Shown here: piece after piece, positions 1 to 64,000 of the stretch
Position numbering within the stretch: position 1 is the first letter of the stretch
Layout of the letters: each line of letters begins with the position of its first letter
From: a virus
Virus record (IMG/VR): IMGVR_UViG_3300045988_050655
Reading direction: 5' to 3' (one strand)
Length of the DNA stretch: 64,000 nucleotides
Translations under genes and position numbers: made by a program
Notes under the pieces: model-generated
What the model was told of the DNA's origin: nothing
What the model saw: only the letters and a program-made list of their open reading frames with translations
Databases searched by the model: none

Positions 1-189
1 AGCAGAGTCGCCCGATGAGCCAATCTGAGCAGAGTAGCCCGATGAGCCAATCTTAGCAGAGTCGCCCGATGAGCCAATCTGAGCAGAGTCGCCCGATGAG
101 CCAATCTGAGCAGAGTAGCCCGATGAGCCAATCTTAGCAGAGTCGCCCGATGAGCCAATCTTAGCAGAGTCGCCCGATGAGCCAATCTG
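1..189. repeat. 27-bp perfect-register tandem repeat, 7 copies, array continues past the window edge
   Basis: Unit is agcagagt[c/a]gcccgatgagccaatct[g/t]. Only two positions vary. It encodes the 9-aa repeat of the minus-strand CDS 1-570. Confidence 0.95.
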
Positions 190-570
190 TTTTCTTCGGT
201 CTTCGTTGTCGTTCAACTCACCATCTGTCTTAACTTTAGATGGTGATGTAATATCTTTCAGCCACTCGACACCGATATTAATGATGTCAGCAAGTTTCAA
301 CTCAGCCTTAATCTTGATACGAGAAGAGCATACCTTTGTTGAATTTTCTTCTTTATCAATCTTACCAGACTGTTCTACCTCTGCATAGCGAGAGCTAAGC
401 ATATCGTAGTAGTCCCACACTTCCATTGGAGACTTGCAAGCGTGGAAACCTCGGTTACAACACTTGATTTCTCCGTCCATTTCGTACTCTTTTCCTACTT
501 CGTACTGGAATCCACGGCATTGCATATTCTTATCGAATCCCTTGTACGATGTGATTACATTTTCACTCAT
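1..570 (-). CDS. conserved phage protein with N-terminal KGF..C.GFQYE..GFHAC domain (DUF7666-like, name from memory) and C-terminal 9-aa tandem repeats; 3' end runs off the window
   Basis: Missing from the ORF track because there is no stop in the window. ATG at 570-568. Translation is MSENVITSYKGFDKNMQCRGFQYEVGKEYEMDGEIKCCNRGFHACKSPMEVWDYY..., then (K/Q)IGSSG(D/Y)SA x7. Open and in frame for all 190 codons down to position 1. Confidence 0.7.
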   Translation of the reverse strand, partial: MSENVITSYKGFDKNMQCRGFQYEVGKEYEMDGEIKCCNRGFHACKSPMEVWDYYDMLSSRYAEVEQSGKIDKEENSTKVCSSRIKIKAELKLADIINIGVEWLKDITSPSKVKTDGELNDNEDRRKQIGSSGDSAKIGSSGDSAKIGSSGYSAQIGSSGDSAQIGSSGDSAKIGSSGYSAQIGSSGDSA

Positions 571-659
571 ATTCTATCTATTTATATCCTTTGCAGGATG
601 GTTAATTACTCCTCAACTACTACTGACTTCCAATCTGGATAGCCGCCCAAGTCCTTCTC

Positions 660-764
660 TTATCCACAATTCATTTCAAGCCAGTCTTGCAGACAATCTT
701 TAACTACTTCTCTGTCCTCTGAATCATCATTAGATTCAATGACAACCGTAAACTTATGTTTCAT
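660..764 (-). CDS. small hypothetical protein (34 aa)
   Basis: ATG 764-762, TAA 662-660. MKHKFTVVIESNDDSEDREVVKDCLQDWLEMNCG. Fills a gap in a tightly packed minus-strand operon. Below the ORF-track cutoff. Confidence 0.3.
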   Translation of the reverse strand: MKHKFTVVIESNDDSEDREVVKDCLQDWLEMNCG

Positions 765-790
765 ATTACTTCTATTTATGCCCGAAGGCG

Positions 791-901
791 TTAAACTTCT
801 TCTCTTTTAAGACAAGATTCGGTAAATCCCGACCAGATACAAACTCCACCTCTTGCCTTGCACCATCCATTATTTACTTGGTGCTTACATTTCTGTTCCA
901 T
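791..901 (-). CDS. small Cys-rich hypothetical protein (36 aa)
   Basis: ATG 901-899. MEQKCKHQVNNGWCKARGGVCIWSGFTESCLKREEV. Starts 6 nt after the stop of the upstream gene at 907. Confidence 0.3.
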   Translation of the reverse strand: MEQKCKHQVNNGWCKARGGVCIWSGFTESCLKREEV

Positions 902-906
902 ACGCT

Positions 907-1131
907 TTAATTTCTCATGATATGACACTTAACAACCTTGTTTACTAGATGAGGTCGCGAATTATTGAAATTCTCTATGAACTGGCGTTCCATCTGCTCA
1001 TGGAAGATGGGCTTGGTAGGCTTTGGAATGGTGATGGTAGCTTGGATTTTGCTACCATCACTCAGCGTCATTAAACATCTTTTTTGAATCTGTTCTATTC
1101 CAAACATATTATGTCCTCCTAATATAAGCAT
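907..1131 (-). CDS. hypothetical protein
   Basis: 74-aa ORF. Overlaps the upstream gene end by 13 nt in operon fashion. Confidence 0.5.
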   Translation of the reverse strand: MLILGGHNMFGIEQIQKRCLMTLSDGSKIQATITIPKPTKPIFHEQMERQFIENFNNSRPHLVNKVVKCHIMRN

Positions 1132-1769
1132 CCGTGAAGGTACGGACGAGATTCGTTATACTGCATTTTCAACTTGATGTGTTCAACTAGGTCTATGCCT
1201 TCTATGTGGGCTAGGGCGAAGACCTGAACCAGAATATCCTGCAAGCGCAAGGTGTTCATCCATGCTGGCGAGCAGGAGAAAGGGAAGTAGGTCATGCGAG
1301 TGATGATGAGGTACATGGCATCAGGAAGGGAGTAGGTTCCGTGCTCGAACTCTACCTTGTGATACTCCTCTGTCTTTTTGAGTTCAATATCATTCATCAG
1401 GCATATTATCTTCTGAGAGTTGTAGAATCCCAGAAGCGACATGATGCGGATAGCGATGTCTGCAAACTCAGATTGTACGGTTCCTTCCAAGGATTCCTCG
1501 TAGGCTTGTTCCTCAGATACACCCAGCCACTTGTTGTAGTCTTCAATACTACCATGGCGGTCGTGACGGCTGGCTTGAATGGCTTCGCCCATTTCCGTGA
1601 TGATGAGCATTAACGCTTGGTTGATGTCTAAATCAGACTTATAAAAGCCTTTGGCTTTGGCATTTTCGTATGCCTTGGTCATAAACTGCTTTAGCAGTTG
1701 TTGTGTTAATGGTGTTGCTTCCATATTGTTTTTGAATTTATTGTTTTCTGATAGTGTTTCAATCCACAT
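1119..1769 (-). CDS. MazG-like nucleoside triphosphate pyrophosphohydrolase
   Basis: LMLIITEMGEAIQASR, EFADIAIRIMSL and KMQYNESRPYLHG match the all-alpha NTP-PPase (MazG) metal-binding helices and C-terminal KM.YN..R...HG motif. The start may instead be the ATG at 1724. Confidence 0.65.
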   Translation of the reverse strand: MWIETLSENNKFKNNMEATPLTQQLLKQFMTKAYENAKAKGFYKSDLDINQALMLIITEMGEAIQASRHDRHGSIEDYNKWLGVSEEQAYEESLEGTVQSEFADIAIRIMSLLGFYNSQKIICLMNDIELKKTEEYHKVEFEHGTYSLPDAMYLIITRMTYFPFSCSPAWMNTLRLQDILVQVFALAHIEGIDLVEHIKLKMQYNESRPYLHGCLY

Positions 1770-1776
1770 AGCTAAG

Positions 1777-1989
1777 CTATGACTTGATAGTGAATGCCAT
1801 ATCGTTGAGGGTGCGGCACCAGTTTATCTTGCCTTCTGCGCATAACTCGTTGATGGCATGGTATGGCTGGTGGCATCCTCGGTTGATGATTTCGGCTGTG
1901 AGGACGTGTGGCGGCACGATGTGGGCAGCTTCACGCTCTGCCTGAATCTCAGCGATGATGGCTAGGATTTTTTCTTTCTCTGTCTTCAT
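1777..1989 (-). CDS. hypothetical protein
   Basis: 70-aa ORF in the operon. Confidence 0.45.
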   Translation of the reverse strand: MKTEKEKILAIIAEIQAEREAAHIVPPHVLTAEIINRGCHQPYHAINELCAEGKINWCRTLNDMAFTIKS

Positions 1990-2203
1990 TTGGCGAAGGT
2001 AAGAATGAGACGTGGGTGACTTCGGACTGGAACATTAATTGTTCCCACATTCCGTTTAAGTCTTGCTGATACCACAAGCCATCGTGCATCGTTCCGATGA
2101 TTGGTTTTCCTTTGTACCAGAGTACAATGGTCTTGTGGGTAAAGAGTGCTTTGTGGGCTTTGCTTATTCGCTTGCCTACCTTGATGTAGCCGAATATATC
2201 CAT
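1949..2203 (-). CDS. hypothetical protein
   Basis: 84-aa ORF in the operon. Confidence 0.45.
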   Translation of the reverse strand: MDIFGYIKVGKRISKAHKALFTHKTIVLWYKGKPIIGTMHDGLWYQQDLNGMWEQLMFQSEVTHVSFLPSPNEDRERKNPSHHR

Positions 2204-2205
2204 AA

Positions 2206-2691
2206 CTAGAAGAGTGATAGCTGACCAGTCTTGTCGTGGTAGTGATTACCTGAGGGGAATATCAGTTCCTCGAACATGGCGGTCAGGCAGTTGGTTACTA
2301 TTGAGTTTCCTGCCAGTGCATAGAGTTTGCTCTTGCAGATGATGAGTTGACCAGTCTTCTCCTTGCTCATGAGTTTGTCTATGTCAGCTTCGTGGACTCC
2401 CATCAGTCGGAAACAATCTCTTGGAGTGTACTTTCTGATTTGGATGGAGTATTTCTTTCCGTTGGGAGCGGTATGAATGATTTCTTTACTCATGATTGTT
2501 ACGAATGTCATTGATGATGAATCTATTGTGGTAAGCATGGTAGGGGCGATGCCTTGATATACTTGCTGATTATACAAGTCTAAGACTTGCCCCCCCATAT
2601 CAGGCTTCACCTTCCCTGAAAGGAGCAGGGATTTCATTCTCTTTCCTCCTGTTATCATATCTCTTTGACTATTAAGAATAGTGGGATGCAA
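2206..2691 (-). CDS. C5 cytosine DNA methyltransferase, C-terminal half (TRD plus motifs IX and X)
   Basis: QQVYQGIAPTMLTT (TRD 'PT.T' signature), IRKYTPRDCFRLMGV (motif IX) and YALAGNSIVTNCL (motif X). The track start is TTG. A likelier start is ATG 2658-2656 (or ATG 2637 behind aggaggaaagaga). Confidence 0.8.
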   Translation of the reverse strand: MHPTILNSQRDMITGGKRMKSLLLSGKVKPDMGGQVLDLYNQQVYQGIAPTMLTTIDSSSMTFVTIMSKEIIHTAPNGKKYSIQIRKYTPRDCFRLMGVHEADIDKLMSKEKTGQLIICKSKLYALAGNSIVTNCLTAMFEELIFPSGNHYHDKTGQLSLF

Positions 2692-2816
2692 TTACCTCCG
2701 TGACCCATTGCTGAATTGAGAGTAGGAGAGATTCCCTTGGTGGAATAGACTCTGGTCTGCTGCTCTATTCTGCCTTTGATTTGGAGGTTTGCCAGCTTTA
2801 TAATTTTGTCGCACAT
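2655..2816 (-). CDS. 53-aa mini-ORF encoding an isolated C5-MTase TRD-like cassette
   Basis: MCDKIIKLANLQIKGRIEQQTRVYSTKGISPTLNSAMGHGGNCIPLFLIVKEI. Its TGA (2657-2655) overlaps ATG 2658-2656 of the C-half ORF (ATGA coupling). Confidence 0.35.
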   Translation of the reverse strand: MCDKIIKLANLQIKGRIEQQTRVYSTKGISPTLNSAMGHGGNCIPLFLIVKEI

Positions 2817-3040
2817 TCTTTTATTTTTAAGATAAATGTATTGTGTTCAAAGGAAGCTGTTGTGATGGTTGGTGATATTTTCGTTTTAAATAAACCACCT
2901 TTAAAACTCCCATGTTTGTTTCTGTATATTATCATACTCTTTTTATGATAAGAACTCCACCTTTCGGATAATGAGCGGTTTCTATGAGGTTCATGATGCT
3001 TATCATAGAGAAACTGGCTGTGACTGCTACAGAGCAGCCA
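2798..3040 (-). other. in-frame continuation of the MTase N-half beyond a single TGA, carrying another TRD-like cassette
   Basis: Same frame as 3041-3799. It reads WLLCSSHSQFLYDKHH...GGLFKTKISPTITTASFEHNTFILKIKECATKL, then TAA at 2800-2798. ISPTITT resembles a TRD and KECA..L resembles the start of motif IX. Confidence 0.4.
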
Positions 3041-3799
3041 TCAGCAGTTTTCGGTATTGAAATCTTCGGGGTAGAGTTTTTCGATTGATTCATTGATGTC
3101 TGCTTTACAGAGATACTTTTCTAGGAGTGGCTGAGACATGAAATATTCAGGAGATACATCGTCTTCCAAAATGTCCTCAACCGTAGTCTCTAACTTGATA
3201 GGCGAAGGGAAGTGATACTCTGGGTTCGGCTCGTCTTCTGTGCGTAGGATGGATATTACGAAGATACGCTCACGATTCTGAGGGATTCCGTAATCTTTTG
3301 CATTCAATACTTTGTAGAAAGAAGTGTAGCCGTATGAGTCAAGGTCTCGGATATACTGGAAGAAGTACTTTCTCATTGACTTTGAGAGAAGACCTTTCAC
3401 GTTTTCGAGCATCACATATTTAGGATGCTTGGCTTCCAACATTCTCCTTTCTTGGAAAATAAGAGAAGAACGTGTGCCGCTACCTTCCTCTGCTCCCTTG
3501 CGAAGTCCTGCATTTGAGAAGTCTTGGCAAGGAGAAGACCAACTGATGAAATCGAAGTCGGGAACCTCATTCCAATCAAGAAGGGCGATGTTTCCGTAGT
3601 TCGGGATTTCCCTGCCATGAAGAAGTCTGTAGGCTTGGATGGCAGAAGGTTCTATCTCGGAAAAGCCAACAACCTCGAAGTCGAACTTAGGATGCTTTTC
3701 TTTTAGGTATTTGAAGGCTAGGCTCTGACTGCCATATCCTGCAAAAGCCTCAAAGACTCTGAGGGGATGCTGCTTGTTGTACTTACTGATTTGTATCAT
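3041..3799 (-). CDS. C5 cytosine DNA methyltransferase, N-terminal half (motifs I-VIII)
   Basis: VFEAFAGYGSQ (motif I), SSPCQDFSNAG (IV), VMLENVKGL (VI), PQNRERIFVISI (VIII). The track ORF starts at GTG 3835. ATG 3799 lies 23 nt after the upstream stop. Ends at TGA 3043-3041. Confidence 0.85.
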   Translation of the reverse strand: MIQISKYNKQHPLRVFEAFAGYGSQSLAFKYLKEKHPKFDFEVVGFSEIEPSAIQAYRLLHGREIPNYGNIALLDWNEVPDFDFISWSSPCQDFSNAGLRKGAEEGSGTRSSLIFQERRMLEAKHPKYVMLENVKGLLSKSMRKYFFQYIRDLDSYGYTSFYKVLNAKDYGIPQNRERIFVISILRTEDEPNPEYHFPSPIKLETTVEDILEDDVSPEYFMSQPLLEKYLCKADINESIEKLYPEDFNTENC

Positions 3800-3822
3800 T
3801 GCGGTAAACGGTTTCGTAGATG

Positions 3823-4356
3823 TTACGGATTCCACTGGATACCCAAGCGTTCCAAGGTTCCATTGGCTTGATATATCTCCAACTGCTTTCTACAGAAGCT
3901 CTGAGGGTTCTTTTGGAGAACTTCAATCATTCCGTAGATGCGCTGGCGGAAAGCGTGGTTCTTGTCTTCTTCCGTTATCTGCTGCTCTACCTTGGTCTTG
4001 GCGATGAGTTGGCTGATTTCGGAAGGATTCTCGTTAACGGCTGCTGGCGGTGGTGTGGCTCCGATGAGTTCGTCTTCCCATCCTCGCTGGTTAAGGAAAG
4101 TTTGGAAGTTCTTTCTGTACTGCTTGTCGGGCTGGGAGATTACATAGAGAGGTATGTACTCTATAGCTGCCTTGCGGTCTTTCAGGCTCATGGAGTTCCA
4201 CTTCTTCTCGAGTTTGGATTTGCAGCCCACCTTCTTTTCGTATAGGTTCCATGCTCGCTCAAAGGTATATTCGTCTTTGACTTCCTTGGGAGGAGCAGTT
4301 ACCTTATAGCCATTCTCTTCTAGAAGCTGGATGGCTTGTTTGATTTCATCTGTCAT
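3823..4356 (-). CDS. hypothetical protein (conserved F..AW..Y.KK.G....EKKW... / FLNQRGWEDE pattern)
   Basis: 177-aa ORF. The pattern recalls phage replication-associated helper proteins, but I cannot name a family. Confidence 0.5.
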   Translation of the reverse strand: MTDEIKQAIQLLEENGYKVTAPPKEVKDEYTFERAWNLYEKKVGCKSKLEKKWNSMSLKDRKAAIEYIPLYVISQPDKQYRKNFQTFLNQRGWEDELIGATPPPAAVNENPSEISQLIAKTKVEQQITEEDKNHAFRQRIYGMIEVLQKNPQSFCRKQLEIYQANGTLERLGIQWNP

Positions 4357-4772
4357 AGTTCACCATTTAAATAATTGTCGATTGCTTGGATAAATTCATC
4401 TATAGAGCGGACGATGATGTACTTGCCACCATGTCGTTCTACTTCATACTGGAATACCTTCTGTTCTGGTTCCTGTCTGCCTTTCGGTGTCTTGTTTTCG
4501 ATGCAGAGGAAACCGTACTGGGAGGTGCGCTTCAGGAGCAGCATATCAGATACTCCTGCCTTCATACCTTCCTCTTTCAGCCATGCGGCTTGTCGGGAAG
4601 TTCGCTTGCCGCCATTGGGAACGGCAAAGAAGACTCCTTCAAGGTCAGGATATACCCCACGGATATACCTGACCTCTGCGGCTTGCAAGTTGTGCTCATC
4701 ATAGGATGAACGCTTGCGTATCTTCTTGCCTTCCTGCTGTAGCTTAGCTTTGATTTCAGCGTAGCTTGCCAT
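4353..4772 (-). CDS. VRR-NUC domain nuclease (PD-(D/E)xK)
   Basis: FAVPNGGKRTSRQAAWLKEEGMKAGVSDMLLL...LCIENKTPKGRQEPEQ matches the VRR-NUC D...E.K core. Confidence 0.8.
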   Translation of the reverse strand: MASYAEIKAKLQQEGKKIRKRSSYDEHNLQAAEVRYIRGVYPDLEGVFFAVPNGGKRTSRQAAWLKEEGMKAGVSDMLLLKRTSQYGFLCIENKTPKGRQEPEQKVFQYEVERHGGKYIIVRSIDEFIQAIDNYLNGEL

Positions 4773-5515
4773 TACCAGTCGGTTGAGAAAAGGTCGTTGA
4801 GAGAATCTTTACCCATTAAGCGAATGGCTTCGTCAGCAAGGTCTGCGTTCTTGAAGTAAACGATTCCTTGATTTGTCGTATGGTTAAATGTCACACCATA
4901 AAGTATATCCTTGTAAATATACCAATTTTTACTACCGTCTTTGAAGTTAGGTTTCCAACCACCATTGAGATACTTGGCGATGTTCTGTAACTTGTTGAAG
5001 GCAATAATGCGCTTTGCCTGAGCTTCTGATGTACAGTTGTTTACGTGGCTGTAGCTATTTACCCCTGTTGTTACTGATGAAATAGTGGTATTACCAATAA
5101 AAAATGATTCCTTATTCAAGAATAGCTTTTTGAGAATATCACGATAAGTGATAGGGTTGCCTTCCGCTGCATCAGGAGTCTTCTTCTCGTCTCCTTCAAT
5201 CTTCTTGCGAATCATCGGCTTGCCATCCTCGCTGATGAAGATTTGGAAACCATCAGGAATAGGAATCTCGGTGGCGGAACCATCACCATTGATAATACAA
5301 GAAGACTCTAATAAGTTGTCAGACTGACGGATTCCAGTGTGTGGCTTGTCCTCTGTCTTCTCCTCTGCCTTCTTCATCAAGGCTTCGGTAAACATTCCAG
5401 CACCCTTACCAAGGAGTGCTCCCAGAAGCATCTGGGCGAATGGATTTAACTCTGTGTTGTTGTTGCGCTGACGGCTATTGTGTCTGTTGTTGCGCTTGTC
5501 GTTTCTACGTGTCAT
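4772..5515 (-). CDS. hypothetical protein with basic N-terminus
   Basis: ATG 5515 follows the upstream stop (5517). N-terminus is MTRRNDKRNNRHNSRQRNNN. No recognisable motif. Confidence 0.5.
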   Translation of the reverse strand: MTRRNDKRNNRHNSRQRNNNTELNPFAQMLLGALLGKGAGMFTEALMKKAEEKTEDKPHTGIRQSDNLLESSCIINGDGSATEIPIPDGFQIFISEDGKPMIRKKIEGDEKKTPDAAEGNPITYRDILKKLFLNKESFFIGNTTISSVTTGVNSYSHVNNCTSEAQAKRIIAFNKLQNIAKYLNGGWKPNFKDGSKNWYIYKDILYGVTFNHTTNQGIVYFKNADLADEAIRLMGKDSLNDLFSTDW

Positions 5516-5516
5516 A

Positions 5517-5954
5517 TCAATTATAATTTTGTAAAATGTTATTAAACTCGTCTTCTGTAACACCATTAGCCATGAGGATGGTTAGGATGGTATCAAGACA
5601 TCTACTATATACTTCATTGAAGGCTGGCTCATCCATCTTGGCGAAGGAGATAGACTTGGCTCTCTCCAAGAACTTCTGTCCGTTGAGGTCGTAAAGCGGT
5701 TCGCTGAATCCTGATGTTATCAGAAGCTGCTCACGGAATGTGTCTATTGAGCGGAGGTTGATGCGCTGCTGCTCGGTGAGACTATCCCATGCTGCTCTGA
5801 TAAGGGCGAAGAACTTGCGATGGAACTTTACGTTGCGTGGTCGGACGATATTCGCCTTGACGATGGAACCAACCTTTATCTTTTTCATTTCCTCGTAATC
5901 ATCATCCGTGTAGGGGCGAAGACCAGTGGAGGTTCTTACTAGATGGATTTCCAT
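5517..5954 (-). CDS. DUF1367-like phage protein
   Basis: LRPYTDDDYEEMKKIKVGSIVKANIVRPRNVKFHRKFFALI resembles the DUF1367 N-terminal signature. Confidence 0.5.
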   Translation of the reverse strand: MEIHLVRTSTGLRPYTDDDYEEMKKIKVGSIVKANIVRPRNVKFHRKFFALIRAAWDSLTEQQRINLRSIDTFREQLLITSGFSEPLYDLNGQKFLERAKSISFAKMDEPAFNEVYSRCLDTILTILMANGVTEDEFNNILQNYN

Positions 5955-5964
5955 ACCTTATTTA

Positions 5965-6456
5965 TTACTGATTTGGGGCAGAGAAGGGAAGTCCTTGCTG
6001 CTGACCACCTGCATATTGAGCGTTCTGCTGAATAGGTTGACCGCTTGCATTAACCTGAGGGGGAAAAGCCTGCATCTGCTGCTGGATAGGTGCTGGCTGA
6101 GGTGGATAGTTGGCTGCTTGCTGCTGAGGAACCTGACCTATCTGGCTCTGCATCATCTGTCCCTGCTGCTGGGCATTTGGTCGCTCTACCTTCCAGCAGT
6201 CCAACTGGTTGAACCATCGTCCATCTCTAGACTGATGTGCCTTCAATCCGATGTTTGCGGTGATGATTTCACCAACCTGAATGCCGAACTGCTGAATCTT
6301 GCCTGAACCATAAACTTGGATAACGGCTCTTGAAGGGTACTGCTGATTCAGTTCCTCAATAACGTACTCTACGGAACTCCATTGGGTTCCGCTTTGGCTC
6401 GTTCCCATTTGAACTTGCCCTGCTGCAATAATCTTGCCTGTAAACTTTACGTTCAT
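5965..6456 (-). CDS. DUF3127 OB-fold protein (probable ssDNA-binding) with Q-rich tail
   Basis: KFTGKIIAAGQVQMGTSQSGTQW..EYVIEE..QYP...GRWFNQLDCWKVER is the Bacteroidota DUF3127 pattern. The C-terminus is Q/P-rich. Confidence 0.75.
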   Translation of the reverse strand: MNVKFTGKIIAAGQVQMGTSQSGTQWSSVEYVIEELNQQYPSRAVIQVYGSGKIQQFGIQVGEIITANIGLKAHQSRDGRWFNQLDCWKVERPNAQQQGQMMQSQIGQVPQQQAANYPPQPAPIQQQMQAFPPQVNASGQPIQQNAQYAGGQQQGLPFSAPNQ

Positions 6457-6464
6457 ATCTATAC

Positions 6465-7388
6465 TTAATTAAGTTTGATTCTTATTGACGGCTTTGTGGT
6501 CGTTTCCTTTAGATAGTACTCGTAGTGCTCTGGCTCCGTGTCCTTGAACAGCTTCGTGTCGAAGGTCTTCTTGGTGGTAGCTGCCACATAAGAGTAGGAA
6601 CCGATGTTGGTCTTGATGGATTTCTGCTTGTTGGCTTCCATCATCTTCATTATCTGCTCCTTCAAATCATCCTGCTTGATTTTCAGGGCATCCATACGAG
6701 CGGTTATCAATCTGTACTCCTGCTCTAGTGCCGAGAACTGCTCAGGAACCTCCACCTTATACTGATATTCTGCATCATCAGCGAGATAAGCGTTGATTAA
6801 CTCGTCTATCTGCTCATCTGCTACCCTAGGTAGCGGCTGGAACTTGCTCTGTCCGTTCTTGAACCACATGCAGACAATCTCCTTCACCTTCAAGTCAGGA
6901 TTCTGCTCCTCGAACCATTTGGCATAGATGGATAGCTGGAGAGATACATTGTCGTAGTGGAGGGTGGCGGTGGTCTTGTAATCTACCAGATAGATGTTGC
7001 CTTCGTTGTCGGCAAAGATTCCATCAATGGCAGATGCAAAGTTCTCGCCATCTGTAACTAGATACTCGGATGCTACATAGTGTAAGTCGAATGCGACTAA
7101 CATACTATGGAAGGCAAGAAGCTCTTCCGTAGGATTCGGGTACTGCTTGATGTCTGCATCGAAGATGGAGCAGAAGGTTTCAAACGTGTTGTGGATAAGT
7201 CCTCCTCGCTCTGCTGCCTTCATCAATACCGATTCAGGAATGTTCTTGTAGGTGTCGGGGAAGGCTTTCTTGATGAGCGTTCCAGTTACACCTTTCAGTT
7301 CCTTCTTGCCGATGAAGTACTGATGAGATTCCTCAATGAATGTGACCTTTGGCACATTCAAGGTGATTTTCTTTGTTTCTGCTGTCAT
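6465..7388 (-). CDS. PD-(D/E)xK recombination exonuclease (YqaJ/RecB-like)
   Basis: AIDGIFADNEGNIYLVDYKTT (D...D.K motif). Lies immediately downstream of the annealase gene. Confidence 0.65.
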   Translation of the reverse strand: MTAETKKITLNVPKVTFIEESHQYFIGKKELKGVTGTLIKKAFPDTYKNIPESVLMKAAERGGLIHNTFETFCSIFDADIKQYPNPTEELLAFHSMLVAFDLHYVASEYLVTDGENFASAIDGIFADNEGNIYLVDYKTTATLHYDNVSLQLSIYAKWFEEQNPDLKVKEIVCMWFKNGQSKFQPLPRVADEQIDELINAYLADDAEYQYKVEVPEQFSALEQEYRLITARMDALKIKQDDLKEQIMKMMEANKQKSIKTNIGSYSYVAATTKKTFDTKLFKDTEPEHYEYYLKETTTKPSIRIKLN

Positions 7389-7389
7389 A

Positions 7390-8172
7390 TTATTGTAATC
7401 CTAATTCTTTCTTCTTAGCTGATACTGCTTGCATGAACTGAGGGCTGGCGGTGAGCGGCTTGTATGTCTGAACTACCCATACCAGATTATCCTTGTTGAC
7501 ACATCTACTAAGGTATGCCAATCCTTCGTTCAAGTCATTGGTGTGATACTGGGGTGTTGCTGGCTGCTGGGCGGCTTGTGTTGCCTGAGCGGTTGGATGC
7601 TGAGTCTGCGTCTGCTGCTGCGCTGCTCTACTATCCTGAGCACCATACTTACTATCAATGTCTATGATGTCTTTTCCTGCCTCGAAATAAACGTCTGCTG
7701 CTACACCAAGTGCCTTCATTGCAACCGACAAGGCATCTGTGAGTGCCATCTTGTAGCATTCATCAGATACGTATGCACCTTTGCTTTCCATTGAAACTTC
7801 TGACGAACCTCCTGTTCCTTGGATGGCATCTGACCATTCTCCGTTCACCTTGATAAAGAGGTCGATGTTGCAATAGGCTTTTACCTCGCTTCCGAAAGTC
7901 TCAGTCCACTGCTTGGTGATTACGTACTTCCAACCGATACCGCACACACCAAACTGCTCTGTCATTGCCTTGATGCGCCACATTGGGTTAATGTCGTGCT
8001 TTCCTCTTAGTCTTCCTGACTGAATTTGTCTAAGTGCTTGCTGAGGAACGGATTTGAGTTTGTTGTAATAATCTAAATTACCCATATCTTTATGTATTAA
8101 GTTGTTATTGATACTTCCATTCATAGTGGCTGCATCTGTAGCCACCATCTGGGTTCTTATTCGGATTGTCAC
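7390..8172 (-). CDS. single-strand annealing protein (Rad52/Sak-like)
   Basis: ALRQIQSGRLRGKHDINPMWRIKAMTEQFGVCGIGWKY. Paired with an exonuclease. The start is uncertain (GTG 8172; ATGs at 8148, 8124, 8085). Confidence 0.6.
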   Translation of the reverse strand: MTIRIRTQMVATDAATMNGSINNNLIHKDMGNLDYYNKLKSVPQQALRQIQSGRLRGKHDINPMWRIKAMTEQFGVCGIGWKYVITKQWTETFGSEVKAYCNIDLFIKVNGEWSDAIQGTGGSSEVSMESKGAYVSDECYKMALTDALSVAMKALGVAADVYFEAGKDIIDIDSKYGAQDSRAAQQQTQTQHPTAQATQAAQQPATPQYHTNDLNEGLAYLSRCVNKDNLVWVVQTYKPLTASPQFMQAVSAKKKELGLQ

Positions 8173-8284
8173 ACATGGTCGAGAACAGACAATCGTGACA
8201 ACTGTTTGCTTTATATCTCATATTGTATGGTTTGAAATGTTCAAATTAAAAACCCCACGGTTCTCACGAATGGTGGGGGAGTAA

Positions 8285-8851
8285 TGTTTCCTATTTAATT
8301 AACCTGAGCGGTCGCTACCGCATCGCAAATGTAATCTGTATGGTAAATTTTAATATGTCAATATTTGCAATTTCCTTTAGAAAAGGAGGGGCAGTAAAAT
8401 GAATATGATTAAAACTGCCACCTCCGTGGAGCGACATCTATACAATCTTGCCGGATGCTGAATCGCTCCTTGGTTCCCTTCTGCATTTGTGGAGGCTTAG
8501 GACTCCCAGCACTGGTAATCGCACATATTGTGATATATTTAAATTTTTACGAACAACGAACCTATTTACTAAACTGGAACAAAAGAAAGTATTCGTGCTG
8601 GCTGCATTAGAACCGATTTGTAGTTGTGCGCTTCTACCTTTCTGCTACCTTATCTTTAAGGGTCACGGCATGAGGTCTGCATCTTCACAAGTGAACTCCA
8701 AGCGTTCCATATTCCACCCAGTGGGTGTATGTATTAGCTTGCCACTTCCACGTCTAAGCATCATCTGTGGTTAATGATGCTCCTTTTGGGTACGTGTACC
8801 TCTCTAGGAAGGTTTATCCTATCCGATACAAAGCCTTGGAATCGGGCTATA
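8285..8851 (-). other. ORF-poor, hairpin-rich non-coding region (candidate structured RNA)
   Basis: No convincing ORF on the operon strand. Hairpins at 8308-8321, 8385-8425 and 8757-8781. Sits between the tRNA and the early operon. Confidence 0.3.
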
Positions 8852-8929
8852 TGGGGCGCAAGGTGGGACTCGAACCCACGACCTCGAAGGGGATGAACCT
8901 TCATACTCTACCAACTGAGTTACTTGCGC
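8852..8929 (-). tRNA. tRNA with CAU anticodon (Met or Ile2-type), CCA encoded, atypical anticodon arm
   Basis: Minus strand: GCGCAAG-UA-ACUC-AGUUGGUA-GAGU-A-U-GAAGG-UUCAUCC-CCUUC-G-AGGUC-GUGGG-UUCGAGU-CCCAC-CUUGCGC-C-CCA. Acceptor, D and T arms are canonical (U8, A14, G18G19, TUCGA). Confidence 0.8.
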
Positions 8930-9151
8930 TGGCTAATCAACAATTTAACTAACTTAAAAACATGAGTAAAAAATGACTATATTTACCACTTGTGGAGACT
9001 GGGAGTAGCAAACTCCAAAAAACCTCTGCTGCACCGAACGGACTTTCGCCCTCTAAAAAACATGGAAGACAACATAACTTAATTAATTGATTATTAATAA
9101 TTTAAATTCAACATTTCATATTGAGGTTCAATCTCCATATATCCTATGGCT

Positions 9152-9244
9152 CTACTCGCTCACTTCCTTGAAGTAGGAGCGGATTTCCTTTATGGCGAAA
9201 AGGAATGTGACAACTGATGCCACGAACATTACATCTGCTAACAT
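9152..9244 (-). CDS. 30-aa hydrophobic mini-ORF
   Basis: MLADVMFVASVVTFLFAIKEIRSYFKEVSE. Starts 13 nt after the stop of the HTH gene. Confidence 0.25.
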   Translation of the reverse strand: MLADVMFVASVVTFLFAIKEIRSYFKEVSE

Positions 9245-9256
9245 AATCTTATCTGT

Positions 9257-9538
9257 TTAATGGGTTACACAATAGGCTGCTGCCTCTGATTCTATCTCTG
9301 CCATGCTCTTGCTGCGGTTCTGCATCATCCAGTCTTCCAACTCGCTCTTCTTGAAGTAGAGTAGGTTGATATTCGGCTTGTAGCAGGGGAGTATGTGCTT
9401 TCTGACGTTTTCCCTTACTCCTCGAACCGTCATGCCTAGTATGATTGCAGCTTCCTTAATGTTGAGCACATTCTTTGCTGCTATCAGCGAATACTGCTCG
9501 ATGCGGTCTAGCTGCTCCTTTATCTCTGGGTCTATCAT
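9257..9538 (-). CDS. excisionase-family helix-turn-helix protein (HTH_17-like)
   Basis: LNIKEAAIILGMTVRGVRENVRKHILPCYKPNINLLYFKKSELEDWMMQN. ATG 9538 follows the upstream stop at 9540. The track start 9598 would overlap it by 59 nt. Confidence 0.7.
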   Translation of the reverse strand: MIDPEIKEQLDRIEQYSLIAAKNVLNIKEAAIILGMTVRGVRENVRKHILPCYKPNINLLYFKKSELEDWMMQNRSKSMAEIESEAAAYCVTH

Positions 9539-9539
9539 A

Positions 9540-10433
9540 TCAGTCGAATTTGATGGTTTGTTGACTGGCACTAGCTGCGTTGGATGGCTCTGTTCCACTA
9601 GTGCCCTTATCGCTGGGAGTGTTCTCCTGCTCTATTAAGGGGAGAATGCCCTTCGCTTTGAGTGATTCATAAAGGAAGATTCTTCCCTTGGTTGTCCACT
9701 CTGTGTTGTACTTCACATCGTGCTGACCATCCTTGCGGATGATGTCAACTGCTCGGCTATGTACGTAACCTCCTTTGAGGAACTGTCCGTACAATATCCA
9801 CTGACCTCGAACCTTATGCTGAATCCTCATAGATTCCAGTTCCTTGTTCATCCTGACTGCGCTCATTCCGTAGTCCTGAGCAATCTGCGTGATGGTCATG
9901 GTGGCGTTGCTCTGCAAGATTTTGTCGTAGTAGCTGACCTTCGGCAGCATTTCGGTAATCTTGTTGCCCAGTTCCATATTCTCCTTGCTGATAGTGAGGA
10001 TGGTTGCTTGCTGCTGCTTGTTCTCCAAGGCTAGCTGCTGTTTCTCCTCCTCGCTCTTGACTAGAGATTTGAGGGCTTCGAGATAGTTCTGAGGGACGGA
10101 TGGCTTGGATTGCTCAATCTGTCTCTTCATAGCGTTGAAGGCTTCGATGTATTTCAGTTTGAACTCCATCGCCTTCTTGCCATTGAATCCCATCGCCAGC
10201 AGAGTGAAACCATCTTGGTTCATGATGAACATTGGATAACTCTGTTTGTTCTGCTCATTGATGTAGGTCGTTTCCTCAAACATCGGGGTCTCGTCATTTT
10301 TAACGATACCCCCTTGAAGTATCTTCCTTATCGCTTTGAGAACATTATCATGAGGTTTCTCAAAGACCTCAGCAACCAGTTTGCTATTTGTTAGAGGTTG
10401 GTTGCTTTCACCTCTGTAAACGATTTCATTCAT
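9540..10433 (-). CDS. Rha-family phage regulatory protein / antirepressor with KilAC-type C-terminal domain
   Basis: N-terminus LTNSKLVAEVFEKPHDNVLKAIRKIL (Phage_pRha). C-terminus ITQIAQDYGMSAVRMNKELESMRIQHKVRGQWILY (KilAC/ANT-C). Confidence 0.75.
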   Translation of the reverse strand: MNEIVYRGESNQPLTNSKLVAEVFEKPHDNVLKAIRKILQGGIVKNDETPMFEETTYINEQNKQSYPMFIMNQDGFTLLAMGFNGKKAMEFKLKYIEAFNAMKRQIEQSKPSVPQNYLEALKSLVKSEEEKQQLALENKQQQATILTISKENMELGNKITEMLPKVSYYDKILQSNATMTITQIAQDYGMSAVRMNKELESMRIQHKVRGQWILYGQFLKGGYVHSRAVDIIRKDGQHDVKYNTEWTTKGRIFLYESLKAKGILPLIEQENTPSDKGTSGTEPSNAASASQQTIKFD

Positions 10434-10466
10434 AGGATTCCTCCATTTTTAAAATCGGGCGGTAGT

Positions 10467-10602
10467 GTATGAAACAGAAAGTGACAAATTTTCATTTTAT
10501 ACATTATTAAATCTACCGTTGCCCGATTGTAGTTTTTATTTTGTACCTTTGCAGGTGACAAATTTTTATTTTAACTTAATTCAATTTCGTATGAAACAGA
10601 AA
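10467..10602. repeat. paired direct repeats in a divergent control region
   Basis: gtatgaaacagaaa at 10467-10480 and 10589-10602. gtgacaaatttt[c/t]atttta at 10481-10499 and 10555-10573. Confidence 0.85.
10544..10551 (+). promoter_or_regulatory. Bacteroidota -7 promoter box (TACCTTTG)
   Basis: Matches TAnnTTTG. Lies immediately upstream of the second 19-bp repeat and 40 nt before ATG 10591. Confidence 0.45.
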
Positions 10603-10806
10603 ATCGTACATCTACATTCTAAAGTAAACGAGAACGGTGCTCTCGTAGATTTTGACCTTGATGAAGAAATCAAGAAGTTGGAAAGAGACAACTATGTTGT
10701 TAAGCAAATCACTTCATCTTCTTCATGTCAGTATTATCCAAACAAGTCAACAGAAACATTTGTTCATGTTTTCTTACTTGTGGAAAATAACCTCGAAGCT
10801 CTTTAG
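10591..10806 (+). CDS. hypothetical small protein (71 aa)
   Basis: ATG 10591 lies in frame within track ORF 10465-10806. MKQKIVHLHSKVNENGALVDFDLDEEIKKLERDNY... Confidence 0.45.
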   Translation: MKQKIVHLHSKVNENGALVDFDLDEEIKKLERDNYVVKQITSSSSCQYYPNKSTETFVHVFLLVENNLEAL

Positions 10807-10986
10807 TTTCTCGATTTCTACAGCTTTGTTGTGTTTGTAATACATACACAAATTAATTCTGTAGTTCCACTCTATTATTGGCGAGTTATATACCCAGTTG
10901 AAACATTCTTCAAAGTTGGTACATGATTCGCCAAGAATATAGAACATCTTTATCCTCAGCCATGTTCTGAATAATCTCTTAATCAT
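10774..10986 (-). CDS. hypothetical protein (70 aa)
   Basis: ATG 10986 lies behind ggaggtg and just after the cro-like stop (11000). Confidence 0.4.
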   Translation of the reverse strand: MIKRLFRTWLRIKMFYILGESCTNFEECFNWVYNSPIIEWNYRINLCMYYKHNKAVEIEKLKSFEVIFHK

Positions 10987-10999
10987 ATTCACCTCCTTC

Positions 11000-11197
11000 C
11001 TAGTAGAACACGACCTTATCGGTCTCAACCCCTCCGAACTCATTCAAAGCAGCCTGCCTGATGTCTTCGGATTGCTTGCTCTGACTTCTAAAACCTAGAG
11101 CGTTGTAGATTGTTTCCCTTCGGCAACCATACCGCTCAGCAAGTTTTTTTCGTCCTTCAAGCGAAACTTTGATAATTTTTATCTTTTTTACTTGCAT
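11000..11197 (-). CDS. small Cro-like DNA-binding protein
   Basis: 65 aa. RKKLAERYGCRRETIYNALGF looks like an HTH. Divergent from the cI-like gene. Confidence 0.45.
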   Translation of the reverse strand: MQVKKIKIIKVSLEGRKKLAERYGCRRETIYNALGFRSQSKQSEDIRQAALNEFGGVETDKVVFY

Positions 11198-11257
11198 AAC
11201 TTAATTTTTATTTGTATTTTTGCTTTTAAATATATAGCAACTTGTTGTTTACGGTTG

Positions 11258-11265
11258 CAAAGGTA
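11258..11265 (-). promoter_or_regulatory. Bacteroidota -7 box (TACCTTTG on minus strand) for the leftward cro-like transcript
   Basis: Plus strand reads caaaggta. About 60 nt upstream of ATG 11197. Confidence 0.4.
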
Positions 11266-11272
11266 TGCAAAT

Positions 11273-11292
11273 ATGTTTAGATCACCAAACAT
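11273..11292. promoter_or_regulatory. candidate operator palindrome ATGTTT-N8-AAACAT
   Basis: atgtttagatcaccaaacat, between the divergent cro-like and cI-like genes. An extra half-site atgttta lies at 11317-11323. Confidence 0.4.
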
Positions 11293-11352
11293 TTCTGCAT
11301 ATTTCTTTAGTCAGTTATGTTTATTTAAGTATAGTTTAAAAATGTAAAATGT

Positions 11353-11739
11353 ATGGAAAGTCTTGTAGCACAGAGAATTAAGTCTGTTTTAGAATCTAAA
11401 CAGATTAGTATAGCTGCATTTTCAAAAATGATTGGAATGCAGCAAGTAACTTGTAATCGCCAAATTCGTGGCGACCAAGCAGTATCACTTGGACTCATTG
11501 AAGGTTTCCTGAAAGAGTTTGATGAGATTTCAGCCGAGTGGCTTCTTCGTGGTAAGGGAAATCAGGAGAATGAGGAACCGTCGTTCTTGGTTGCAGAACC
11601 AACACCTGGGTATCATGAAGACAGAAACGACTTATTAAGCGATTCCGTCTGGAAGGCGAAGTACGAAGAGTTGGAGAAACGCTACGACCAGCTACTATCT
11701 ATCTTGGGCGGTGGCATGAGACAAGCGAATGTAGGTTAA
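11353..11739 (+). CDS. XRE/cI-like HTH transcriptional repressor
   Basis: ISIAAFSKMIGMQQVTCNRQIRG....ISAEWLLRGKGNQ is the typical Bacteroidota phage repressor HTH plus the 'WLL.G.G' tail. Confidence 0.7.
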   Translation: MESLVAQRIKSVLESKQISIAAFSKMIGMQQVTCNRQIRGDQAVSLGLIEGFLKEFDEISAEWLLRGKGNQENEEPSFLVAEPTPGYHEDRNDLLSDSVWKAKYEELEKRYDQLLSILGGGMRQANVG

Positions 11740-11744
11740 TATGA

Positions 11745-12173
11745 ATGTTTAATTATAAAAATGTGGTAGATATGAAACTGATTATAACAAATTTATACAC
11801 GTTGTTAGTTCTAGTGGTATGTGATGCGATAGTCCTCTTGTCTGTGAAGTGGGCTATTACCATTGATGTTGTTTATATAGTGTTGTTAATGATTGGAACA
11901 TTGCCATTTATGGTGGTGTCGACCTTATTTGATAAGTCGATAACGTTCTTCCCTTATTATTTCATCAGATTGAGACAGGTTGATGTTTATAGTTCCTTTT
12001 TCCTATATATGCTTGGCTTTGCTTTTGGAACGTTCTATTTGTGGCATACGTTTTGGCAGCATGATGGTCATTGGATATTAGGATGTATCTTTGGTACAAT
12101 ACTGAACTGGATATTGGTGGCAATGAAAGGAAATGATTTAGTGTTGGTTCATAAAAGAATGGGGGTAATGTAA
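11745..12173 (+). CDS. multi-pass membrane protein, unknown function
   Basis: 142 aa with about 4 hydrophobic helices. Confidence 0.5.
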   Translation: MFNYKNVVDMKLIITNLYTLLVLVVCDAIVLLSVKWAITIDVVYIVLLMIGTLPFMVVSTLFDKSITFFPYYFIRLRQVDVYSSFFLYMLGFAFGTFYLWHTFWQHDGHWILGCIFGTILNWILVAMKGNDLVLVHKRMGVM

Positions 12174-12616
12174 TGGAAGTCTTTATTGGTATCATGTTGC
12201 TTTTAGCAATTATTGCTGTAATATTTGTACAGAGAATAATAAGCGTGAATCGTGAGTTGAGTGATAAGAAGGCAAAGGAAATGCTAGAAAGGCTGAGGAA
12301 AGATTGTTCTGAACAACATTCAATATGTGTTACTATTGATGGTTGTAAAATAATGCTAAGAGAAGATTTCATAAAGAAAGAATGGAATAAAACTGGTGAA
12401 GGTGGAATACCTGTCCGTGGTCAATATGAACCAGCAGTACATTTTCTGAAACGTATTGACGAATATCGCAAAATGAAGGCTGAGCAGAAAAGACGTTATG
12501 ATGAGGAGGTGGCACGAAAGAAACAGAGTATCTTGAGTAGATGCGCAAAGGCTCCTTTATCAAAGTCCGAGTATGAAGCTGACGAAATATTAAAGAACTA
12601 CAAAGGAGAATTGTAA
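12173..12616 (+). CDS. N-terminally anchored membrane protein, unknown function
   Basis: MEVFIGIMLLLAIIAVIFV TM helix followed by a charged coiled region. ATG overlaps the previous stop. Confidence 0.5.
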   Translation: MEVFIGIMLLLAIIAVIFVQRIISVNRELSDKKAKEMLERLRKDCSEQHSICVTIDGCKIMLREDFIKKEWNKTGEGGIPVRGQYEPAVHFLKRIDEYRKMKAEQKRRYDEEVARKKQSILSRCAKAPLSKSEYEADEILKNYKGEL

Positions 12617-12654
12617 CTTTCAGTACTTGTGTTATTAATTTAAATGTGTGAGAT

Positions 12655-13098
12655 ATGAAAAGATTATTTTTATTATTACTGACACTCTTTATGATAATTG
12701 GAGTGCAGGCACAGAGACCGAGTGTTAAGGAACAAATGGAGATTAAGCAGAATTACATGAATTTCTGTAAGGACTTGAATCAACAGTTGCCAATACAAGT
12801 GGATGATTACACAAGGTTCTATGCTGTAAGTTTCGTTAATTGGACTCTGACAGCGTATTATCAGCTTGATGTAGATTCTGATGATTTTTCAGAGAATGAA
12901 CTGATTGAACTTCATGGCGAGTTGCGTTCTGCATTCAAGGAGTCTGCTAGAAGAATGTTCGCCAGTGGCAATTATGATTTGAAACGTGATGAATGGAAAT
13001 GGTTTATGAGGGGCACAGGAATGAAGTTTAGGGCAAATTATAAAGATGCTTACGACAGACCGATGCTTAATATTACTTTAGATTATTCTGATTTCTAA
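12655..13098 (+). CDS. secreted protein (signal peptide), unknown function
   Basis: MKRLFLLLLTLFMIIGVQAQ looks like a signal peptide. Confidence 0.5.
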   Translation: MKRLFLLLLTLFMIIGVQAQRPSVKEQMEIKQNYMNFCKDLNQQLPIQVDDYTRFYAVSFVNWTLTAYYQLDVDSDDFSENELIELHGELRSAFKESARRMFASGNYDLKRDEWKWFMRGTGMKFRANYKDAYDRPMLNITLDYSDF

Positions 13099-13150
13099 TC
13101 ATATAAACTCCTCAACTAGGAAAAAATATTTTCCCAACTAGAAAAGTAAA

Positions 13151-13552
13151 ATGGCAGAAATAACTAGCGAACAGAAGTTGTATGTGCTACTGAAATATAA
13201 GAAAGAGCGGACAAAGAAGGAAGAGAAGATTCTTTCTATATTAAATGAGAAGGCAAATCTAGGCTCTGCTGATTTAGAGGAAGCGGACAAAGAATGCTGT
13301 AATCAAAAGTGGCTAAGCATAGTTCACGTAGTAGAAGAATTGGGTTATACAACAAAGTGCTCTCACAGAATAGAACTATCTGAGTCTGGTGAATCTCAGA
13401 TAGAAAAGTTCTGGAGAGAATCTAAGTATAACCCTGATAATGCGTGGAAGTCTAGAGTTGTAAAATTGTCTTCTGTAATTACGGCAATAATCTCGTTAGT
13501 ATATTTCCTAGCGTGGTTATGCCAATTAATACAAAACTCAGTAAGAAAATAA
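13151..13552 (+). CDS. C-terminally anchored protein, unknown function
   Basis: 133 aa. C-terminal TM is VVKLSSVITAIISLVYFLAWLCQLI. Confidence 0.45.
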   Translation: MAEITSEQKLYVLLKYKKERTKKEEKILSILNEKANLGSADLEEADKECCNQKWLSIVHVVEELGYTTKCSHRIELSESGESQIEKFWRESKYNPDNAWKSRVVKLSSVITAIISLVYFLAWLCQLIQNSVRK

Positions 13553-13679
13553 TGATGTTCAATAATATCTTTATGTATCTTATGTCTTCTTTCATAAGCC
13601 AATAATTTAAAAGTTTATGTGGCAAAGTTACGGCTTTCTCCTGAGAATCAGGCACAAATTACATAGTTTAACTTTTAAT

Positions 13680-13719
13680 CTCTGCAAAGTTTGCAGCAAA
13701 CGTTGCAAACCTTGCAGAG
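13680..13719. terminator. 40-bp imperfect palindrome between convergent genes (bidirectional terminator candidate)
   Basis: ctctgcaaag-tttgcagcaaacgttgcaaa-ccttgcagag. The outer 10-mers are 9/10 complementary and the inner part is also self-complementary. Confidence 0.45.
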
Positions 13720-13729
13720 ACTAAGAGTT

Positions 13730-13762
13730 GGTATGGAGAGGGTACGGAGCGGGTACGGAGAG
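13730..13762. repeat. 11-bp direct repeat x3
   Basis: ggtatggagag / ggtacggagcg / ggtacggagag, ending 3 nt before the integrase stop codon (13766). Confidence 0.8.
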
Positions 13763-13765
13763 GGT

Positions 13766-14929
13766 CTAGTTCTTGTCGAAGAACTTATCAATGAGTCCCA
13801 TTGCATCATTCTTTTTCTTGTCTATAATCTTGGCATAAATCTCGGTGGTGGCGATTCTTGTATGCCCCATCAACTTGCTGGTAGTGTAGATGTCTGCACC
13901 CAGTGTAAGCATCATGGTTCCAAAGGTATGCCTTGCAGTATGAAAGGTGATGTCCTTCTTGATGCCAGCGTTGGCTGCCCATACCTTGATATGAGTGAGA
14001 ACCGTCTGTTCGCATCCCATACCATTGAAGATGAACTCGTTTCCGTCCTGCTCAGGCAACCATTCTATAGCCTTGCCTGACAGATTGTAGGAAACCATCT
14101 TGTTGGTCTTCTTCTGTATGATAGAAAGATGCCATGACTTGGTTCCGTCCTCGTTGGTCACTTCCCTGATGTCCGACCATTTCAGTCTCCTGATGTCCGA
14201 GATACGCAAACCGCAAAAGCAGGAGAACATAAATGCCTGCTTGATAACTGGAACCTTGCATTCTGTTTCTGCCAGTTTCTTCACCTCCTCAATATCCAAG
14301 AAAACCCTACTTGTTTCAGGTTTCTTTGGCTTCTCTCGCTTATCCACCTCGCTGAATGGATTCTTGTATATCATTCCACTTTTCACGGCTCTGCTGAGCA
14401 TTTCATTGAGGTGGTTGCAATACATAATCTTGGTGTAGCTGGAAAGCGGCTCTCCATTGCTCTTCTTGGTGTTGTTCAGGAACTCAATGAATCCCACACA
14501 ATACTTCTTGTCAATGCTAGATAGCTTGATGTTATCTCCCTTGTAGGCGATGAGTTGCTTTCGGGTGCATTCTATCTGTGCTGCGATGCGGCTTGGAGAC
14601 TGCGATGTCTTCATCTTGTAGGTCTTGAAGTTGTCTATCCAGTCCATGAGCTTCATCTTGCTCTTGACGGATATGATACCCGAAATGCTATTCTTGATGT
14701 CCAGTACTCTCTGAGCCTTGATAACATTGGCGGTAACCATAGTTTCAGCATTCTTTCTTCTTGCCTCTGCCTTACCTCTACCCACTTCTGGTACGATGTA
14801 GAGTTTCAGGAACTCATAGGTTCTCTTGCCGTCCTTGTAGATGTCCAGATAGACACTCTTGTTTCCGTTGGCAAGTTCCTTGAATCTGATAGTGACAGGT
14901 TCTTTTTCGATTGTTTTCTTCCTTCCCAT
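13766..14929 (-). CDS. int: tyrosine recombinase / phage integrase
   Basis: FCGLRISDIRRLKW (Arg box) and FHTARHTFGTMMLTLGADIYTTSKLMGHTRIATTEIYAKI (H-x-x-R ... H ... Y). The N-terminus VTIRFKELANGNKSVYLDIYKDGKRTYEFLKLY is the Bacteroidota arm-binding type. ATG 14929 was chosen over the track start 15019. Confidence 0.9.
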   Translation of the reverse strand: MGRKKTIEKEPVTIRFKELANGNKSVYLDIYKDGKRTYEFLKLYIVPEVGRGKAEARRKNAETMVTANVIKAQRVLDIKNSISGIISVKSKMKLMDWIDNFKTYKMKTSQSPSRIAAQIECTRKQLIAYKGDNIKLSSIDKKYCVGFIEFLNNTKKSNGEPLSSYTKIMYCNHLNEMLSRAVKSGMIYKNPFSEVDKREKPKKPETSRVFLDIEEVKKLAETECKVPVIKQAFMFSCFCGLRISDIRRLKWSDIREVTNEDGTKSWHLSIIQKKTNKMVSYNLSGKAIEWLPEQDGNEFIFNGMGCEQTVLTHIKVWAANAGIKKDITFHTARHTFGTMMLTLGADIYTTSKLMGHTRIATTEIYAKIIDKKKNDAMGLIDKFFDKN

Positions 14930-14954
14930 AAGCCTTTCTTTTATAAATCTGCTG

Positions 14955-14962
14955 CAAAGATA
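14955..14962 (-). promoter_or_regulatory. Bacteroidota -7 box (TATCTTTG on minus strand) for int
   Basis: Plus strand reads caaagata. 26 nt upstream of ATG 14929. Confidence 0.5.
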
Positions 14963-14992
14963 AGCATTTTTTTTGTTACTCGCAAGTTTTGG

Positions 14993-15256
14993 GTAACAAA
15001 ATAGTAACAAAACTAACACGTATCAAATGTATAGGTAATGTATATCAAGCTTTCGGATAATTAATTTTTCAAAAAGGTAAAGCGTTGATAACTAAAAGTT
15101 TAGATATACATTTGATATACATTAGGTAACAGATAGCTTAAAGTGGGCTATCTACTATCTTTATTATTCCAATATGATTTATTTCACTAGTTAAACATCT
15201 GATTTATAGATAGTTATGAATTTCTTTGTTTTTAGTGAGTAACAAAATAGCAACAA
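14993..15256. repeat. 18-bp direct repeat pair gtaacaaaatag[t/c]aacaa
   Basis: Copies at 14993-15010 and 15239-15256 (17/18 identical). An inverted half-copy ttgttac lies at 14973-14979. Confidence 0.8.
15021..15124. repeat. four copies of the 8-mer TATACATT, two inverted plus two direct, each pair 11 bp apart
   Basis: aatgtata at 15026-15033 and 15037-15044. tatacatt at 15105-15112 and 15116-15123. The 13-bp tatcaaatgtata (15021-15033) is perfectly inverted at 15105-15117. Confidence 0.85.
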
Positions 15257-15460
15257 TGAAGTGTTAATCTTTGCAAAGTAACTAGCTTGCCCACAACAAA
15301 GATACGAATTAAATCTTATTCACAATTAGTTTTCAAAAAGGCTTTAACTTAGATTAACATTGTGTCGTTTCGTATATCTGATGTATACCCATTTCCCTAA
15401 AAATCCAATTTCCTTTACATTCAACACTTTTTAGCATTTGGCGGTTCCAAAAATTGTTTC

Positions 15461-15468
15461 TATCTTTG
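15461..15468 (+). promoter_or_regulatory. Bacteroidota -7 box (TATCTTTG)
   Basis: Exact TAnnTTTG match, about 120 nt upstream of ATG 15589. Confidence 0.5.
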
Positions 15469-15535
15469 CATCGTCAATGTTGCAGATTGACAGACTAAAG
15501 TAGTCCTCCTTTCAAGGCGAAAGCCTACAAGATAT

Positions 15536-15582
15536 GAGTCCCCTAGTTCTTGCTGCAACCAAGACTTCGGGACTCTTTTTTT
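15536..15582 (+). terminator. intrinsic-terminator-like hairpin with U7 tract inside a 5' leader
   Basis: gagtccc...gggactc (7-bp outer stem with a partly paired interior) followed by ttttttt at 15576-15582. ATG 15589 follows directly. Confidence 0.5.
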
Positions 15583-15588
15583 AATGTT

Positions 15589-16395
15589 ATGCAGTATATA
15601 AATGTAACCATAGAACTTCTTAAAGCATACTCTTCAAACAAGAGCATGAAGGAACTTCTTGCGGTTGCTATTTGGATAAAGATGCAGCATAGCAATTCTG
15701 TAATGTGGAATGTTACGGAATACAAATTAAGAAAAGAGTTGCATATCGGGAAACCAAAAGCAGAAAGACTTATTCAAGATATGAAGGAAGATGGCTTGTT
15801 TACCGTTGACGGAAACAAGGTTATTGTTCATTCATTCCGTGACAACACGATAAAGTGGACTCGTAAGGGTCGTGAGTATCGTGGTGCTATGGTCTGTAAG
15901 TTTGAGGTGAAAGAATATACATTGAAGGAACTATTCAATCTTATCAATGAGAAGCTTTTTGAATTTCAGATTTGTGCTGCCGAGCATAAGGACTGTTGTA
16001 TGAAAGCACCTGAGGGTGAAAAAGTCGGTGCCAAAGGTAAAGCAATCACAATAAAGCAATTTCAGAAGGCTCTCAATACAAGTGGTAGTTCTGTTTCAAG
16101 AATCAAGAAGAGACTTCTTGCCAGTGGTAGAATTAATTCTACTCTTGCAGAGAAACATTCCTTTGACATCAGGAATGAGGAAGAAACAAAAAGAACATTG
16201 TTGAGAACGAGAAAAACCAAAGCAGACTTTATTGTCGGCACTCTGGGATTTGTAGTTCTTGCCTGTTCTTATTCTATTGCTGATAGAGCGGTGTCGGATG
16301 GATTCAGACATCTTATCTATGGCAAGCAGAGTGAAAAGGTTATACAGAAAAACATGAGTAGTATTGGAGGAATCCCTGACGGATTTTTCTGTTAA
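15589..16395 (+). CDS. putative winged-helix DNA-binding protein (possible replication/regulatory role)
   Basis: ATG 15589 lies in frame within track ORF 15550-16395, whose TTG start would sit inside the hairpin/U-tract. ELHIGKPKAERLIQDMKEDGLFTVDG and TSGSSVSRIKKRLLASGRI look like HTH/wHTH segments. Confidence 0.4.
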   Translation: MQYINVTIELLKAYSSNKSMKELLAVAIWIKMQHSNSVMWNVTEYKLRKELHIGKPKAERLIQDMKEDGLFTVDGNKVIVHSFRDNTIKWTRKGREYRGAMVCKFEVKEYTLKELFNLINEKLFEFQICAAEHKDCCMKAPEGEKVGAKGKAITIKQFQKALNTSGSSVSRIKKRLLASGRINSTLAEKHSFDIRNEEETKRTLLRTRKTKADFIVGTLGFVVLACSYSIADRAVSDGFRHLIYGKQSEKVIQKNMSSIGGIPDGFFC

Positions 16396-16462
16396 TTGCT
16401 TAGGTGTTTATTTTGGTAAGCTACATTGAAAGAAAGAAAATATATTTAGTAAGTTATTAGTT

Positions 16463-17167
16463 ATGATTAAACCAACTTATGAAAAGTTCAAGAGATATTG
16501 TATATCGAAGAACTATGGAACAGATGAATACATCAAGAGTCTTTATGATTATCTTGATGAGAGGGAGTGGAAGAAGGCAAATGGAGAGGAACCAGTAAAC
16601 TGGATGATTCTCACTGATGCTAACTTTGGTGTGTTCAACGCTAAAGGTAAATTCTCTAGAGCAATCAGGGAAAAATTGGCTGAAAAGTCGGAAGATTTCG
16701 ACCCTGTTGAGCCATTCCCTGATAATGGCATGAACTATGTGGCTTATACGGATGGAAGTTGTGACAATCATTCTAAGTATAAGGCTGGAGGTTCGGCTTA
16801 TATCGTGTTGAAGGATGGCGATATTGTCAAGATGAAGAATCATGGCAGACTACAGACTACGAATAATAGAATGGAGTTGCTTGCTATCATCAGTGCAGCT
16901 AAGTCTTGCCCATCTGGTGCTTATCTTGATATTTATACAGATAGCCAGTACTGCATACTTGTGTTGGGGAAGAGTACTCCACCAAAGAAGAATCCTGACC
17001 TCTATGAGTTGTACAAGAAATGCTCTGCTCATTTGGCAGGAGTTCAGTTTCATTGGGTAAAAGGTCACAATGGTGACAAGTACAATGAAATGGTTGATGA
17101 TTTGGCTTATGGTGCGTACTGCGAGATATGTGAGCAATATAATATAGAGAAATTGAAAAGACATTAA
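16463..17167 (+). CDS. rnhA: RNase HI with ~95-aa N-terminal extension
   Basis: YTDGSCDN, NNRMELLAIISA, IYTDSQY and HWVKGHNGDKYNEMVDDLA give the D-E-D-D RNase H fold motifs. Confidence 0.8.
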   Translation: MIKPTYEKFKRYCISKNYGTDEYIKSLYDYLDEREWKKANGEEPVNWMILTDANFGVFNAKGKFSRAIREKLAEKSEDFDPVEPFPDNGMNYVAYTDGSCDNHSKYKAGGSAYIVLKDGDIVKMKNHGRLQTTNNRMELLAIISAAKSCPSGAYLDIYTDSQYCILVLGKSTPPKKNPDLYELYKKCSAHLAGVQFHWVKGHNGDKYNEMVDDLAYGAYCEICEQYNIEKLKRH

Positions 17168-17178
17168 AATTTTGGCTT

Positions 17179-17559
17179 ATGGAACTTGATATGTTGATTA
17201 GAGATGCCCTGAGTGATGCCCAGTGGTTAATTGCGAAGGGCGGCACGGATAGGGCAGAAGTCCTGAATCGTGTGATGGGTAAGATTGATGATGTCCTGAA
17301 AGAACTGGATGGGGTTGAACTCATTGACCTCAACAAGGTTTGGCATCAGGCGAAAGATGTTATGCCACCAAGAATTTATGGTGGCAATCATGCAGACTTG
17401 CTGTGTGTGCATCAGTTCAAGCCTACCTCTCATCCTATTCTTACTCATGAAGAGTACTGCCCTGAGGAGGAAGCGTATCTTAAAGCGAGTCCGAATGACT
17501 GGTGGTGCAGAACTGGGGATTTGTTGAAGAAGGAACATCGTGAACTTTATTGGAGATAG
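17179..17559 (+). CDS. hypothetical protein
   Basis: 126-aa ORF. Confidence 0.45.
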   Translation: MELDMLIRDALSDAQWLIAKGGTDRAEVLNRVMGKIDDVLKELDGVELIDLNKVWHQAKDVMPPRIYGGNHADLLCVHQFKPTSHPILTHEEYCPEEEAYLKASPNDWWCRTGDLLKKEHRELYWR

Positions 17560-18137
17560 ATATGGAGATAGAAGTCTGGAAACCTATCGAAGGTTATGAG
17601 GATAGATACGAAATATCCAATTTGGGTAGAGTAAAATCCTTGGAACGTAGAATTAGAATTGCAAACGGTCGTTATCGAGTAAAGAAACAGAATATACTGA
17701 AGGAAAATCGTGCCCTTCCATATACTATGGTTCATTTAAGCGAGAAACCTTTTTATGTTCACAGATTGGTCGCTAATGCTTTTTGTGATAATCCGTGTGG
17801 GTATAATGAGGTAAACCACAAAAATGAAAACATCAGAGATAACAGAGCTGTGAATCTAGAATGGTGTGACCATAAATATAATTGTAATTATGGCACAAGA
17901 AATATTCGACAAGCGGCTAAATTAATAAATGGTAAATGGGCAAAATCGGTTGTTCAGTTAACATTGTCTGGCGAATATGTTGCAACCTTTCCGTCAGTAG
18001 CAGAGGTTCATAGACAGTTAGGGTTCAGTAAAGCACCAATAACATGTTGTTGTAGGCATTATAAATATTACACATCTTCTCATGGTTATATGTGGATGTT
18101 TGAATCAGAGTATAAAAACAGAAAATATGGTAAGTAG
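17550..18137 (+). CDS. HNH homing endonuclease (NUMOD4 plus HNH_3 type)
   Basis: EVWKPIEGYEDRYEISNLGRVKS (NUMOD4). VHRLVANAF....NEVNHKNENIRDNRAVNLEW (HNH). Confidence 0.75.
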   Translation: MEIDMEIEVWKPIEGYEDRYEISNLGRVKSLERRIRIANGRYRVKKQNILKENRALPYTMVHLSEKPFYVHRLVANAFCDNPCGYNEVNHKNENIRDNRAVNLEWCDHKYNCNYGTRNIRQAAKLINGKWAKSVVQLTLSGEYVATFPSVAEVHRQLGFSKAPITCCCRHYKYYTSSHGYMWMFESEYKNRKYGK

Positions 18138-18405
18138 GTCTGCTAAATATTATCAAGAGCATCCTTTAGCAAGAAAAAGAAAAGCCATGTATGATAGCAA
18201 ATTTGAGAGTTCTCCATCTCAAAAAAAGAAAAGAAGGGAACTTGCAAAATTTAACGCTGCTCACGATAAGAAGTATGGGGCAGCTTCACGCAAGGGCATG
18301 GATGCTTCACATACCAAGGCAGGAATCAGGTATAAACCATCATCGGTGAATCGTGGTTCCAAGACGGATATGGCTGGGGATAGAAGGGCTAGAGGCGGTC
18401 GCTGA
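18127..18405 (+). CDS. small basic hypothetical protein
   Basis: ATG 18127 overlaps the HNH gene end. MVSRSAKYYQEHPLARKRKAMYD...KKKRRELAKFNAAH. Confidence 0.45.
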   Translation: MVSRSAKYYQEHPLARKRKAMYDSKFESSPSQKKKRRELAKFNAAHDKKYGAASRKGMDASHTKAGIRYKPSSVNRGSKTDMAGDRRARGGR

Positions 18406-18418
18406 TAGTGAATAAAAG

Positions 18419-18448
18419 AATAGGGAGTGCTCACGCATTCCCTATTTT
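18419..18448 (+). terminator. rho-independent terminator
   Basis: aataggga-gtgctcacgcat-tccctatt followed by tt. 8-bp stem, 14 nt after the stop. Confidence 0.6.
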
Positions 18449-18529
18449 GTTATCCTAACAATCTTAAAACCTATAAACTAAAAAACCTATGAAAAAACAA
18501 TCGTACTTCTTAATTATGATAAATTCAAT

Positions 18530-18838
18530 TTAACCTTCCTCTTCCGACATCTGTCTCAACTTCTCGGTAAGCGCATTGTGTACCTCACGCTTATCGTCAA
18601 GAGTGACGGTCTGTAGCTTAGGGCAATTAAACTCCAGTATCTTGATAAATGTTGCAACCTTATCTTTAGGCTCGCAATCATGCCAAGCTGACATAAAATC
18701 TTCCCAAGCCTCTCTAGAAAAGTCGGCACACAGCTCACGAAACTCCTTTGTGATAGGAGATTCGTACCCTTTCTGCTTTCCTCCAGTCTTCGGTCTTCCC
18801 TTCTCGAACTGACCTTTTGAATTTCTGTCTGCTGCCAT
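18530..18838 (-). CDS. hypothetical protein (DUF5681-like N-terminus; possible small terminase-type DNA-binding protein)
   Basis: MAADRNSKGQFEKGRPKTGGKQKG resembles the G.F.KG.sGNP.G+PKG motif. ATG 18838. Confidence 0.35.
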   Translation of the reverse strand: MAADRNSKGQFEKGRPKTGGKQKGYESPITKEFRELCADFSREAWEDFMSAWHDCEPKDKVATFIKILEFNCPKLQTVTLDDKREVHNALTEKLRQMSEEEG

Positions 18839-18857
18839 TGTCTTAACTATTTTGGTG

Positions 18858-18865
18858 CAAAGATA
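18858..18865 (-). promoter_or_regulatory. Bacteroidota -7 box (TATCTTTG on minus strand)
   Basis: Plus strand reads caaagata. 20 nt upstream of ATG 18838. Confidence 0.45.
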
Positions 18866-18948
18866 GCAATTATTCGTCAAACGGAAACTTTATCCGTTAA
18901 TTTACCTCCAAAATAAACGGATAAAATACGATTCTCGGATGCTATTTG

Positions 18949-18956
18949 TATCTTTG
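18949..18956 (+). promoter_or_regulatory. Bacteroidota -7 box (TATCTTTG) for the giant-gene operon
   Basis: 31 nt upstream of ATG 18987. Confidence 0.5.
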
Positions 18957-18986
18957 CCACATTATTAATAATTAAAATACATATAT

Positions 18987-19658
18987 ATGTTAGGAGCATT
19001 AATTGGGGCAGGTCTTGGACTTGCAAGTAGTATCGCTGGTGGTGTAGCTAACCGCAAGGCGAGACGTAAGCAGGAGCAGATGATTGCCCAGCAACAGAAA
19101 GAAAATCAGGCATGGTATGACCGAACATACAATGCCGACCCGACCAAGCGTGCTGATACGGTTCGCTTGCTCACACAGATGCAGGAGCAGATTAAGAACA
19201 GAAACAAGGCTGCCAAGGGCAGACAGGCGGTGATGGGTGGTATGGAAGACTCCACTACTGCGGTGAAGGAGGCGAACAACAAGGTTCTTGCTGATACTAC
19301 CTCACAGATTGTGGCTGCGAATGAGTCTCGCAAGGATAATATCGAGCAGCAGTATAGAGAGCGCAAGAATCAGTTACAGAACCAGCAGATGGGCATTGAA
19401 GCTGAGAAGGCTGCTGATACCGCTAATGCGGTGGCTGGCGTGGCTGGTACTGCTGCCAATATCGCTGCAACTATTGATAGTGGTGCTGGTGGAGCAAAGA
19501 AGGCTCCGAATATGAATGTGACTCAGGAGCAGTTGAATGGTATTGCCAAGAATCCGAATGATGTTCTTGGCTTGAAGGCGAAGACTACTGGGCTACCATC
19601 GCAAGGTGAACTGAATAGTCTTGGCTTGAAATTGCAAGAACAGAAAGTAAAAGCATAG
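18987..19658 (+). CDS. hypothetical protein with Gly-zipper N-terminal helix and coiled coil (virion/ejection-protein candidate)
   Basis: MLGALIGAGLGLASSIAGGVANRKARRK followed by Q/K-rich coiled coil. Confidence 0.45.
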   Translation: MLGALIGAGLGLASSIAGGVANRKARRKQEQMIAQQQKENQAWYDRTYNADPTKRADTVRLLTQMQEQIKNRNKAAKGRQAVMGGMEDSTTAVKEANNKVLADTTSQIVAANESRKDNIEQQYRERKNQLQNQQMGIEAEKAADTANAVAGVAGTAANIAATIDSGAGGAKKAPNMNVTQEQLNGIAKNPNDVLGLKAKTTGLPSQGELNSLGLKLQEQKVKA

Positions 19659-19661
19659 CCT

Positions 19662-20774
19662 ATGAAAGCATCAGATATGTTACGACACAATAATGGCTTG
19701 AAGACTACACAGAGTGTACTCAACAAGCAGCAGAGTGGGGTGGATGCTGCCAACAAGGTGGCACAGACTCAGGCTCCAGTCTTCACCCAGCAGCAACTTG
19801 ATGCGGCTGGCAAGAAGGTTGACCAGATGAATGCTGCCACTCCCACCGATGATGCTATGAAGGCGGCTAGGGCTAAGACTATCGCTACTCAGCAAGCTAT
19901 CGCCAATGGGGTGGACGTGAATCAGGGAGTGCCAAATGATGAGGAGGATAAACCATCCGTGCCTATCGTGAAGAAGGAGGAGCCAGCAGAACAGCCTAAG
20001 CAGTTGTCTTATGCCGACATGTATAAGATGCTGAATCCTGAGCAGCAGGAGACGGCTGAACAGAGGGCGAACAGAGAGAAAAAGGAGCGTACCAAGGCTC
20101 GTATCGCTGCTCTGGGTGATGGCCTCCGTGCGCTATCCAATATCTACTTCGCTACCAAGGGTGCAAAGGTGGTACACAATCCTGAGTCGGATATGACTAA
20201 GGCGGTGAATAAACGCAAGGCATATATGGATGCTCAGAGAGAGAAGAATCGGGCGGCTTGGCTGGCAGGGTATCAGAGGGCACTCGCTCTTGATGAGGAA
20301 GCTCGGAAGAATAACCTGACTCTCGCTGAGCAGATGAGGTATCACGATAATATGGATAGAGTCAATAGGGCAAAAGTCATGTTAGACCAAATGAGGATAG
20401 CACAGCAAGATGAATACAATAAGGGTAAATTAAGTAATCAGGAGTCTGCGAACAAAGAAACCGTTAGACATCATAAAGAGCAGGAAAGTACTAGTAAGAA
20501 GAATGCCAACGCTAATGTGACTAGAGCACAAAAGGCAGGAAAAAATAAAGGTGGTTCTTCTAAAGAAAACTATAATAAAACTCTCGCTGGTTTAACTACT
20601 AAAGACCCTAATGGAGTAAGAGCGGTTACTAAGAGTTTGAAACGTGCTGGTGTTCCTCAAAATGCACAGACAATAGTAGAGGCTTACAGAACACAGAATG
20701 GTTCATTCCATGGTGGCGGTTCTACGAGTAACAATAGTCGAGCTAAGCAATTAGCCAAGAAGTATGGATTTTAA
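19662..20774 (+). CDS. hypothetical Lys/Gln-rich coiled-coil protein
   Basis: 370-aa ORF, 4 nt after the previous stop. Confidence 0.45.
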   Translation: MKASDMLRHNNGLKTTQSVLNKQQSGVDAANKVAQTQAPVFTQQQLDAAGKKVDQMNAATPTDDAMKAARAKTIATQQAIANGVDVNQGVPNDEEDKPSVPIVKKEEPAEQPKQLSYADMYKMLNPEQQETAEQRANREKKERTKARIAALGDGLRALSNIYFATKGAKVVHNPESDMTKAVNKRKAYMDAQREKNRAAWLAGYQRALALDEEARKNNLTLAEQMRYHDNMDRVNRAKVMLDQMRIAQQDEYNKGKLSNQESANKETVRHHKEQESTSKKNANANVTRAQKAGKNKGGSSKENYNKTLAGLTTKDPNGVRAVTKSLKRAGVPQNAQTIVEAYRTQNGSFHGGGSTSNNSRAKQLAKKYGF

Positions 20775-20785
20775 ATAGTAATATT

Positions 20786-23700
20786 ATGCCAGATAATGTA
20801 GATAAGTTATTTGAAATAATGCAGGCGAAAGGTGCTGCTAGTGATAGAGGTAAGTTCCGAAAAGTATTCTTGACTCCTGGCAATAAGGGGTATAAGATAA
20901 GAAAGGATATTTATGATGGACTCAGGGCAGACGGCATTATAGATAGTCCAACTTACGAGGATTTTAGACGAAAGCTAAGACTTGGTGGTACTCCAACAGT
21001 CAATAAGTATCGTCAGCAAATGTTTAACTCTGTTGACCCAAACAAGAGCAGAGCGTCAGAACTTACTAATAGAGCGGTAGGTCAGGCTGTAAGGGCAACC
21101 AACAATGTCCGTAAACCAGTAACCGCAAAGGTTGTGAATCGGAAAGGTAAGCCAATTGGAGAGGAGTTTGCCATTACTCCTGCCAAGACCGTAGAAGACC
21201 TTGATAGGGAGTATGCTCAGGAGACAACAAAGAACTGGGAGAATGAACTGCATGACCAGATGGCTGATGCCGACAAGGATGCAGCAAAGATTAGCGATAT
21301 GTTCAAGTCCTTCATCGGTTCTACTGATGAAGTAGGTAGTGTATGGGGTAACATGACTAGAGGTGGCGGTATCGCTGGTACTCCTCATAGTGTTACTACC
21401 AACAATGGCATCATGGAGAATACAGAAGCTCGACAAATTCTTGCTGCTGGTGATTACAATCGTAAGAGAAGAGAACTCTTGCAGTTGGAGCAGGATTCAA
21501 GAAATGGTGCAATCTTTGACAATCATTCTTTTTTTAGAGGAATGTATGATGCAGCCAAAGATACTGGATTCCTGACTGGCGGTGCATCTGACCTTATCAA
21601 TGCTGGTTCCTTGCTTGCAACCAAGCAGGATTTGGATAATGGTGTCCATACTGAAGCTGGTGATATGCTGATGCAGCAAGCGGTAAAGAATAGTAATGCA
21701 CAGAGTCAGTATGGTGACAATCAGGGATGGATGTACACTGGTGGTGTTATCACTACCAATATGGCTCCTTTTATGGTGCAGATTGGTAGTGCTGGATTTT
21801 CCAAGGGTATGAGTAACGCTATTGGTAAGGTAGTGCAGAGTGCAGCTTCCAAGGTCGCATTGGGTATGATGAATAAGGCAATTGGATTGACAAGTACTCA
21901 TGTCGCAAACATCATAGGTAAAATGACTGGTCTTACTACCAAAGCATTCGGCAAGGCTATCCAGTATGGAATTGTAGGTGCTGCCCAAGCTAATACGGTT
22001 GGTCTTGGAAATGTGGCTAACGATGTGATTAACCGCTATACTGGTCAGGTCTATCAGGATGAGCAGGGCAACTACAAGTTTGGCACATTTGATAGTGATG
22101 GCAATCTTGTGCATGAAGGCGGTGAAGACTTCCTTACTGCTCTCGTAAAGGGTGAGGCGGCTCAGACTATTGAGTTTGCTACTGAGTTGGCTGGCGGTGG
22201 AATTGATGCTGCTGGTACTGCCCTGAAGAACTTCGTTACCAAAGGTGGCAAGAAAATTATCAACAAGTACAACATGGAGAATGTTTCCAAGGTGATTGAC
22301 TTCTTGCTTAATAATAAGGTGGCAAAGAATGCAAGATACTTGAAGGCTGGTGCTGACAGAACTCTTGGCAAGGTTGAAGTGAATAGTATTGTCGGTGAGT
22401 CTCTGGAGGAAGAGTTGGGTATCATCGCCAACACGGTCTTTACTGGTGATAATAAAATCTCAGACTTGTGGGATGAAAAGCAGCAGTCTCAGATATGGGG
22501 CGGCATGCTCTTGTCTATCGGATTGATGAAGGGTGCTGTTGCTCCTTTCCATGCTTATAATGCCAAGCAGTATTATTCCTATAAGCATAAGCTAGACAAG
22601 GCTGATGTGAACTTGTCTCAGTTGCTCGGTAAGGAGAAGTGGGAAGAACTCCGTAATCAGATTGATACTACAACAAACGATGATATGCCTGAAATGGTAA
22701 ACAGAATCAATCGTGATGTTGCTCTTGGTAAGAACAGACAGCCAGTGCGTGAGTATATTCAGAACTTGCTCATCATGCGTGGATATGACATTGGCAACAT
22801 GCTTGCTGCAAAGAAGGCAGTTGAAGACAAGGGTGAAGGTGTCTCTGTGAAGAATATGGAGAAGAATCAGGCATACCAGCAGGGTCGTGATGCTTATGGC
22901 TACGATACTCATGAGATTCAGTTAGACCAAGAAGACAAACAAAAGTCTCTTGCCCAACTTCTCGGTATCTCAGAGCAGCAGTTGGCATCCATGAGTGATG
23001 AGGAACTTGATGCACTCTCTGGTCGTGATGATAATATTGATAGGGCTATCTATGACTACCAGTTATCTACTGCTCGCTATGAAGGTGTGATTGATAATGC
23101 AAGAGACCAGATAGACTTGGAGGTTCAGAGGGCAGCACAAGCGGTTGATATGTACACAGACAAGTCTCGCAATACAATCCGAAATGCTACCATCAAGGCT
23201 ACTGGCGGCTTGGAAGACTATGGTGTTTATATTATTAATGGTAATATCGCTACCCATGAAGATGGTTCCATTGATATTAGTAATAGTGATGATATGATTC
23301 TGTATTATGACCCAACTACCAATACGGTTGAGCATGCTGATGCCATGATGTTTGCTGAACTGGGTAGTGAGGAGAATGCTGATGAAGTGAGAAGTCAGGC
23401 TATGGCTGATGCCAAGGAGAAGGCTATCAAAGAGACTACTGGTATCATTGATGGTGTTGTAGAGGTAGGTACTCAGTTCAAGACCGTTGATGCAGATGGA
23501 ACAGAACATACTTATGAAGTACTCGCTGATAATGGTGATGGTACTGCCATGATTACTATTGATGGCAACATTCCAACTGAACTTGTCAAGGGTGAGAATG
23601 TAAATATTCCAGTCTCGTTTGAAGAGTTGCAGAAGATGAAGGATGAGTCTGACCAGCAGAGATTGCAAGCGGCAAAGGCTCAGCGAGAACAGATGGAGAA

Positions 23701-26700
23701 GGAGCGTGCTGAGCAGCAAAATCAGGAGACAGAAGAGACTCAACCTTCATTTGACTTCAAAAAGATACTCAATGATAATGGTAACGTGGTGCTTGCTGAT
23801 GTACTCGACGAGGATGGCAATACAAGATACCCAAACTCAAAGTTATTTCTCATCCGTGATTCTGGTGCTAAAGCTAAGGTGGTAGAGTTGAAGAGTGATG
23901 GCACTCTTAAATCTCATGCCGTTGATAAGAAAGACGTGAGAACTGCTACTACTATGTCGCTCGATGAATACAAACAAGCTATGGCTGAATCCTCAATGAT
24001 AGAGGATAATAGTGGAGAGAATAGAGGTGAGATAGAGGCTGAAACTTCAATAATAGAGGATGCTGAACCAATAGGAACTGGTGCGTTTGGCAACATCTAT
24101 AATCAGTTTAAGGGCAAAGTTAAGGAGGCTTTCAACTTCCTGATGAGTCATAAGAGTGGAGATTTACTTGGTGTCTTCCATCGTGATGATGTTGGAGACA
24201 TTGACCTTGTATGGGGTAACGAAAAGATGGGTTTGGCTCATATCCTTGGAAAGCATGTAGGTGAAGGAAAAGACTTTGAGACTCCAGATGATGCTATTGA
24301 AATGATTGAGAATGTTATTAATAGCGGTCGTATCTTCCAAGATAATCAGAATCGCTATACATTAATGCTTGATGGTGTAGGTGTAGGTATCAGAAAGAGT
24401 TTCGATGGCGAGAAAAAGAATTGGATTGTGACTGCTGTTGACTTTAATAGAAGTCAAGAAGAAAAAGGAATCGTCACCAATCCCACGTCAACCTCTCATG
24501 GTGTTACTGAGTCAGAGTCTGCTGCTGCGCTCAACGATTCCGATGGCAAAGATATTAATAATTCTGCAAACGACAATGAAAATAATGAAAGTTTAACATT
24601 TGAGGATGGTACTCCTATCCCAGTTGATGAGAATGGAGAGACTGACCTTAGCCAGACTGATGCTGCTCATGCTGCTGAGTGGTATGATAATAACCTCGGT
24701 GAGGATGCTGACGATTGGTTGGATGGAGAAATCAAGAAGGCTAAGAAGGTATTGGAGCAAGCACAGAATAAGAAGGTGACTGGCACTAAGCCTTCTGAGT
24801 TGGTTGCAAGCAAGAAAGAGAAGGAAGCTGCCATTGCTGATGCCCAAGCACATTATGACTCTGCAATCTCTATTCGTGATTCGTTGAAGGAAAGAAGAAT
24901 TGCCAAGGAAGAGAATACTGCTGAGGGTAGGAAGGAACTCATTGAGAAGGAAAGAAGAAAGTTCGCTCGCTTGAAGAGTGCGGTGAAGGATGATGCTGAG
25001 GCGGTTGCTCAACTCTATAAGGAGACGGTTGGTTCGTTGCTGCATCGTCTTTACGATGGTACTGGCATTGACGTGACAGATACGATTCCGCTTACTGCTG
25101 AGGAGTATGTGGCTAGTAACCTCGGTGCTCACTCTCTCAACTATGAGGGAACAGAGACAAGCAAGGGTGTTAAGCAGGAGACTGGTTTGAACAGAGAAGA
25201 CTTTGCTAAGACTCAGTTGCTGGCTGCTGATGGCAAGGGAACTACTATTGATAACCTTGTGCATAGTCTGTGGGAGAATCGTCCATCTAACCTTGATTCG
25301 CTCGGCACACAAGAGATTCGTAACGCTTTGCTCAGCGTAATCACTAGCGGTTTCAAGGCATCGGAAGCAAGAAACTATATAGAGAATCTTCGTATTGCTC
25401 AGGCTGAGAACTTCCTTGAAGAGCAGAAGAAGGCTGCTGACAATGCCGCATTCGCTGAGGAGAATAAGGCTGAATCAGAACAACAGACTGAAACGGCTAC
25501 TGAATCTGAGGAGAAGACTGGGGAAGACAACTCTGATGAGATTAATGATGAGGATAATGAGAAGATAAATGAGCAGACAAATGAGAATATAAATGCTCCT
25601 GAGGTTCCTGAGGATGCAACGGAAGAGAATCCACTTGGCTTACAACTTAGCGAAGATAAGGTTCCGTTTGAAATTGAAGGAGGAAAGAGCGGTGAGACAT
25701 ATAACATAAATGATAATGAAGACAGACAGAGACTTATCAATGACAATAAGGTGGATGATAAGGACATCTTGGATATTGATATGCCTAAACATGTACACAA
25801 GGCTATTAAGGAGTTGTGTAAGAAGATGGGATTGAAGGTTCAGTTCCTTTATATGGGCGCAAGGTCAAATGGTTGGATAGAGAATGGAACCATGTATCTT
25901 GCTCTGGACACAGAGATGGCTACCCAGTTTGTGTTTGGTCACGAAATGACTCATGCAATCAAGCAGAAGAATCCTGAGGCATACAAGGAACTCGTTAAGG
26001 TTGCCATGGCTGTAACGACAAAGAAGAAGTTTGAGGAAGACTTGGCAAAGGTTTACCAAAACTATCATGGTATCTCTGGATATAACAATGTTGATGATTA
26101 CGTTGAGGAGGTTGTTGCTGACAACTTAGGAAAGTTCATTAATAACTTTGACTTGGCACAGAAGTTTTCTCTTCGTCTCAATCATCCTGTATTGGCAACG
26201 ATTCTTCATGCTATACAGAAGATAAAGAGTCTGTTATATGGAGACTTCTACAAGTCTGTAGATGCTTTGGAGCGTATCGTTGAAAAGGCATACGTTGATA
26301 CTGCCAAGGGTGAGGTGACGAACTCTGAGACTGGCGAAGATGTTTCCTTCTCTCTCCGTCAAAAGCCTGAACCTAAGAAGAAGGGCATCGGCTACAAGGT
26401 GTTCGTGTTGAAGGATGGCAAACTCTATCCACCAATGGTAGCGAACCCTGATGGTGCTGCTACTCCAGTAGGTGTATGGCTTGATGCTGATGCGGCTCCT
26501 ATTGCTGGAGAAAGCAAGACTGGCAGACCTCAGGTTAAGCAGGGCGGCAAGGGAACACAAGGCGGTAGCGGTAAGCTAGCCTATAGACCAGGCTGGCATC
26601 TTGGTGTTGTGCCTTATGCTATCCAGTTCAACCGCAAGGATGCTGAGGGAAACAAGACTCTCTTCCCTAAGAACTTTGTCTTCGCTGAGGTGGAGTATGC

Positions 26701-29700
26701 TGCTGATGTTGATTATCAGGAGGAAGCTCGCCAAGAGGGTATCAATCCATCGGGTAAGTATCAGCATTCTCTCGCTGGCTTGAAACATTTGCCTACTGAT
26801 GGCTATTATATGTATCGTACCAACCCGAACCCTGAGACTGACCCTTGGGTGATTACTGGTGCGATGAAGGTGAACCGCATCTTGACCAGAGCAGAGCAAG
26901 CAGAACTTGTGAAGAAGACTGGTCGTGAACCTCAGCAGATTCAGGAGGGCGATATTGTTACTGATGATGTTGTGAACAGCATCAATCAGGAGATAGCTGA
27001 TGCCCCTAAGTTCTCGTTGAAAGACCCATTCAAGATGTCTGACAATGAGAAGAAGGAGCGTGGTGATAGACTTATTAAGGCTCCAGCTATTAATGTGGCT
27101 AGTGGTGTCATTCAGAAGACTGCTGACTTGTCTGCAAGAAAGGCTGCTGAAAAGTGGTGGAATGAGAATGTAGCAAAACCTCTCGTCTTCAATACAGAGG
27201 TTGGTGATGTGGAGATTAATGATAAATCTATCAAGGATTCACTTGCTCATAGATACAGACAACCTAAGTTGGATGCCATTACATCATTACCTGATGGATT
27301 TGGAAATGCGGTGTACCTTGGTACAATGAAGGACTTCACTAGGGATGGTGATGTAAACAATCACTATTTCGCTTATCCTATCAATTATGATGGGCAGAGA
27401 AACTATGTGTTCTGTCGTGCTATGCAGGATGCTAACAAGAATAGATTATATGTGCATGAGGTGTTTGTTGCTGATAAAATAAACGAGGGCAATACCCTTC
27501 AAACCACAGCGTCACAGCCTCATGGAGGTATTGCCCTCTACAAAGAAATTCTTGCGAATGTTCTTTCTGCTGCAAAGATAGACAATTCTTCTGAAACTAC
27601 CAAGGAAAATGGCGAAAAGTTTTCATTGAAGGACGAAAAAACTCTTGCAGGAGTGCATAACATTACTGAGGAGAAGCTGAGAAAGGCTTTGAAACTGGGT
27701 GGCTTTGCCAATCCTTCTTTGGCTGTAATTGATACTAACAAGACTGGTCACGACAACTTTGGAGAGATTTCCTTCATCGCTCCTTCTGCCCTTGTAGATA
27801 AGCGTACTGGCAAGACTGCTGGTACTTGGATAACTGATGCCTATACTCAGCGTTATCCTTCCGTAGAACGAGAAATGAGCGAGAAAGGCAGTCAGAAGTT
27901 TAGAGACTGGGTTGATAGCCTTGAATACCCAAGTGAAGCTAAGGCTGAGATTAAGAGACAGGCAGAGGATGCTCTGAGCAACAATAATGCTCCTGCTTGG
28001 GAATTGATGTACTTGAAGGAAAAGGGTATTGACATTAAGGAGTATGATTCAAGAATTGATTATCGCTGGAAAGAAATTATCAAAGACCATCCAACTGTTG
28101 AGGACATTCTGAATAGTATGAATACTGACCCTGAACTGAATGAAAAGGTTACAGGTCTCGCTAAGCATATCATCGTTGACCCTATACGGGGAAAGATTTC
28201 GTTGGAGGTGAGAAGAAAGATATATGAAGAGACTGGTGTTAAGATGAGTTCTCTCAATCCACAAGTAAGAAAACAGACTAAGGAAATCTTTGAGCGTGAC
28301 TATGCGCCAAGTCTTCTTAACAAGAATGGTACACCAAAGAAATCCGATGTAAAGAAGGTTGTTGAACAGATGGTGAAGGAGCACAACGACACAAAGAAGT
28401 ATGACTTCTATCTGTCTAAGGTGAAGGCTAGTAATTACGTCAACAAGAATGGTCTTTATGATGATTACATCAGATGGCAGGAGAACAAACTGGATGAGTT
28501 CGGAACAAAGAACCGTATCTTCCGTGGCTATACTAAGGATGGTTCCAGAAAGTATGTGCCTGAGACTCTTGAAAATGTTTCAAAGGCTATGAGGGAAGAA
28601 GCAGATGGGCAGACCAATGGAAGCGAATATACCTCGTTTGGTAGCTTTATCGCAAAGTTGGCTAGTCGTGTTGATTCTACAGACGAAATGCGTGCCAACA
28701 AGGATAAGTTGTCTTCTAATAAGGATAAGGAAGAATTTTACGAGAAATGGTCGGACGTATATTATGACCTTGCCAAGTTCTTTTATAATGATGTGTTCTA
28801 TGGCGAGCAGAGACTTCACGATATTGTATTGCAGTCTGACCCTAAGAAGTATGCCAAGAAAGAATATGGCATTACCCTTACTCCTACCTTCATGAAGAAG
28901 CTGGATGCCTTGAAGAATGCAGTACAGACAGAGTTGAAGAGTGCGTACTTTGAGACTAAGTACAACAGACCTCTCCGTCTAAACGAGTTTGCTGCTGCCG
29001 TGGTTCCTGATAACTTGGGCGAAGATGTACGCAAGGGAATAGAGAATGCTGGCTTACCAATGTATGACTACGACCCGAATAAGGAAGGTGACCGCAGCCG
29101 TGCCTTCAATGAAGCTATCAATAGTAGAGACAATATCAAATTCTCTCTGAAATCTATGATGGCGAAACCTGAGGGATGGAAACAAGCCAACAAGAAGGCT
29201 ATACATATTGCAGAAGCTATTGAGCGTGACCCTAAGTTCTCCTTGAAGAACCTTGATGGAACTCTCATTAAGGCTGGAACATATTTTAGCGGTGGCGGTC
29301 TTGTTGAGGAAGGTTTGAAGGGTATCATCGACCCAGTGGTGGCAGTTGAGTATGACGAGAAGATAAGCGGTGTTTATCGCAACAACTTCGGGCAGCACAT
29401 CGTTACTGCTGATGTTCGTGATGTTGACCCAAGAGAGTTGGTTAAGCTGATTGATGGCGAGGTAGAGTACTTCCATGCCAGCCCAGTCTGCAAGAACTAC
29501 TCTCAGGCAAAGAGTAACCATGCTGAGGTGGAACTTGACAAGGAGACTGCTGCTAGTACTGCCGAGTTCATCAATGCTATCAATCCAAAGGTGGTGACAA
29601 TCGAGAATGTGAAGGGATATAAGGATTCGGATGCCATGAAGACTATTACCGATGCTCTGGATGCCAACGGCTACACTTGGGATGCAGATGTGTATAACGC

Positions 29701-32700
29701 TGCTGACTATGGCGGCTACACCAACCGAGAGAGATTGATTGTCCGTGCGGTTCGTGATGGCAAACTCCCTGAAAAGCCAAAGAAGATGGCACGCAAGAGC
29801 GGATGGTATGAAGCTGTGGCTGATATTATCCCGACCCTGACCGAGAAGAAGAATGGTGTGGCTCCTTGGATGGATATTCGATTGAAGGCTGATGGCATTG
29901 ACTGGCGAAACATTGACAAGCCATTATATGTGATGGGTAGTGCCTATGCTGACGGAAAGGTTCCTCATGCCTTCGCTGATGAACTGCTGCCTACACTCCG
30001 AACCAAGAGCGGTGATGTGATTGTGATGCCTGATGGCAAGGTATATCGTGCCATGGGCAGAGTGCTCGCTAGAGTATCAGGAGTGAGCGATGATTACAAG
30101 ATGCCATTCTCTGAGAATCTGAGCCATACCATCATCGGCAACGGAATCCCTACTCAGTTGACCGAGCATGTTATTGCTCCTCTGCTTACTGGCTCCGACC
30201 CTAAGTTTAGCATCCGTACCTATCACGGCACTGGTGCTAGCTTTGACAAGTTCGATTTATCTCATGCCTTGGAAGGCGAGGGAAGTGAGAGCTTCGGTCA
30301 TGGTGTGTATGTTACCAACTCTAGCAAGATTGGACGTGAGTATGCCCAGAGAGCAAAGAATAGAAAGATGGAAGACCTCTATAAAAATATGCGCTACCCT
30401 GATGGGGTGAAGGGCGATATTTTCAAGAGAAGAGTCTTTGGTGAAATGGTGAACGATGTGGCTACTGGCGGTAGTGTGGCAAGTGCCAAGGAGTTTGCCA
30501 AGAAACGTGTCGGTGCTGATGCCAATGATATTCAGCGTACCCTTGAAAACTTGAAGGATAGAGAGAAGGGAACTGAGTATGAACAGAACTTGAAGGATAG
30601 ACTTGCAGAGTATAAAGAAGGCTTGAAGTGGATTGATTCTCTTGATGAAGATTATCTTACCCAAGGGAACGCTAACAGATACGATGTGGATATTCCTGAT
30701 GATAACGGTGAAAATTACCTTGGATGGAATGAGTCTCAAAACTTCCCATTGGAAAAATGGTACAGACTATGGGAAATAACTCATGAAGGGTTTAATGAAA
30801 ACGAGTATTTCAAAGATGGTGGAGCGAGATATGATATAGATAGGATTGAGCGTATCACCCAAATGAAACTTGAATCGCCAGAGAATGGTATGCAGAGACT
30901 TCCTACATTAAAAGGTGAAGCATTGTATCATGCTTTGGAAGACTTCTTCAACCGTGAAAGACCTTCGTATGGTGCAGAATTAGCATCAAGGGCTTTGAGT
31001 GAAATAGGTTTTGTCGGTATCAAGTACCCTGCTGGAATGATTCATGGCGGTGCTGAGGAAGGAGATTACAACTATGTGATATTCGATGAGAACAATGCCA
31101 ATATCGTGGGTAATACCCGATTCTCCTTGCGCTATGACCAGTTTGAACACGACTTGAACCAGTGGAAGAAGGATAATAATCTGCCTAAGGATGCCCAGCG
31201 ACCAACCATCCCACAACGCAACGCTGGCGAGAGTGCTGCTGCATTCTTGAAGAGAGTGGATGAGTACCGCAAGCAGATGGCTCTTTGGAAGACTGCTCCA
31301 ACATACGAGCAGCATCTTCTGAGTGATGATACTGCCCTTGGAGAGTTCAACCGAGAGTTGCAGCGTGGTTCCGTGCTGAAACGTATCGCCTTCCAAGATA
31401 GTATGCTGGCTATCCGCAAGGCTCAGGAAGCTATCATGAAGGAAGTTGGTGTTGACCGCCTGAATATGGCTGAGGATGCCTATACTGCCGAGAACCGGAG
31501 TCACGGCAAGGGAAAGAATGAGTTTGAGGAGTACAATAATGAGTTCTTGCAGCCATTGAGAAAGGCTTATCACCAGATGAAGAAGATACTTGGTGATAGC
31601 TACGATAATGTCCGTATCTACATGATGGCTAAGCATGGCTTGGAGCGTGATGCCCAGATGGCATTCAAGAAGTCACTGGATGCTGACTTTGAGGATGTGG
31701 CTCAGAGAAGTGCGGCATACAGGGCTTACAAGGGCGATATGAACCGTATTACCAATGATAGCGATTTGGAGTTTGGAAGAGTGGATTTCACTACTTGGAG
31801 GCAGAGAGATAATGCTCTCAGAACGAAATATTCTCCTTCCTATATGGACTATCGTTATGATGAGAATGGTATCGCCTACGATTATTCAGGCTTGTCGGCT
31901 CTCTTCGGTGGCTCTGACTTTGAGGAAGCTGCCCACAAACTGGTAAGGGATATTGAGAGTAGTCATGTAGCTGAGGTGCAAGACCTCTGGAATGCTACGA
32001 ATGCGGCTACCAAGAAGATTCTCCGTGATGGCTATAAGGCTGGTATGATGAGCAAAGATACTTATCAGTATGTGCGAGATATGTATAGCCATTATATTCC
32101 TCTCCGTGGCTGGGATGGCACTACTGCCGACCAAGTATGGGACTATATTGGTGGTGGCAAGGGTGCGTTCAATCAGACCTTGAAAACGGCACATGGACGA
32201 ACCTCTATTGCTGATGACCCTATCGCCTACATCGAGAATATGGCAGAAAGTGGAATCCTGCTGAACAACAAGAACTGGGTGAAGCAACACCTGATGCTCT
32301 TGGCTCAGAATCATCCAACTTCCCTGCTGACCCTGAGCAAGGCTTGGTACGTGAAGAGTACGGATGCCAACGGCAACGAGGAGTGGATTCCTGCTACACT
32401 TCAGATTACTTCTCATATGAATAGCAATCAGGTGAAGGCTGCTATTGATGCTTTCGAGCAGAAGATGGAGAATATGGCGCAGACTGGCGATGCTACCCAG
32501 CAGAGAGAAGGCTTGAATATTGCCTATCCTCAGACTCATAGCGAGGAGAGAGAACATGAGGTAAGAGTGATGAAGGATGGCGAGGAGTATATTATCTATG
32601 TGAATGGTGACCCTCAGTTGGCTCAGGCGATGAACAATACCAGAGCACACCGAGTGAGAGAAATTCAGAGCGGCAAACTGGATAGGGCTGCTGCTTGGTT

Positions 32701-34711
32701 GGGCAGAAAGATGGCTGCTGCCTATACCAGTCTTTCACCTCTCTTCATCCCTTCCAACTACTTCCGAGACCTGACCATGACGCTGGCATCTACCGCTATT
32801 CGTGAGGATGGAAAATACAACTATCTGCTCAGAAAGAATCTGGCTACCTCTTGGAATCTCGGTTTCATGTTGAGAGACTATCAGAATGGCAAGTTGAGAG
32901 AGAAGGTAAGCAACGGAAACGCTACTCCTAAGGAACAGATGTTCTATGACTTCATGATGAATGGTGGCGAGACTGGCTTTGTATCTTCACTTGATGTGGA
33001 AGACTTGAAGAAGAAATTCAAGAATGACTTGAAGGATTTGGATAGATGGAAGGCGAACCCAGTTAAGGTTGGGCACACCATCATGGATGGCATTGAGTTC
33101 CTGAACAGAGCAATCGAGGATAGTAACCGATTTGCGGTTTACATGACCTCTATTCAGTATGGACGTTCCATTGATGAGGCTGTGAATGATGCCAAGGACG
33201 TTACCCTGAACTTCAACCGCAAGGGTACTGGCGAATACGGCTGGCAGATGGTTAGAAATCTCTATCTCTTCATCAACCCAGCGGTACAGAGTTTGCAGAC
33301 TCTTGGTGCGCTTGCCAAGCATCATCCTTTCAAGTTCACGGCTGTTACTGCATCATGGTTGGTGAGTGGTGTGCTGGTTCCTATCGTTAACGCTGCCCTG
33401 ATGAGTCTGTTGGGCGGTGATGATGATAAGGATAAGTACTGGCAGTTCACCAAGTGGGATAGACGAAACAACCTTATCATGTGGGTTCCTACTACTCATG
33501 AGTTCGTGAAGATTCCGCTTGCTCAGGAGTTCCGTGCTTTCTATGGAATAGGCGATATGATTGCATCCAAGATGATGGGTGGCGAGTTGGCTGAGGAGAG
33601 TTGGAGTCAGTATGCAGAAGACTTGCTCGGTCAGGTGGTGGATATGCTTCCGCTCGACCCGACTGGATATGACGGCAATATTGCGGTCAGCCTGATGCCG
33701 AATGCTATTCGCCCAGTCTTTGAGTTGGCTTTCAATGTTGACTTCACTGGCAAGCCATTATTCAAGGAGACAGAGTATAACAAGTATGACCCGAACTTTA
33801 CCAAGGCATACGTGGGTACTCCTGATTGGTTGGTTCGTGCATCCAAGATGGTTAACTCAATCGGAAACGACTATCCTGATGTGCAGCAGAACAGCATTGA
33901 TGCTTTCGGTGACCCAAGATACAATCTGAATAACCCTGCTGTGGTTGACCATGTATTGTCTTCTTATCTCGGTGGTGCTTACACCATGGGCAGTCAGGTG
34001 CTCGGTGTTCTTACCAAGTCACTCAACGACCCGAAGGAAATCAAGGTGGCTGATATTCCATTATTCAGCAAGTTCGTCAGCAATCCTGATGATAGACCGG
34101 TTACTAAGAAACAAGGTGATGAGTTCTGGAATATGAAGGAGAACCACGACCGTGCAGCCAATACCCTGAGCAAGTTGAAGAAACAAGCTAAGGTGGATGG
34201 CGATTACTCTATGCTGGAGCGGTTCTACGGCTCAGAGGAGTATAAGCAGTATAAGCAGGATGATGTGAAGGTGAAGAAGTATGAGGAAGACAAGAAGAAG
34301 GAACGTGCTGAGGAGAGTGGGGAGGAGTATAGACCTAACAAGTTGAATGCCGAGGATATATATAAGGCTCATGCTACTCCGAAGGATGATTTCGAGGACT
34401 TGAAACTGAAACAACTCTACACTAAACTGAACGGATTCAAGACTTCCTATGACCTCTTGGTTGATACGGCTCCTAGTCAGAGCGATGCCTACTACAACAC
34501 CAACAAGTCTGCCATTGATGCCATTGACGAGATTTCCCTTGATAAGCAGGAGATTTCCGAGTTGAAGAAAGGTTTCTTGGATGATGGCAAGGATGCCTAC
34601 AACGCTGAGGACATGAAACAGATTCGTGAACTGAGAAAGAAGATTCTTGCTGTACTGGAGAAGGCTAACAAGGTAGTTGTGGCTAACCAGAAGGCGAAGA
34701 CTGAGAAGTAA
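20786..34711 (+). CDS. giant polyvalent (multi-effector) protein, 4,641 aa
   Basis: One uninterrupted 13,926-nt ORF. Embedded HExxH zincin, C5-MTase, ART-like and barnase/EndoU-like modules, plus several unknown modules separated by a recurring (K/R)FS(L/I)(K/R) motif. Confidence 0.85.
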   Translation: MPDNVDKLFEIMQAKGAASDRGKFRKVFLTPGNKGYKIRKDIYDGLRADGIIDSPTYEDFRRKLRLGGTPTVNKYRQQMFNSVDPNKSRASELTNRAVGQAVRATNNVRKPVTAKVVNRKGKPIGEEFAITPAKTVEDLDREYAQETTKNWENELHDQMADADKDAAKISDMFKSFIGSTDEVGSVWGNMTRGGGIAGTPHSVTTNNGIMENTEARQILAAGDYNRKRRELLQLEQDSRNGAIFDNHSFFRGMYDAAKDTGFLTGGASDLINAGSLLATKQDLDNGVHTEAGDMLMQQAVKNSNAQSQYGDNQGWMYTGGVITTNMAPFMVQIGSAGFSKGMSNAIGKVVQSAASKVALGMMNKAIGLTSTHVANIIGKMTGLTTKAFGKAIQYGIVGAAQANTVGLGNVANDVINRYTGQVYQDEQGNYKFGTFDSDGNLVHEGGEDFLTALVKGEAAQTIEFATELAGGGIDAAGTALKNFVTKGGKKIINKYNMENVSKVIDFLLNNKVAKNARYLKAGADRTLGKVEVNSIVGESLEEELGIIANTVFTGDNKISDLWDEKQQSQIWGGMLLSIGLMKGAVAPFHAYNAKQYYSYKHKLDKADVNLSQLLGKEKWEELRNQIDTTTNDDMPEMVNRINRDVALGKNRQPVREYIQNLLIMRGYDIGNMLAAKKAVEDKGEGVSVKNMEKNQAYQQGRDAYGYDTHEIQLDQEDKQKSLAQLLGISEQQLASMSDEELDALSGRDDNIDRAIYDYQLSTARYEGVIDNARDQIDLEVQRAAQAVDMYTDKSRNTIRNATIKATGGLEDYGVYIINGNIATHEDGSIDISNSDDMILYYDPTTNTVEHADAMMFAELGSEENADEVRSQAMADAKEKAIKETTGIIDGVVEVGTQFKTVDADGTEHTYEVLADNGDGTAMITIDGNIPTELVKGENVNIPVSFEELQKMKDESDQQRLQAAKAQREQMEKERAEQQNQETEETQPSFDFKKILNDNGNVVLADVLDEDGNTRYPNSKLFLIRDSGAKAKVVELKSDGTLKSHAVDKKDVRTATTMSLDEYKQAMAESSMIEDNSGENRGEIEAETSIIEDAEPIGTGAFGNIYNQFKGKVKEAFNFLMSHKSGDLLGVFHRDDVGDIDLVWGNEKMGLAHILGKHVGEGKDFETPDDAIEMIENVINSGRIFQDNQNRYTLMLDGVGVGIRKSFDGEKKNWIVTAVDFNRSQEEKGIVTNPTSTSHGVTESESAAALNDSDGKDINNSANDNENNESLTFEDGTPIPVDENGETDLSQTDAAHAAEWYDNNLGEDADDWLDGEIKKAKKVLEQAQNKKVTGTKPSELVASKKEKEAAIADAQAHYDSAISIRDSLKERRIAKEENTAEGRKELIEKERRKFARLKSAVKDDAEAVAQLYKETVGSLLHRLYDGTGIDVTDTIPLTAEEYVASNLGAHSLNYEGTETSKGVKQETGLNREDFAKTQLLAADGKGTTIDNLVHSLWENRPSNLDSLGTQEIRNALLSVITSGFKASEARNYIENLRIAQAENFLEEQKKAADNAAFAEENKAESEQQTETATESEEKTGEDNSDEINDEDNEKINEQTNENINAPEVPEDATEENPLGLQLSEDKVPFEIEGGKSGETYNINDNEDRQRLINDNKVDDKDILDIDMPKHVHKAIKELCKKMGLKVQFLYMGARSNGWIENGTMYLALDTEMATQFVFGHEMTHAIKQKNPEAYKELVKVAMAVTTKKKFEEDLAKVYQNYHGISGYNNVDDYVEEVVADNLGKFINNFDLAQKFSLRLNHPVLATILHAIQKIKSLLYGDFYKSVDALERIVEKAYVDTAKGEVTNSETGEDVSFSLRQKPEPKKKGIGYKVFVLKDGKLYPPMVANPDGAATPVGVWLDADAAPIAGESKTGRPQVKQGGKGTQGGSGKLAYRPGWHLGVVPYAIQFNRKDAEGNKTLFPKNFVFAEVEYAADVDYQEEARQEGINPSGKYQHSLAGLKHLPTDGYYMYRTNPNPETDPWVITGAMKVNRILTRAEQAELVKKTGREPQQIQEGDIVTDDVVNSINQEIADAPKFSLKDPFKMSDNEKKERGDRLIKAPAINVASGVIQKTADLSARKAAEKWWNENVAKPLVFNTEVGDVEINDKSIKDSLAHRYRQPKLDAITSLPDGFGNAVYLGTMKDFTRDGDVNNHYFAYPINYDGQRNYVFCRAMQDANKNRLYVHEVFVADKINEGNTLQTTASQPHGGIALYKEILANVLSAAKIDNSSETTKENGEKFSLKDEKTLAGVHNITEEKLRKALKLGGFANPSLAVIDTNKTGHDNFGEISFIAPSALVDKRTGKTAGTWITDAYTQRYPSVEREMSEKGSQKFRDWVDSLEYPSEAKAEIKRQAEDALSNNNAPAWELMYLKEKGIDIKEYDSRIDYRWKEIIKDHPTVEDILNSMNTDPELNEKVTGLAKHIIVDPIRGKISLEVRRKIYEETGVKMSSLNPQVRKQTKEIFERDYAPSLLNKNGTPKKSDVKKVVEQMVKEHNDTKKYDFYLSKVKASNYVNKNGLYDDYIRWQENKLDEFGTKNRIFRGYTKDGSRKYVPETLENVSKAMREEADGQTNGSEYTSFGSFIAKLASRVDSTDEMRANKDKLSSNKDKEEFYEKWSDVYYDLAKFFYNDVFYGEQRLHDIVLQSDPKKYAKKEYGITLTPTFMKKLDALKNAVQTELKSAYFETKYNRPLRLNEFAAAVVPDNLGEDVRKGIENAGLPMYDYDPNKEGDRSRAFNEAINSRDNIKFSLKSMMAKPEGWKQANKKAIHIAEAIERDPKFSLKNLDGTLIKAGTYFSGGGLVEEGLKGIIDPVVAVEYDEKISGVYRNNFGQHIVTADVRDVDPRELVKLIDGEVEYFHASPVCKNYSQAKSNHAEVELDKETAASTAEFINAINPKVVTIENVKGYKDSDAMKTITDALDANGYTWDADVYNAADYGGYTNRERLIVRAVRDGKLPEKPKKMARKSGWYEAVADIIPTLTEKKNGVAPWMDIRLKADGIDWRNIDKPLYVMGSAYADGKVPHAFADELLPTLRTKSGDVIVMPDGKVYRAMGRVLARVSGVSDDYKMPFSENLSHTIIGNGIPTQLTEHVIAPLLTGSDPKFSIRTYHGTGASFDKFDLSHALEGEGSESFGHGVYVTNSSKIGREYAQRAKNRKMEDLYKNMRYPDGVKGDIFKRRVFGEMVNDVATGGSVASAKEFAKKRVGADANDIQRTLENLKDREKGTEYEQNLKDRLAEYKEGLKWIDSLDEDYLTQGNANRYDVDIPDDNGENYLGWNESQNFPLEKWYRLWEITHEGFNENEYFKDGGARYDIDRIERITQMKLESPENGMQRLPTLKGEALYHALEDFFNRERPSYGAELASRALSEIGFVGIKYPAGMIHGGAEEGDYNYVIFDENNANIVGNTRFSLRYDQFEHDLNQWKKDNNLPKDAQRPTIPQRNAGESAAAFLKRVDEYRKQMALWKTAPTYEQHLLSDDTALGEFNRELQRGSVLKRIAFQDSMLAIRKAQEAIMKEVGVDRLNMAEDAYTAENRSHGKGKNEFEEYNNEFLQPLRKAYHQMKKILGDSYDNVRIYMMAKHGLERDAQMAFKKSLDADFEDVAQRSAAYRAYKGDMNRITNDSDLEFGRVDFTTWRQRDNALRTKYSPSYMDYRYDENGIAYDYSGLSALFGGSDFEEAAHKLVRDIESSHVAEVQDLWNATNAATKKILRDGYKAGMMSKDTYQYVRDMYSHYIPLRGWDGTTADQVWDYIGGGKGAFNQTLKTAHGRTSIADDPIAYIENMAESGILLNNKNWVKQHLMLLAQNHPTSLLTLSKAWYVKSTDANGNEEWIPATLQITSHMNSNQVKAAIDAFEQKMENMAQTGDATQQREGLNIAYPQTHSEEREHEVRVMKDGEEYIIYVNGDPQLAQAMNNTRAHRVREIQSGKLDRAAAWLGRKMAAAYTSLSPLFIPSNYFRDLTMTLASTAIREDGKYNYLLRKNLATSWNLGFMLRDYQNGKLREKVSNGNATPKEQMFYDFMMNGGETGFVSSLDVEDLKKKFKNDLKDLDRWKANPVKVGHTIMDGIEFLNRAIEDSNRFAVYMTSIQYGRSIDEAVNDAKDVTLNFNRKGTGEYGWQMVRNLYLFINPAVQSLQTLGALAKHHPFKFTAVTASWLVSGVLVPIVNAALMSLLGGDDDKDKYWQFTKWDRRNNLIMWVPTTHEFVKIPLAQEFRAFYGIGDMIASKMMGGELAEESWSQYAEDLLGQVVDMLPLDPTGYDGNIAVSLMPNAIRPVFELAFNVDFTGKPLFKETEYNKYDPNFTKAYVGTPDWLVRASKMVNSIGNDYPDVQQNSIDAFGDPRYNLNNPAVVDHVLSSYLGGAYTMGSQVLGVLTKSLNDPKEIKVADIPLFSKFVSNPDDRPVTKKQGDEFWNMKENHDRAANTLSKLKKQAKVDGDYSMLERFYGSEEYKQYKQDDVKVKKYEEDKKKERAEESGEEYRPNKLNAEDIYKAHATPKDDFEDLKLKQLYTKLNGFKTSYDLLVDTAPSQSDAYYNTNKSAIDAIDEISLDKQEISELKKGFLDDGKDAYNAEDMKQIRELRKKILAVLEKANKVVVANQKAKTEK
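24065..24450 (+). other. domain: PBECR-like (barnase/EndoU/RelE-type) module of the giant protein
   Basis: aa ~1094-1221. GDIDLVWGNEKMGLAHILGKHVGEGKDF. Assigned from memory of polyvalent-protein nuclease modules only. Confidence 0.35.
25772..26340 (+). other. domain: zincin metallopeptidase (MPTase-PolyVal-like)
   Basis: FVFGHEMTHAIKQ, with the HExxH at nt 25940-25954 (H1719, E1720, H1723). Confidence 0.55.
29234..30202 (+). other. domain: C5 cytosine DNA methyltransferase
   Basis: YFSGGGL (I), HASPVCKNYS (IV, Cys2902), TIENVKGY (VI), TNRERLIVRAV (VIII), IIGNGIPTQL (X). Confidence 0.75.
30203..31117 (+). other. domain: ADP-ribosyltransferase-like (H-Y-E, ART-PolyVal-like) with a long insert
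   Basis: TYHGTGASFDKFD, FGHGVYVTNSSKIGREYA ... GFVGIKYPAG..GDYNYVIFDENN. Confidence 0.45.
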
Positions 34712-34723
34712 TACATATATGAC

Positions 34724-34756
34724 TATCCCCTGAAAGTGCTGGGCTTTCGGGGGATA
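34724..34756 (+). terminator. 13-bp stem hairpin after the giant gene
   Basis: tatcccctgaaag-tgctggg-ctttcgggggata (one G-U pair). No clear U tract follows. Confidence 0.45.
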
Positions 34757-34876
34757 ATTGCTTTCAATCTGAAACTTTTTTCCTATTTTTCTTGTGTAAA
34801 TCTATCAATCTGTAAGTGTTTATAAAGTTTAACTATTAAAAATATCCTAAATTGTTATGCTTCCATTATTTCTTTT

Positions 34877-34884
34877 TATATTTG
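34877..34884 (+). promoter_or_regulatory. Bacteroidota -7 box (TATATTTG)
   Basis: 84 nt upstream of ATG 34968. Confidence 0.4.
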
Positions 34885-34967
34885 CGGCATCTAAGAACAT
34901 CTGAATTTCAGGTGATTACATCAGCAAAAGATTATCCAATCATTATAAACTTAAAAAATGAAGGCTT

Positions 34968-35447
34968 ATGAAAAAAGATGAAGAAGACCTACGAGTCAAG
35001 AAGTTAATTGGAGAGATTACTAAACTTCTCCCCGAGCGCAGCAAGATTAAGACGGACTTGCTTTATTTCAAGTATGTGCCTATCTTGGTCATGCTTATGC
35101 GATGGTATGGTGTATCTCAGTTCTATGACAACAAGATGGAGATTACACTATGGTATGAAGAGAATGAGGAACCTGTCTGGTTCTTTTATTTCATCACTTA
35201 TATCCTCTACCCGATTTCTCTTTGGAAGGGTCAGGTGTTGCACAGATTGTGTGTAGAGTGGCGCATCCCGATACTCTATATCGCAGGAGTCAATGTGATA
35301 CACATCATGTTCGGCTCTATCGTTATCACAAACAATATGTACTATTGTGATATGTTCCTGATTACACTCATTATAATTCTATATGCTTATGTCGCAATTA
35401 GTAAATTACAGCATCATCGAAGCTGGACTTCGTGCTCTTGCAGATAA
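34968..35447 (+). CDS. multi-pass membrane protein, unknown function
   Basis: 159 aa with about 4 hydrophobic helices. Confidence 0.5.
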   Translation: MKKDEEDLRVKKLIGEITKLLPERSKIKTDLLYFKYVPILVMLMRWYGVSQFYDNKMEITLWYEENEEPVWFFYFITYILYPISLWKGQVLHRLCVEWRIPILYIAGVNVIHIMFGSIVITNNMYYCDMFLITLIIILYAYVAISKLQHHRSWTSCSCR

Positions 35448-35760
35448 GGCGCATGAATCAGCAGTTGCCCAAGCGGAAGGCAAACCTATCCCTTGCGGTT
35501 TATCAGAGAACGATATGGAACTGGTGGCACTTCTTACTGCCATGATGAATGATACGCAAGCCAACAAGGGATGGTGTGCTCACGAAATGGGAAAGTCTAT
35601 CTCATCCTTTGAAAAGTATGTTCACGATGGCAAGATACCCGAAGGCATCCATGACCAGTTCGGGCATGAAAAGAAGTGGAATAAGTCGCTCATCCGATAC
35701 TTTGCCAACAAGAAGGCATTCTTCCACAAGCTATCACGAAAGTACGGCATCCACCTTTAG
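35383..35760 (+). CDS. hypothetical protein (start uncertain)
   Basis: 125-aa ORF overlapping the previous gene by 65 nt. Internal ATGs are available. Confidence 0.4.
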   Translation: MLMSQLVNYSIIEAGLRALADKAHESAVAQAEGKPIPCGLSENDMELVALLTAMMNDTQANKGWCAHEMGKSISSFEKYVHDGKIPEGIHDQFGHEKKWNKSLIRYFANKKAFFHKLSRKYGIHL

Positions 35761-35902
35761 CAATCGCTACACATTATATATATAGGAGAGACACAATCGC
35801 CCCTCCTGTATATTTATGACCTTTTCCGTAACTATAAATCTTTGTTCATCAAGCACTTATATAATCTTTTACGAGTTTATCTATCTCTATCCATATTATT
35901 CG

Positions 35903-35910
35903 TATCTTTG
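35903..35910 (+). promoter_or_regulatory. Bacteroidota -7 box (TATCTTTG)
   Basis: 65 nt upstream of ATG 35975. Confidence 0.5.
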
Positions 35911-35974
35911 TGCTCGTAACGTTACAAAGTGAGAATCATAATTTAGTGTTTAACAAAAAAGATTTCAGGATAAT

Positions 35975-36943
35975 ATGGAAAGTAAAACGTATGTATTCGG
36001 AAACGAAGGCTCAACATCTAACAATGGGATGCTCGGTCTTCTTGCGCCTCTGCTCCAGAAGCAGGGTGTTGACCCAAATGTCCTTCTTGCCATGAAGGGA
36101 AACAATGGTTTCGGTGGTGAAGGTGGATGGTTCATGTGGGTAATCTTCCTTTTCTTCCTCATGGGCTGGGGAGGTAACGGCTGGGGAGGTTTCGGCAATA
36201 ATGGTCGTGGTGGTCTCGCAAGCGAGATTAACAATGACTATGGTCGTGGTCTCCTGATGGATGCCATCGGTGGCAACCGCAATGCACTCAGCAATTTGGC
36301 TACTCAGTTGAACTGCACCGAAGGTCAGATTCAGAGTGCCATTTCTGCCTTGACCTCTCAGGTACAGAGTGTAGGTAATCAGGTTGGTATGAGTGGCATG
36401 CAGACCATCAATGCTTTGCAGCAGGGTAATATGCAGATTGCTCAGCAGATTGCAAACTGCTGCTGCCAGACTAATAACAACATCACTACTCAGGGTTATG
36501 AGAGCAAGTTGGCTATCTGCCAGCAGACTCATGCCATCAACGACAATGCCAATGCCAACGCATTGATGTTGCGTGACACCAACCAGTCTAACCATCTTGC
36601 CTTGATGGGTAAACTCGACCAGATGCAGACTCAGGCAATGCAGGACAAACTTGATGCACTTCGTGAGAAGAATAGTGCTCTTGTGGCACAGATTTCCAAC
36701 GAGCATCAGACTCAGGCTTTGCAGGCATACCAAGCACAGATTATCACTCCAGTGAATGCTGCCCTTGCAGCCTTGCAAGCAGAGGTAGCTGGCATCAAGT
36801 GCAAGTTGCCTAATACCGTATCTGTACCATATCCTCAGTTGAAGACCTACAACCCAGAGGTGTTCCAAGCAGCTGCTATGGGAGCATACGCTGGTGATGT
36901 AGCAGCAGCCAACGCAGCATCAACCGTAGGTTGTGGTTGTTAA
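35975..36943 (+). CDS. Gly/Trp-rich membrane-anchored, Gln/Asn-rich coiled-coil protein
   Basis: GGEGGWFMWVIFLFFLMGWGGNGWGGFGNNGRGG TM segment, a long Q/N/A-rich helical region, a CCC triplet and a C-terminal GCGC. Confidence 0.55.
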   Translation: MESKTYVFGNEGSTSNNGMLGLLAPLLQKQGVDPNVLLAMKGNNGFGGEGGWFMWVIFLFFLMGWGGNGWGGFGNNGRGGLASEINNDYGRGLLMDAIGGNRNALSNLATQLNCTEGQIQSAISALTSQVQSVGNQVGMSGMQTINALQQGNMQIAQQIANCCCQTNNNITTQGYESKLAICQQTHAINDNANANALMLRDTNQSNHLALMGKLDQMQTQAMQDKLDALREKNSALVAQISNEHQTQALQAYQAQIITPVNAALAALQAEVAGIKCKLPNTVSVPYPQLKTYNPEVFQAAAMGAYAGDVAAANAASTVGCGC

Positions 36944-36959
36944 AGGAAAGGAGGTAACT

Positions 36960-37418
36960 ATGTTCCCTTTAAACTATCCTTTCAGCCCATTATTCCCAAT
37001 GGTTAGGAGACGGAATCCTATCAAGAGAGTTGATATTGGCGGTATCTATGAATTGAAGACCAATGCACTTCAAGTAACCAACGAGAGTGTAGACTTCGGT
37101 ATCAATCCTAGCTGCTACAAGGCTTTACCTTGTGAGAGTATCGTACTGCTAAAGATTCATCAGGGAGTGCCTACTGCTGGCGAAGACCTTCCAGTCAAGA
37201 TTGTAGTGCCACACAATGGTGCAACAACCATCAGTACTACTAGCGGAACTACAAGTGGAACAACAACGGCTGGCACAACTAAGTCTTCCGTGGTAGACCA
37301 TACTGGTTCTGCTGTAACTGGAGCGGGTCTTTCAAGCACTACGGAAGCTCTAGCCTATATCAACAAGAAGAGCGGAACAATCCGACTGCTTGGGTTTCAG
37401 CAACCAACTGGTGGCTAA
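36960..37418 (+). CDS. hypothetical protein with Thr/Ser/Gly-rich segment
   Basis: ATG 36960 behind aaggaaaggagg. TTISTTSGTTSGTTTAGTTKSS. Confidence 0.5.
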   Translation: MFPLNYPFSPLFPMVRRRNPIKRVDIGGIYELKTNALQVTNESVDFGINPSCYKALPCESIVLLKIHQGVPTAGEDLPVKIVVPHNGATTISTTSGTTSGTTTAGTTKSSVVDHTGSAVTGAGLSSTTEALAYINKKSGTIRLLGFQQPTGG

Positions 37419-37474
37419 CAGAGTATTAACAATGGGGCAGATAGCAATGTCTGCCCCTATAAAAGAGAAAGAAA

Positions 37475-37993
37475 ATGTTTCAAGGTTTAAGACAAAATTC
37501 CCTTTTTTACATATTAGACAAGGGAGGAGAAAAACCGACTCTCAGAATCGGTCAGGTTATATCGGTAAGTGACCCTCAGCAGAAGTTCCCGACAACTTAC
37601 ATCCCGAATCAAGTGCCGAACTTCGACACAACGGTTGATGTAAAGGTGAAGGTTGGAGAACAGCAACTCAACTTCGAGAAACTGCCATCCACGGCTCAGA
37701 TAGCCAACTCAGGAACTAATGGTGTAGTTGTCAGCGATAGCCGTGATGCCATGTGCGCAGAGGTTGATTCCATGCTCAGGCAAGCCAAGGGTATCTTGGA
37801 GAGTGTTGACTACAATAAGGCAGTAGTGGAATCATGTGATGAAATAATAGCCAAACTCAATCCTCAGATTGCCAAGGATAAGCAGCAAGAGCAGGACATC
37901 AGTAACCTGAAATCTGACATGAACGGAGTGAAGGGTACGCTATCCGAAATCAAATCTCTTCTGTCTGATGCCTTGAAGCTCAGTAAGAACTAA
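37475..37993 (+). CDS. hypothetical protein
   Basis: 172-aa ORF. Confidence 0.5.
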   Translation: MFQGLRQNSLFYILDKGGEKPTLRIGQVISVSDPQQKFPTTYIPNQVPNFDTTVDVKVKVGEQQLNFEKLPSTAQIANSGTNGVVVSDSRDAMCAEVDSMLRQAKGILESVDYNKAVVESCDEIIAKLNPQIAKDKQQEQDISNLKSDMNGVKGTLSEIKSLLSDALKLSKN

Positions 37994-38009
37994 TAAAGGT
38001 AAGAAGATT

Positions 38010-38291
38010 ATGGTAATGATTGAGATTACAGAAGATAAGTTCGATGATTTGTATGACAACATCGAATCCATGCTTGGTTTTGGCAGCAAGGCTATGTCTT
38101 GTCTGAAAAAGATGAAGCAGGAGCGTATGGGTGAGCGTATGCCTGATTATCGTGACGATTGGAGAAGAGAACGTGAGGAGCGTGAAGAGCGTGAGAACAG
38201 ACGTAGATTCAACAACGTGAACGATGATTGGAACTACCCGAACCGCTATGGTGAAAGAGGTGGTGGCGGCTACAATGGTGGCGGTCGCTAG
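38010..38291 (+). CDS. hypothetical Arg/Glu-rich protein with Gly-rich tail
   Basis: DDWRREREEREERENRRRF...GERGGGGYNGGGR. Confidence 0.45.
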   Translation: MVMIEITEDKFDDLYDNIESMLGFGSKAMSCLKKMKQERMGERMPDYRDDWRREREEREERENRRRFNNVNDDWNYPNRYGERGGGGYNGGGR

Positions 38292-38358
38292 TGTTTAACT
38301 TGGGAGTTTTGGTAGTGACATTTATGTCGAAACCAGACTCCCTTTAATATTCAGCAAT

Positions 38359-38787
38359 ATGGGAAAATGCAGAATGCCATTGGATGTGTATGACCTCAAA
38401 CCTGAGGGGATGGTTTCCTATCTCAGATATAACGGCTATCATTTCAGCAAGAAGATGTGCGAGTGGGCAGTTAAGCAGATGTATAAGTATGACCCTTCCA
38501 CCAAGCGTGATGTAAGTATCTCGTTTTGGGATAAGGAGAAGGTGGATGCTCTTCTGCTCGGTCAGGGAATTGAGGTGAAGAATAAGATAGGCTACGACCA
38601 TGTATATGTGGCTAATATGGCGAGGGCAGACTTCTACAAGTCTTCCATCAAGGATGAGGAGCAGCTAGCCCAGTTTATCAAGGATATGGTGGATGATGCC
38701 GACCAGAAGGATGGTTTTATCTTCAACCGATTCTATGCCGACTGCTGCCATAATGGTGTGCCTATCCCTTGGGAAGATGTGTTATGA
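38359..38787 (+). CDS. hypothetical protein
   Basis: 142-aa ORF. Confidence 0.5.
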   Translation: MGKCRMPLDVYDLKPEGMVSYLRYNGYHFSKKMCEWAVKQMYKYDPSTKRDVSISFWDKEKVDALLLGQGIEVKNKIGYDHVYVANMARADFYKSSIKDEEQLAQFIKDMVDDADQKDGFIFNRFYADCCHNGVPIPWEDVL

Positions 38788-39179
38788 TAAGAAGAGTGAT
38801 TGAACTCCCGAAGTACGATTGGAGCATAGTATGTTTCATAGGTTATCAGCCACCTGATGCCGATGAGATATGCCATGCTCTTTCGGATATTGGCTGCAAC
38901 GGAAATCCGTTATCGGAAGCATATAAGCATCTGTCTTTATCGAGTGGAGATAGGGGGCTTACCTATTCCAATCTATCAGAAAGAAGGAGTGTGCTTGCCA
39001 TTGGGGAGTGTGAATCTGATGGCAGTATCATCAACACAATAGGTCATGAGCTTCTTCATGTGGTAGCGCATATCTGTGAGCAGGATGGAATAGATATGCT
39101 GAGCGAGGAACCATGCTATATGATGGGTAGTTTGTGTGAGAAGTTCTTTGATGTTTCGAGTGTTAATAATGTTAATTGA
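38784..39179 (+). CDS. small HExxH protein (putative zinc metallopeptidase-like)
   Basis: ATGA overlap with the previous stop. TIGHELLHVVAHI. Confidence 0.4.
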   Translation: MIRRVIELPKYDWSIVCFIGYQPPDADEICHALSDIGCNGNPLSEAYKHLSLSSGDRGLTYSNLSERRSVLAIGECESDGSIINTIGHELLHVVAHICEQDGIDMLSEEPCYMMGSLCEKFFDVSSVNNVN

Positions 39180-39203
39180 TAGAGACGAACCGAAATAATT
39201 AGT

Positions 39204-39211
39204 TATCTTTG
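39204..39211 (+). promoter_or_regulatory. Bacteroidota -7 box (TATCTTTG)
   Basis: 22 nt upstream of ATG 39233. Confidence 0.45.
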
Positions 39212-39232
39212 CACTAATAAACATTCAAGCTT

Positions 39233-39490
39233 ATGAAGAAGAAAATTAAAGTTTATTCTATAGGGGTACTTATTTGCATCATCTTTGATGTTGCATTTGC
39301 TACTTTTGTTATTATTTGTGGTAAAATACCAGCTTCTGATTATATCTTTATGGATATATTTCTTTTAATTTCTGATTTTACGATTATTGGATTGTGCTAT
39401 GCTTATTTAAAGGAAAAATCAGGAAATAAATGCTTGGTGATTAAACTACCCGGTACAGTAGATGATGATAGTCTGCCTAAGTTGAAATAG
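39233..39490 (+). CDS. two-helix membrane protein
   Basis: 85 aa with two hydrophobic helices. Confidence 0.45.
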   Translation: MKKKIKVYSIGVLICIIFDVAFATFVIICGKIPASDYIFMDIFLLISDFTIIGLCYAYLKEKSGNKCLVIKLPGTVDDDSLPKLK

Positions 39491-39522
39491 GAAAATAAAA
39501 ACTTGAAGAGGAAATACAAGAA

Positions 39523-39548
39523 AAGGGAGTGCTAAGCAACACTCCCTT
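39523..39548. terminator. bidirectional terminator hairpin between convergent genes
   Basis: aagggagtg-ctaagcaa-cactccctt (9-bp stem), A-rich upstream and T-rich downstream. Confidence 0.6.
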
Positions 39549-39566
39549 CTTCTTTATCTATACGGT

Positions 39567-39764
39567 TTACTCCCCATACTTTGGCTCCTCATACATCAAG
39601 TTATGCGCATCAATGTAAGCCTTGGCTTCTGAGTATGTGTCAAACTCTACTGCGGTGGCATCTACTGATGGGAATACCTCAGCATTGTCACCTTCTTCTG
39701 TGAGAGGGAACGCCATCTTGGTTTCCTCATGTACTACCTTATACTTCTTTGTTAACTTATTCAT
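39567..39764 (-). CDS. hypothetical small acidic protein
   Basis: 65-aa ORF. Confidence 0.45.
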   Translation of the reverse strand: MNKLTKKYKVVHEETKMAFPLTEEGDNAEVFPSVDATAVEFDTYSEAKAYIDAHNLMYEEPKYGE

Positions 39765-39807
39765 GTCTTGTTTCCTTTCTTTATTTTGATGTTATACTTA
39801 CGATACT

Positions 39808-40950
39808 TTATGCAGGAGTGATTAAGACTGTATAGTCCTTCTGCTGCAATTTTTCTACAGCTGTATCTGATGCAGATGTGCGAGTTCCTGCGCACATAAT
39901 TGTTCTTTGTAAAGTTGAAAGACCACTCTTTGCAACACATTGAGCATTATCTTGAAGCATTTTGTCAATATTGCCGATATTGTGATTGCCAAACATACCA
40001 AGCACATAAGCAGAGATGCTTCTTGAACTCCAAGAAAAGACACTGCCCTTATCATCTTGGAAGTTAGCAAAATAGCAAGAGTCTGGTAACTTAGCCAAGT
40101 CACCACTCAACAAGCTATTTTTAGACTCAAAACTGAAAAGCTTTACGTCCCCTTGCAATGAATCTATGTTTCCAGTACAATTCATAACTGAGAAATCATT
40201 TAAAGATGTCTTGCTAGAGAATGCCGAGATATCTCCAATAGCTTTTGTAGATAAAAGGCTGCATGAGACTAGACGTGATTTGTCTGTAAACACATTAATA
40301 TCACCATAAACATCTGTGTTGTAAAAATTAACAACTTGGATATTTTTGCTGCTATTTAAAGCTTTTATGTCTCCACTTATTTTGCAAGAAGAAAGATTTA
40401 CTTGTGACAAATCTGTTAAGTTAGACAAACATGCAATATCTCCATAGACTTTATCTGAATTAATTCTTACATTATTAAGAAAAGTTTTATTCTTAAACAC
40501 AGCAATGTCACCAAATGCATTGGCATTTTTTAGGTTTACAGCAAACAAGCTACGAGAATACTTCAAAGAATCTATGTCAATAGTCCTGTTTGTAACAATA
40601 GAACTATTTGTGTGCCCTGTTGTAAAAAATATCAACGAAGTTAAGGCATATTTGTCTAATATCGCAACTTCAAAATCACCATTACTAACATATACATCAG
40701 TAATATCTGTTATGTTAGTGTAGGCTGGCACTGTTATAACTTTTCCCTTGTTCTGCGTAAGAGTAGAATCAGTAAAGTAACCTTCACCAATAATCTCTAA
40801 TTGGGTGTCTTTAGAGAATGCAAAACCGAATCCCTGAGTGTCCTCCGACGGTGAATCTACTCTACTCACACTTATTCTTAACTCTCCAATTCTTAAGCGC
40901 TTATCATTCTGAACAACGCTTTTTAATTTTGTTACAAAACATTTTTTCAT
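39808..40950 (-). CDS. leucine-rich-repeat protein (tail-fibre-associated / receptor-binding candidate)
   Basis: About seven 23-residue repeats, each ending in GDI. Lies immediately downstream of the tail-fibre gene. Confidence 0.55.
   Translation of the reverse strand: MKKCFVTKLKSVVQNDKRLRIGELRISVSRVDSPSEDTQGFGFAFSKDTQLEIIGEGYFTDSTLTQNKGKVITVPAYTNITDITDVYVSNGDFEVAILDKYALTSLIFFTTGHTNSSIVTNRTIDIDSLKYSRSLFAVNLKNANAFGDIAVFKNKTFLNNVRINSDKVYGDIACLSNLTDLSQVNLSSCKISGDIKALNSSKNIQVVNFYNTDVYGDINVFTDKSRLVSCSLLSTKAIGDISAFSSKTSLNDFSVMNCTGNIDSLQGDVKLFSFESKNSLLSGDLAKLPDSCYFANFQDDKGSVFSWSSRSISAYVLGMFGNHNIGNIDKMLQDNAQCVAKSGLSTLQRTIMCAGTRTSASDTAVEKLQQKDYTVLITPA
40051..40578 (-). repeat. ~23-aa (69-nt) LRR-type coding repeats
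   Basis: GDIAVFKNKTFLNNVRINSDKVY / GDIACLSNLTDLSQVNLSSCKIS / GDIKALNSSKNIQVVNFYNTDVY / GDINVFTDKSRLVSCSLLSTKAI ... Confidence 0.7.
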
Positions 40951-40973
40951 AATTATATAATATATTATTAAAA

Positions 40974-43900
40974 TTATCTACTATAGTTGTAAAGAATATC
41001 CATATTTTTCAAATTTTGGACTATCCATTTCTCAACCCTATAAATATTATCACAATGTTTGTATTGCTTAATAGGACTATAAATACTGACCTCATGAGGC
41101 TCATTTACAGCTAATGGTTCGGTAGCTTTTATACAAACAAAATTAAAATATCCCATCTGTTCATTCATGCCAAACGAGACTTTATCTCCGACATTATATG
41201 CCTTTGTTGCATCAAATGTTTCAGACAAACTTGTCTGAATATTGCCATTAGTATCTTTAACTACGTTCCAATACTCAGAGCGAACTATGCTATCAGCAAT
41301 GCAAGGACTATCATTCCATTTTCTGTATTCTTCCTTAAAGAAGTCTGTTCCAATTCTAAGGCACCAATCTTTCAACAATCCAAATATATTATTTGCATTT
41401 ATTATTCCTTTATCAGCCAATTCTTTATACCTATTACTTAATTCTTCTTGATAATAGTTAACAATAAAACCCTCTGGACGCTTTATAAATGACGATACAT
41501 GTGTTGAAAGAGGTTCTGATGTAGAATAACCATGGTCATTAGAGCCAAACGATTGGTCACAGTCATACAAACCTACATATAATTTTACTCCATCATAAGA
41601 GAACCATTGCCAATTTTTTTCAAAACCGTCCGTGTTTTTTATCAAGTCTGAAAGAATTACATAATCTACTAAATTATCAACATCGAAGTACTTTTCAAAT
41701 AATACTTTCATTGCTTGCAAATCTGTTTCAGACTTTGTACCCTCATATTTATCCTTTGCTTCTATCACTTTTGGCAAAGAGTCGGATAAGTTCTCTATTA
41801 TCTGTTTAACTTGAGCTGTGAATAAAAGATTCTTCTTTATCTTTGATGATATTTCCGTGCCATCAGGAAGTGTTCCTGATGTTATCCAAGAATCGACCTC
41901 TGTTTGTCCTGCAATCTCTTCTTGTCTAATATCTGCATCATATTTGTTACCGCCAATAGCATACAATCCCTTGGGGTTACGTATTTCAAATTGACTCCAA
42001 TCTATGTTATCCTTACCTCCAAAGAAAGATGCATGTCCTAATATTCCATCAAGATGTATGTTCTCTGCTACACTCTTGTCCAGATGATAGTTATCTCGAT
42101 GCTTCTTTAGCTGAAAAGAGAAGATGCCATAGAACTTACCATTAAGGTAAACAGCACAAGGGAATCCGTCAGGAAAACATCGTGCTCCAGTATCTGTTAA
42201 TAAAGAATAGTCTCCTACATGAGGATTACCAAGACTCTTGGTAGTAAAGCTGATTTTATTCATTTCAACTAACGCTTTCTTCCAAGGTCTGTCATACATA
42301 TTTCCCCTTGTACGTACAATTTGGTCATATAGCTTGTAAGATACAGCACCAACACCACGGAAGAAATCAGTATAATATGCTTTCATGTGAAAGCTGTCCT
42401 GTGGAACCCATTCACCAATTCTTACTTTCGGGGTCTCATCACCAATCCATTCATCATCGCAAAGGTCGATAGCTACACTCTTCTTGATAAATCCCAAAGA
42501 AGAGTTTCCTTGTGCATTAAGAATGGCACGCTTCTTAAAGTAGTTACCATGCATATCCCAAAACTCCAGGAAAGCCTTCTTGTTATCAGTCTTGGTTGTA
42601 GGCATGGAATCAATATTAGAAACATTAATGATAGCAAATCGAGGCTCTGGTATCTGAATGAAACTACTTTCACTCCAATCAACAGGTGTTTTTACATCAA
42701 AGCCATTTGCTTTGAGAGCATCTTGAATATTATTCACACTATTGCCTTGAAGATTGAGGTTTGAAACATCAAGATTAGTAACTTCCATATCATACTCATG
42801 TTTCTTTCCTTGTAAGTCACGGAAAGACATTACTTTTTCTTCTGCATCTATTGTAATTTCCGTTCTACCTTCAGGGTCTTCAATATGGGAAAATTCTGTT
42901 GGAATAGTTTCGGACTTCGCATTGTGGATATAGTGACTGCCATCAGGATTTGTTGCAGAAAGAATCTTTCCTTCTGCATCTTGCTCAACTGCAAGATATT
43001 CCTCGTTATCCTGTAAAGAGAAAACATCAAGAAGCTCTTTGAGATAGACATCTATTGTATCTACCTTCTCCTGCAATGATGCAAGGTCTGATTGAAGCTG
43101 AGATATAACTTGCTTCAAGGCATTGACTGCATGGATTTCACCAATGATTTGTCCGTCTCTTCGGATGCCAAGGAGTACATGATTAGCTGCATCCTGCCAA
43201 AGAGCGAAGAACTCTTCATTCTGCTCCACATGATACATTTCATTGAGAGGGTAGTATGGCTTACCAGTTGCTCTGTAGAAACCAAAGAGAACCTTATCCT
43301 CAGAATCTACTATCGCCTTGATAAACTCTTCATTCTCGATTATTCTAAAGCACTCCTTTACTTCATCTTCAATGAGAGACTTGCCTTCTTCTTTATCAAC
43401 CTTTCCTTCCTGCAATGCGGTGATGTTTGCAGATAATTCTTCCTTGACGGAATTAATAGATTCAAGAATATCTGTCTTATCTTGCTGGCACTGGTTGATA
43501 ATCTCCTGTAACTTTGCTCTGATAGGTGCAGGAATACCTTTACCCCACTCAATGGAACCATCAAGCTGAATACCCAAAAGGAAGTGGTCTTCTGCATCTA
43601 CTATTGCCTTGATGAACTCTGGAGATTCAATCTCACGGAATGGAAGAGCAAACTGGGAGACTACTTTATCCTTTGAATCACCGAACTCTTGGGCAATATT
43701 TTCCTTGTTGAACTTTTTGTTTGCAAGTTCATCAATGGCTCCTTGTGCAGTGACAGAATCAAGTCCACTCTCTGTGTTCTCGTATGTTACTGCTGAGGCT
43801 TGGCTTGCACCACCACTTGCGGAAATGCCCTTGATGGCTTCCTCCATCTGAGTACTGCGAGTCTGCAACAATGAAATATCATCATCATTGGCGGTGATTT

Positions 43901-44807
43901 GCTGCTGCTTATCGTCAATCTGAGACTGGAGGTCTGTGTCCTTCTCGTGAAGCTGTTTGATAGACTTGTCTACATCTTGAATCATCTGATTTAAATCATC
44001 AGGGAGACCAGTGGCGGCTTGGATGGTTTTACGAAGCTCTGGGTCGAACTTTCCAATGCTTAGCGTGTTGTCTGCTATCTTTTCGTTTGTGACGGAGCCA
44101 TCCTTGATTTTCTCGGTAGTTACAGAATCGGGAGACAACTTGGCGTTACCGATGCTGCCATCTACTACCTGAGAAGCATCGACTGAATTGTCGGCAAGTT
44201 TGTCCTTGGTGATAGATTTTCTTGCTACCTTCTCTGTGGTTACAGACTCATTGGCGAAATGCTTGGTCTCCAAGGATGCCTCACGAACTACTCTGCCATC
44301 TACTGACTGGTCGCCCAACTTTGCATTGGTGATAGCCTTCTCTTCTACCTTCTCCGTGGTTACGGCTCGGTCGTTCAGCTTCTCGGTGATGATAGATTCA
44401 TTCTTAATCTTTTCCGATGTTACCGCATTAGGGGAGAGTTTGGAATTGTCTACTGCGCCATCATTCAACTTATCCGTGGTTACTGCCTTATTGTTGATTT
44501 TTTCGGTCTCTACAGATGAGTCGGCAAGTTTGGAGGTGGTGATGTTGGCATCTGCTACCTTGTCGGTGGTGACGGATGCAGCATCCAGTTTGTCGGTGGT
44601 TACCGATTCATTCTCCAATTTCTCTGTAGTAACGGCTTTGTCGGCAATCTGCGTAGTTCCGAGTTGGTCGGTCTTGTTGACCTTCTCGTCAAGAAGCTCC
44701 TTGGTGGATTTACCCGAACTCTCATCCTTGACATATCTGGTGTATGTCAAGGTCTCGTCGGCTGCTCCACTTACGAGCGTGTTGTTATAAACGGTTTCTT
44801 TTGCCAT
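40974..44807 (-). CDS. tail fibre protein with N-terminal decapeptide repeats and C-terminal CotH-like domain
   Basis: About 20 x (S/A)VTT(E/D)K(L/I)xDx repeats. C-terminal region has FPCAVYLNGKFYGIFSF and VDYVILSDLIKNTDGFEKNWQWFSYDGVKLYVGLYDCDQSFG (CotH signature). Confidence 0.7.
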   Translation of the reverse strand: MAKETVYNNTLVSGAADETLTYTRYVKDESSGKSTKELLDEKVNKTDQLGTTQIADKAVTTEKLENESVTTDKLDAASVTTDKVADANITTSKLADSSVETEKINNKAVTTDKLNDGAVDNSKLSPNAVTSEKIKNESIITEKLNDRAVTTEKVEEKAITNAKLGDQSVDGRVVREASLETKHFANESVTTEKVARKSITKDKLADNSVDASQVVDGSIGNAKLSPDSVTTEKIKDGSVTNEKIADNTLSIGKFDPELRKTIQAATGLPDDLNQMIQDVDKSIKQLHEKDTDLQSQIDDKQQQITANDDDISLLQTRSTQMEEAIKGISASGGASQASAVTYENTESGLDSVTAQGAIDELANKKFNKENIAQEFGDSKDKVVSQFALPFREIESPEFIKAIVDAEDHFLLGIQLDGSIEWGKGIPAPIRAKLQEIINQCQQDKTDILESINSVKEELSANITALQEGKVDKEEGKSLIEDEVKECFRIIENEEFIKAIVDSEDKVLFGFYRATGKPYYPLNEMYHVEQNEEFFALWQDAANHVLLGIRRDGQIIGEIHAVNALKQVISQLQSDLASLQEKVDTIDVYLKELLDVFSLQDNEEYLAVEQDAEGKILSATNPDGSHYIHNAKSETIPTEFSHIEDPEGRTEITIDAEEKVMSFRDLQGKKHEYDMEVTNLDVSNLNLQGNSVNNIQDALKANGFDVKTPVDWSESSFIQIPEPRFAIINVSNIDSMPTTKTDNKKAFLEFWDMHGNYFKKRAILNAQGNSSLGFIKKSVAIDLCDDEWIGDETPKVRIGEWVPQDSFHMKAYYTDFFRGVGAVSYKLYDQIVRTRGNMYDRPWKKALVEMNKISFTTKSLGNPHVGDYSLLTDTGARCFPDGFPCAVYLNGKFYGIFSFQLKKHRDNYHLDKSVAENIHLDGILGHASFFGGKDNIDWSQFEIRNPKGLYAIGGNKYDADIRQEEIAGQTEVDSWITSGTLPDGTEISSKIKKNLLFTAQVKQIIENLSDSLPKVIEAKDKYEGTKSETDLQAMKVLFEKYFDVDNLVDYVILSDLIKNTDGFEKNWQWFSYDGVKLYVGLYDCDQSFGSNDHGYSTSEPLSTHVSSFIKRPEGFIVNYYQEELSNRYKELADKGIINANNIFGLLKDWCLRIGTDFFKEEYRKWNDSPCIADSIVRSEYWNVVKDTNGNIQTSLSETFDATKAYNVGDKVSFGMNEQMGYFNFVCIKATEPLAVNEPHEVSIYSPIKQYKHCDNIYRVEKWIVQNLKNMDILYNYSR
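44037..44666 (-). repeat. 30-nt (10-aa) coding tandem repeats, about 20 copies
   Basis: AVTTEKLENE SVTTDKLDAA SVTTDKVADA NITTSKLADS SVETEKINNK AVTTDKLNDG ... Confidence 0.85.
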
Positions 44808-44808
44808 A

Positions 44809-45723
44809 TTACTTTAATTTTGCGTTATATATATATTCTCCTGCTTTCAACTCATCTGTCCAATAATAGTAGATGTCGCCTACCTTGGTGGAGTAGAGGG
44901 ATGCGGTGAGTCCTGACTGATAGAACTCTACTGGAACACGGCTGGCGAACCAGATGTATGGTTTCTCCTTGGTGGTGGTGATGTTGATAGACTTGTCTAC
45001 GATGTCGCCCACTACCTTGGTGAGGTCTTCCATGTTGAACTGGCACATATTCTTGGCTGCGGTGGCTCCGTAATAGTAGATGTTATCGTCGCCATTTGCC
45101 ATGATGCTTACGTAGCCTGATACGGCTGGAATCTCTATCTTGCCATCCTTGTAGGCTTCTCTTGTGATGTCGGTTCCGTCCATGACTACCTTCACCAAAC
45201 CGAGATTGAAACCTTCTGCTGGAGTCAGCACTGTTTCATACTTCTCGCCCAACTTCAATGTGGCAGGAGTAGAGGAGAGGGTAACATCATCCAATGAGTA
45301 GACAAAGGTGCAGTCTGATTGGTTCTTGGTGACCATGTAATATCGAAGGTCGAACATGCCAACCGTCTCGCCTTGGAAGACTCCACAAGGAACCTTCACC
45401 CTATGATTGGTCTCAATAATCTGCAAGATGTTTCGCTCCACACTCTTCATGGCATAACCATCGTAGTTCCATGATACGGCTATATTGTAGTTGCCGATGT
45501 CAAGGGTGGATGGGATATTGCACACCAGCACATTATGCTCTATGCCACCGATGGACGTTGGCACGATGATGGAATCATCGAAACAGCATTGCAGTTCCAC
45601 CTTGATGTCGGATGCCTGAGTCATATCGAAGTCAACCAAGCGGTTGAACTCCTTAGACATATCCATCTTCCGCACCAAGATGTGGAGTTTGAAACTGTTG
45701 CCTTGTACAATTTTATAAATCAT
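44809..45723 (-). CDS. hypothetical tail-associated protein
   Basis: 304-aa ORF. Its stop lies 2 nt before the tail-fibre ATG. Confidence 0.45.
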   Translation of the reverse strand: MIYKIVQGNSFKLHILVRKMDMSKEFNRLVDFDMTQASDIKVELQCCFDDSIIVPTSIGGIEHNVLVCNIPSTLDIGNYNIAVSWNYDGYAMKSVERNILQIIETNHRVKVPCGVFQGETVGMFDLRYYMVTKNQSDCTFVYSLDDVTLSSTPATLKLGEKYETVLTPAEGFNLGLVKVVMDGTDITREAYKDGKIEIPAVSGYVSIMANGDDNIYYYGATAAKNMCQFNMEDLTKVVGDIVDKSINITTTKEKPYIWFASRVPVEFYQSGLTASLYSTKVGDIYYYWTDELKAGEYIYNAKLK

Positions 45724-45750
45724 ATTTGATACACATTATTAATAATAGTG

Positions 45751-45758
45751 CAAAGATA
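45751..45758 (-). promoter_or_regulatory. Bacteroidota -7 box (TATCTTTG on minus strand)
   Basis: Plus strand reads caaagata. 28 nt upstream of ATG 45723. Confidence 0.5.
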
Positions 45759-45810
45759 GGCAGAAATTTCTATACCTATCTTTTATCCGTTTATTTAGGT
45801 GGAATATTTT

Positions 45811-46116
45811 TTAGATTAAGCCCTTCCAGCGGAGGAACTTGCGCTTGCGGCTTTCCTTGCCTTTCTTGCTCTTGCAGTTGGTATGGTAGACGCAATCCTT
45901 GAAGAGGTCTCTGACCTTCATGTCGTTGTCTACAAGTTTGGTCTTCTTGAATGCCTCGAATAGCGAGCGGTTCATAATCATGAGGTTTCCCTTCTGCGTA
46001 GGAAGGACGTAGAAGATTTCACCATGGTTCTTCTTGGATGCGTAGTCTGCCTTAGCCGTAGCTTGGCGGTACATGATTTCGCACTTGATGCGCTTGATAA
46101 TCTTTGTTACTTTCAT
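45811..46116 (-). CDS. hypothetical basic protein
   Basis: 101-aa ORF downstream of terL. Confidence 0.45.
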   Translation of the reverse strand: MKVTKIIKRIKCEIMYRQATAKADYASKKNHGEIFYVLPTQKGNLMIMNRSLFEAFKKTKLVDNDMKVRDLFKDCVYHTNCKSKKGKESRKRKFLRWKGLI

Positions 46117-46138
46117 AATCGTAATTATTAATTTGAAA

Positions 46139-48295
46139 CTATATGATGGTTGCTGCCGAAACAGAAACCTTTCTTCTCATTACTCTTGCCTGATTCTGTA
46201 TCATCTTAGGCATTTCCATTTCGTTGAAGCAGATATGGAGTCCGATGGCTCTTGTCATGAGCAAATCATCGTGCTTACCGTCAATGGCTCCGTATGCTCC
46301 GTTCTTCTTACGCTCATAGGTAAGGTACTCATTTAGGCATCGCTGGTCACGTTCAACGTATAGATGCTCTCTGACTACCTGAACCAGTACTGAGATAACC
46401 ATTGGCTTGGTTGCTACATTGGTATGGAATCCGTACTTACGTGGAAGACCTTCCTTAATGTCTGCTTCGCTCTGCTTGCGTGCATAGAGGTTATCGTACT
46501 CATCCTTGATTTGATTCAGGATGAACTCAGACTGGTCACCACCTTCCAAGATGTGCTCCTTGTCTTTCGTCTCTAAGGTGTTGGATTCAATTACCAAGAG
46601 GGCATTATCGTAGTACTTGGCTATCTGGGCAGCCTTCCATGCCAACAAGTCCATATCTATGTGTCCGTACCATTGGGCTACCACATACGGCTTGCCACCT
46701 TCCATCATCCAATAGCGGTCGAAGACACAGATAACAGACCAGTCTGCCTTGCTACCTCTACCACCAATATCTACTACTACCAGATAGCGGTTGGTTACTT
46801 TGCAATCGTCAAAGTACTCAGGCTTGCTCCATATCCACAACTGCCCAGTCTTGTCTTCCGAGAATCGTACATTCTGTAGGCATTTCTTGCCCTTGTAACC
46901 ATCCCCATATACGTCACCGATGAATTTTGGTGCTCTGCAACCTTTCTTGAACTGGTCAACTTTCTCTTCTGCAAATACCTTGGCTCCTGAGTGCTTGAAA
47001 GCCTCTACTGGGTCAGAAGGGAATCCGCTAGCCATATCTCCGTGGTCAGTGAACTTCTTGCGTTCCACGATATACCAGTTAAGAGCTTCCAACGGTGCTC
47101 CCATCTGCCACAACTTCCAAAGATAAGTTACTGGCTCCTCACGATTCGACATCGTGTTGGTGTTGTTGCGGTTTTCGTATAGCCATTTGGCGAACTCCTC
47201 TTTCTGTTTCTTGCTCTCGAAGTCAAGATGGTAGAGGTCGTAAATCTCAAACCAAGGAACGAAGAACGGCTCAAATACAGATTCACCTTTCTCTGCTGCC
47301 AGCCACTCCTGATGGAAGAAGTTTCCAGTACCATTGGCGGTTGATTCATATACAATCATCGTGTATGGTCGGTAGAGCACACCATTGGTTGCATTCTGGA
47401 TAACCTCCTCAGGAGACTTACCTTCTGTCTTCTCCCATAATCCTACCTCGGAGCAGTGGATGAGGTTGTAATCTTCACCATTTGCAGAAGTAGGTTTCTG
47501 CATGGAACCTACTTTAATCTTGCAGAATCGCTGAGGAACCTTCTTCACGTTTCCTGATGTTCCAACTCCAACAAACTTAGGCTCGCTATCAGAATATACT
47601 TCGCCCATTTCGTGCAGGAACTTGGTTGGAAATTCCTTCAACGCTTCATCGAACATGCCTCGGATGGTTTCTGCGGTGTCCTTGACCTGAGCAATAATCA
47701 GCGAGTTGAGACCCTTCTGCCACATGAGTTGCAGCCAGAGGAAGTACATCTGAATGACCGTAGAACCTCCCCATTGTCGGGCTTTCAGCAGGATGAGACG
47801 GATAGGGCGATTTTTCTTTCTTCGCTCCTCCAGCCACCTGAGCAGTCTGCGCTGCGGTCTTCTGAGCACAAAGCGGAAGGGGAGACCTCCACCTTTCGGT
47901 TTGATATAGATGAACGTGGCGAAAAAGAAGAAGGGGTCGTGTTTCATCCTGATGCGAGTGAACTGCTCCACCAGTTGCTCCATTTCTTCCTCTAGGTTGT
48001 ATGGCTCGTCTATATCCTTGTGCAGTTCCTCGATTACTGCCTTGCAGCTACCCAGTTCGATGAGCATCTTGACGAGCGGAATTTTCTTCATCGAAACAGG
48101 AAGCTGCTGTCTCTGAATCGGGAAATCAGGAAGGAAGAGCAGAAATCGCTTGTCTCCACAACCTTCACCCTTGATAGGATTGAAGGGTGTGTTGATTTCC
48201 TTGATGCGTTTCTCGTTCTCTTTCAGGATGCCCAATACGTGTTTGTCTAGAGCATCTGTGAGTTTGGCTTGTGTGGCGGTTACTTGTCTTGGCAT
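46139..48295 (-). CDS. terL: terminase large subunit
   Basis: ILLKARQWGGSTVIQ (Walker A-type), YNLIHCSEVGLWE (Walker B), VVVDIGGRGSKADWSVICVFD (RNase H-like nuclease). ATG 48295 (MPRQVTATQ) was chosen. The track ORF extends to 48367. Confidence 0.85.
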   Translation of the reverse strand: MPRQVTATQAKLTDALDKHVLGILKENEKRIKEINTPFNPIKGEGCGDKRFLLFLPDFPIQRQQLPVSMKKIPLVKMLIELGSCKAVIEELHKDIDEPYNLEEEMEQLVEQFTRIRMKHDPFFFFATFIYIKPKGGGLPFRFVLRRPQRRLLRWLEERRKKNRPIRLILLKARQWGGSTVIQMYFLWLQLMWQKGLNSLIIAQVKDTAETIRGMFDEALKEFPTKFLHEMGEVYSDSEPKFVGVGTSGNVKKVPQRFCKIKVGSMQKPTSANGEDYNLIHCSEVGLWEKTEGKSPEEVIQNATNGVLYRPYTMIVYESTANGTGNFFHQEWLAAEKGESVFEPFFVPWFEIYDLYHLDFESKKQKEEFAKWLYENRNNTNTMSNREEPVTYLWKLWQMGAPLEALNWYIVERKKFTDHGDMASGFPSDPVEAFKHSGAKVFAEEKVDQFKKGCRAPKFIGDVYGDGYKGKKCLQNVRFSEDKTGQLWIWSKPEYFDDCKVTNRYLVVVDIGGRGSKADWSVICVFDRYWMMEGGKPYVVAQWYGHIDMDLLAWKAAQIAKYYDNALLVIESNTLETKDKEHILEGGDQSEFILNQIKDEYDNLYARKQSEADIKEGLPRKYGFHTNVATKPMVISVLVQVVREHLYVERDQRCLNEYLTYERKKNGAYGAIDGKHDDLLMTRAIGLHICFNEMEMPKMIQNQARVMRRKVSVSAATII

Positions 48296-48759
48296 AGCGG
48301 TGCATTTAAATATCCCCACAACAGACCAAGTACATAGCAATAGATGTGGACTCCAACTGCCATGCAAGGGAAGAAGATTCCAACACAGATATATAGGAGA
48401 ATGGTGAGATTGTATCTTACCTTATTCTCCACGTAGGGGGCGATAAAGCCCATGTAAGCATAGATAAAGCCGCTGAGACCGATGATTGGTAGGGATGAGG
48501 TGAAGGGATAGCTGACGGCTATGAGATAGAATGCCACCATGTGACCGATGCCGCAATGGATGGCTCGGTAGCATTGATGGAAGACGTAAAGGTTGATGGC
48601 TGCATGAAAGATGTTCTGATGAAAGAAAGGGTAGCTTAGTCGGTTCTGAATAGAACAACCGTCTGAGAGACCCATGCCATCATATCCTAGAAAAGTGATA
48701 CACATTATTATAATGTACCCAGCATAAAGCGCAATCTTTTCTTTCGTCTCTCGTAGCAT
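48280..48759 (-). CDS. rhomboid-family intramembrane serine protease
   Basis: FFHQNIFHAAINL (H-x4-H-x3-N, TM2), IIGLSGFIYAYMGF (GxSG, TM4), VGVHIYCYVLGLLWG (His, TM6). Six hydrophobic segments. Overlaps terL by 16 nt and the upstream gene by 52 nt (alternative ATG at 48705). Confidence 0.8.
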   Translation of the reverse strand: MLRETKEKIALYAGYIIIMCITFLGYDGMGLSDGCSIQNRLSYPFFHQNIFHAAINLYVFHQCYRAIHCGIGHMVAFYLIAVSYPFTSSLPIIGLSGFIYAYMGFIAPYVENKVRYNLTILLYICVGIFFPCMAVGVHIYCYVLGLLWGYLNAPLCQDK

Positions 48760-49163
48760 CTTTGCTTCTCCTCCTTTCTCACCCTGCTAAGAATTACGTG
48801 TATGCTTTGAGGAGTCAAGTAGAAACTGGGTGCTTTTTCAGCACATACACGTTTGATGATTTCCATATTACTGAGATATGGCTCATTACTCTTATGAATC
48901 TGGAATCGTCTGAAAATCTCCTGATACATTTCCTTTCGGGTAGGAATCATGTTATCAAGTGGTTTTCCTTTCAGTAAGTCTAATATGACTATATAAGCAC
49001 GGTCTTCTGAAACCCAAAATCTTCTGCTCGGAGACTGGGCTAGCTTCTGCTCAATCTCTGAGAGTCTGATATTGTCTCTTACCTTAATAATTTCTTTGTA
49101 AGCCCTCAATAAATCAGCGTCACGTTCCTGTATAAAATAGCATCGTGAATCCTTATATTTCAT
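48708..49163 (-). CDS. hypothetical protein in the small-terminase position
   Basis: 151 aa, first gene of the packaging operon. I recognise no motif, so the TerS role is positional inference only. Confidence 0.35.
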   Translation of the reverse strand: MKYKDSRCYFIQERDADLLRAYKEIIKVRDNIRLSEIEQKLAQSPSRRFWVSEDRAYIVILDLLKGKPLDNMIPTRKEMYQEIFRRFQIHKSNEPYLSNMEIIKRVCAEKAPSFYLTPQSIHVILSRVRKEEKQRCYERRKKRLRFMLGTL

Positions 49164-49174
49164 ATCTGACCCTG

Positions 49175-49182
49175 CAAATATA
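49175..49182 (-). promoter_or_regulatory. Bacteroidota -7 box (TATATTTG on minus strand) for the packaging operon
   Basis: Plus strand reads caaatata. 12 nt upstream of ATG 49163. Confidence 0.4.
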
Positions 49183-49256
49183 CAAAAAAGTATTGAATTA
49201 GTCGCATCCGATTAGATTAAATTAACGGATAAAAGATGAAAATCGGAAAAAAGCAT

Positions 49257-49264
49257 TAATTTTG
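49257..49264 (+). promoter_or_regulatory. Bacteroidota -7 box (TAATTTTG) for the head operon
   Basis: 32 nt upstream of ATG 49296. Divergent from the box at 49175-49182. Confidence 0.45.
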
Positions 49265-49295
49265 GGCATTGATTTATAAATTTACACATATATAT

Positions 49296-50111
49296 ATGGA
49301 CGAAAATACAAATATTGAGCAGAATGCTGGTGCTGCAAAACAGCAAGACACCAAGACCAAGAGAGACTTGGCTTTGGAGCGTTTGAAGACCCGCCACCCT
49401 GACACGGAGTATGCGGATGATGAGGCTATGTATGGGGCAATCAATGATGATTATGATGCCGACCAGAAGGCTTTGCAGGGTTACAAGGATAACGAGAAGG
49501 CGATGGGCGATTGGCTGGGTAGTGACCCTGAGGCGGCTACCTTCCTTCAAGCGATGAAGGCTGGCAAGAGTCCTTACGCTGAGTTGATTCGTACTCATGG
49601 TGAGGATGCCATTGACTACTACTCTGACCCTGACAATGCGGATGAGATTGCATCGGCTCAGTCGGAGTTCTTGCAGAATGCTGCCAACGGCAAGAAATTG
49701 CAGGAGGAGTATGACAAGAACATGCCATCCAGCTATGAAGTATTCGACAAGTTGGAAGAGAAGTATGGCGAGGAAGCTGTGAATGAAGCCATTGACCAGT
49801 GCTTTCAGACAATGCGCAATGTGGTGACTGGTAAGTTTACCGAGGAAATGATTACTGCTTTCATCAAGGCTAAGAACCATGATACCGATGTGGCTGATGC
49901 GGCACATGAGGGTGAGGTTCGTGGCAAGAACAGCAAGCACGTCAAGAACTTGCAGCTACGCAAGAAGGGTGATGGTACTGCCGACCTTGATTCTGCCAAT
50001 GCGGAGACCAAGCCAACGGATAACCAGCCTGACCTTGGTGCTGTGGGCAGGGTATCACGAAGGGGTAACGTCTGGGAACGTGGTAACGAGAAGAGAACAC
50101 ACATTAGATAA
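49296..50111 (+). CDS. acidic scaffold-like protein
   Basis: D/E-rich helical protein directly upstream of the capsid gene. ATG 49296 lies within track ORF 49269-50111. Confidence 0.45.
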   Translation: MDENTNIEQNAGAAKQQDTKTKRDLALERLKTRHPDTEYADDEAMYGAINDDYDADQKALQGYKDNEKAMGDWLGSDPEAATFLQAMKAGKSPYAELIRTHGEDAIDYYSDPDNADEIASAQSEFLQNAANGKKLQEEYDKNMPSSYEVFDKLEEKYGEEAVNEAIDQCFQTMRNVVTGKFTEEMITAFIKAKNHDTDVADAAHEGEVRGKNSKHVKNLQLRKKGDGTADLDSANAETKPTDNQPDLGAVGRVSRRGNVWERGNEKRTHIR

Positions 50112-50164
50112 TTCGACAAGGTGAAAAGATAATATATAATGTTTAATTAATATTCAGAATAACA

Positions 50165-51706
50165 ATGAAGAAAAGTACATTTAATCGGCTGCTTTCCATC
50201 TTCCTGATGGTTATGGCAGTTATTTTTGGAGTGAATGGTCAGGTTATCATGGCTGAGGCGGCAAATCTGCCTGATGGCGGTAGTACCGAGAGTGGTGCTG
50301 CTGCCGAGGCTGGTGGTGCTCCTGCTGCTGGTGAGGCTGGCAATGGTGGTGCGGCTCGTCAGAGTGAAGGTATCAAGACTGAGACTCAGGGTCGTGAGCA
50401 CTATAACGAGAACGGCACGGAGTATTACCTGAACGACATTGATGAGAAGATTACCAAGATTCGCCCGATGGCTACTCCAGTTGACCAGATTTCACGCTAT
50501 GCGACAACCAAGTCTGCCAATTCATTTGTAGTTGAGTATTGGAGTATCGGTACACGTCCTATCAAGACTACCGTGAAGGAAGCAACGGTGGAGAGTACTG
50601 GTACATCTATGGTATTGAAGGTAGAAGACCCTACCATGTTTACGCTGGATGATACCATCCGAGTGGTAGGCGTGAAGGCAATTACCAACTATAAGGGTGT
50701 TGCATATTCTACCATTACTGATGCTCCTACTCCTGATTTGGAACTTTGCGTTTGCGGTAAGGACACAGAGGGCTACCCTATTGTATATGCCGTAAATGGT
50801 AAGTTGATTAACAAGCAGGCTATCGGTGTTCCTGCCTTGAAGAAGGGTCAGAAGCTTATCCGTATGGCTAAGAGTTGTGGTGAAATGGACGTTCAGACGG
50901 GTCGTTTCAACAACCTTCCTGCATCTGAGACCCAGTATTGTCAGAACTTCATGATTCAGGTTGAGCAGAGTACCTTCGACAAGATTGCAGCCAAGCGAGT
51001 GGATTGGGACTTCTCGGACATTGAGGAGGATAGCATCTATGATATGCGTCTTGCCATGGAGGGTACTTATCTCTTCGGTGATATGGCTTGCATCAAGCAT
51101 GAGGTTAAGAATGGTTCTGCCCAGTGGTTTACCAAGGGTATCTGGTGGATGGCTGGTAAGGACATTGAGGTAGGTCATGTTGCTACTGCTGATGATATTA
51201 AGAAGGGCTACAACAAGAATGAGCGAGTGATTACCGACTTGGAGTTGGTTGACATTTCCAAGGACTTGTTTGTGGGTACTGGTATCGGCAACAAACGCAA
51301 GGTGATTATCGCTGGTTCTGACTTCGTGAGCGCATTCAGCAAGATTGATTCCGACAAGTTCCGCTTGAAGGACACCGTTGATATTTGGAAGTTGAAGTTC
51401 AAGAGTTGGGAGACTGACTTTGGTGAGGTGCTGATGATTCACTCTGAGTTGTTCGACCTCTTCGGCATGAGTGACTGCGGCTTTGCCCTTGACCCTGAGT
51501 TCTTGGTTAAGCGAGTACACTTGTCTTGGACACGAAACGTGCTCGACTTGAAGGCGGCTGGCATCCGTAACACCGATGCAGTGGTTATTCAGGAGGTAGC
51601 TTGTCTGTACTTGAAGTACCCTAAGGCACATGCTCGTATGCGCCTTGCCAAGATTCCTGAGGAGGTTTCTCAGACAGATGATGCAGAGGTGAAGGCTGCT
51701 GCCTAA
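50165..51706 (+). CDS. major capsid protein candidate (HK97-fold, SU10/DUF5309-like pattern)
   Basis: EKITKIRPMATPVDQISRYATTKSANSFVVEYWSIG resembles the MCP 'I..I.P..TP......' signature. Lies between the scaffold-like and portal genes and is followed by a strong terminator. The N-terminus is signal-peptide-like. An alternative ATG lies at 50249. Confidence 0.6.
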   Translation: MKKSTFNRLLSIFLMVMAVIFGVNGQVIMAEAANLPDGGSTESGAAAEAGGAPAAGEAGNGGAARQSEGIKTETQGREHYNENGTEYYLNDIDEKITKIRPMATPVDQISRYATTKSANSFVVEYWSIGTRPIKTTVKEATVESTGTSMVLKVEDPTMFTLDDTIRVVGVKAITNYKGVAYSTITDAPTPDLELCVCGKDTEGYPIVYAVNGKLINKQAIGVPALKKGQKLIRMAKSCGEMDVQTGRFNNLPASETQYCQNFMIQVEQSTFDKIAAKRVDWDFSDIEEDSIYDMRLAMEGTYLFGDMACIKHEVKNGSAQWFTKGIWWMAGKDIEVGHVATADDIKKGYNKNERVITDLELVDISKDLFVGTGIGNKRKVIIAGSDFVSAFSKIDSDKFRLKDTVDIWKLKFKSWETDFGEVLMIHSELFDLFGMSDCGFALDPEFLVKRVHLSWTRNVLDLKAAGIRNTDAVVIQEVACLYLKYPKAHARMRLAKIPEEVSQTDDAEVKAAA

Positions 51707-51742
51707 AAGCAAGTAGATTTGTAAATTATTCATTAAATAGTG

Positions 51743-51776
51743 AGGGGTGTGGGCACTAGCCCCATCCCTTTTTTTT
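51743..51776 (+). terminator. rho-independent terminator after the capsid gene
   Basis: aggggtgtgggcactagccccatccct followed by T8. Confidence 0.6.
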
Positions 51777-51804
51777 AGTAACACATATATAATAAGGTAT
51801 AATC

Positions 51805-52212
51805 ATGTTTAATAAATATCAAGCAGGAACAGATTTGGCATTCAGCGTTATGGTAGGTAACGAGCGGATGCGCATTGTCTTTGAGGGTAAGAGTATGGGC
51901 AGTAGTGTTTATATGACAAGAGACCCTAAGGTGCAGAAGGCTATCGAGTCGCATTATTGGTTTAATGACAAGTTCTTCTTGGTGGAGAGTATTGACGAGA
52001 AGAAGGAAGCTGCTGAGGCAAAGAAGAAGGCTGCTGCCAAGACCAAGAAGAAGGTGGCTGACGAGAAGAAGACCCACGTAGTGACAGACGTAGAGGATGC
52101 CAAGGACTATCTGGCTGAGACCTATGGTGTGAGCCGTTCTAAAATGAAGACCAAGGAAGACATCTTGGCTATTGCCAAGGAAAAGGGTGTTGAACTAGAA
52201 GGACTGGAGTAA
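51805..52212 (+). CDS. hypothetical head-associated protein with Lys/Ala-rich linker
   Basis: 135-aa ORF. EKKEAAEAKKKAAAKTKKK. Confidence 0.45.
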   Translation: MFNKYQAGTDLAFSVMVGNERMRIVFEGKSMGSSVYMTRDPKVQKAIESHYWFNDKFFLVESIDEKKEAAEAKKKAAAKTKKKVADEKKTHVVTDVEDAKDYLAETYGVSRSKMKTKEDILAIAKEKGVELEGLE

Positions 52213-52871
52213 TGAGTACGTATGCTGTATCTGAACTGGTGAAAGAAGTGAAGGTGCTCTTGGACAGAAACCAAGAGACTTCGGGCTTGCTGACTCCTAC
52301 CGATTCTGATACCTTGTCACAGGGCGAGTTGATTCAGAGTAAGATAGTAGATGCAGCAAGAATCATATTGAAGGATGCTCCTGCCAGTATGCTGGATGGT
52401 CAGCGATTCGAGGGTCTTGACGTATCTTGGCAAGAGTCTTATGGGGCTTATGTGGGAACCATGTATCTTCCATCGGACATGATTAGGCTGCTGAGCGTGA
52501 AGGCTAGTGACTGGCAACGCTCGGCTCAGGTTATCACCGAGGATGATGATGCCTACAAGATGCAGGGTAGCCGATTCGGAGTAAGGGGGAATCCTGAGCG
52601 ACCTATTGCAGCGTTGATTCACAGCGATGGCGAGCGATTCTTGGAGTTGTATACCAGCAGGAGCGACAAGGCTACGGTGGTGCTATCGTGCGTGTGTATG
52701 CCGATTATCAGCCAAGAGAAGATAACGCTGCCTGAAACCTTGAAGGATTCCATCGTGTATATGGCTGGCTATCTTGTCTGTGTCAGTCTTGGCGATAGCG
52801 ATTCTGCAAGCGGATTGCTTGGTGTGGCTCGGAAGCTGGCTCATATTGTTGAACCTACAGAAACACAATAA
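52212..52871 (+). CDS. hypothetical head/connector protein
   Basis: 219-aa ORF with a TAATG overlap with the previous gene. Confidence 0.45.
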   Translation: MSTYAVSELVKEVKVLLDRNQETSGLLTPTDSDTLSQGELIQSKIVDAARIILKDAPASMLDGQRFEGLDVSWQESYGAYVGTMYLPSDMIRLLSVKASDWQRSAQVITEDDDAYKMQGSRFGVRGNPERPIAALIHSDGERFLELYTSRSDKATVVLSCVCMPIISQEKITLPETLKDSIVYMAGYLVCVSLGDSDSASGLLGVARKLAHIVEPTETQ

Positions 52872-52873
52872 CT

Positions 52874-54910
52874 ATGGCAAAGAAGAAAGAAAAAGCTAAA
52901 TTGCTATCGTTGAGCAAGGTGATTGATAAGGATGAACTGGATAGCGTGAAGGAGTCGATGAAACGCTTTGACCGACCTTATGAGCGTGCCTTCTCTATCT
53001 TGCTGGAGGCTCAGCGATATTACAACAACATGGATAACTTCCGAAAGCGAAGACTGAGAAACAAGCGATACTGCTATGGAGACCAGTGGGGAGATACCAT
53101 TGAGTTTAAAAGCAAGTGTGGCTTTAAAAAGCGTATCAGGGAGGAAGACTATATCCGTGAGCAGGGTAGCGAACCATTGAAGAACAACCTTATCCGTAGG
53201 TTGGTTAAGAATGTGCTGGGTGTGTATCGCTCTCAGAGCAAGGAACCGACATGCAACGCTAGAGATAAGGATGAGAAACGATATGGCGAGACCATGAGCG
53301 TGGTGCTGCAATGTAACCGACAACTGAACCGAGAGACGGAACTGGATGCCCGAACCATGGAAGAGTTCCTGATTAGTGGTGCTGCTATCTATAAGAAAAA
53401 GTATGGATGGCGAAGGGGGAGGCTGGATTGCTGGACGGACTACGTGAATCCGAACAATTTCTTCATAGATAACAATATGAGGGATTTCCGTGGTTGGGAC
53501 GTGAGTTGCTTGGGTGAGGTGCATGATATTACCATCGGTAACGTGCTGAGAGAGTTTGCCAAGTCTCCTGCTGAAGCTAGGAAGTTGAAGGAGATATACA
53601 GACTGGCAGCTAACCGTGATTTCGTGATTGCTGATTGCACCAAGCGATTCGGTGAGTTCGACCCTAGGACTATTGACTTTATGAATCCTTCTAACCCTTC
53701 ACTCTGCCGAGTGATAGAGGTTTGGCGCAAGGAGAGTAAACCGAGATACCGATGCCACGACTACAACAATGGCGATGATTTCAAAATTGATATTGAGGAT
53801 AAGGCTGATATTGTAGATGCAGAGAACAGAGACAGAATCAGGCGAGGTATGGCTGCTGGCATGATGGAAGAGGATATTCCTCTGATTGATGCCGAATGGT
53901 TTATGGATGATTACTGGCATTTCTACTATCTTTCTCCTTTCGGTGATATTCTGAGAGAAGGAGAGACCCCTTATGCTCATGGTGAGCATCCATATTGCTT
54001 TAAGTTCTATCCGTTTATTGATGGTGAGATTCACAGCTTCGTGGAAGATGTGATTGACCAGCAGAGATACGTGAACCGACTTATCACGATGTATGACTTC
54101 ATCATGAGGGCGAGTGCCAAGGGTGTGCTGCTCTGTCCTGAGGATTGTCTGCCTGATGATATGAGTTGGGATGATTTCTGCGATGAGTGGAGTAGGTTCA
54201 ATGGTGTGGTGAGATACAAGCCAAATAAGAGCGGTCAGGTTCCTCAGCAAGTGGCGAACAACTCTACGAATATCGGTATCGGTGACTTGCTCAGCTATCA
54301 GTTGAAGTTCTTCGAGGATATATCGGGAGTGAATGGTGCGCTGCAAGGTAAACCAGGAGTATCGGGTACGAGCGGTTCGCTTTATGCCCAGCAGACACAG
54401 AATGCTACCATGTCGCTGCTTGATATTTTGGAGAGCTTCAGCCAGTTTATCATTGATGGTGCTTACAAGACTGTGAAGAATATGCAGCAGTACTATGACG
54501 TGGCTCGAAACTTCAATATCGTTGGTAGGGCAGGACAGATTGTACACTACGACCCTAAGAAGATTAGAGACGTGGAGTTTGACATCAACATCACGGAAAG
54601 TACGGTTACTCCTGTATACAGACAGATGGCGAATGAGTTCCTTATGACCTTGTGGCAGAATCAGGCTATCACGCTGGAGCAGTTGCTGCAAGTAGGAGAT
54701 TTCCCATTTGGAGAGGAGTTGCTGCAATCGGTTGCATCCAACCAGCAAGCCATTCAGAATGGTGAGACTCCACAAGGATTCTCTCCTCAGCTTCAAGCCC
54801 AAGTTGCTCAGGCATCACAGAGCAATCCGAAGGCTCAGGCGATGTTGCAGCAGATGATGAGCGGGCAGGGAGTGAGTCCTGATGGACAGAATCCACCGCT
54901 GGCGGCATAA
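52874..54910 (+). CDS. portal protein
   Basis: 678 aa. YYNNMDNFRKRRLRNKRYCYGDQWGD is the typical portal N-terminal motif. Q-rich C-terminus. Confidence 0.7.
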   Translation: MAKKKEKAKLLSLSKVIDKDELDSVKESMKRFDRPYERAFSILLEAQRYYNNMDNFRKRRLRNKRYCYGDQWGDTIEFKSKCGFKKRIREEDYIREQGSEPLKNNLIRRLVKNVLGVYRSQSKEPTCNARDKDEKRYGETMSVVLQCNRQLNRETELDARTMEEFLISGAAIYKKKYGWRRGRLDCWTDYVNPNNFFIDNNMRDFRGWDVSCLGEVHDITIGNVLREFAKSPAEARKLKEIYRLAANRDFVIADCTKRFGEFDPRTIDFMNPSNPSLCRVIEVWRKESKPRYRCHDYNNGDDFKIDIEDKADIVDAENRDRIRRGMAAGMMEEDIPLIDAEWFMDDYWHFYYLSPFGDILREGETPYAHGEHPYCFKFYPFIDGEIHSFVEDVIDQQRYVNRLITMYDFIMRASAKGVLLCPEDCLPDDMSWDDFCDEWSRFNGVVRYKPNKSGQVPQQVANNSTNIGIGDLLSYQLKFFEDISGVNGALQGKPGVSGTSGSLYAQQTQNATMSLLDILESFSQFIIDGAYKTVKNMQQYYDVARNFNIVGRAGQIVHYDPKKIRDVEFDINITESTVTPVYRQMANEFLMTLWQNQAITLEQLLQVGDFPFGEELLQSVASNQQAIQNGETPQGFSPQLQAQVAQASQSNPKAQAMLQQMMSGQGVSPDGQNPPLAA

Positions 54911-54944
54911 CAAGTTAATAGTTTATAGTTAATAGTTTATAGTT

Positions 54945-55166
54945 ATGATTGCAGACAAACCAAGTGACAAGAAATGGTATGGCAATGGGAAACCTGATGC
55001 CAGCCAAGGTGGCAACCCGAATGGTGGTATTGCCACGGAGACCCAAGGGAGGGAAGACAAGCCCGAACTTTACGAAAATGACGTTATCGGAAAGGTGGCG
55101 AAACGGAAGAAAAACGACATCTGGACGAGGGGTGGAGAGAAGAGAACTAGATTTAAGGACGAATAA
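54945..55166 (+). CDS. 73-aa basic protein sharing motifs with the capsid N-terminus and the scaffold C-terminus
   Basis: TETQGRE (also in the MCP) and IWTRGGEKRT (compare VWERGNEKRT at the scaffold C-terminus). Confidence 0.5.
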   Translation: MIADKPSDKKWYGNGKPDASQGGNPNGGIATETQGREDKPELYENDVIGKVAKRKKNDIWTRGGEKRTRFKDE

Positions 55167-55261
55167 AGAAAGGAAGTGTTTTTATCGTAACTGTATTTAT
55201 CTGATATTCAGATAGCTACAGAAATATCTACGAGTTTATGGTGCTGCGTTTAAGATATTGG

Positions 55262-55269
55262 TATCTTTG
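55262..55269 (+). promoter_or_regulatory. Bacteroidota -7 box (TATCTTTG)
   Basis: 30 nt upstream of ATG 55299. Confidence 0.5.
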
Positions 55270-55298
55270 CAGCATCATAAACTTTTAATTTTTATATT

Positions 55299-55784
55299 AT
55301 GGATTTTGTAGATTTCGTAGAAAAGTATCAGCAGGAGTTGACTCCTGAACAGATGTTGGCAGTAGCTAAGGCAGTCGGCAAGTATCTCTCATGCAAGTTG
55401 AGTGATGTGGAGGAGCATCATCTTTGTGCGATGGTGTATGGTGTGCTGAGCGAAGAGCATTTTGATAAGCACTTTGCCGATGATGCAATTTGCAAGATGT
55501 GGTATGAAGATGCTGACGGAACCAAGCACATGGCTCCCTTCTTCTCGGATGATGAGATAAAGGATGCCTTCGAGAAACATAAGGATGATATTTCTGATTA
55601 CACCATCTATGACTTGGCGGTAACTATGAATCTGCTGAGGAGTGACCATCATGTGATGCTGGAGCGATATAGCAAGGATGCTGAGGAATTGAATGAAATG
55701 GTGGTGCTGATGGCTATCGAGTATCTGCAAGACCCTGACTGCTTGCATCCTACCAGCAAAATATGGCACACAATAAACGGATAA
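55299..55784 (+). CDS. hypothetical acidic protein
   Basis: 161-aa ORF. Confidence 0.5.
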   Translation: MDFVDFVEKYQQELTPEQMLAVAKAVGKYLSCKLSDVEEHHLCAMVYGVLSEEHFDKHFADDAICKMWYEDADGTKHMAPFFSDDEIKDAFEKHKDDISDYTIYDLAVTMNLLRSDHHVMLERYSKDAEELNEMVVLMAIEYLQDPDCLHPTSKIWHTING

Positions 55785-55808
55785 AGTAACTAATTGGGAA
55801 TCATTTCT

Positions 55809-55816
55809 TATCTTTG
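55809..55816 (+). promoter_or_regulatory. Bacteroidota -7 box (TATCTTTG) for the lysis cassette
   Basis: 37 nt upstream of ATG 55853. Confidence 0.5.
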
Positions 55817-55852
55817 CATATTATTAATGTTAATAGTATAAAAAGATAAGTT

Positions 55853-56116
55853 ATGACTCCAAACGTACGTGAAGGATTGCAATATGGTACAGCCATTGGA
55901 ATGGTAGTGAGCGGCATCGTCCTCGCCTTCCTATCATTCTTTCTGAACAACTATATTATTTCGGATGGTGTGCTCTGGTACATCAGCCAAGCGTTGGTTT
56001 ACTCTGGGGCTATCTTCGGAGTAAACATTTATTTTAAGACCAAATTAGGTAACTTTGAGAGTAAGGTGAAGGACGAACTCGCAAATATGTTGAAACAAGT
56101 AAAGGAAAGCAAATAA
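55853..56116 (+). CDS. holin candidate (two TM helices)
   Basis: 87 aa with two hydrophobic helices and a charged C-terminus. Lies directly upstream of the endolysin. Confidence 0.6.
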   Translation: MTPNVREGLQYGTAIGMVVSGIVLAFLSFFLNNYIISDGVLWYISQALVYSGAIFGVNIYFKTKLGNFESKVKDELANMLKQVKESK

Positions 56117-56117
56117 T

Positions 56118-56675
56118 ATGAGGGTAACAAGAGAACAGATTTTGGCGATTATGCCGAATGCGAAGGCTAAGGTGGATGCTTTTCTGCCTTACATCAATGG
56201 TTATGCCGATACGTATCAGATAGACACTCCTAAGCGTATGGCTCATTTCTTGGCTCAGATTGCACATGAGAGTGGCGAACTGAGATATACCAAGGAACTC
56301 GGCAACAAGAACTATTTCCACAAGTATGATGTGGGTAAGTTGAAGAATATGCTCGGCAACCTGAAAGATGGTGACGGCTATAAGTATCGTGGCAGGGGCT
56401 TGATTCAGATTACTGGCAGGGCGAACTATCAGGCTTTGCAGAACAGCAGAGAGGTGACTGACGATATTATGGAGCATCCTGAGTTGCTGGAGCAGCCAAG
56501 ATACGCTACCAAGAGTGCCATGTGGTGGTGGTGGAAGCACGGCTTGAACAAACTGGCTGATAGTGGCAGTTTCGTTGCTATCACCAAGACCATCAATGGC
56601 GGTACTTACGGTTTGGAACATAGACGCAAGTACTTGAAGATGGCTTTGGCGGCTTTTGAAGTGGAATCTAAATAG
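56118..56675 (+). CDS. GH19 (chitinase-like) endolysin
   Basis: AHFLAQIAHESGELRYTKELGN...GDGYKYRGRGLIQITGRANY. Confidence 0.85.
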   Translation: MRVTREQILAIMPNAKAKVDAFLPYINGYADTYQIDTPKRMAHFLAQIAHESGELRYTKELGNKNYFHKYDVGKLKNMLGNLKDGDGYKYRGRGLIQITGRANYQALQNSREVTDDIMEHPELLEQPRYATKSAMWWWWKHGLNKLADSGSFVAITKTINGGTYGLEHRRKYLKMALAAFEVESK

Positions 56676-56683
56676 GTTGGCTT

Positions 56684-57220
56684 ATGAAGATAAGATGGTA
56701 TGATGAGCAGTTGTGGAGCAGACTTGCACTGGCGGTTATCGTTGGACTGCTGGCGGTGTTTCTGTTTACAGGATGCAAGTCTTCGTTCCACGCTACGAAA
56801 CAAAGTGTTTCTAGCAAGGAAACAGATAGTTCCATGGTTGAAACCAAACAGAACGTGCTTAGATGGGATTCCATCATTAAGCGTGACAGCATCTATGTAA
56901 GGGATAGTGTGGCAACAAGACAAGTGGGCGATACCATCTTCACCGACCGATGGCATTGGGAATATATCTATGACTTCTTCCAACTGGAGAAGATGAACTT
57001 GGAGAGCAATCAGCAGCAGGATTTTCGGTTTATCGCAAGGGCTGATACCATCAGGGTTCCCTACCCAGTGGAGCGGAAGCTGACAAAGTGGGAGGAGTTT
57101 GAATTGGAATATGCTGCATGGGCGATGGGTGCTACCTGCGTGCTGCTGGTATTGCTAGGGCTTAACATTTATAGGAGAATCAAGAATGCGAGATATACGA
57201 ATATCAATCAACAGAGATAA
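56684..57220 (+). CDS. unimolecular spanin candidate (N-terminal lipoprotein signal plus C-terminal TM)
   Basis: LAVFLFTGC lipobox-like signal. C-terminal helix AWAMGATCVLLVLLGLNIY. Confidence 0.5.
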   Translation: MKIRWYDEQLWSRLALAVIVGLLAVFLFTGCKSSFHATKQSVSSKETDSSMVETKQNVLRWDSIIKRDSIYVRDSVATRQVGDTIFTDRWHWEYIYDFFQLEKMNLESNQQQDFRFIARADTIRVPYPVERKLTKWEEFELEYAAWAMGATCVLLVLLGLNIYRRIKNARYTNINQQR

Positions 57221-57635
57221 GGTGTATGAGGAGGTGGCTAAGACCACGGCTTACCTCGGTGGAAAGAATTTGGATGCCAACGGCAAGAGTCTGTATGACC
57301 AAGTGTTTGTGACGGATGCGGACAGGGAAATGCTGGAAGGTTTTTGGCATGATGCCATCGGTGACGTTTCAGCAGCCTTGGAGAGCGTGCTTGCTACAGA
57401 AAGGAGTGATTCGGGCGAAGAGGAAATCTTCGGGCTGAGAGTAAGCACACTTTTCAAGGAGTCGTTGGCGAAGACCTTGGAGACTACGGCTATCAGCTAT
57501 GTAGTAAACAAGATAGTAGCTGAATGGTGCTTATTAGTATATAAGGATAAGGCGAATGAATATCTCAGCAAGGCAAACGCTTTGCTGGATAAGATGGATG
57601 CTATACTCTATATGCGTAAGAGGCCAACAAGATAG
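57186..57635 (+). CDS. hypothetical protein
   Basis: 149-aa ORF. Confidence 0.45.
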   Translation: MRDIRISINRDKVYEEVAKTTAYLGGKNLDANGKSLYDQVFVTDADREMLEGFWHDAIGDVSAALESVLATERSDSGEEEIFGLRVSTLFKESLAKTLETTAISYVVNKIVAEWCLLVYKDKANEYLSKANALLDKMDAILYMRKRPTR

Positions 57636-57646
57636 GAGGGTAGGAT

Positions 57647-58195
57647 ATGAAACATTGCAATAAGGGATATAAAGTGATGATAGAGTTGGAAAAGAAGGAG
57701 TTGGTATACGACATCAAGAATACGGCTTTTTCTTTTGCAGACTCTTATGCCAGTCAGAAGGGTATGGATGCCAAGCAGTTGAAGAATGTGTTTGACGTAT
57801 CTGAGGAAGGCAACCGTGATAAACTGGCTAGGATATTGGATTCAGCCGTGGAGGATTGCAGGGAAATGCTTTTCCGCTTTACCAAGGTAGAAATGCTAGG
57901 TGGCGGCTTTGACTCGAACGAGTGGGCAGAGTGCATCGGTTCGCCTACCAACGAGGAGGAAGCCTATTACTTGGCTCTGAGAATGCCAAACGGATTCTCG
58001 AAAACCAGTGTGCATACCATGACGGTATATATTCACGATTACATTGTGAACCAGTGTATGTACGAATGGCTGATGATTGTTTTTCCTGACGGTGCTGATA
58101 GGTTCTGGGCACTGGCTGAGGATAAGAAACAGAAGATTAAGGATGCCAGCAACCGCTCGGCTGGCAGAGTAAGAATTGCATTGCATCCATTTTAG
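57647..58195 (+). CDS. hypothetical protein
   Basis: 182-aa ORF. Confidence 0.45.
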   Translation: MKHCNKGYKVMIELEKKELVYDIKNTAFSFADSYASQKGMDAKQLKNVFDVSEEGNRDKLARILDSAVEDCREMLFRFTKVEMLGGGFDSNEWAECIGSPTNEEEAYYLALRMPNGFSKTSVHTMTVYIHDYIVNQCMYEWLMIVFPDGADRFWALAEDKKQKIKDASNRSAGRVRIALHPF

Positions 58196-58227
58196 TATAT
58201 TAGTCGTTTTAGGTTAACGCAAAAAGC

Positions 58228-58266
58228 AAGGGTAGCTATCCATCACGGACGGCTACCCTTTTTTTA
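58228..58266. terminator. bidirectional rho-independent terminator
   Basis: aagggtagc-N15-gctaccctt followed by a T run, with an A run upstream. Lies between convergent genes. Confidence 0.65.
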
Positions 58267-58288
58267 AGAAAGATATATATAAAAGAAT

Positions 58289-59095
58289 TTATACGTTTTC
58301 TGTATTTCCAGTAGAGCCACTTTCCTGCTTGGTGGTGATGGTTCCGCTTACCTCAGCGTTGACCTTCAAGCCATTCTTCTGCTGCTCGGCATACTGGTTC
58401 TTATCCTGAGCAATGAAGTTGGTGATGGCAGTGGCTATGTTGTAGAGCAGTTTATCAGTGTCGCTGCTGAGCGAGTTGGCATCTATTGATGCGTATTTGT
58501 TGCTCTCTGCGGTAGAAGATGTTGTCTCCTTCTCACGATAGAGTACTGCCTGATTGATGAACTCCTGAGCAAACAAGAATGACTTGCTTACAAGTTGCTT
58601 TATCTTGGTGTTGTCTATGTTGAGCGGAGTATCGTAGTGGCTGAGCATTGCGTTGAGACAGCTCATGGCTACTTCCTCTCTCGGCTGTAGGGTGGCGATG
58701 GAGAAGATATTGTCAGGCTCCGTGGTTTCGCCTTCATTGGTCTCCTCGCCTTCTGCTGCTGCGATGACAGGGTTGTATGGTCGGGCATGGCTTGAACCAT
58801 CGGAATCCGTCTCCTTAACGATTTTCGTACCAGTGGTTCGGGTGATAGTTGAGTCGACAATCTTCAAGTCAGCTATTTTAATTTCTGATGAAGAAAAGCA
58901 TTCACCTTCCTTTGTGAAACCATATAAAGGAGAACCAGCACCAAAGGAAACATAACCGTAGTATTGGCTCCTTTCACCTATATCTGCTATTCTCACAAAG
59001 TTTGAAATCTCAATCTTGCCATTTTTCTCATATCCAATGGCTGCACCTAGTTCAACTTTCCGTGAGTCAAATTCTAATAATGTATATTCTGTCAT
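58289..59095 (-). CDS. hypothetical (tail/baseplate-associated?) protein
   Basis: 268-aa ORF. ATG lies 3 nt after the upstream stop. Confidence 0.45.
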   Translation of the reverse strand: MTEYTLLEFDSRKVELGAAIGYEKNGKIEISNFVRIADIGERSQYYGYVSFGAGSPLYGFTKEGECFSSSEIKIADLKIVDSTITRTTGTKIVKETDSDGSSHARPYNPVIAAAEGEETNEGETTEPDNIFSIATLQPREEVAMSCLNAMLSHYDTPLNIDNTKIKQLVSKSFLFAQEFINQAVLYREKETTSSTAESNKYASIDANSLSSDTDKLLYNIATAITNFIAQDKNQYAEQQKNGLKVNAEVSGTITTKQESGSTGNTENV

Positions 59096-59097
59096 AA

Positions 59098-61683
59098 TTA
59101 TCTCAGTCTGTTTTGTAATCTTGGTTGGAAATCGGTGTGTAGCGTGCTGATAGACTCATTGGCATCCAAGCTGCCCATCAATGCGATTCGGAAATACTTG
59201 TATGGAGACCCAACAAGGTTTCTGAGGAACATATTGGTAGATGAACCAATGAAGAACCAGTGCATCAGGTCGTTGCTTCCGAATAGCACCATGCCGCATT
59301 TGTTTGCCCCGAAGTCTCCGAAATATCCGCTTGTGATGCAATTAAACATGGTTTTGTGAATCTCCTGTCCAAGTGTCAACGGACGGCTACAGAGGAAATA
59401 GGAAACCTTATCGGTAGGTTCCTTTACGTAAGCATTGATTATCTTTCCTTCCTTGTCGGTAGCGTAGGCATCTGGATAGATGTTGACTCGCTTGTTGAAC
59501 GCATTGTGCATGGTTCCCCACATCTTACTCTTCAAAGAGTAAACGTAAGCGTAGGAGTAGTTCGGATTGAAGAGGATGATTCGGGCATCGTAATAATCGT
59601 AAATCATATCAGCTTCAATGAGGTATCTACGGAACTTGACATACTTCACATCATCCTCAGGAATGCCACCCAGCGCAAGGAGTTTGTTGGGATAGGTTTT
59701 ATCCTTGACGGAGTGGGAATATATCGTGAGGAAATTGAAAGGATAATCATCGAGCACATCGGTGATACATATAGATTCCCTGCCCTGCTGCATCATGATA
59801 CCTCGCTCTGTAGGGAACAGAACTGCATCATCTATCTGCAAGATACCCTTCGGGTTAGAACATATATCACGCTGCGCTGGCTGGCGAGTCTGATAAGTAC
59901 CTTCATCACTCAGCATCAGTACCCACACACCTTCATCGGTGAAGGCATAGAGAGGAGCATCACCAAACTGACCTTCGCTGATTGGTCGGGTGTTGGCGGC
60001 TAGTGCGCTGATAACAGAAGAACCAACCTGAACAGAGTTCTTGGCAGGGAACACAAGAGGGTTCTCTGCTTCGCTTACCTTTAGAAGGTTAGGGCTGTTT
60101 TCTACAGATGGATTCTTGTTATATTGTTTATATTCTTCAACAACCTTATTCCACTCTTCTTCTGTTGATGCAGCCCATGGAAGTTCAAAGGTGATACCGT
60201 TTTTCGTATCTTCACCTATATAGAACGAGAATGCAGTAGAATCAGAAGATAGCGGATTTACTATTGCCTTTTCGTATATTCCACCTTCTATAAGTTGGTG
60301 GCGGTAATAACTTACACGTAGCACATCGTTGATAGGAACACAATAGATGGTTTCATCTATGTAGGATAGCATACCTTTCCAGAGGATGGAATTATTACGG
60401 GTCTCTACTTTGATGATACCTTCCCTGTCGAATACTCCGTTACCTGACGTATACGTGTTTTTGAGTTTAATATCTCCTGTATTGATGTTTCCTATATGCA
60501 GTCTGTTGTTGTAGGTGATGGCGGTTGTACCGCCAAAATCAGAACGGAACAGATTGGCTAGCTGGATGCTCTCTTCTGCTTCTGTAACTCTTTTCAGGGT
60601 ATGTTTCTTGCCGAGTTCTGTCTTGCTGATGAAGATGGAGTGATAGAAGACAAGATTGTCAATCTCCTGCTTGGCTGTAGATACGCTCATTTTTGGAAGA
60701 TAGAACTTGCCTTGTCTGTGCTTGTCTCCGTCTGTAAAGGTAAACGTATCTACTGGCTTAGACAAATCAACAAAAGGATTTCCTTTAGTAAGGAATACGT
60801 CTACACCTTGAATGAGGTCGTAAATCTGCTCTAATGACTCGAATGTTATCTGTATATCATAAGCAGTCAGACTGCCAGCATTGCTAACATATATCTGTTT
60901 GTTGTCAGCGTTGAAGTTAATTTCGTCTATCGTGTTGTATATTCCGTTAAGGCGGAATATGTTAGATATGTTGTAGTAAGAACCATCGTATAGTCTTACT
61001 GCAACAACAGCAAAAGTGTTATATTTCTGATGCGTATCACCCAGTGATGCTAGTGTGCGATTATTTTCTGCATCAATGGCAGAGAAAACTTTCGGAACTT
61101 TATCTGCTGGTATATTTGTCACCCTGCGGTTACCTTCATTGTTATTTCCAAAACTTGACCATGAGAAGTAGTCCCAAAATACATCAGCTAAATCAGCAAC
61201 AACACTACTGAACGATTCCGTTTTATTGATGCTTACTGATATATCGTAATCGAAATTGTTTCTTGCGAACATCGTGTAGCTGGCATTTGCAGGAATCCAA
61301 TAACCATAAATGGTCTTTGAAACACCGACAAAACAGAGGATATTGCCTACTGCTGTGACGGCATTGACGTGGAATCCGTTGAGGTTGATGGTGTTCTTGG
61401 TTCCGTCTCCACCTTTCTCAGCCCAGTACCAAGTATCATCTGATTTGCGGATGATGTAGTGGGAGTGAATCGCTTCATCGTGTGTGACCTTATGCACCAG
61501 TTCGATGGTGTCCCCTGCATCCAGCGTGATGTTCGGCTCAGCTACTACTGGCTGGTGGATAGGGTGGAGTGCCCCATCCTCGTTGATGAGGTTGAGGCAG
61601 GTTGCCAACTCACCATCCTGACAATTATAGTCGGATGGTGAGTGTGTCAAGCCTTGAAATATTACATCTTGTCTTGTTGCCAT
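59098..61683 (-). CDS. large hypothetical structural protein (tail/baseplate candidate)
   Basis: 861 aa from ATG 61683 (MATRQDVIFQG). I recognise no motif. Confidence 0.5.
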   Translation of the reverse strand: MATRQDVIFQGLTHSPSDYNCQDGELATCLNLINEDGALHPIHQPVVAEPNITLDAGDTIELVHKVTHDEAIHSHYIIRKSDDTWYWAEKGGDGTKNTINLNGFHVNAVTAVGNILCFVGVSKTIYGYWIPANASYTMFARNNFDYDISVSINKTESFSSVVADLADVFWDYFSWSSFGNNNEGNRRVTNIPADKVPKVFSAIDAENNRTLASLGDTHQKYNTFAVVAVRLYDGSYYNISNIFRLNGIYNTIDEINFNADNKQIYVSNAGSLTAYDIQITFESLEQIYDLIQGVDVFLTKGNPFVDLSKPVDTFTFTDGDKHRQGKFYLPKMSVSTAKQEIDNLVFYHSIFISKTELGKKHTLKRVTEAEESIQLANLFRSDFGGTTAITYNNRLHIGNINTGDIKLKNTYTSGNGVFDREGIIKVETRNNSILWKGMLSYIDETIYCVPINDVLRVSYYRHQLIEGGIYEKAIVNPLSSDSTAFSFYIGEDTKNGITFELPWAASTEEEWNKVVEEYKQYNKNPSVENSPNLLKVSEAENPLVFPAKNSVQVGSSVISALAANTRPISEGQFGDAPLYAFTDEGVWVLMLSDEGTYQTRQPAQRDICSNPKGILQIDDAVLFPTERGIMMQQGRESICITDVLDDYPFNFLTIYSHSVKDKTYPNKLLALGGIPEDDVKYVKFRRYLIEADMIYDYYDARIILFNPNYSYAYVYSLKSKMWGTMHNAFNKRVNIYPDAYATDKEGKIINAYVKEPTDKVSYFLCSRPLTLGQEIHKTMFNCITSGYFGDFGANKCGMVLFGSNDLMHWFFIGSSTNMFLRNLVGSPYKYFRIALMGSLDANESISTLHTDFQPRLQNRLR

Positions 61684-62105
61684 GTGCTTAAATTTGAGTT
61701 TGGTCGCATGATTTCGTAATAAGGTTCTCCTTGTTGTGACTTGCGTGGGATGCAAGTAAGGCGAACCATTCTGTTGAGCGGAAGGTTGTACTTATCAAGG
61801 ATGGCGGTGATGGAAGGGTAGTCACTTCTGAAACCTACCTTCTTATACTTCTGATTGAATTGAAGCTGTGCGAAGGCGGTGTTGGCTTTGCGAAGGTATT
61901 CCCAGTCCTCACGCATGCAGAATCCGTATGTATCTCTGTCAGATAACCAGAACACGAAGATAGAGGTGTCTAAACGTTCCTTGCGCATGATGTGGTCGTA
62001 GATGCCCTTGGAGAGCGTGACCGAGTTGGCTCTTCCGTCCAGTACCACAAAATCGTTGCGGTGTCTGAAACCATTTACTTTATCTATTAAATACTTGAAT
62101 TTCAT
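61662..62105 (-). CDS. hypothetical protein
   Basis: 147-aa ORF. Confidence 0.45.
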   Translation of the reverse strand: MKFKYLIDKVNGFRHRNDFVVLDGRANSVTLSKGIYDHIMRKERLDTSIFVFWLSDRDTYGFCMREDWEYLRKANTAFAQLQFNQKYKKVGFRSDYPSITAILDKYNLPLNRMVRLTCIPRKSQQGEPYYEIMRPNSNLSTWQQDKM

Positions 62106-62125
62106 TTTGCAAATATACGATGAAT

Positions 62126-62401
62126 TTATGTAATACTTACTTTATCCGTTGATGATTCACGTCTTTTTCTGTTGACGGCTTGCATCAGTCGGACGGTTCT
62201 CTTGGCATTCTCGCTGCGGAGACAACCACAAGAGCGTGTGAATCCTGAGAGCAGGGCGGAACTGAGGATTTTCTTTCCTCTGCCACAATCGCACTTGCAT
62301 ATCCAGTAGACTCCGTTTCTTGCTCCCTTTTCGGCAGGGGCTCGGCGGCAGACTACCAGTCTGCCAAACCTTTGCCCAGTGAGGTCTTTAATCTTAGCCA
62401 T
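62126..62401 (-). CDS. zinc-ribbon phage protein (LTGQRFGRL...C.CDCG...SCGC family)
   Basis: DLTGQRFGRLVVCRR....YWICKCDCGRGKKILSSALLSGFTRSCGC. Confidence 0.5.
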   Translation of the reverse strand: MAKIKDLTGQRFGRLVVCRRAPAEKGARNGVYWICKCDCGRGKKILSSALLSGFTRSCGCLRSENAKRTVRLMQAVNRKRRESSTDKVSIT

Positions 62402-62402
62402 G

Positions 62403-62699
62403 TTACTTCTCAGCCAGTTTCTTTGCCTCTTCTACTGATACTGGCTTTCCGCTGAGAGGTATGCGGAAGTCGAACTTTGAACGGAAACCGTAATAGCCTA
62501 CGAAATCGAAGCTCTGTTTCATACGCTCATCGGTGGTGATGTACTTCTTGTAAGCCTTCACCTCCTTCTCTGAGCGGTAGATGGTGGAGTTGACGAAGTA
62601 GGAACTGGTTCCCTTGTTGGCGATAACTGCAATAAAGAACTGCTTGCCAAGGAACTTTTCCTTGATACGCTGAATAATTGAGATTTTCTTTGTATTCAT
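62403..62699 (-). CDS. hypothetical protein
   Basis: 98-aa ORF. Confidence 0.45.
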   Translation of the reverse strand: MNTKKISIIQRIKEKFLGKQFFIAVIANKGTSSYFVNSTIYRSEKEVKAYKKYITTDERMKQSFDFVGYYGFRSKFDFRIPLSGKPVSVEEAKKLAEK

Positions 62700-62753
62700 A
62701 TATTAAATTTGATTAAATATTAAGAAGAATGCAGATAGGCTGCACTCTTAAAA

Positions 62754-62945
62754 CTATTCGATTCCACAAGATACGATGCTGTCTTCTTTGTTGATGCCTC
62801 GGAAGTATTCGCATCGCTGGCAAGCAAGGCTACCTACGTATAGGATTTCGTTGGTGTACTTGCCGTATATGCCGAATGGGCAGGGAGTGGTGTACTCGAA
62901 ATGCCCACCGATAAATTCGTTGACGTTAAATTTTGGATATTTCAT
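62754..62945 (-). CDS. small Cys-containing hypothetical protein
   Basis: ATG 62945 follows the upstream stop at 62953. MKYPKFNVNEF...PCPFG...CQRCEYF...SCG. Confidence 0.4.
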   Translation of the reverse strand: MKYPKFNVNEFIGGHFEYTTPCPFGIYGKYTNEILYVGSLACQRCEYFRGINKEDSIVSCGIE

Positions 62946-62952
62946 TGCTAAA

Positions 62953-63330
62953 TTATTTGTTTGTATTCTTTGTTTTTCCGTCTGCCATATCATCGCCAAG
63001 AATATCCTTGATTTTCTTTTCGATGTACTCATCAGAAGTGCATTCCTTTATTAAGGCATCAATGTTTGGTAATTCTACATCAACTCCGTCTTCTTGTGTT
63101 TTAGATGCAAGAATTTCCATTATCCATTTCGCCCAATTACCTTTAGTAAGGTCAATAAAAGTATCCTTTTGGCTTTCGTAGGCTTTCGTCAGCTCTCCGT
63201 TATCACGGAAATATCTGAGCACTTCCGTTAATGCCAAGACAAAGTTCTTGTCTAACATCGGGTTGCTCTTTGCCTCTTCCAGTTTAAGCATCAGGAAGAG
63301 TAATGATGAATGTAAATCTGTTTTATTCAT
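62953..63330 (-). CDS. hypothetical protein
   Basis: 125-aa ORF. Confidence 0.45.
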   Translation of the reverse strand: MNKTDLHSSLLFLMLKLEEAKSNPMLDKNFVLALTEVLRYFRDNGELTKAYESQKDTFIDLTKGNWAKWIMEILASKTQEDGVDVELPNIDALIKECTSDEYIEKKIKDILGDDMADGKTKNTNK

Positions 63331-63343
63331 AGTTACTTACTTT

Positions 63344-63604
63344 TTAGTTTTTATTTTTATTATCTAAATCTATGAGATAGCAAATAATGATAGAAATAAT
63401 CATTATTGAAAAGAATGTATAAAAACCTTCATCGTGCAGGTCTGACAAAAACAAAGGACCAGTTTTATATACTTCATAAGTATGCCCTCCATTCCAAATA
63501 AGAGAGAATATGTCTGCTATGAGAATAAGGATAAAAGCAATCCCTATAGTCTTTAATGCTTTCAGAACAAAGTGCTTTATCTTCTTGAATAATTTTATTT
63601 TCAT
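63344..63604 (-). CDS. membrane protein (two to three TM helices)
   Basis: 86-aa hydrophobic ORF. Confidence 0.45.
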   Translation of the reverse strand: MKIKLFKKIKHFVLKALKTIGIAFILILIADIFSLIWNGGHTYEVYKTGPLFLSDLHDEGFYTFFSIMIISIIICYLIDLDNKNKN

Positions 63605-63611
63605 ACTCTAT

Positions 63612-63818
63612 TTATTTTGTTAAACTTATCGCCTTTTTGATACGATGGTCGAACTTGTTGCGGTATTTACACTTGCTCGAATTTTCACAGAACATAACAC
63701 AACCATACTCGTTATAAGCTTCCTTAAACTTAGTTTTCCAGTAAGGAGAAGGGTGTTTACTTGGATAATCAGCATAAGTATCTGCATTCATTATCTTCTT
63801 CGCCAATCTAATCTTCAT
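63612..63818 (-). CDS. small basic hypothetical protein
   Basis: 68-aa ORF. Confidence 0.4.
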   Translation of the reverse strand: MKIRLAKKIMNADTYADYPSKHPSPYWKTKFKEAYNEYGCVMFCENSSKCKYRNKFDHRIKKAISLTK

Positions 63819-63821
63819 ACG

Positions 63822-64000
63822 CTACTTCTCCTTATCGAATTTATTGTCAATGACCTTAATATACTTAAAGTATAAAGAATAAGGTATTCCATCAGTAATA
63901 GCAACAAATGCTCCGTCCATATATTCGATTACTGCTTTTACCTTGGAGGAACCCTTAAATAGGTCATATATCTCACGTTCTACTATATCACCTTCCCAGA
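63822..64000 (-). CDS. YopX-like protein, C-terminal fragment (5' end outside the window)
   Basis: Open minus-strand frame from the window edge to TAG 63824-63822. ...WEGDIVEREIYDLFKGSSKVKAVIEYMDGAFVAITDGIPYSLYFKYIKVIDNKFDKEK. Confidence 0.45.
   Translation of the reverse strand, partial: WEGDIVEREIYDLFKGSSKVKAVIEYMDGAFVAITDGIPYSLYFKYIKVIDNKFDKEK

Follow-up and report, generated by a model that had tools for sequence, protein, structure and literature searches.

Which protein would a rhomboid intramembrane protease act on when it is encoded between the DNA-packaging genes of a tailed phage, and does it act as a protease at all? The question is raised by the IMG/VR virus record IMGVR_UViG_3300045988_050655, of which we analyzed a stretch of 64 000 nucleotides (the window). 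To our knowledge, natural substrates are known for only a few bacterial rhomboids. A sequence-only reading of the window had recognized a rhomboid in a 159-aa ORF beside terL, knew of no characterized phage rhomboid and listed the capsid N-terminus among several candidate substrates. Our literature search on phage and viral rhomboids likewise found no study of one, but the gene has been named before: BS-TP4 gp8 and BF1-TP2 gp59, which are true homologues (29–35% identity) in the same position, carry the label rhomboid in GenBank. The publication on BS-TP4 and related phages makes no mention of the rhomboid, and a "rhomboid membrane protein" stands in the moron list of Stenotrophomonas phage DLP5. 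No literature or database source that links a rhomboid to a capsid anchor was found. What is new here is the comparative pairing of the rhomboid with a hydrophobic anchor on the capsid protein, not the rhomboid label itself.

A divergent family of minimal rhomboids

The ORF is a real gene under purifying selection and belongs to a divergent family of mini-rhomboids of ~160 aa (Table 1). Its translation was identical to that of the earlier reading, and all three rhomboid motifs were verified on the DNA, with the codons of H47 and N56 at 48619–48621 and 48592–48594, respectively. S96 of the GLSG motif is the putative nucleophile (counterpart of GlpG S201) and H138 the putative general base. Across 36 diverse homologues, with identities down to ~25%, H47, H52, G94, S96 and H138 were invariant; N56 was invariant in an alignment of closer homologues (A1) and in a further alignment (A6), and nearly so in the 36-sequence set. 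Downstream of H138 the TM6 packing motif is partly retained, C141 and the conserved G145 standing at the positions of the GlpG GxxxG, with C141 in place of the first Gly (H-x2-C-x3-G vs H-x2-G-x3-G in GlpG). The Arg of the L1 WR motif (R40, seven residues ahead of H47) is at least 90% conserved in the A1 alignment; the Trp is missing from the window protein and variable in homologues. A chance ORF or an overlap artefact was ruled out by the conservation of the gene among relatives and by a dN/dS of 0.12 for the non-overlapping part of the gene (71 distinct alleles).

Taken alone, the window protein matched the Pfam Rhomboid profile (PF01694) only at a borderline, sub-threshold level (E = 0.14, 12.8 bits; cut-off 22.6 bits), whereas a profile built from 33 family members significantly matched GlpG of Haemophilus influenzae (2nr9, E = 4.4e-7; ~3e-3 for Escherichia coli GlpG), the catalytic motifs of family and GlpG lining up residue for residue. 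PF01694 was matched by 32/33 members (best E = 1.6e-5), and a precomputed PF01694 match is present on several homologues. An AlphaFold model of the rhomboid, although of low confidence (pLDDT 63), contained six membrane helices and a short L1 helix (residues 2–24, 37–41, 50–66, 71–83, 96–109, 113–129 and 135–152), in line with the roughly six hydrophobic segments counted previously. All 25 top Foldseek matches of this model were GlpG (TM-scores 0.6–0.68), followed by iRhom and Der1. Lys and Arg residues cluster in the N-terminal tail, loop 4/5 and the C-terminal tail, and the predicted topology is N-in/C-in with the active site towards the periplasm. Profile, fold and conservation, together with the synteny described below, thus back the earlier assignment to rhomboid-family serine proteases with an intact Ser/His dyad; the proteolytic activity itself is inferred.

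With GlpG (MEROPS S54; E. coli, H. influenzae), the best fold match, the family shares the six-TM core, H-x4-H-x3-N, GxSG and the TM6 His in register, and the predicted orientation. It differs in its small size without a cytoplasmic domain, in a much shorter L1 loop that keeps only the Arg of the WR motif, in single-sequence scores below the Pfam and NCBIfam cut-offs, and in being phage-encoded within a packaging operon. Nearly all of the top 150 family representatives are 150–180 aa long and form a family of their own, unlike host rhomboids. Scans of the window protein against PHROGs and NCBIfam gave no match, even at E ≤ 1. Pfam and PHROGs miss the mini-rhomboid family at their default thresholds.

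The NCBIfam model with the most family matches was TIGR03902, rhombosortase (25/33 members, best E = 6.6e-5, below its curated cut-off). Membership in that family was not met, as the window protein was unmatched and its relatives fell below the cut-off; no GlyGly-CTERM candidate was obvious in the TM scan of the window, which was not a dedicated search. We therefore take rhombosortase as an analogy only. It, too, is a small rhomboid paired with a dedicated client sorting signal, a pairing recognized by co-occurrence, but its signal is a C-terminal GlyGly-TM-Arg tail, whereas that of the phage is N-terminal and signal-peptide-like and the presumptive client is a viral capsid protein.

Table 1. 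Rhomboid, packaging, head and candidate-substrate features of the window
Feature	Position	Strand	Description
Gly-zipper protein, 223 aa (secondary candidate substrate)	18987..19658	plus	N-terminal helix MLGALIGAGLGLASSIAGGVA, then NRKARRK
TerL, 718 aa from ATG 48295	46139..48295	minus	phrog_2 terminase large subunit, E = 5e-20; tblastn to annotated TerL
Mini-rhomboid gene	48280..48759	minus	159 aa, ATG start
H138 codon, TM6	48346..48348	minus	aligned to GlpG H254
TM4 motif GLSG, residues 94–97	48469..48480	minus	reverse complement GGTCTCAGCGGC
TM2 motif H47-x4-H52-x3-N56 (FFHQNIFHAAINL)	48592..48621	minus	read from DNA; counterpart of GlpG H145/H150/N154
TerS-position gene, 151 aa	48708..49163	minus	phrog_27246, unknown function, E = 3e-36
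Acidic scaffold-position protein	49296..50111	plus	phrog_22323; position upstream of capsid gene conserved
Major capsid protein, SU10/DUF5309 type, 513 aa	50165..51706	plus	PF17236 SU10_MCP; phrog_26635
Signal-peptide-like anchor, capsid residues 1–33	50165..50263	plus	MKKSTFNR, hydrophobic core, GVNGQVIMAEA
P22-type portal protein, end of head module	52874..54910	plus	PF16510, E = 7e-35; phrog_156

A core gene of the packaging module

The rhomboid gene overlaps both of its neighbours. Its 16-nt overlap with terL is valid given a TerL start at ATG 48295 (MPRQV...), which lies 24 codons into the maximal TTG ORF; homology to other TerL begins shortly downstream of it. With the 151-aa gene upstream, the rhomboid gene shares exactly 52 nt. 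The rhomboid is probably translated together with both genes via these overlapping reading frames. The upstream protein had no Pfam match and no PDB profile match, so that "TerS" is a positional designation only; in every relative examined, its gene immediately precedes either the rhomboid gene or terL. GenBank mislabels the neighbouring TerL as "tail spike". The scaffold-position gene is divergent in transcription from the packaging genes. A Bacteroides-type −33/−7 promoter pattern was not enriched (3 observed vs 1.3 expected), and none was found in the divergent intergenic region. The capsid protein matched SU10_MCP over residues 83–493 (E = 1.8e-27), and its profile had no sequence match in the PDB.

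A full-length rhomboid was present in 79/79 close IMG/VR relatives with enough flank, and its position was the same in three isolated phages (BS-TP4, BKO1-TP3 and BF1-TP2) and in all metagenomic contexts examined. Where relatives carried the gene, it stood beside terL and never elsewhere in the genome. Overlaps, conservation and synteny bear out the view that the rhomboid is part of the packaging operon rather than a moron; it is a core late gene of temperate Bacteroidales phages that form a large, widespread lineage in the gut. When two divergent family members were compared by tblastn with 50 697 phage records, only the same three Bacteroides phages matched.

The window had also been described as lacking a conventional prohead protease. 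Neither the rhomboid nor any head-module gene scanned matched a known prohead protease family in Pfam or PHROGs, but this absence is uninformative, because in rhomboid-less relatives the genes of the head module follow the same order and include no obvious protease gene (they were not profile-scanned). The rhomboid as a stand-in for a lost prohead protease was rejected for the same reason. Prohead proteases of the HK97 gp4 and T4 gp21 types would fill the same role, the removal of an N-terminal capsid segment, but they have an unrelated fold and are soluble inside the procapsid, whereas the rhomboid is an integral membrane protein; the rhomboid-less relatives appear to cope without either protease or anchor.

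Strict co-occurrence with a capsid anchor

Among the proteins of the head and packaging modules, only the capsid protein has a TM-like segment. In a census of related Bacteroidales prophage loci retrieved via TerL, the N-terminal hydrophobic peak of the capsid protein was at least 1.77 in 36/36 rhomboid-positive loci and at most 1.49 in 26/26 rhomboid-negative loci, which gives the capsid N-terminus strong comparative support as a substrate candidate. In all of the former the capsid protein opens with the signal-peptide-like segment, which is missing from all of the latter. The rhomboid-negative loci had no hidden upstream extension of the capsid gene, and their flanks were free of a rhomboid for 8 kb in both directions. 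The link holds across two capsid types with a mutual identity of only 23–26%. A locus without the rhomboid (L128) and BS-TP4, which has it, are 71% identical in TerL, 74% in TerS and 73% in the scaffold protein; what distinguishes them lies at two sites that are not adjacent, one being the rhomboid and the other the capsid type together with its anchor. The TerL tree contains five changes of rhomboid state, and the pattern of presence and absence reflects no more than a few independent events in evolution. Among rhomboid-positive phages, rhomboid divergence (compared by distance matrices) tracked that of TerL (r = 0.88) and TerS (r = 0.85) better than that of the capsid protein (r = 0.75), and there is thus no signal of specific co-evolution. 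The strict co-occurrence suggests that capsid maturation includes a membrane-linked step not described before.

In rhomboid-positive relatives the anchor ends in a conserved GASSGV-MAxA-(S/T)xLPDAG junction. Conservation extends well past the bare AxA, and the residue after AxA is never Gln, the residue characteristically exposed in Bacteroidetes signal peptidase I substrates (Q-rule; PMC10367356). Predicted signal peptides have been noted before on capsid proteins of Bacteroidales (Porphyromonas) phages, whose cleavage was assumed to be due to a prohead protease (PMC10367356). Met29 is conserved and could serve as an internal start, from which a capsid protein without the anchor would be made; the anchored form might then be a minor isoform. 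This is not excluded; Met29 is replaced by Val, Thr, Phe or Ile in a few relatives, so that an internal start at this position cannot be universal.

Proposed processing and its alternatives

We propose the capsid anchor as the rhomboid target. A capsid precursor would be brought to the inner membrane by its Bacteroides-style signal or anchor peptide (MKK, hydrophobic core, GASSGV-MAxA). The Ser96/His138 site, predicted to be open to the periplasmic leaflet, where the MAxA-(S/T)xLPDAG junction should lie, would cut at that junction, and the mature N-terminus would match that of the anchor-less capsid proteins of rhomboid-less relatives. Both the substrate and the cleavage site are inferred, and the proposal has no biochemical evidence behind it. 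That the phage encodes, as a core late gene, a catalytically competent minimal rhomboid (~160 aa, six TM helices) whose most likely task is to process the capsid anchor is a reading we consider about evenly poised between right and wrong. Its extension, in which the capsid protein arises as a precursor anchored in the membrane and is released by the phage rhomboid, anchor and protease being an add-on that places or times assembly at the membrane, is offered more tentatively and leans slightly towards doubt; a biological purpose such as membrane-localized or timed capsid assembly is likewise an inference.

The main difficulty is orientation. Two to four Lys/Arg residues precede the hydrophobic core of the anchor, and an acidic stretch without positive charge follows it, so that under the positive-inside rule an N-in/C-out topology is expected, as in secretory signal peptides. 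This prediction differs from the N-out/C-in orientation of classical rhomboid substrates. A fully exported capsid protein would make no biological sense, and some piece of the topology picture must therefore be missing; the membrane topologies of rhomboid and anchor are both inferred. Providencia stuartii AarA offers a partial parallel: it trims a short N-terminal piece beside the TM helix of TatA, cutting behind a small residue where P4 is hydrophobic, and thereby activates the protein. However, TatA is N-out and its TM helix stays on the product, whereas the hydrophobic segment of the phage capsid protein would be on the side removed and is apparently N-in.

An active rhomboid could instead serve another phage protein, the capsid anchor being cut by host signal peptidase I or left uncut. 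We regard this as possible but unlikely. The AxA junction suits signal peptidase I, which could cut at the same site, and other phage substrates are at hand. The Gly-zipper protein at 18987, already singled out by the sequence-only reading, has the classical orientation (predicted N-out/C-in) and a small-residue-rich helix that is conserved in BKO1-TP3 and BF1-TP2; in a distant clade without the rhomboid, the helix of its homologues is ~10 residues shorter, with only ~10 hydrophobic residues. Membrane proteins at 11745–13552, whose cleavage would affect lysis timing, are a further option, and the one at 12173..12616 likewise has an N-terminal TM helix followed by positive charges. The rhomboid might also clear thousands of cleaved anchor peptides in the style of a signal peptide peptidase, but cleaved signal peptides are N-in, and their orientation would be as problematic as that of the uncleaved anchor. 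Comparative support for the Gly-zipper protein remains weak despite its conservation. In the closest rhomboid-less relatives nothing links these candidates to rhomboid presence or absence, as they lie outside the fetched flanks. The lysis-like genes are 35 kb from the rhomboid, and the strict coupling to the capsid anchor would become indirect under any of these options.

Cellular rhomboids cleave host membrane proteins, and the phage enzyme could do the same with those of the host inner membrane, in takeover, superinfection exclusion or late envelope remodelling, its linkage to the head module being unrelated to the anchor. No phage substrate was identified experimentally in this work, and the DLP5 rhomboid is found among putative morons. 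We nonetheless hold this to be quite improbable, since the gene occurs only in its place overlapping the two packaging genes, is gained and lost with the capsid anchor despite 71–74% identical flanking genes, and does not resemble host rhomboids. Very little speaks to us for a mainly non-proteolytic role, that of a Derlin- or iRhom-like receptor or chaperone for the capsid anchor that docks procapsid assembly or packaging at the membrane. Rhomboid-superfamily pseudoproteases do bind TM helices, the fold matches include iRhom and Der1, and the gene sits between two terminase-position genes, but such pseudoproteases typically lose their catalytic residues. Here the catalytic Ser and His, the Gly of GxS and both TM2 His residues have stayed invariant down to ~25% identity, as has the TM2 Asn within the closer set.

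If the capsid anchor is the substrate, the phage enzyme would be the first rhomboid of a virus for which a substrate is defined. It would also be the first capsid-maturation protease of tailed phages to be embedded in the membrane, and it might cleave a helix that is N-in and resembles a signal peptide. With one rhomboid matched to one client signal, the cultured phages BS-TP4, BKO1-TP3 and BF1-TP2 would provide a tractable system. Relatives of the TerL are present in the genomes of hundreds of Bacteroidales species and number more than 500 in each of IMG/VR and GTDB; BS-TP4 has been reported in 31% of 930 viromes. If our proposal holds, common temperate phages of the human gut would route their capsid protein via the membrane, outside the textbook course of tailed-phage assembly.

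Identity of the mini-rhomboid

The protein encoded between TerL and the TerS-position gene (named by position only) contains the three rhomboid motifs quoted in the sequence-only reading, and each was verified on the DNA. Taken singly, it matched Pfam Rhomboid at a borderline level (E = 0.14) and had no match in PHROG and NCBIfam scans. The rhomboid assignment was borne out by a profile of 33 family sequences (A1), which matched GlpG of H. influenzae (2nr9, E = 4.4e-7) and of E. coli (E ~3e-3), with the TM2, TM4, and TM6 motifs aligned to GlpG residue for residue. PF01694 was matched by 32/33 A1 members (best E = 1.6e-5). The AlphaFold model derived from A1 comprises six long helices and a short L1 helix (low confidence, pLDDT 63), and its best 25 Foldseek matches in the PDB were all GlpG (TM-score 0.6–0.68), followed by iRhom and Der1. 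Among 36 diverse prophage homologues (identity down to ~25%), the invariant residues were exactly H47, H52, G94, S96, and H138. The catalytic apparatus appears intact; activity is inferred from sequence alone. Lys/Arg residues cluster in the N-tail, loop 4/5, and C-tail, a distribution that predicts the GlpG topology (N-in, active site open to the periplasm).

Homologues formed 68 clusters at 90% identity, all of ~158 aa. Searching 1.84 billion cluster representatives with the A1 profile returned 637 proteins at E ≤ 1e-3 (252 at E ≤ 1e-10), of which the best 150 were nearly all 150–180 aa long; a further profile made from the divergent members likewise recovered only ~160-aa proteins except among the very weakest matches. 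These proteins form a discrete mini-rhomboid family without an extramembrane domain and with a shortened L1 loop. The window protein meets the family criteria of rhomboid sequence and fold, and retains the WR motif and the TM6 GxxxG only in part. In NCBIfam, the family lies nearest to rhombosortase and GlpG, below both cut-offs, and is therefore filed under neither. Three longer ORFs end in a rhomboid domain (P0069, 292 aa; L149 3650..4573, 307 aa; L162 7164..7934, 256 aa) and may be fusions with the TerS-position gene or over-extended ORF calls.

Genomic context and prior annotation

The window represents a temperate Bacteroidales phage encoding an integrase, a Rha/ANT antirepressor, a C5 methylase, and RNase H, together with a P22-type portal, an SU10/DUF5309-type major capsid protein, and a tail fibre. 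The proposal that the rhomboid belongs to the packaging operon and is not a moron was upheld, and it is a core gene: it is full length between the TerS-position gene and TerL in 79/79 close IMG/VR relatives (only those with enough flank were counted), gene order is conserved, and the gene is under purifying selection (dN/dS 0.12; 71 distinct alleles, only the part overlapping no other gene). The overlaps also hold, 52 nt with the TerS-position gene and 16 nt with TerL, the latter provided that TerL starts at the ATG at 48295, which lies 24 codons inside the maximal ORF and shortly upstream of the terminase similarity. The same order recurs in distant metagenomic contexts: capsid and scaffold genes come first, followed in the opposite orientation by the TerS-position gene, rhomboid, and TerL. 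Among relatives otherwise 89–99% identical (L006–L085), the TerS-position gene falls into three allele classes (~96%, ~74%, and ~63% identity to the window), with which rhomboid alleles partly co-vary (95–97%, 84–87%, and 89–93%), pointing to frequent recombination inside the operon.

Coordinates of features discussed, in the window unless another genome is named
Feature	Location	Strand	Basis
Mini-rhomboid ORF, 159 aa, ATG start	48280..48759	-	ORF call
TM2 motif H47-x4-H52-x3-N56	48592-48621	-	read on DNA
TM4 motif G94-L-S96-G97	48469-48480	-	read on DNA
H138 (TM6 motif)	48346-48348	-	read on DNA
TerS-position gene, 151 aa	48708..49163	-	
Major capsid protein	50165..51706	+	
Gly-zipper protein, 223 aa	18987..19658	+	
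'Polyvalent protein', single ORF, 4641 aa	20786..34711	+	domain matches
Run of small membrane proteins	11745..13552	+	TM scan
Tail-fibre-like protein, 1277 aa, C-terminal CotH kinase-like domain	40974..44807	-	Pfam E=2.6e-10
TerL homologue labelled 'tail spike protein' in GenBank	L001 9509..11605 (BS-TP4 gp7)		
TerL homologue labelled 'tail spike protein' in GenBank	L002 9485..11512 (BF1-TP2 gp60)		
TerL homologue labelled 'tail spike protein' in GenBank	BKO1-TP3 37896..39983		

The only cultured relatives are the Bacteroides phages BS-TP4, BKO1-TP3, and BF1-TP2 (Gut Microbes 2025, PMC12694917), which carry a rhomboid homologue (29–35% identity) at the same position. Two of the three homologues are labelled 'rhomboid domain-containing protein' or 'rhomboid family intramembrane serine protease' in GenBank, so the rhomboid identity of the gene is already recorded there for these two relatives; the BKO1-TP3 position reads 'glycoside hydrolase / hypothetical'. 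The three 'tail spike' proteins share 47–59% identity with the window TerL, and their own GenBank notes cite structural terminase matches. The rhomboid is not mentioned in the text of PMC12694917, and our literature search for a study of a phage rhomboid found none; the sole other mention was a 'rhomboid membrane protein' among the morons of Stenotrophomonas phage DLP5. We found no source describing a distinct mini-rhomboid family, its place among the core genes of a gut phage lineage that is very widespread, or its strict pairing with a capsid membrane anchor.

Elsewhere in the window, the giant ORF combines C5 cytosine methylase, PBECR1 and PBECR5 nuclease, LPD3, LPD38, and ADP-ribosyltransferase domains; similar giants occur in relatives (BS-TP4 gp3, ~16 kb; L169, 3837 aa). 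The small membrane proteins, which had no PHROG match, may be a lysis cassette: one has three TM segments, in another an N-terminal TM leads into a charged coiled region, a third is secreted and bears a ...GVQA|Q signal peptide, and the last is anchored at its C-terminus. Nine Bacteroidales-lineage prophages (L115, L117, L119, L126, L129, L131, L135, L142, L149) sat in bins labelled Staphylococcus, Eggerthellaceae, Anaerovoracaceae, Flexilinea, Oscillospiraceae, Eubacteriales, Clostridia, or Sphaerochaetaceae, which most likely reflects mis-binning of the contigs and not their true hosts.

Co-occurrence with a capsid anchor

The window capsid protein begins with MKKSTFNRLLSIFLMVMAVIFGVNGQVIMAEAANLPDGG, a signal-peptide-like anchor with a positively charged start, a hydrophobic core, AxA, and an acidic Gly/Ala-rich linker. 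The anchor precedes the HK97-fold body, which Pfam matches from residue 83. Its reading frame is kept in relatives as little as 45% identical, where all indels are in frame. With TerL as probe, we retrieved 80 prophage loci from species genomes in GTDB, among them Bacteroides, Phocaeicola, Prevotella, Alistipes, Muribaculaceae, and Rikenellaceae, and scored each one for rhomboid presence and for the 15-residue Kyte-Doolittle peak at the capsid N-terminus. This N-terminus was hydrophobic (peak ≥1.77) in 36/36 loci where a rhomboid precedes TerL and the capsid gene could be detected, versus hydrophilic (peak ≤1.49, typically MDGETVNVGG...) in 26/26 rhomboid-less loci. A simple Hessa-scale sum separated the groups more widely (-1.3 to 2.6 versus 5.6 to 13.9), and three more rhomboid-positive contigs obeyed the rule. 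In rhomboid-less loci, the TerS-position gene directly abuts TerL; no rhomboid occurred within 8 kb on either side, and no hidden upstream extension was found in their capsid genes. The earlier suggestion of the capsid N-terminus as a substrate thus gains strong comparative support, with cleavage itself inferred.

Neither phylogeny nor physical linkage readily accounts for this pattern. The rule spans capsid types A (window-like) and B (L089, L092), the latter 23–26% identical to type A and slightly closer (30–33%) to the rhomboid-less type C. Along the TerL tree, the phages switch between having and lacking the rhomboid five times, and the nearest positive/negative pair is separated by 0.28 versus a typical positive-positive distance of 0.66. 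The rhomboid-less locus L128 shares 71% (TerL), 74% (TerS-position), and 73% (scaffold) identity with BS-TP4, yet the capsid proteins share only 26% and that of L128 has no anchor; the two differences, capsid type and rhomboid, are non-adjacent, with conserved scaffold and TerS-position genes between them. Together, these observations argue against mere phylogeny or linkage, and the co-occurrence is what a functional rhomboid-anchor pair would be predicted to produce. As a caution, within rhomboid-positive phages, rhomboid divergence tracks TerL (r = 0.88) and TerS (r = 0.85) better than capsid (r = 0.75), and this correlation gave no extra signal of rhomboid-capsid co-evolution.

Alternative explanations

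Rhomboid-positive capsid N-termini align as M..KK, a hydrophobic core, and G-A-S-S-G-V-(M)-M-A-x-A-(S/T)-x-L-P-D-A-G-K-T. At the junction, the presumed P1 residue is small and the one four positions ahead of it is large and hydrophobic, in line with the preferences described for bacterial rhomboids. It is also compatible with the -3/-1 rule of signal peptidase I, and the host enzyme might remove the anchor, leaving the rhomboid to act on leftover peptides or a different membrane protein of the phage. We consider this unlikely, though the most serious rival. Gln never directly follows AxA in these capsid proteins; an exposed Gln is characteristic of Bacteroidetes substrates of signal peptidase I (Q-rule, PMC10367356), and the window secreted protein at 12655 conforms (...GVQA|Q). 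The best alternative substrate, also suggested by the sequence-only reading, is the Gly-zipper protein, whose helix is followed by NRKARRK, indicating the classical N-out orientation. The helix is conserved in BKO1-TP3 and BF1-TP2, and comparative support for it as a substrate remains weak. In rhomboid-positive phages the helix spans 20–24 residues; in eight homologues from a distant clade without the rhomboid (L114, L125, L134, L138, L141, L147, L150, L151) it is shorter by ~10 residues, with only ~10 hydrophobic ones ahead of that NRK/RRK cluster. Helix length may thus be a second feature co-varying with the rhomboid.

That the rhomboid targets a host protein seems improbable, and a non-proteolytic docking role more so, being disfavoured by the invariant catalytic residues. 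The remark that no prohead protease is recognisable stands for the genes scanned; it is no evidence either way, because rhomboid-less relatives (not profile-scanned) show no obvious protease either.

Proposed role

We hypothesize that the rhomboid is a dedicated processing enzyme for the capsid anchor, a proposal we regard as evenly poised, with activity, substrate, and cleavage site all inferred. Its weak point is topology. Anchors carry 2–4 positive charges before the hydrophobic core and acidic residues only after it, and are therefore expected to adopt the N-in/C-out orientation of a secretory signal. The MAxA junction would then lie in the periplasmic leaflet, the predicted location of the rhomboid active site. 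The chain would, however, run the opposite way from classical N-out substrates, and inserting it like this would mean exporting the capsid body, a route that cannot be productive. Departures from the orientation rule are reported, such as the type II protein Star of Drosophila. Something is nonetheless missing, perhaps an unusual mode of insertion, cleavage at a very early stage, or translation that starts internally at Met29, which is largely conserved.

Known systems offer parallels in logic without including the family: in rhombosortase with GlyGly-CTERM, a small rhomboid has a client signal of its own, and prohead proteases remove capsid N-terminal segments. Predicted signal peptides were noted in Porphyromonas phage capsid proteins, where prohead protease cleavage was assumed (PMC10367356). 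Rhomboid-less capsid proteins begin about where the anchor ends, so anchor removal would give equivalent mature proteins. Anchor and protease would then be a two-part add-on to an assembly pathway otherwise resembling that of P22, with a scaffold but no protease, the inferred purpose of the add-on being membrane-localised or timed assembly.
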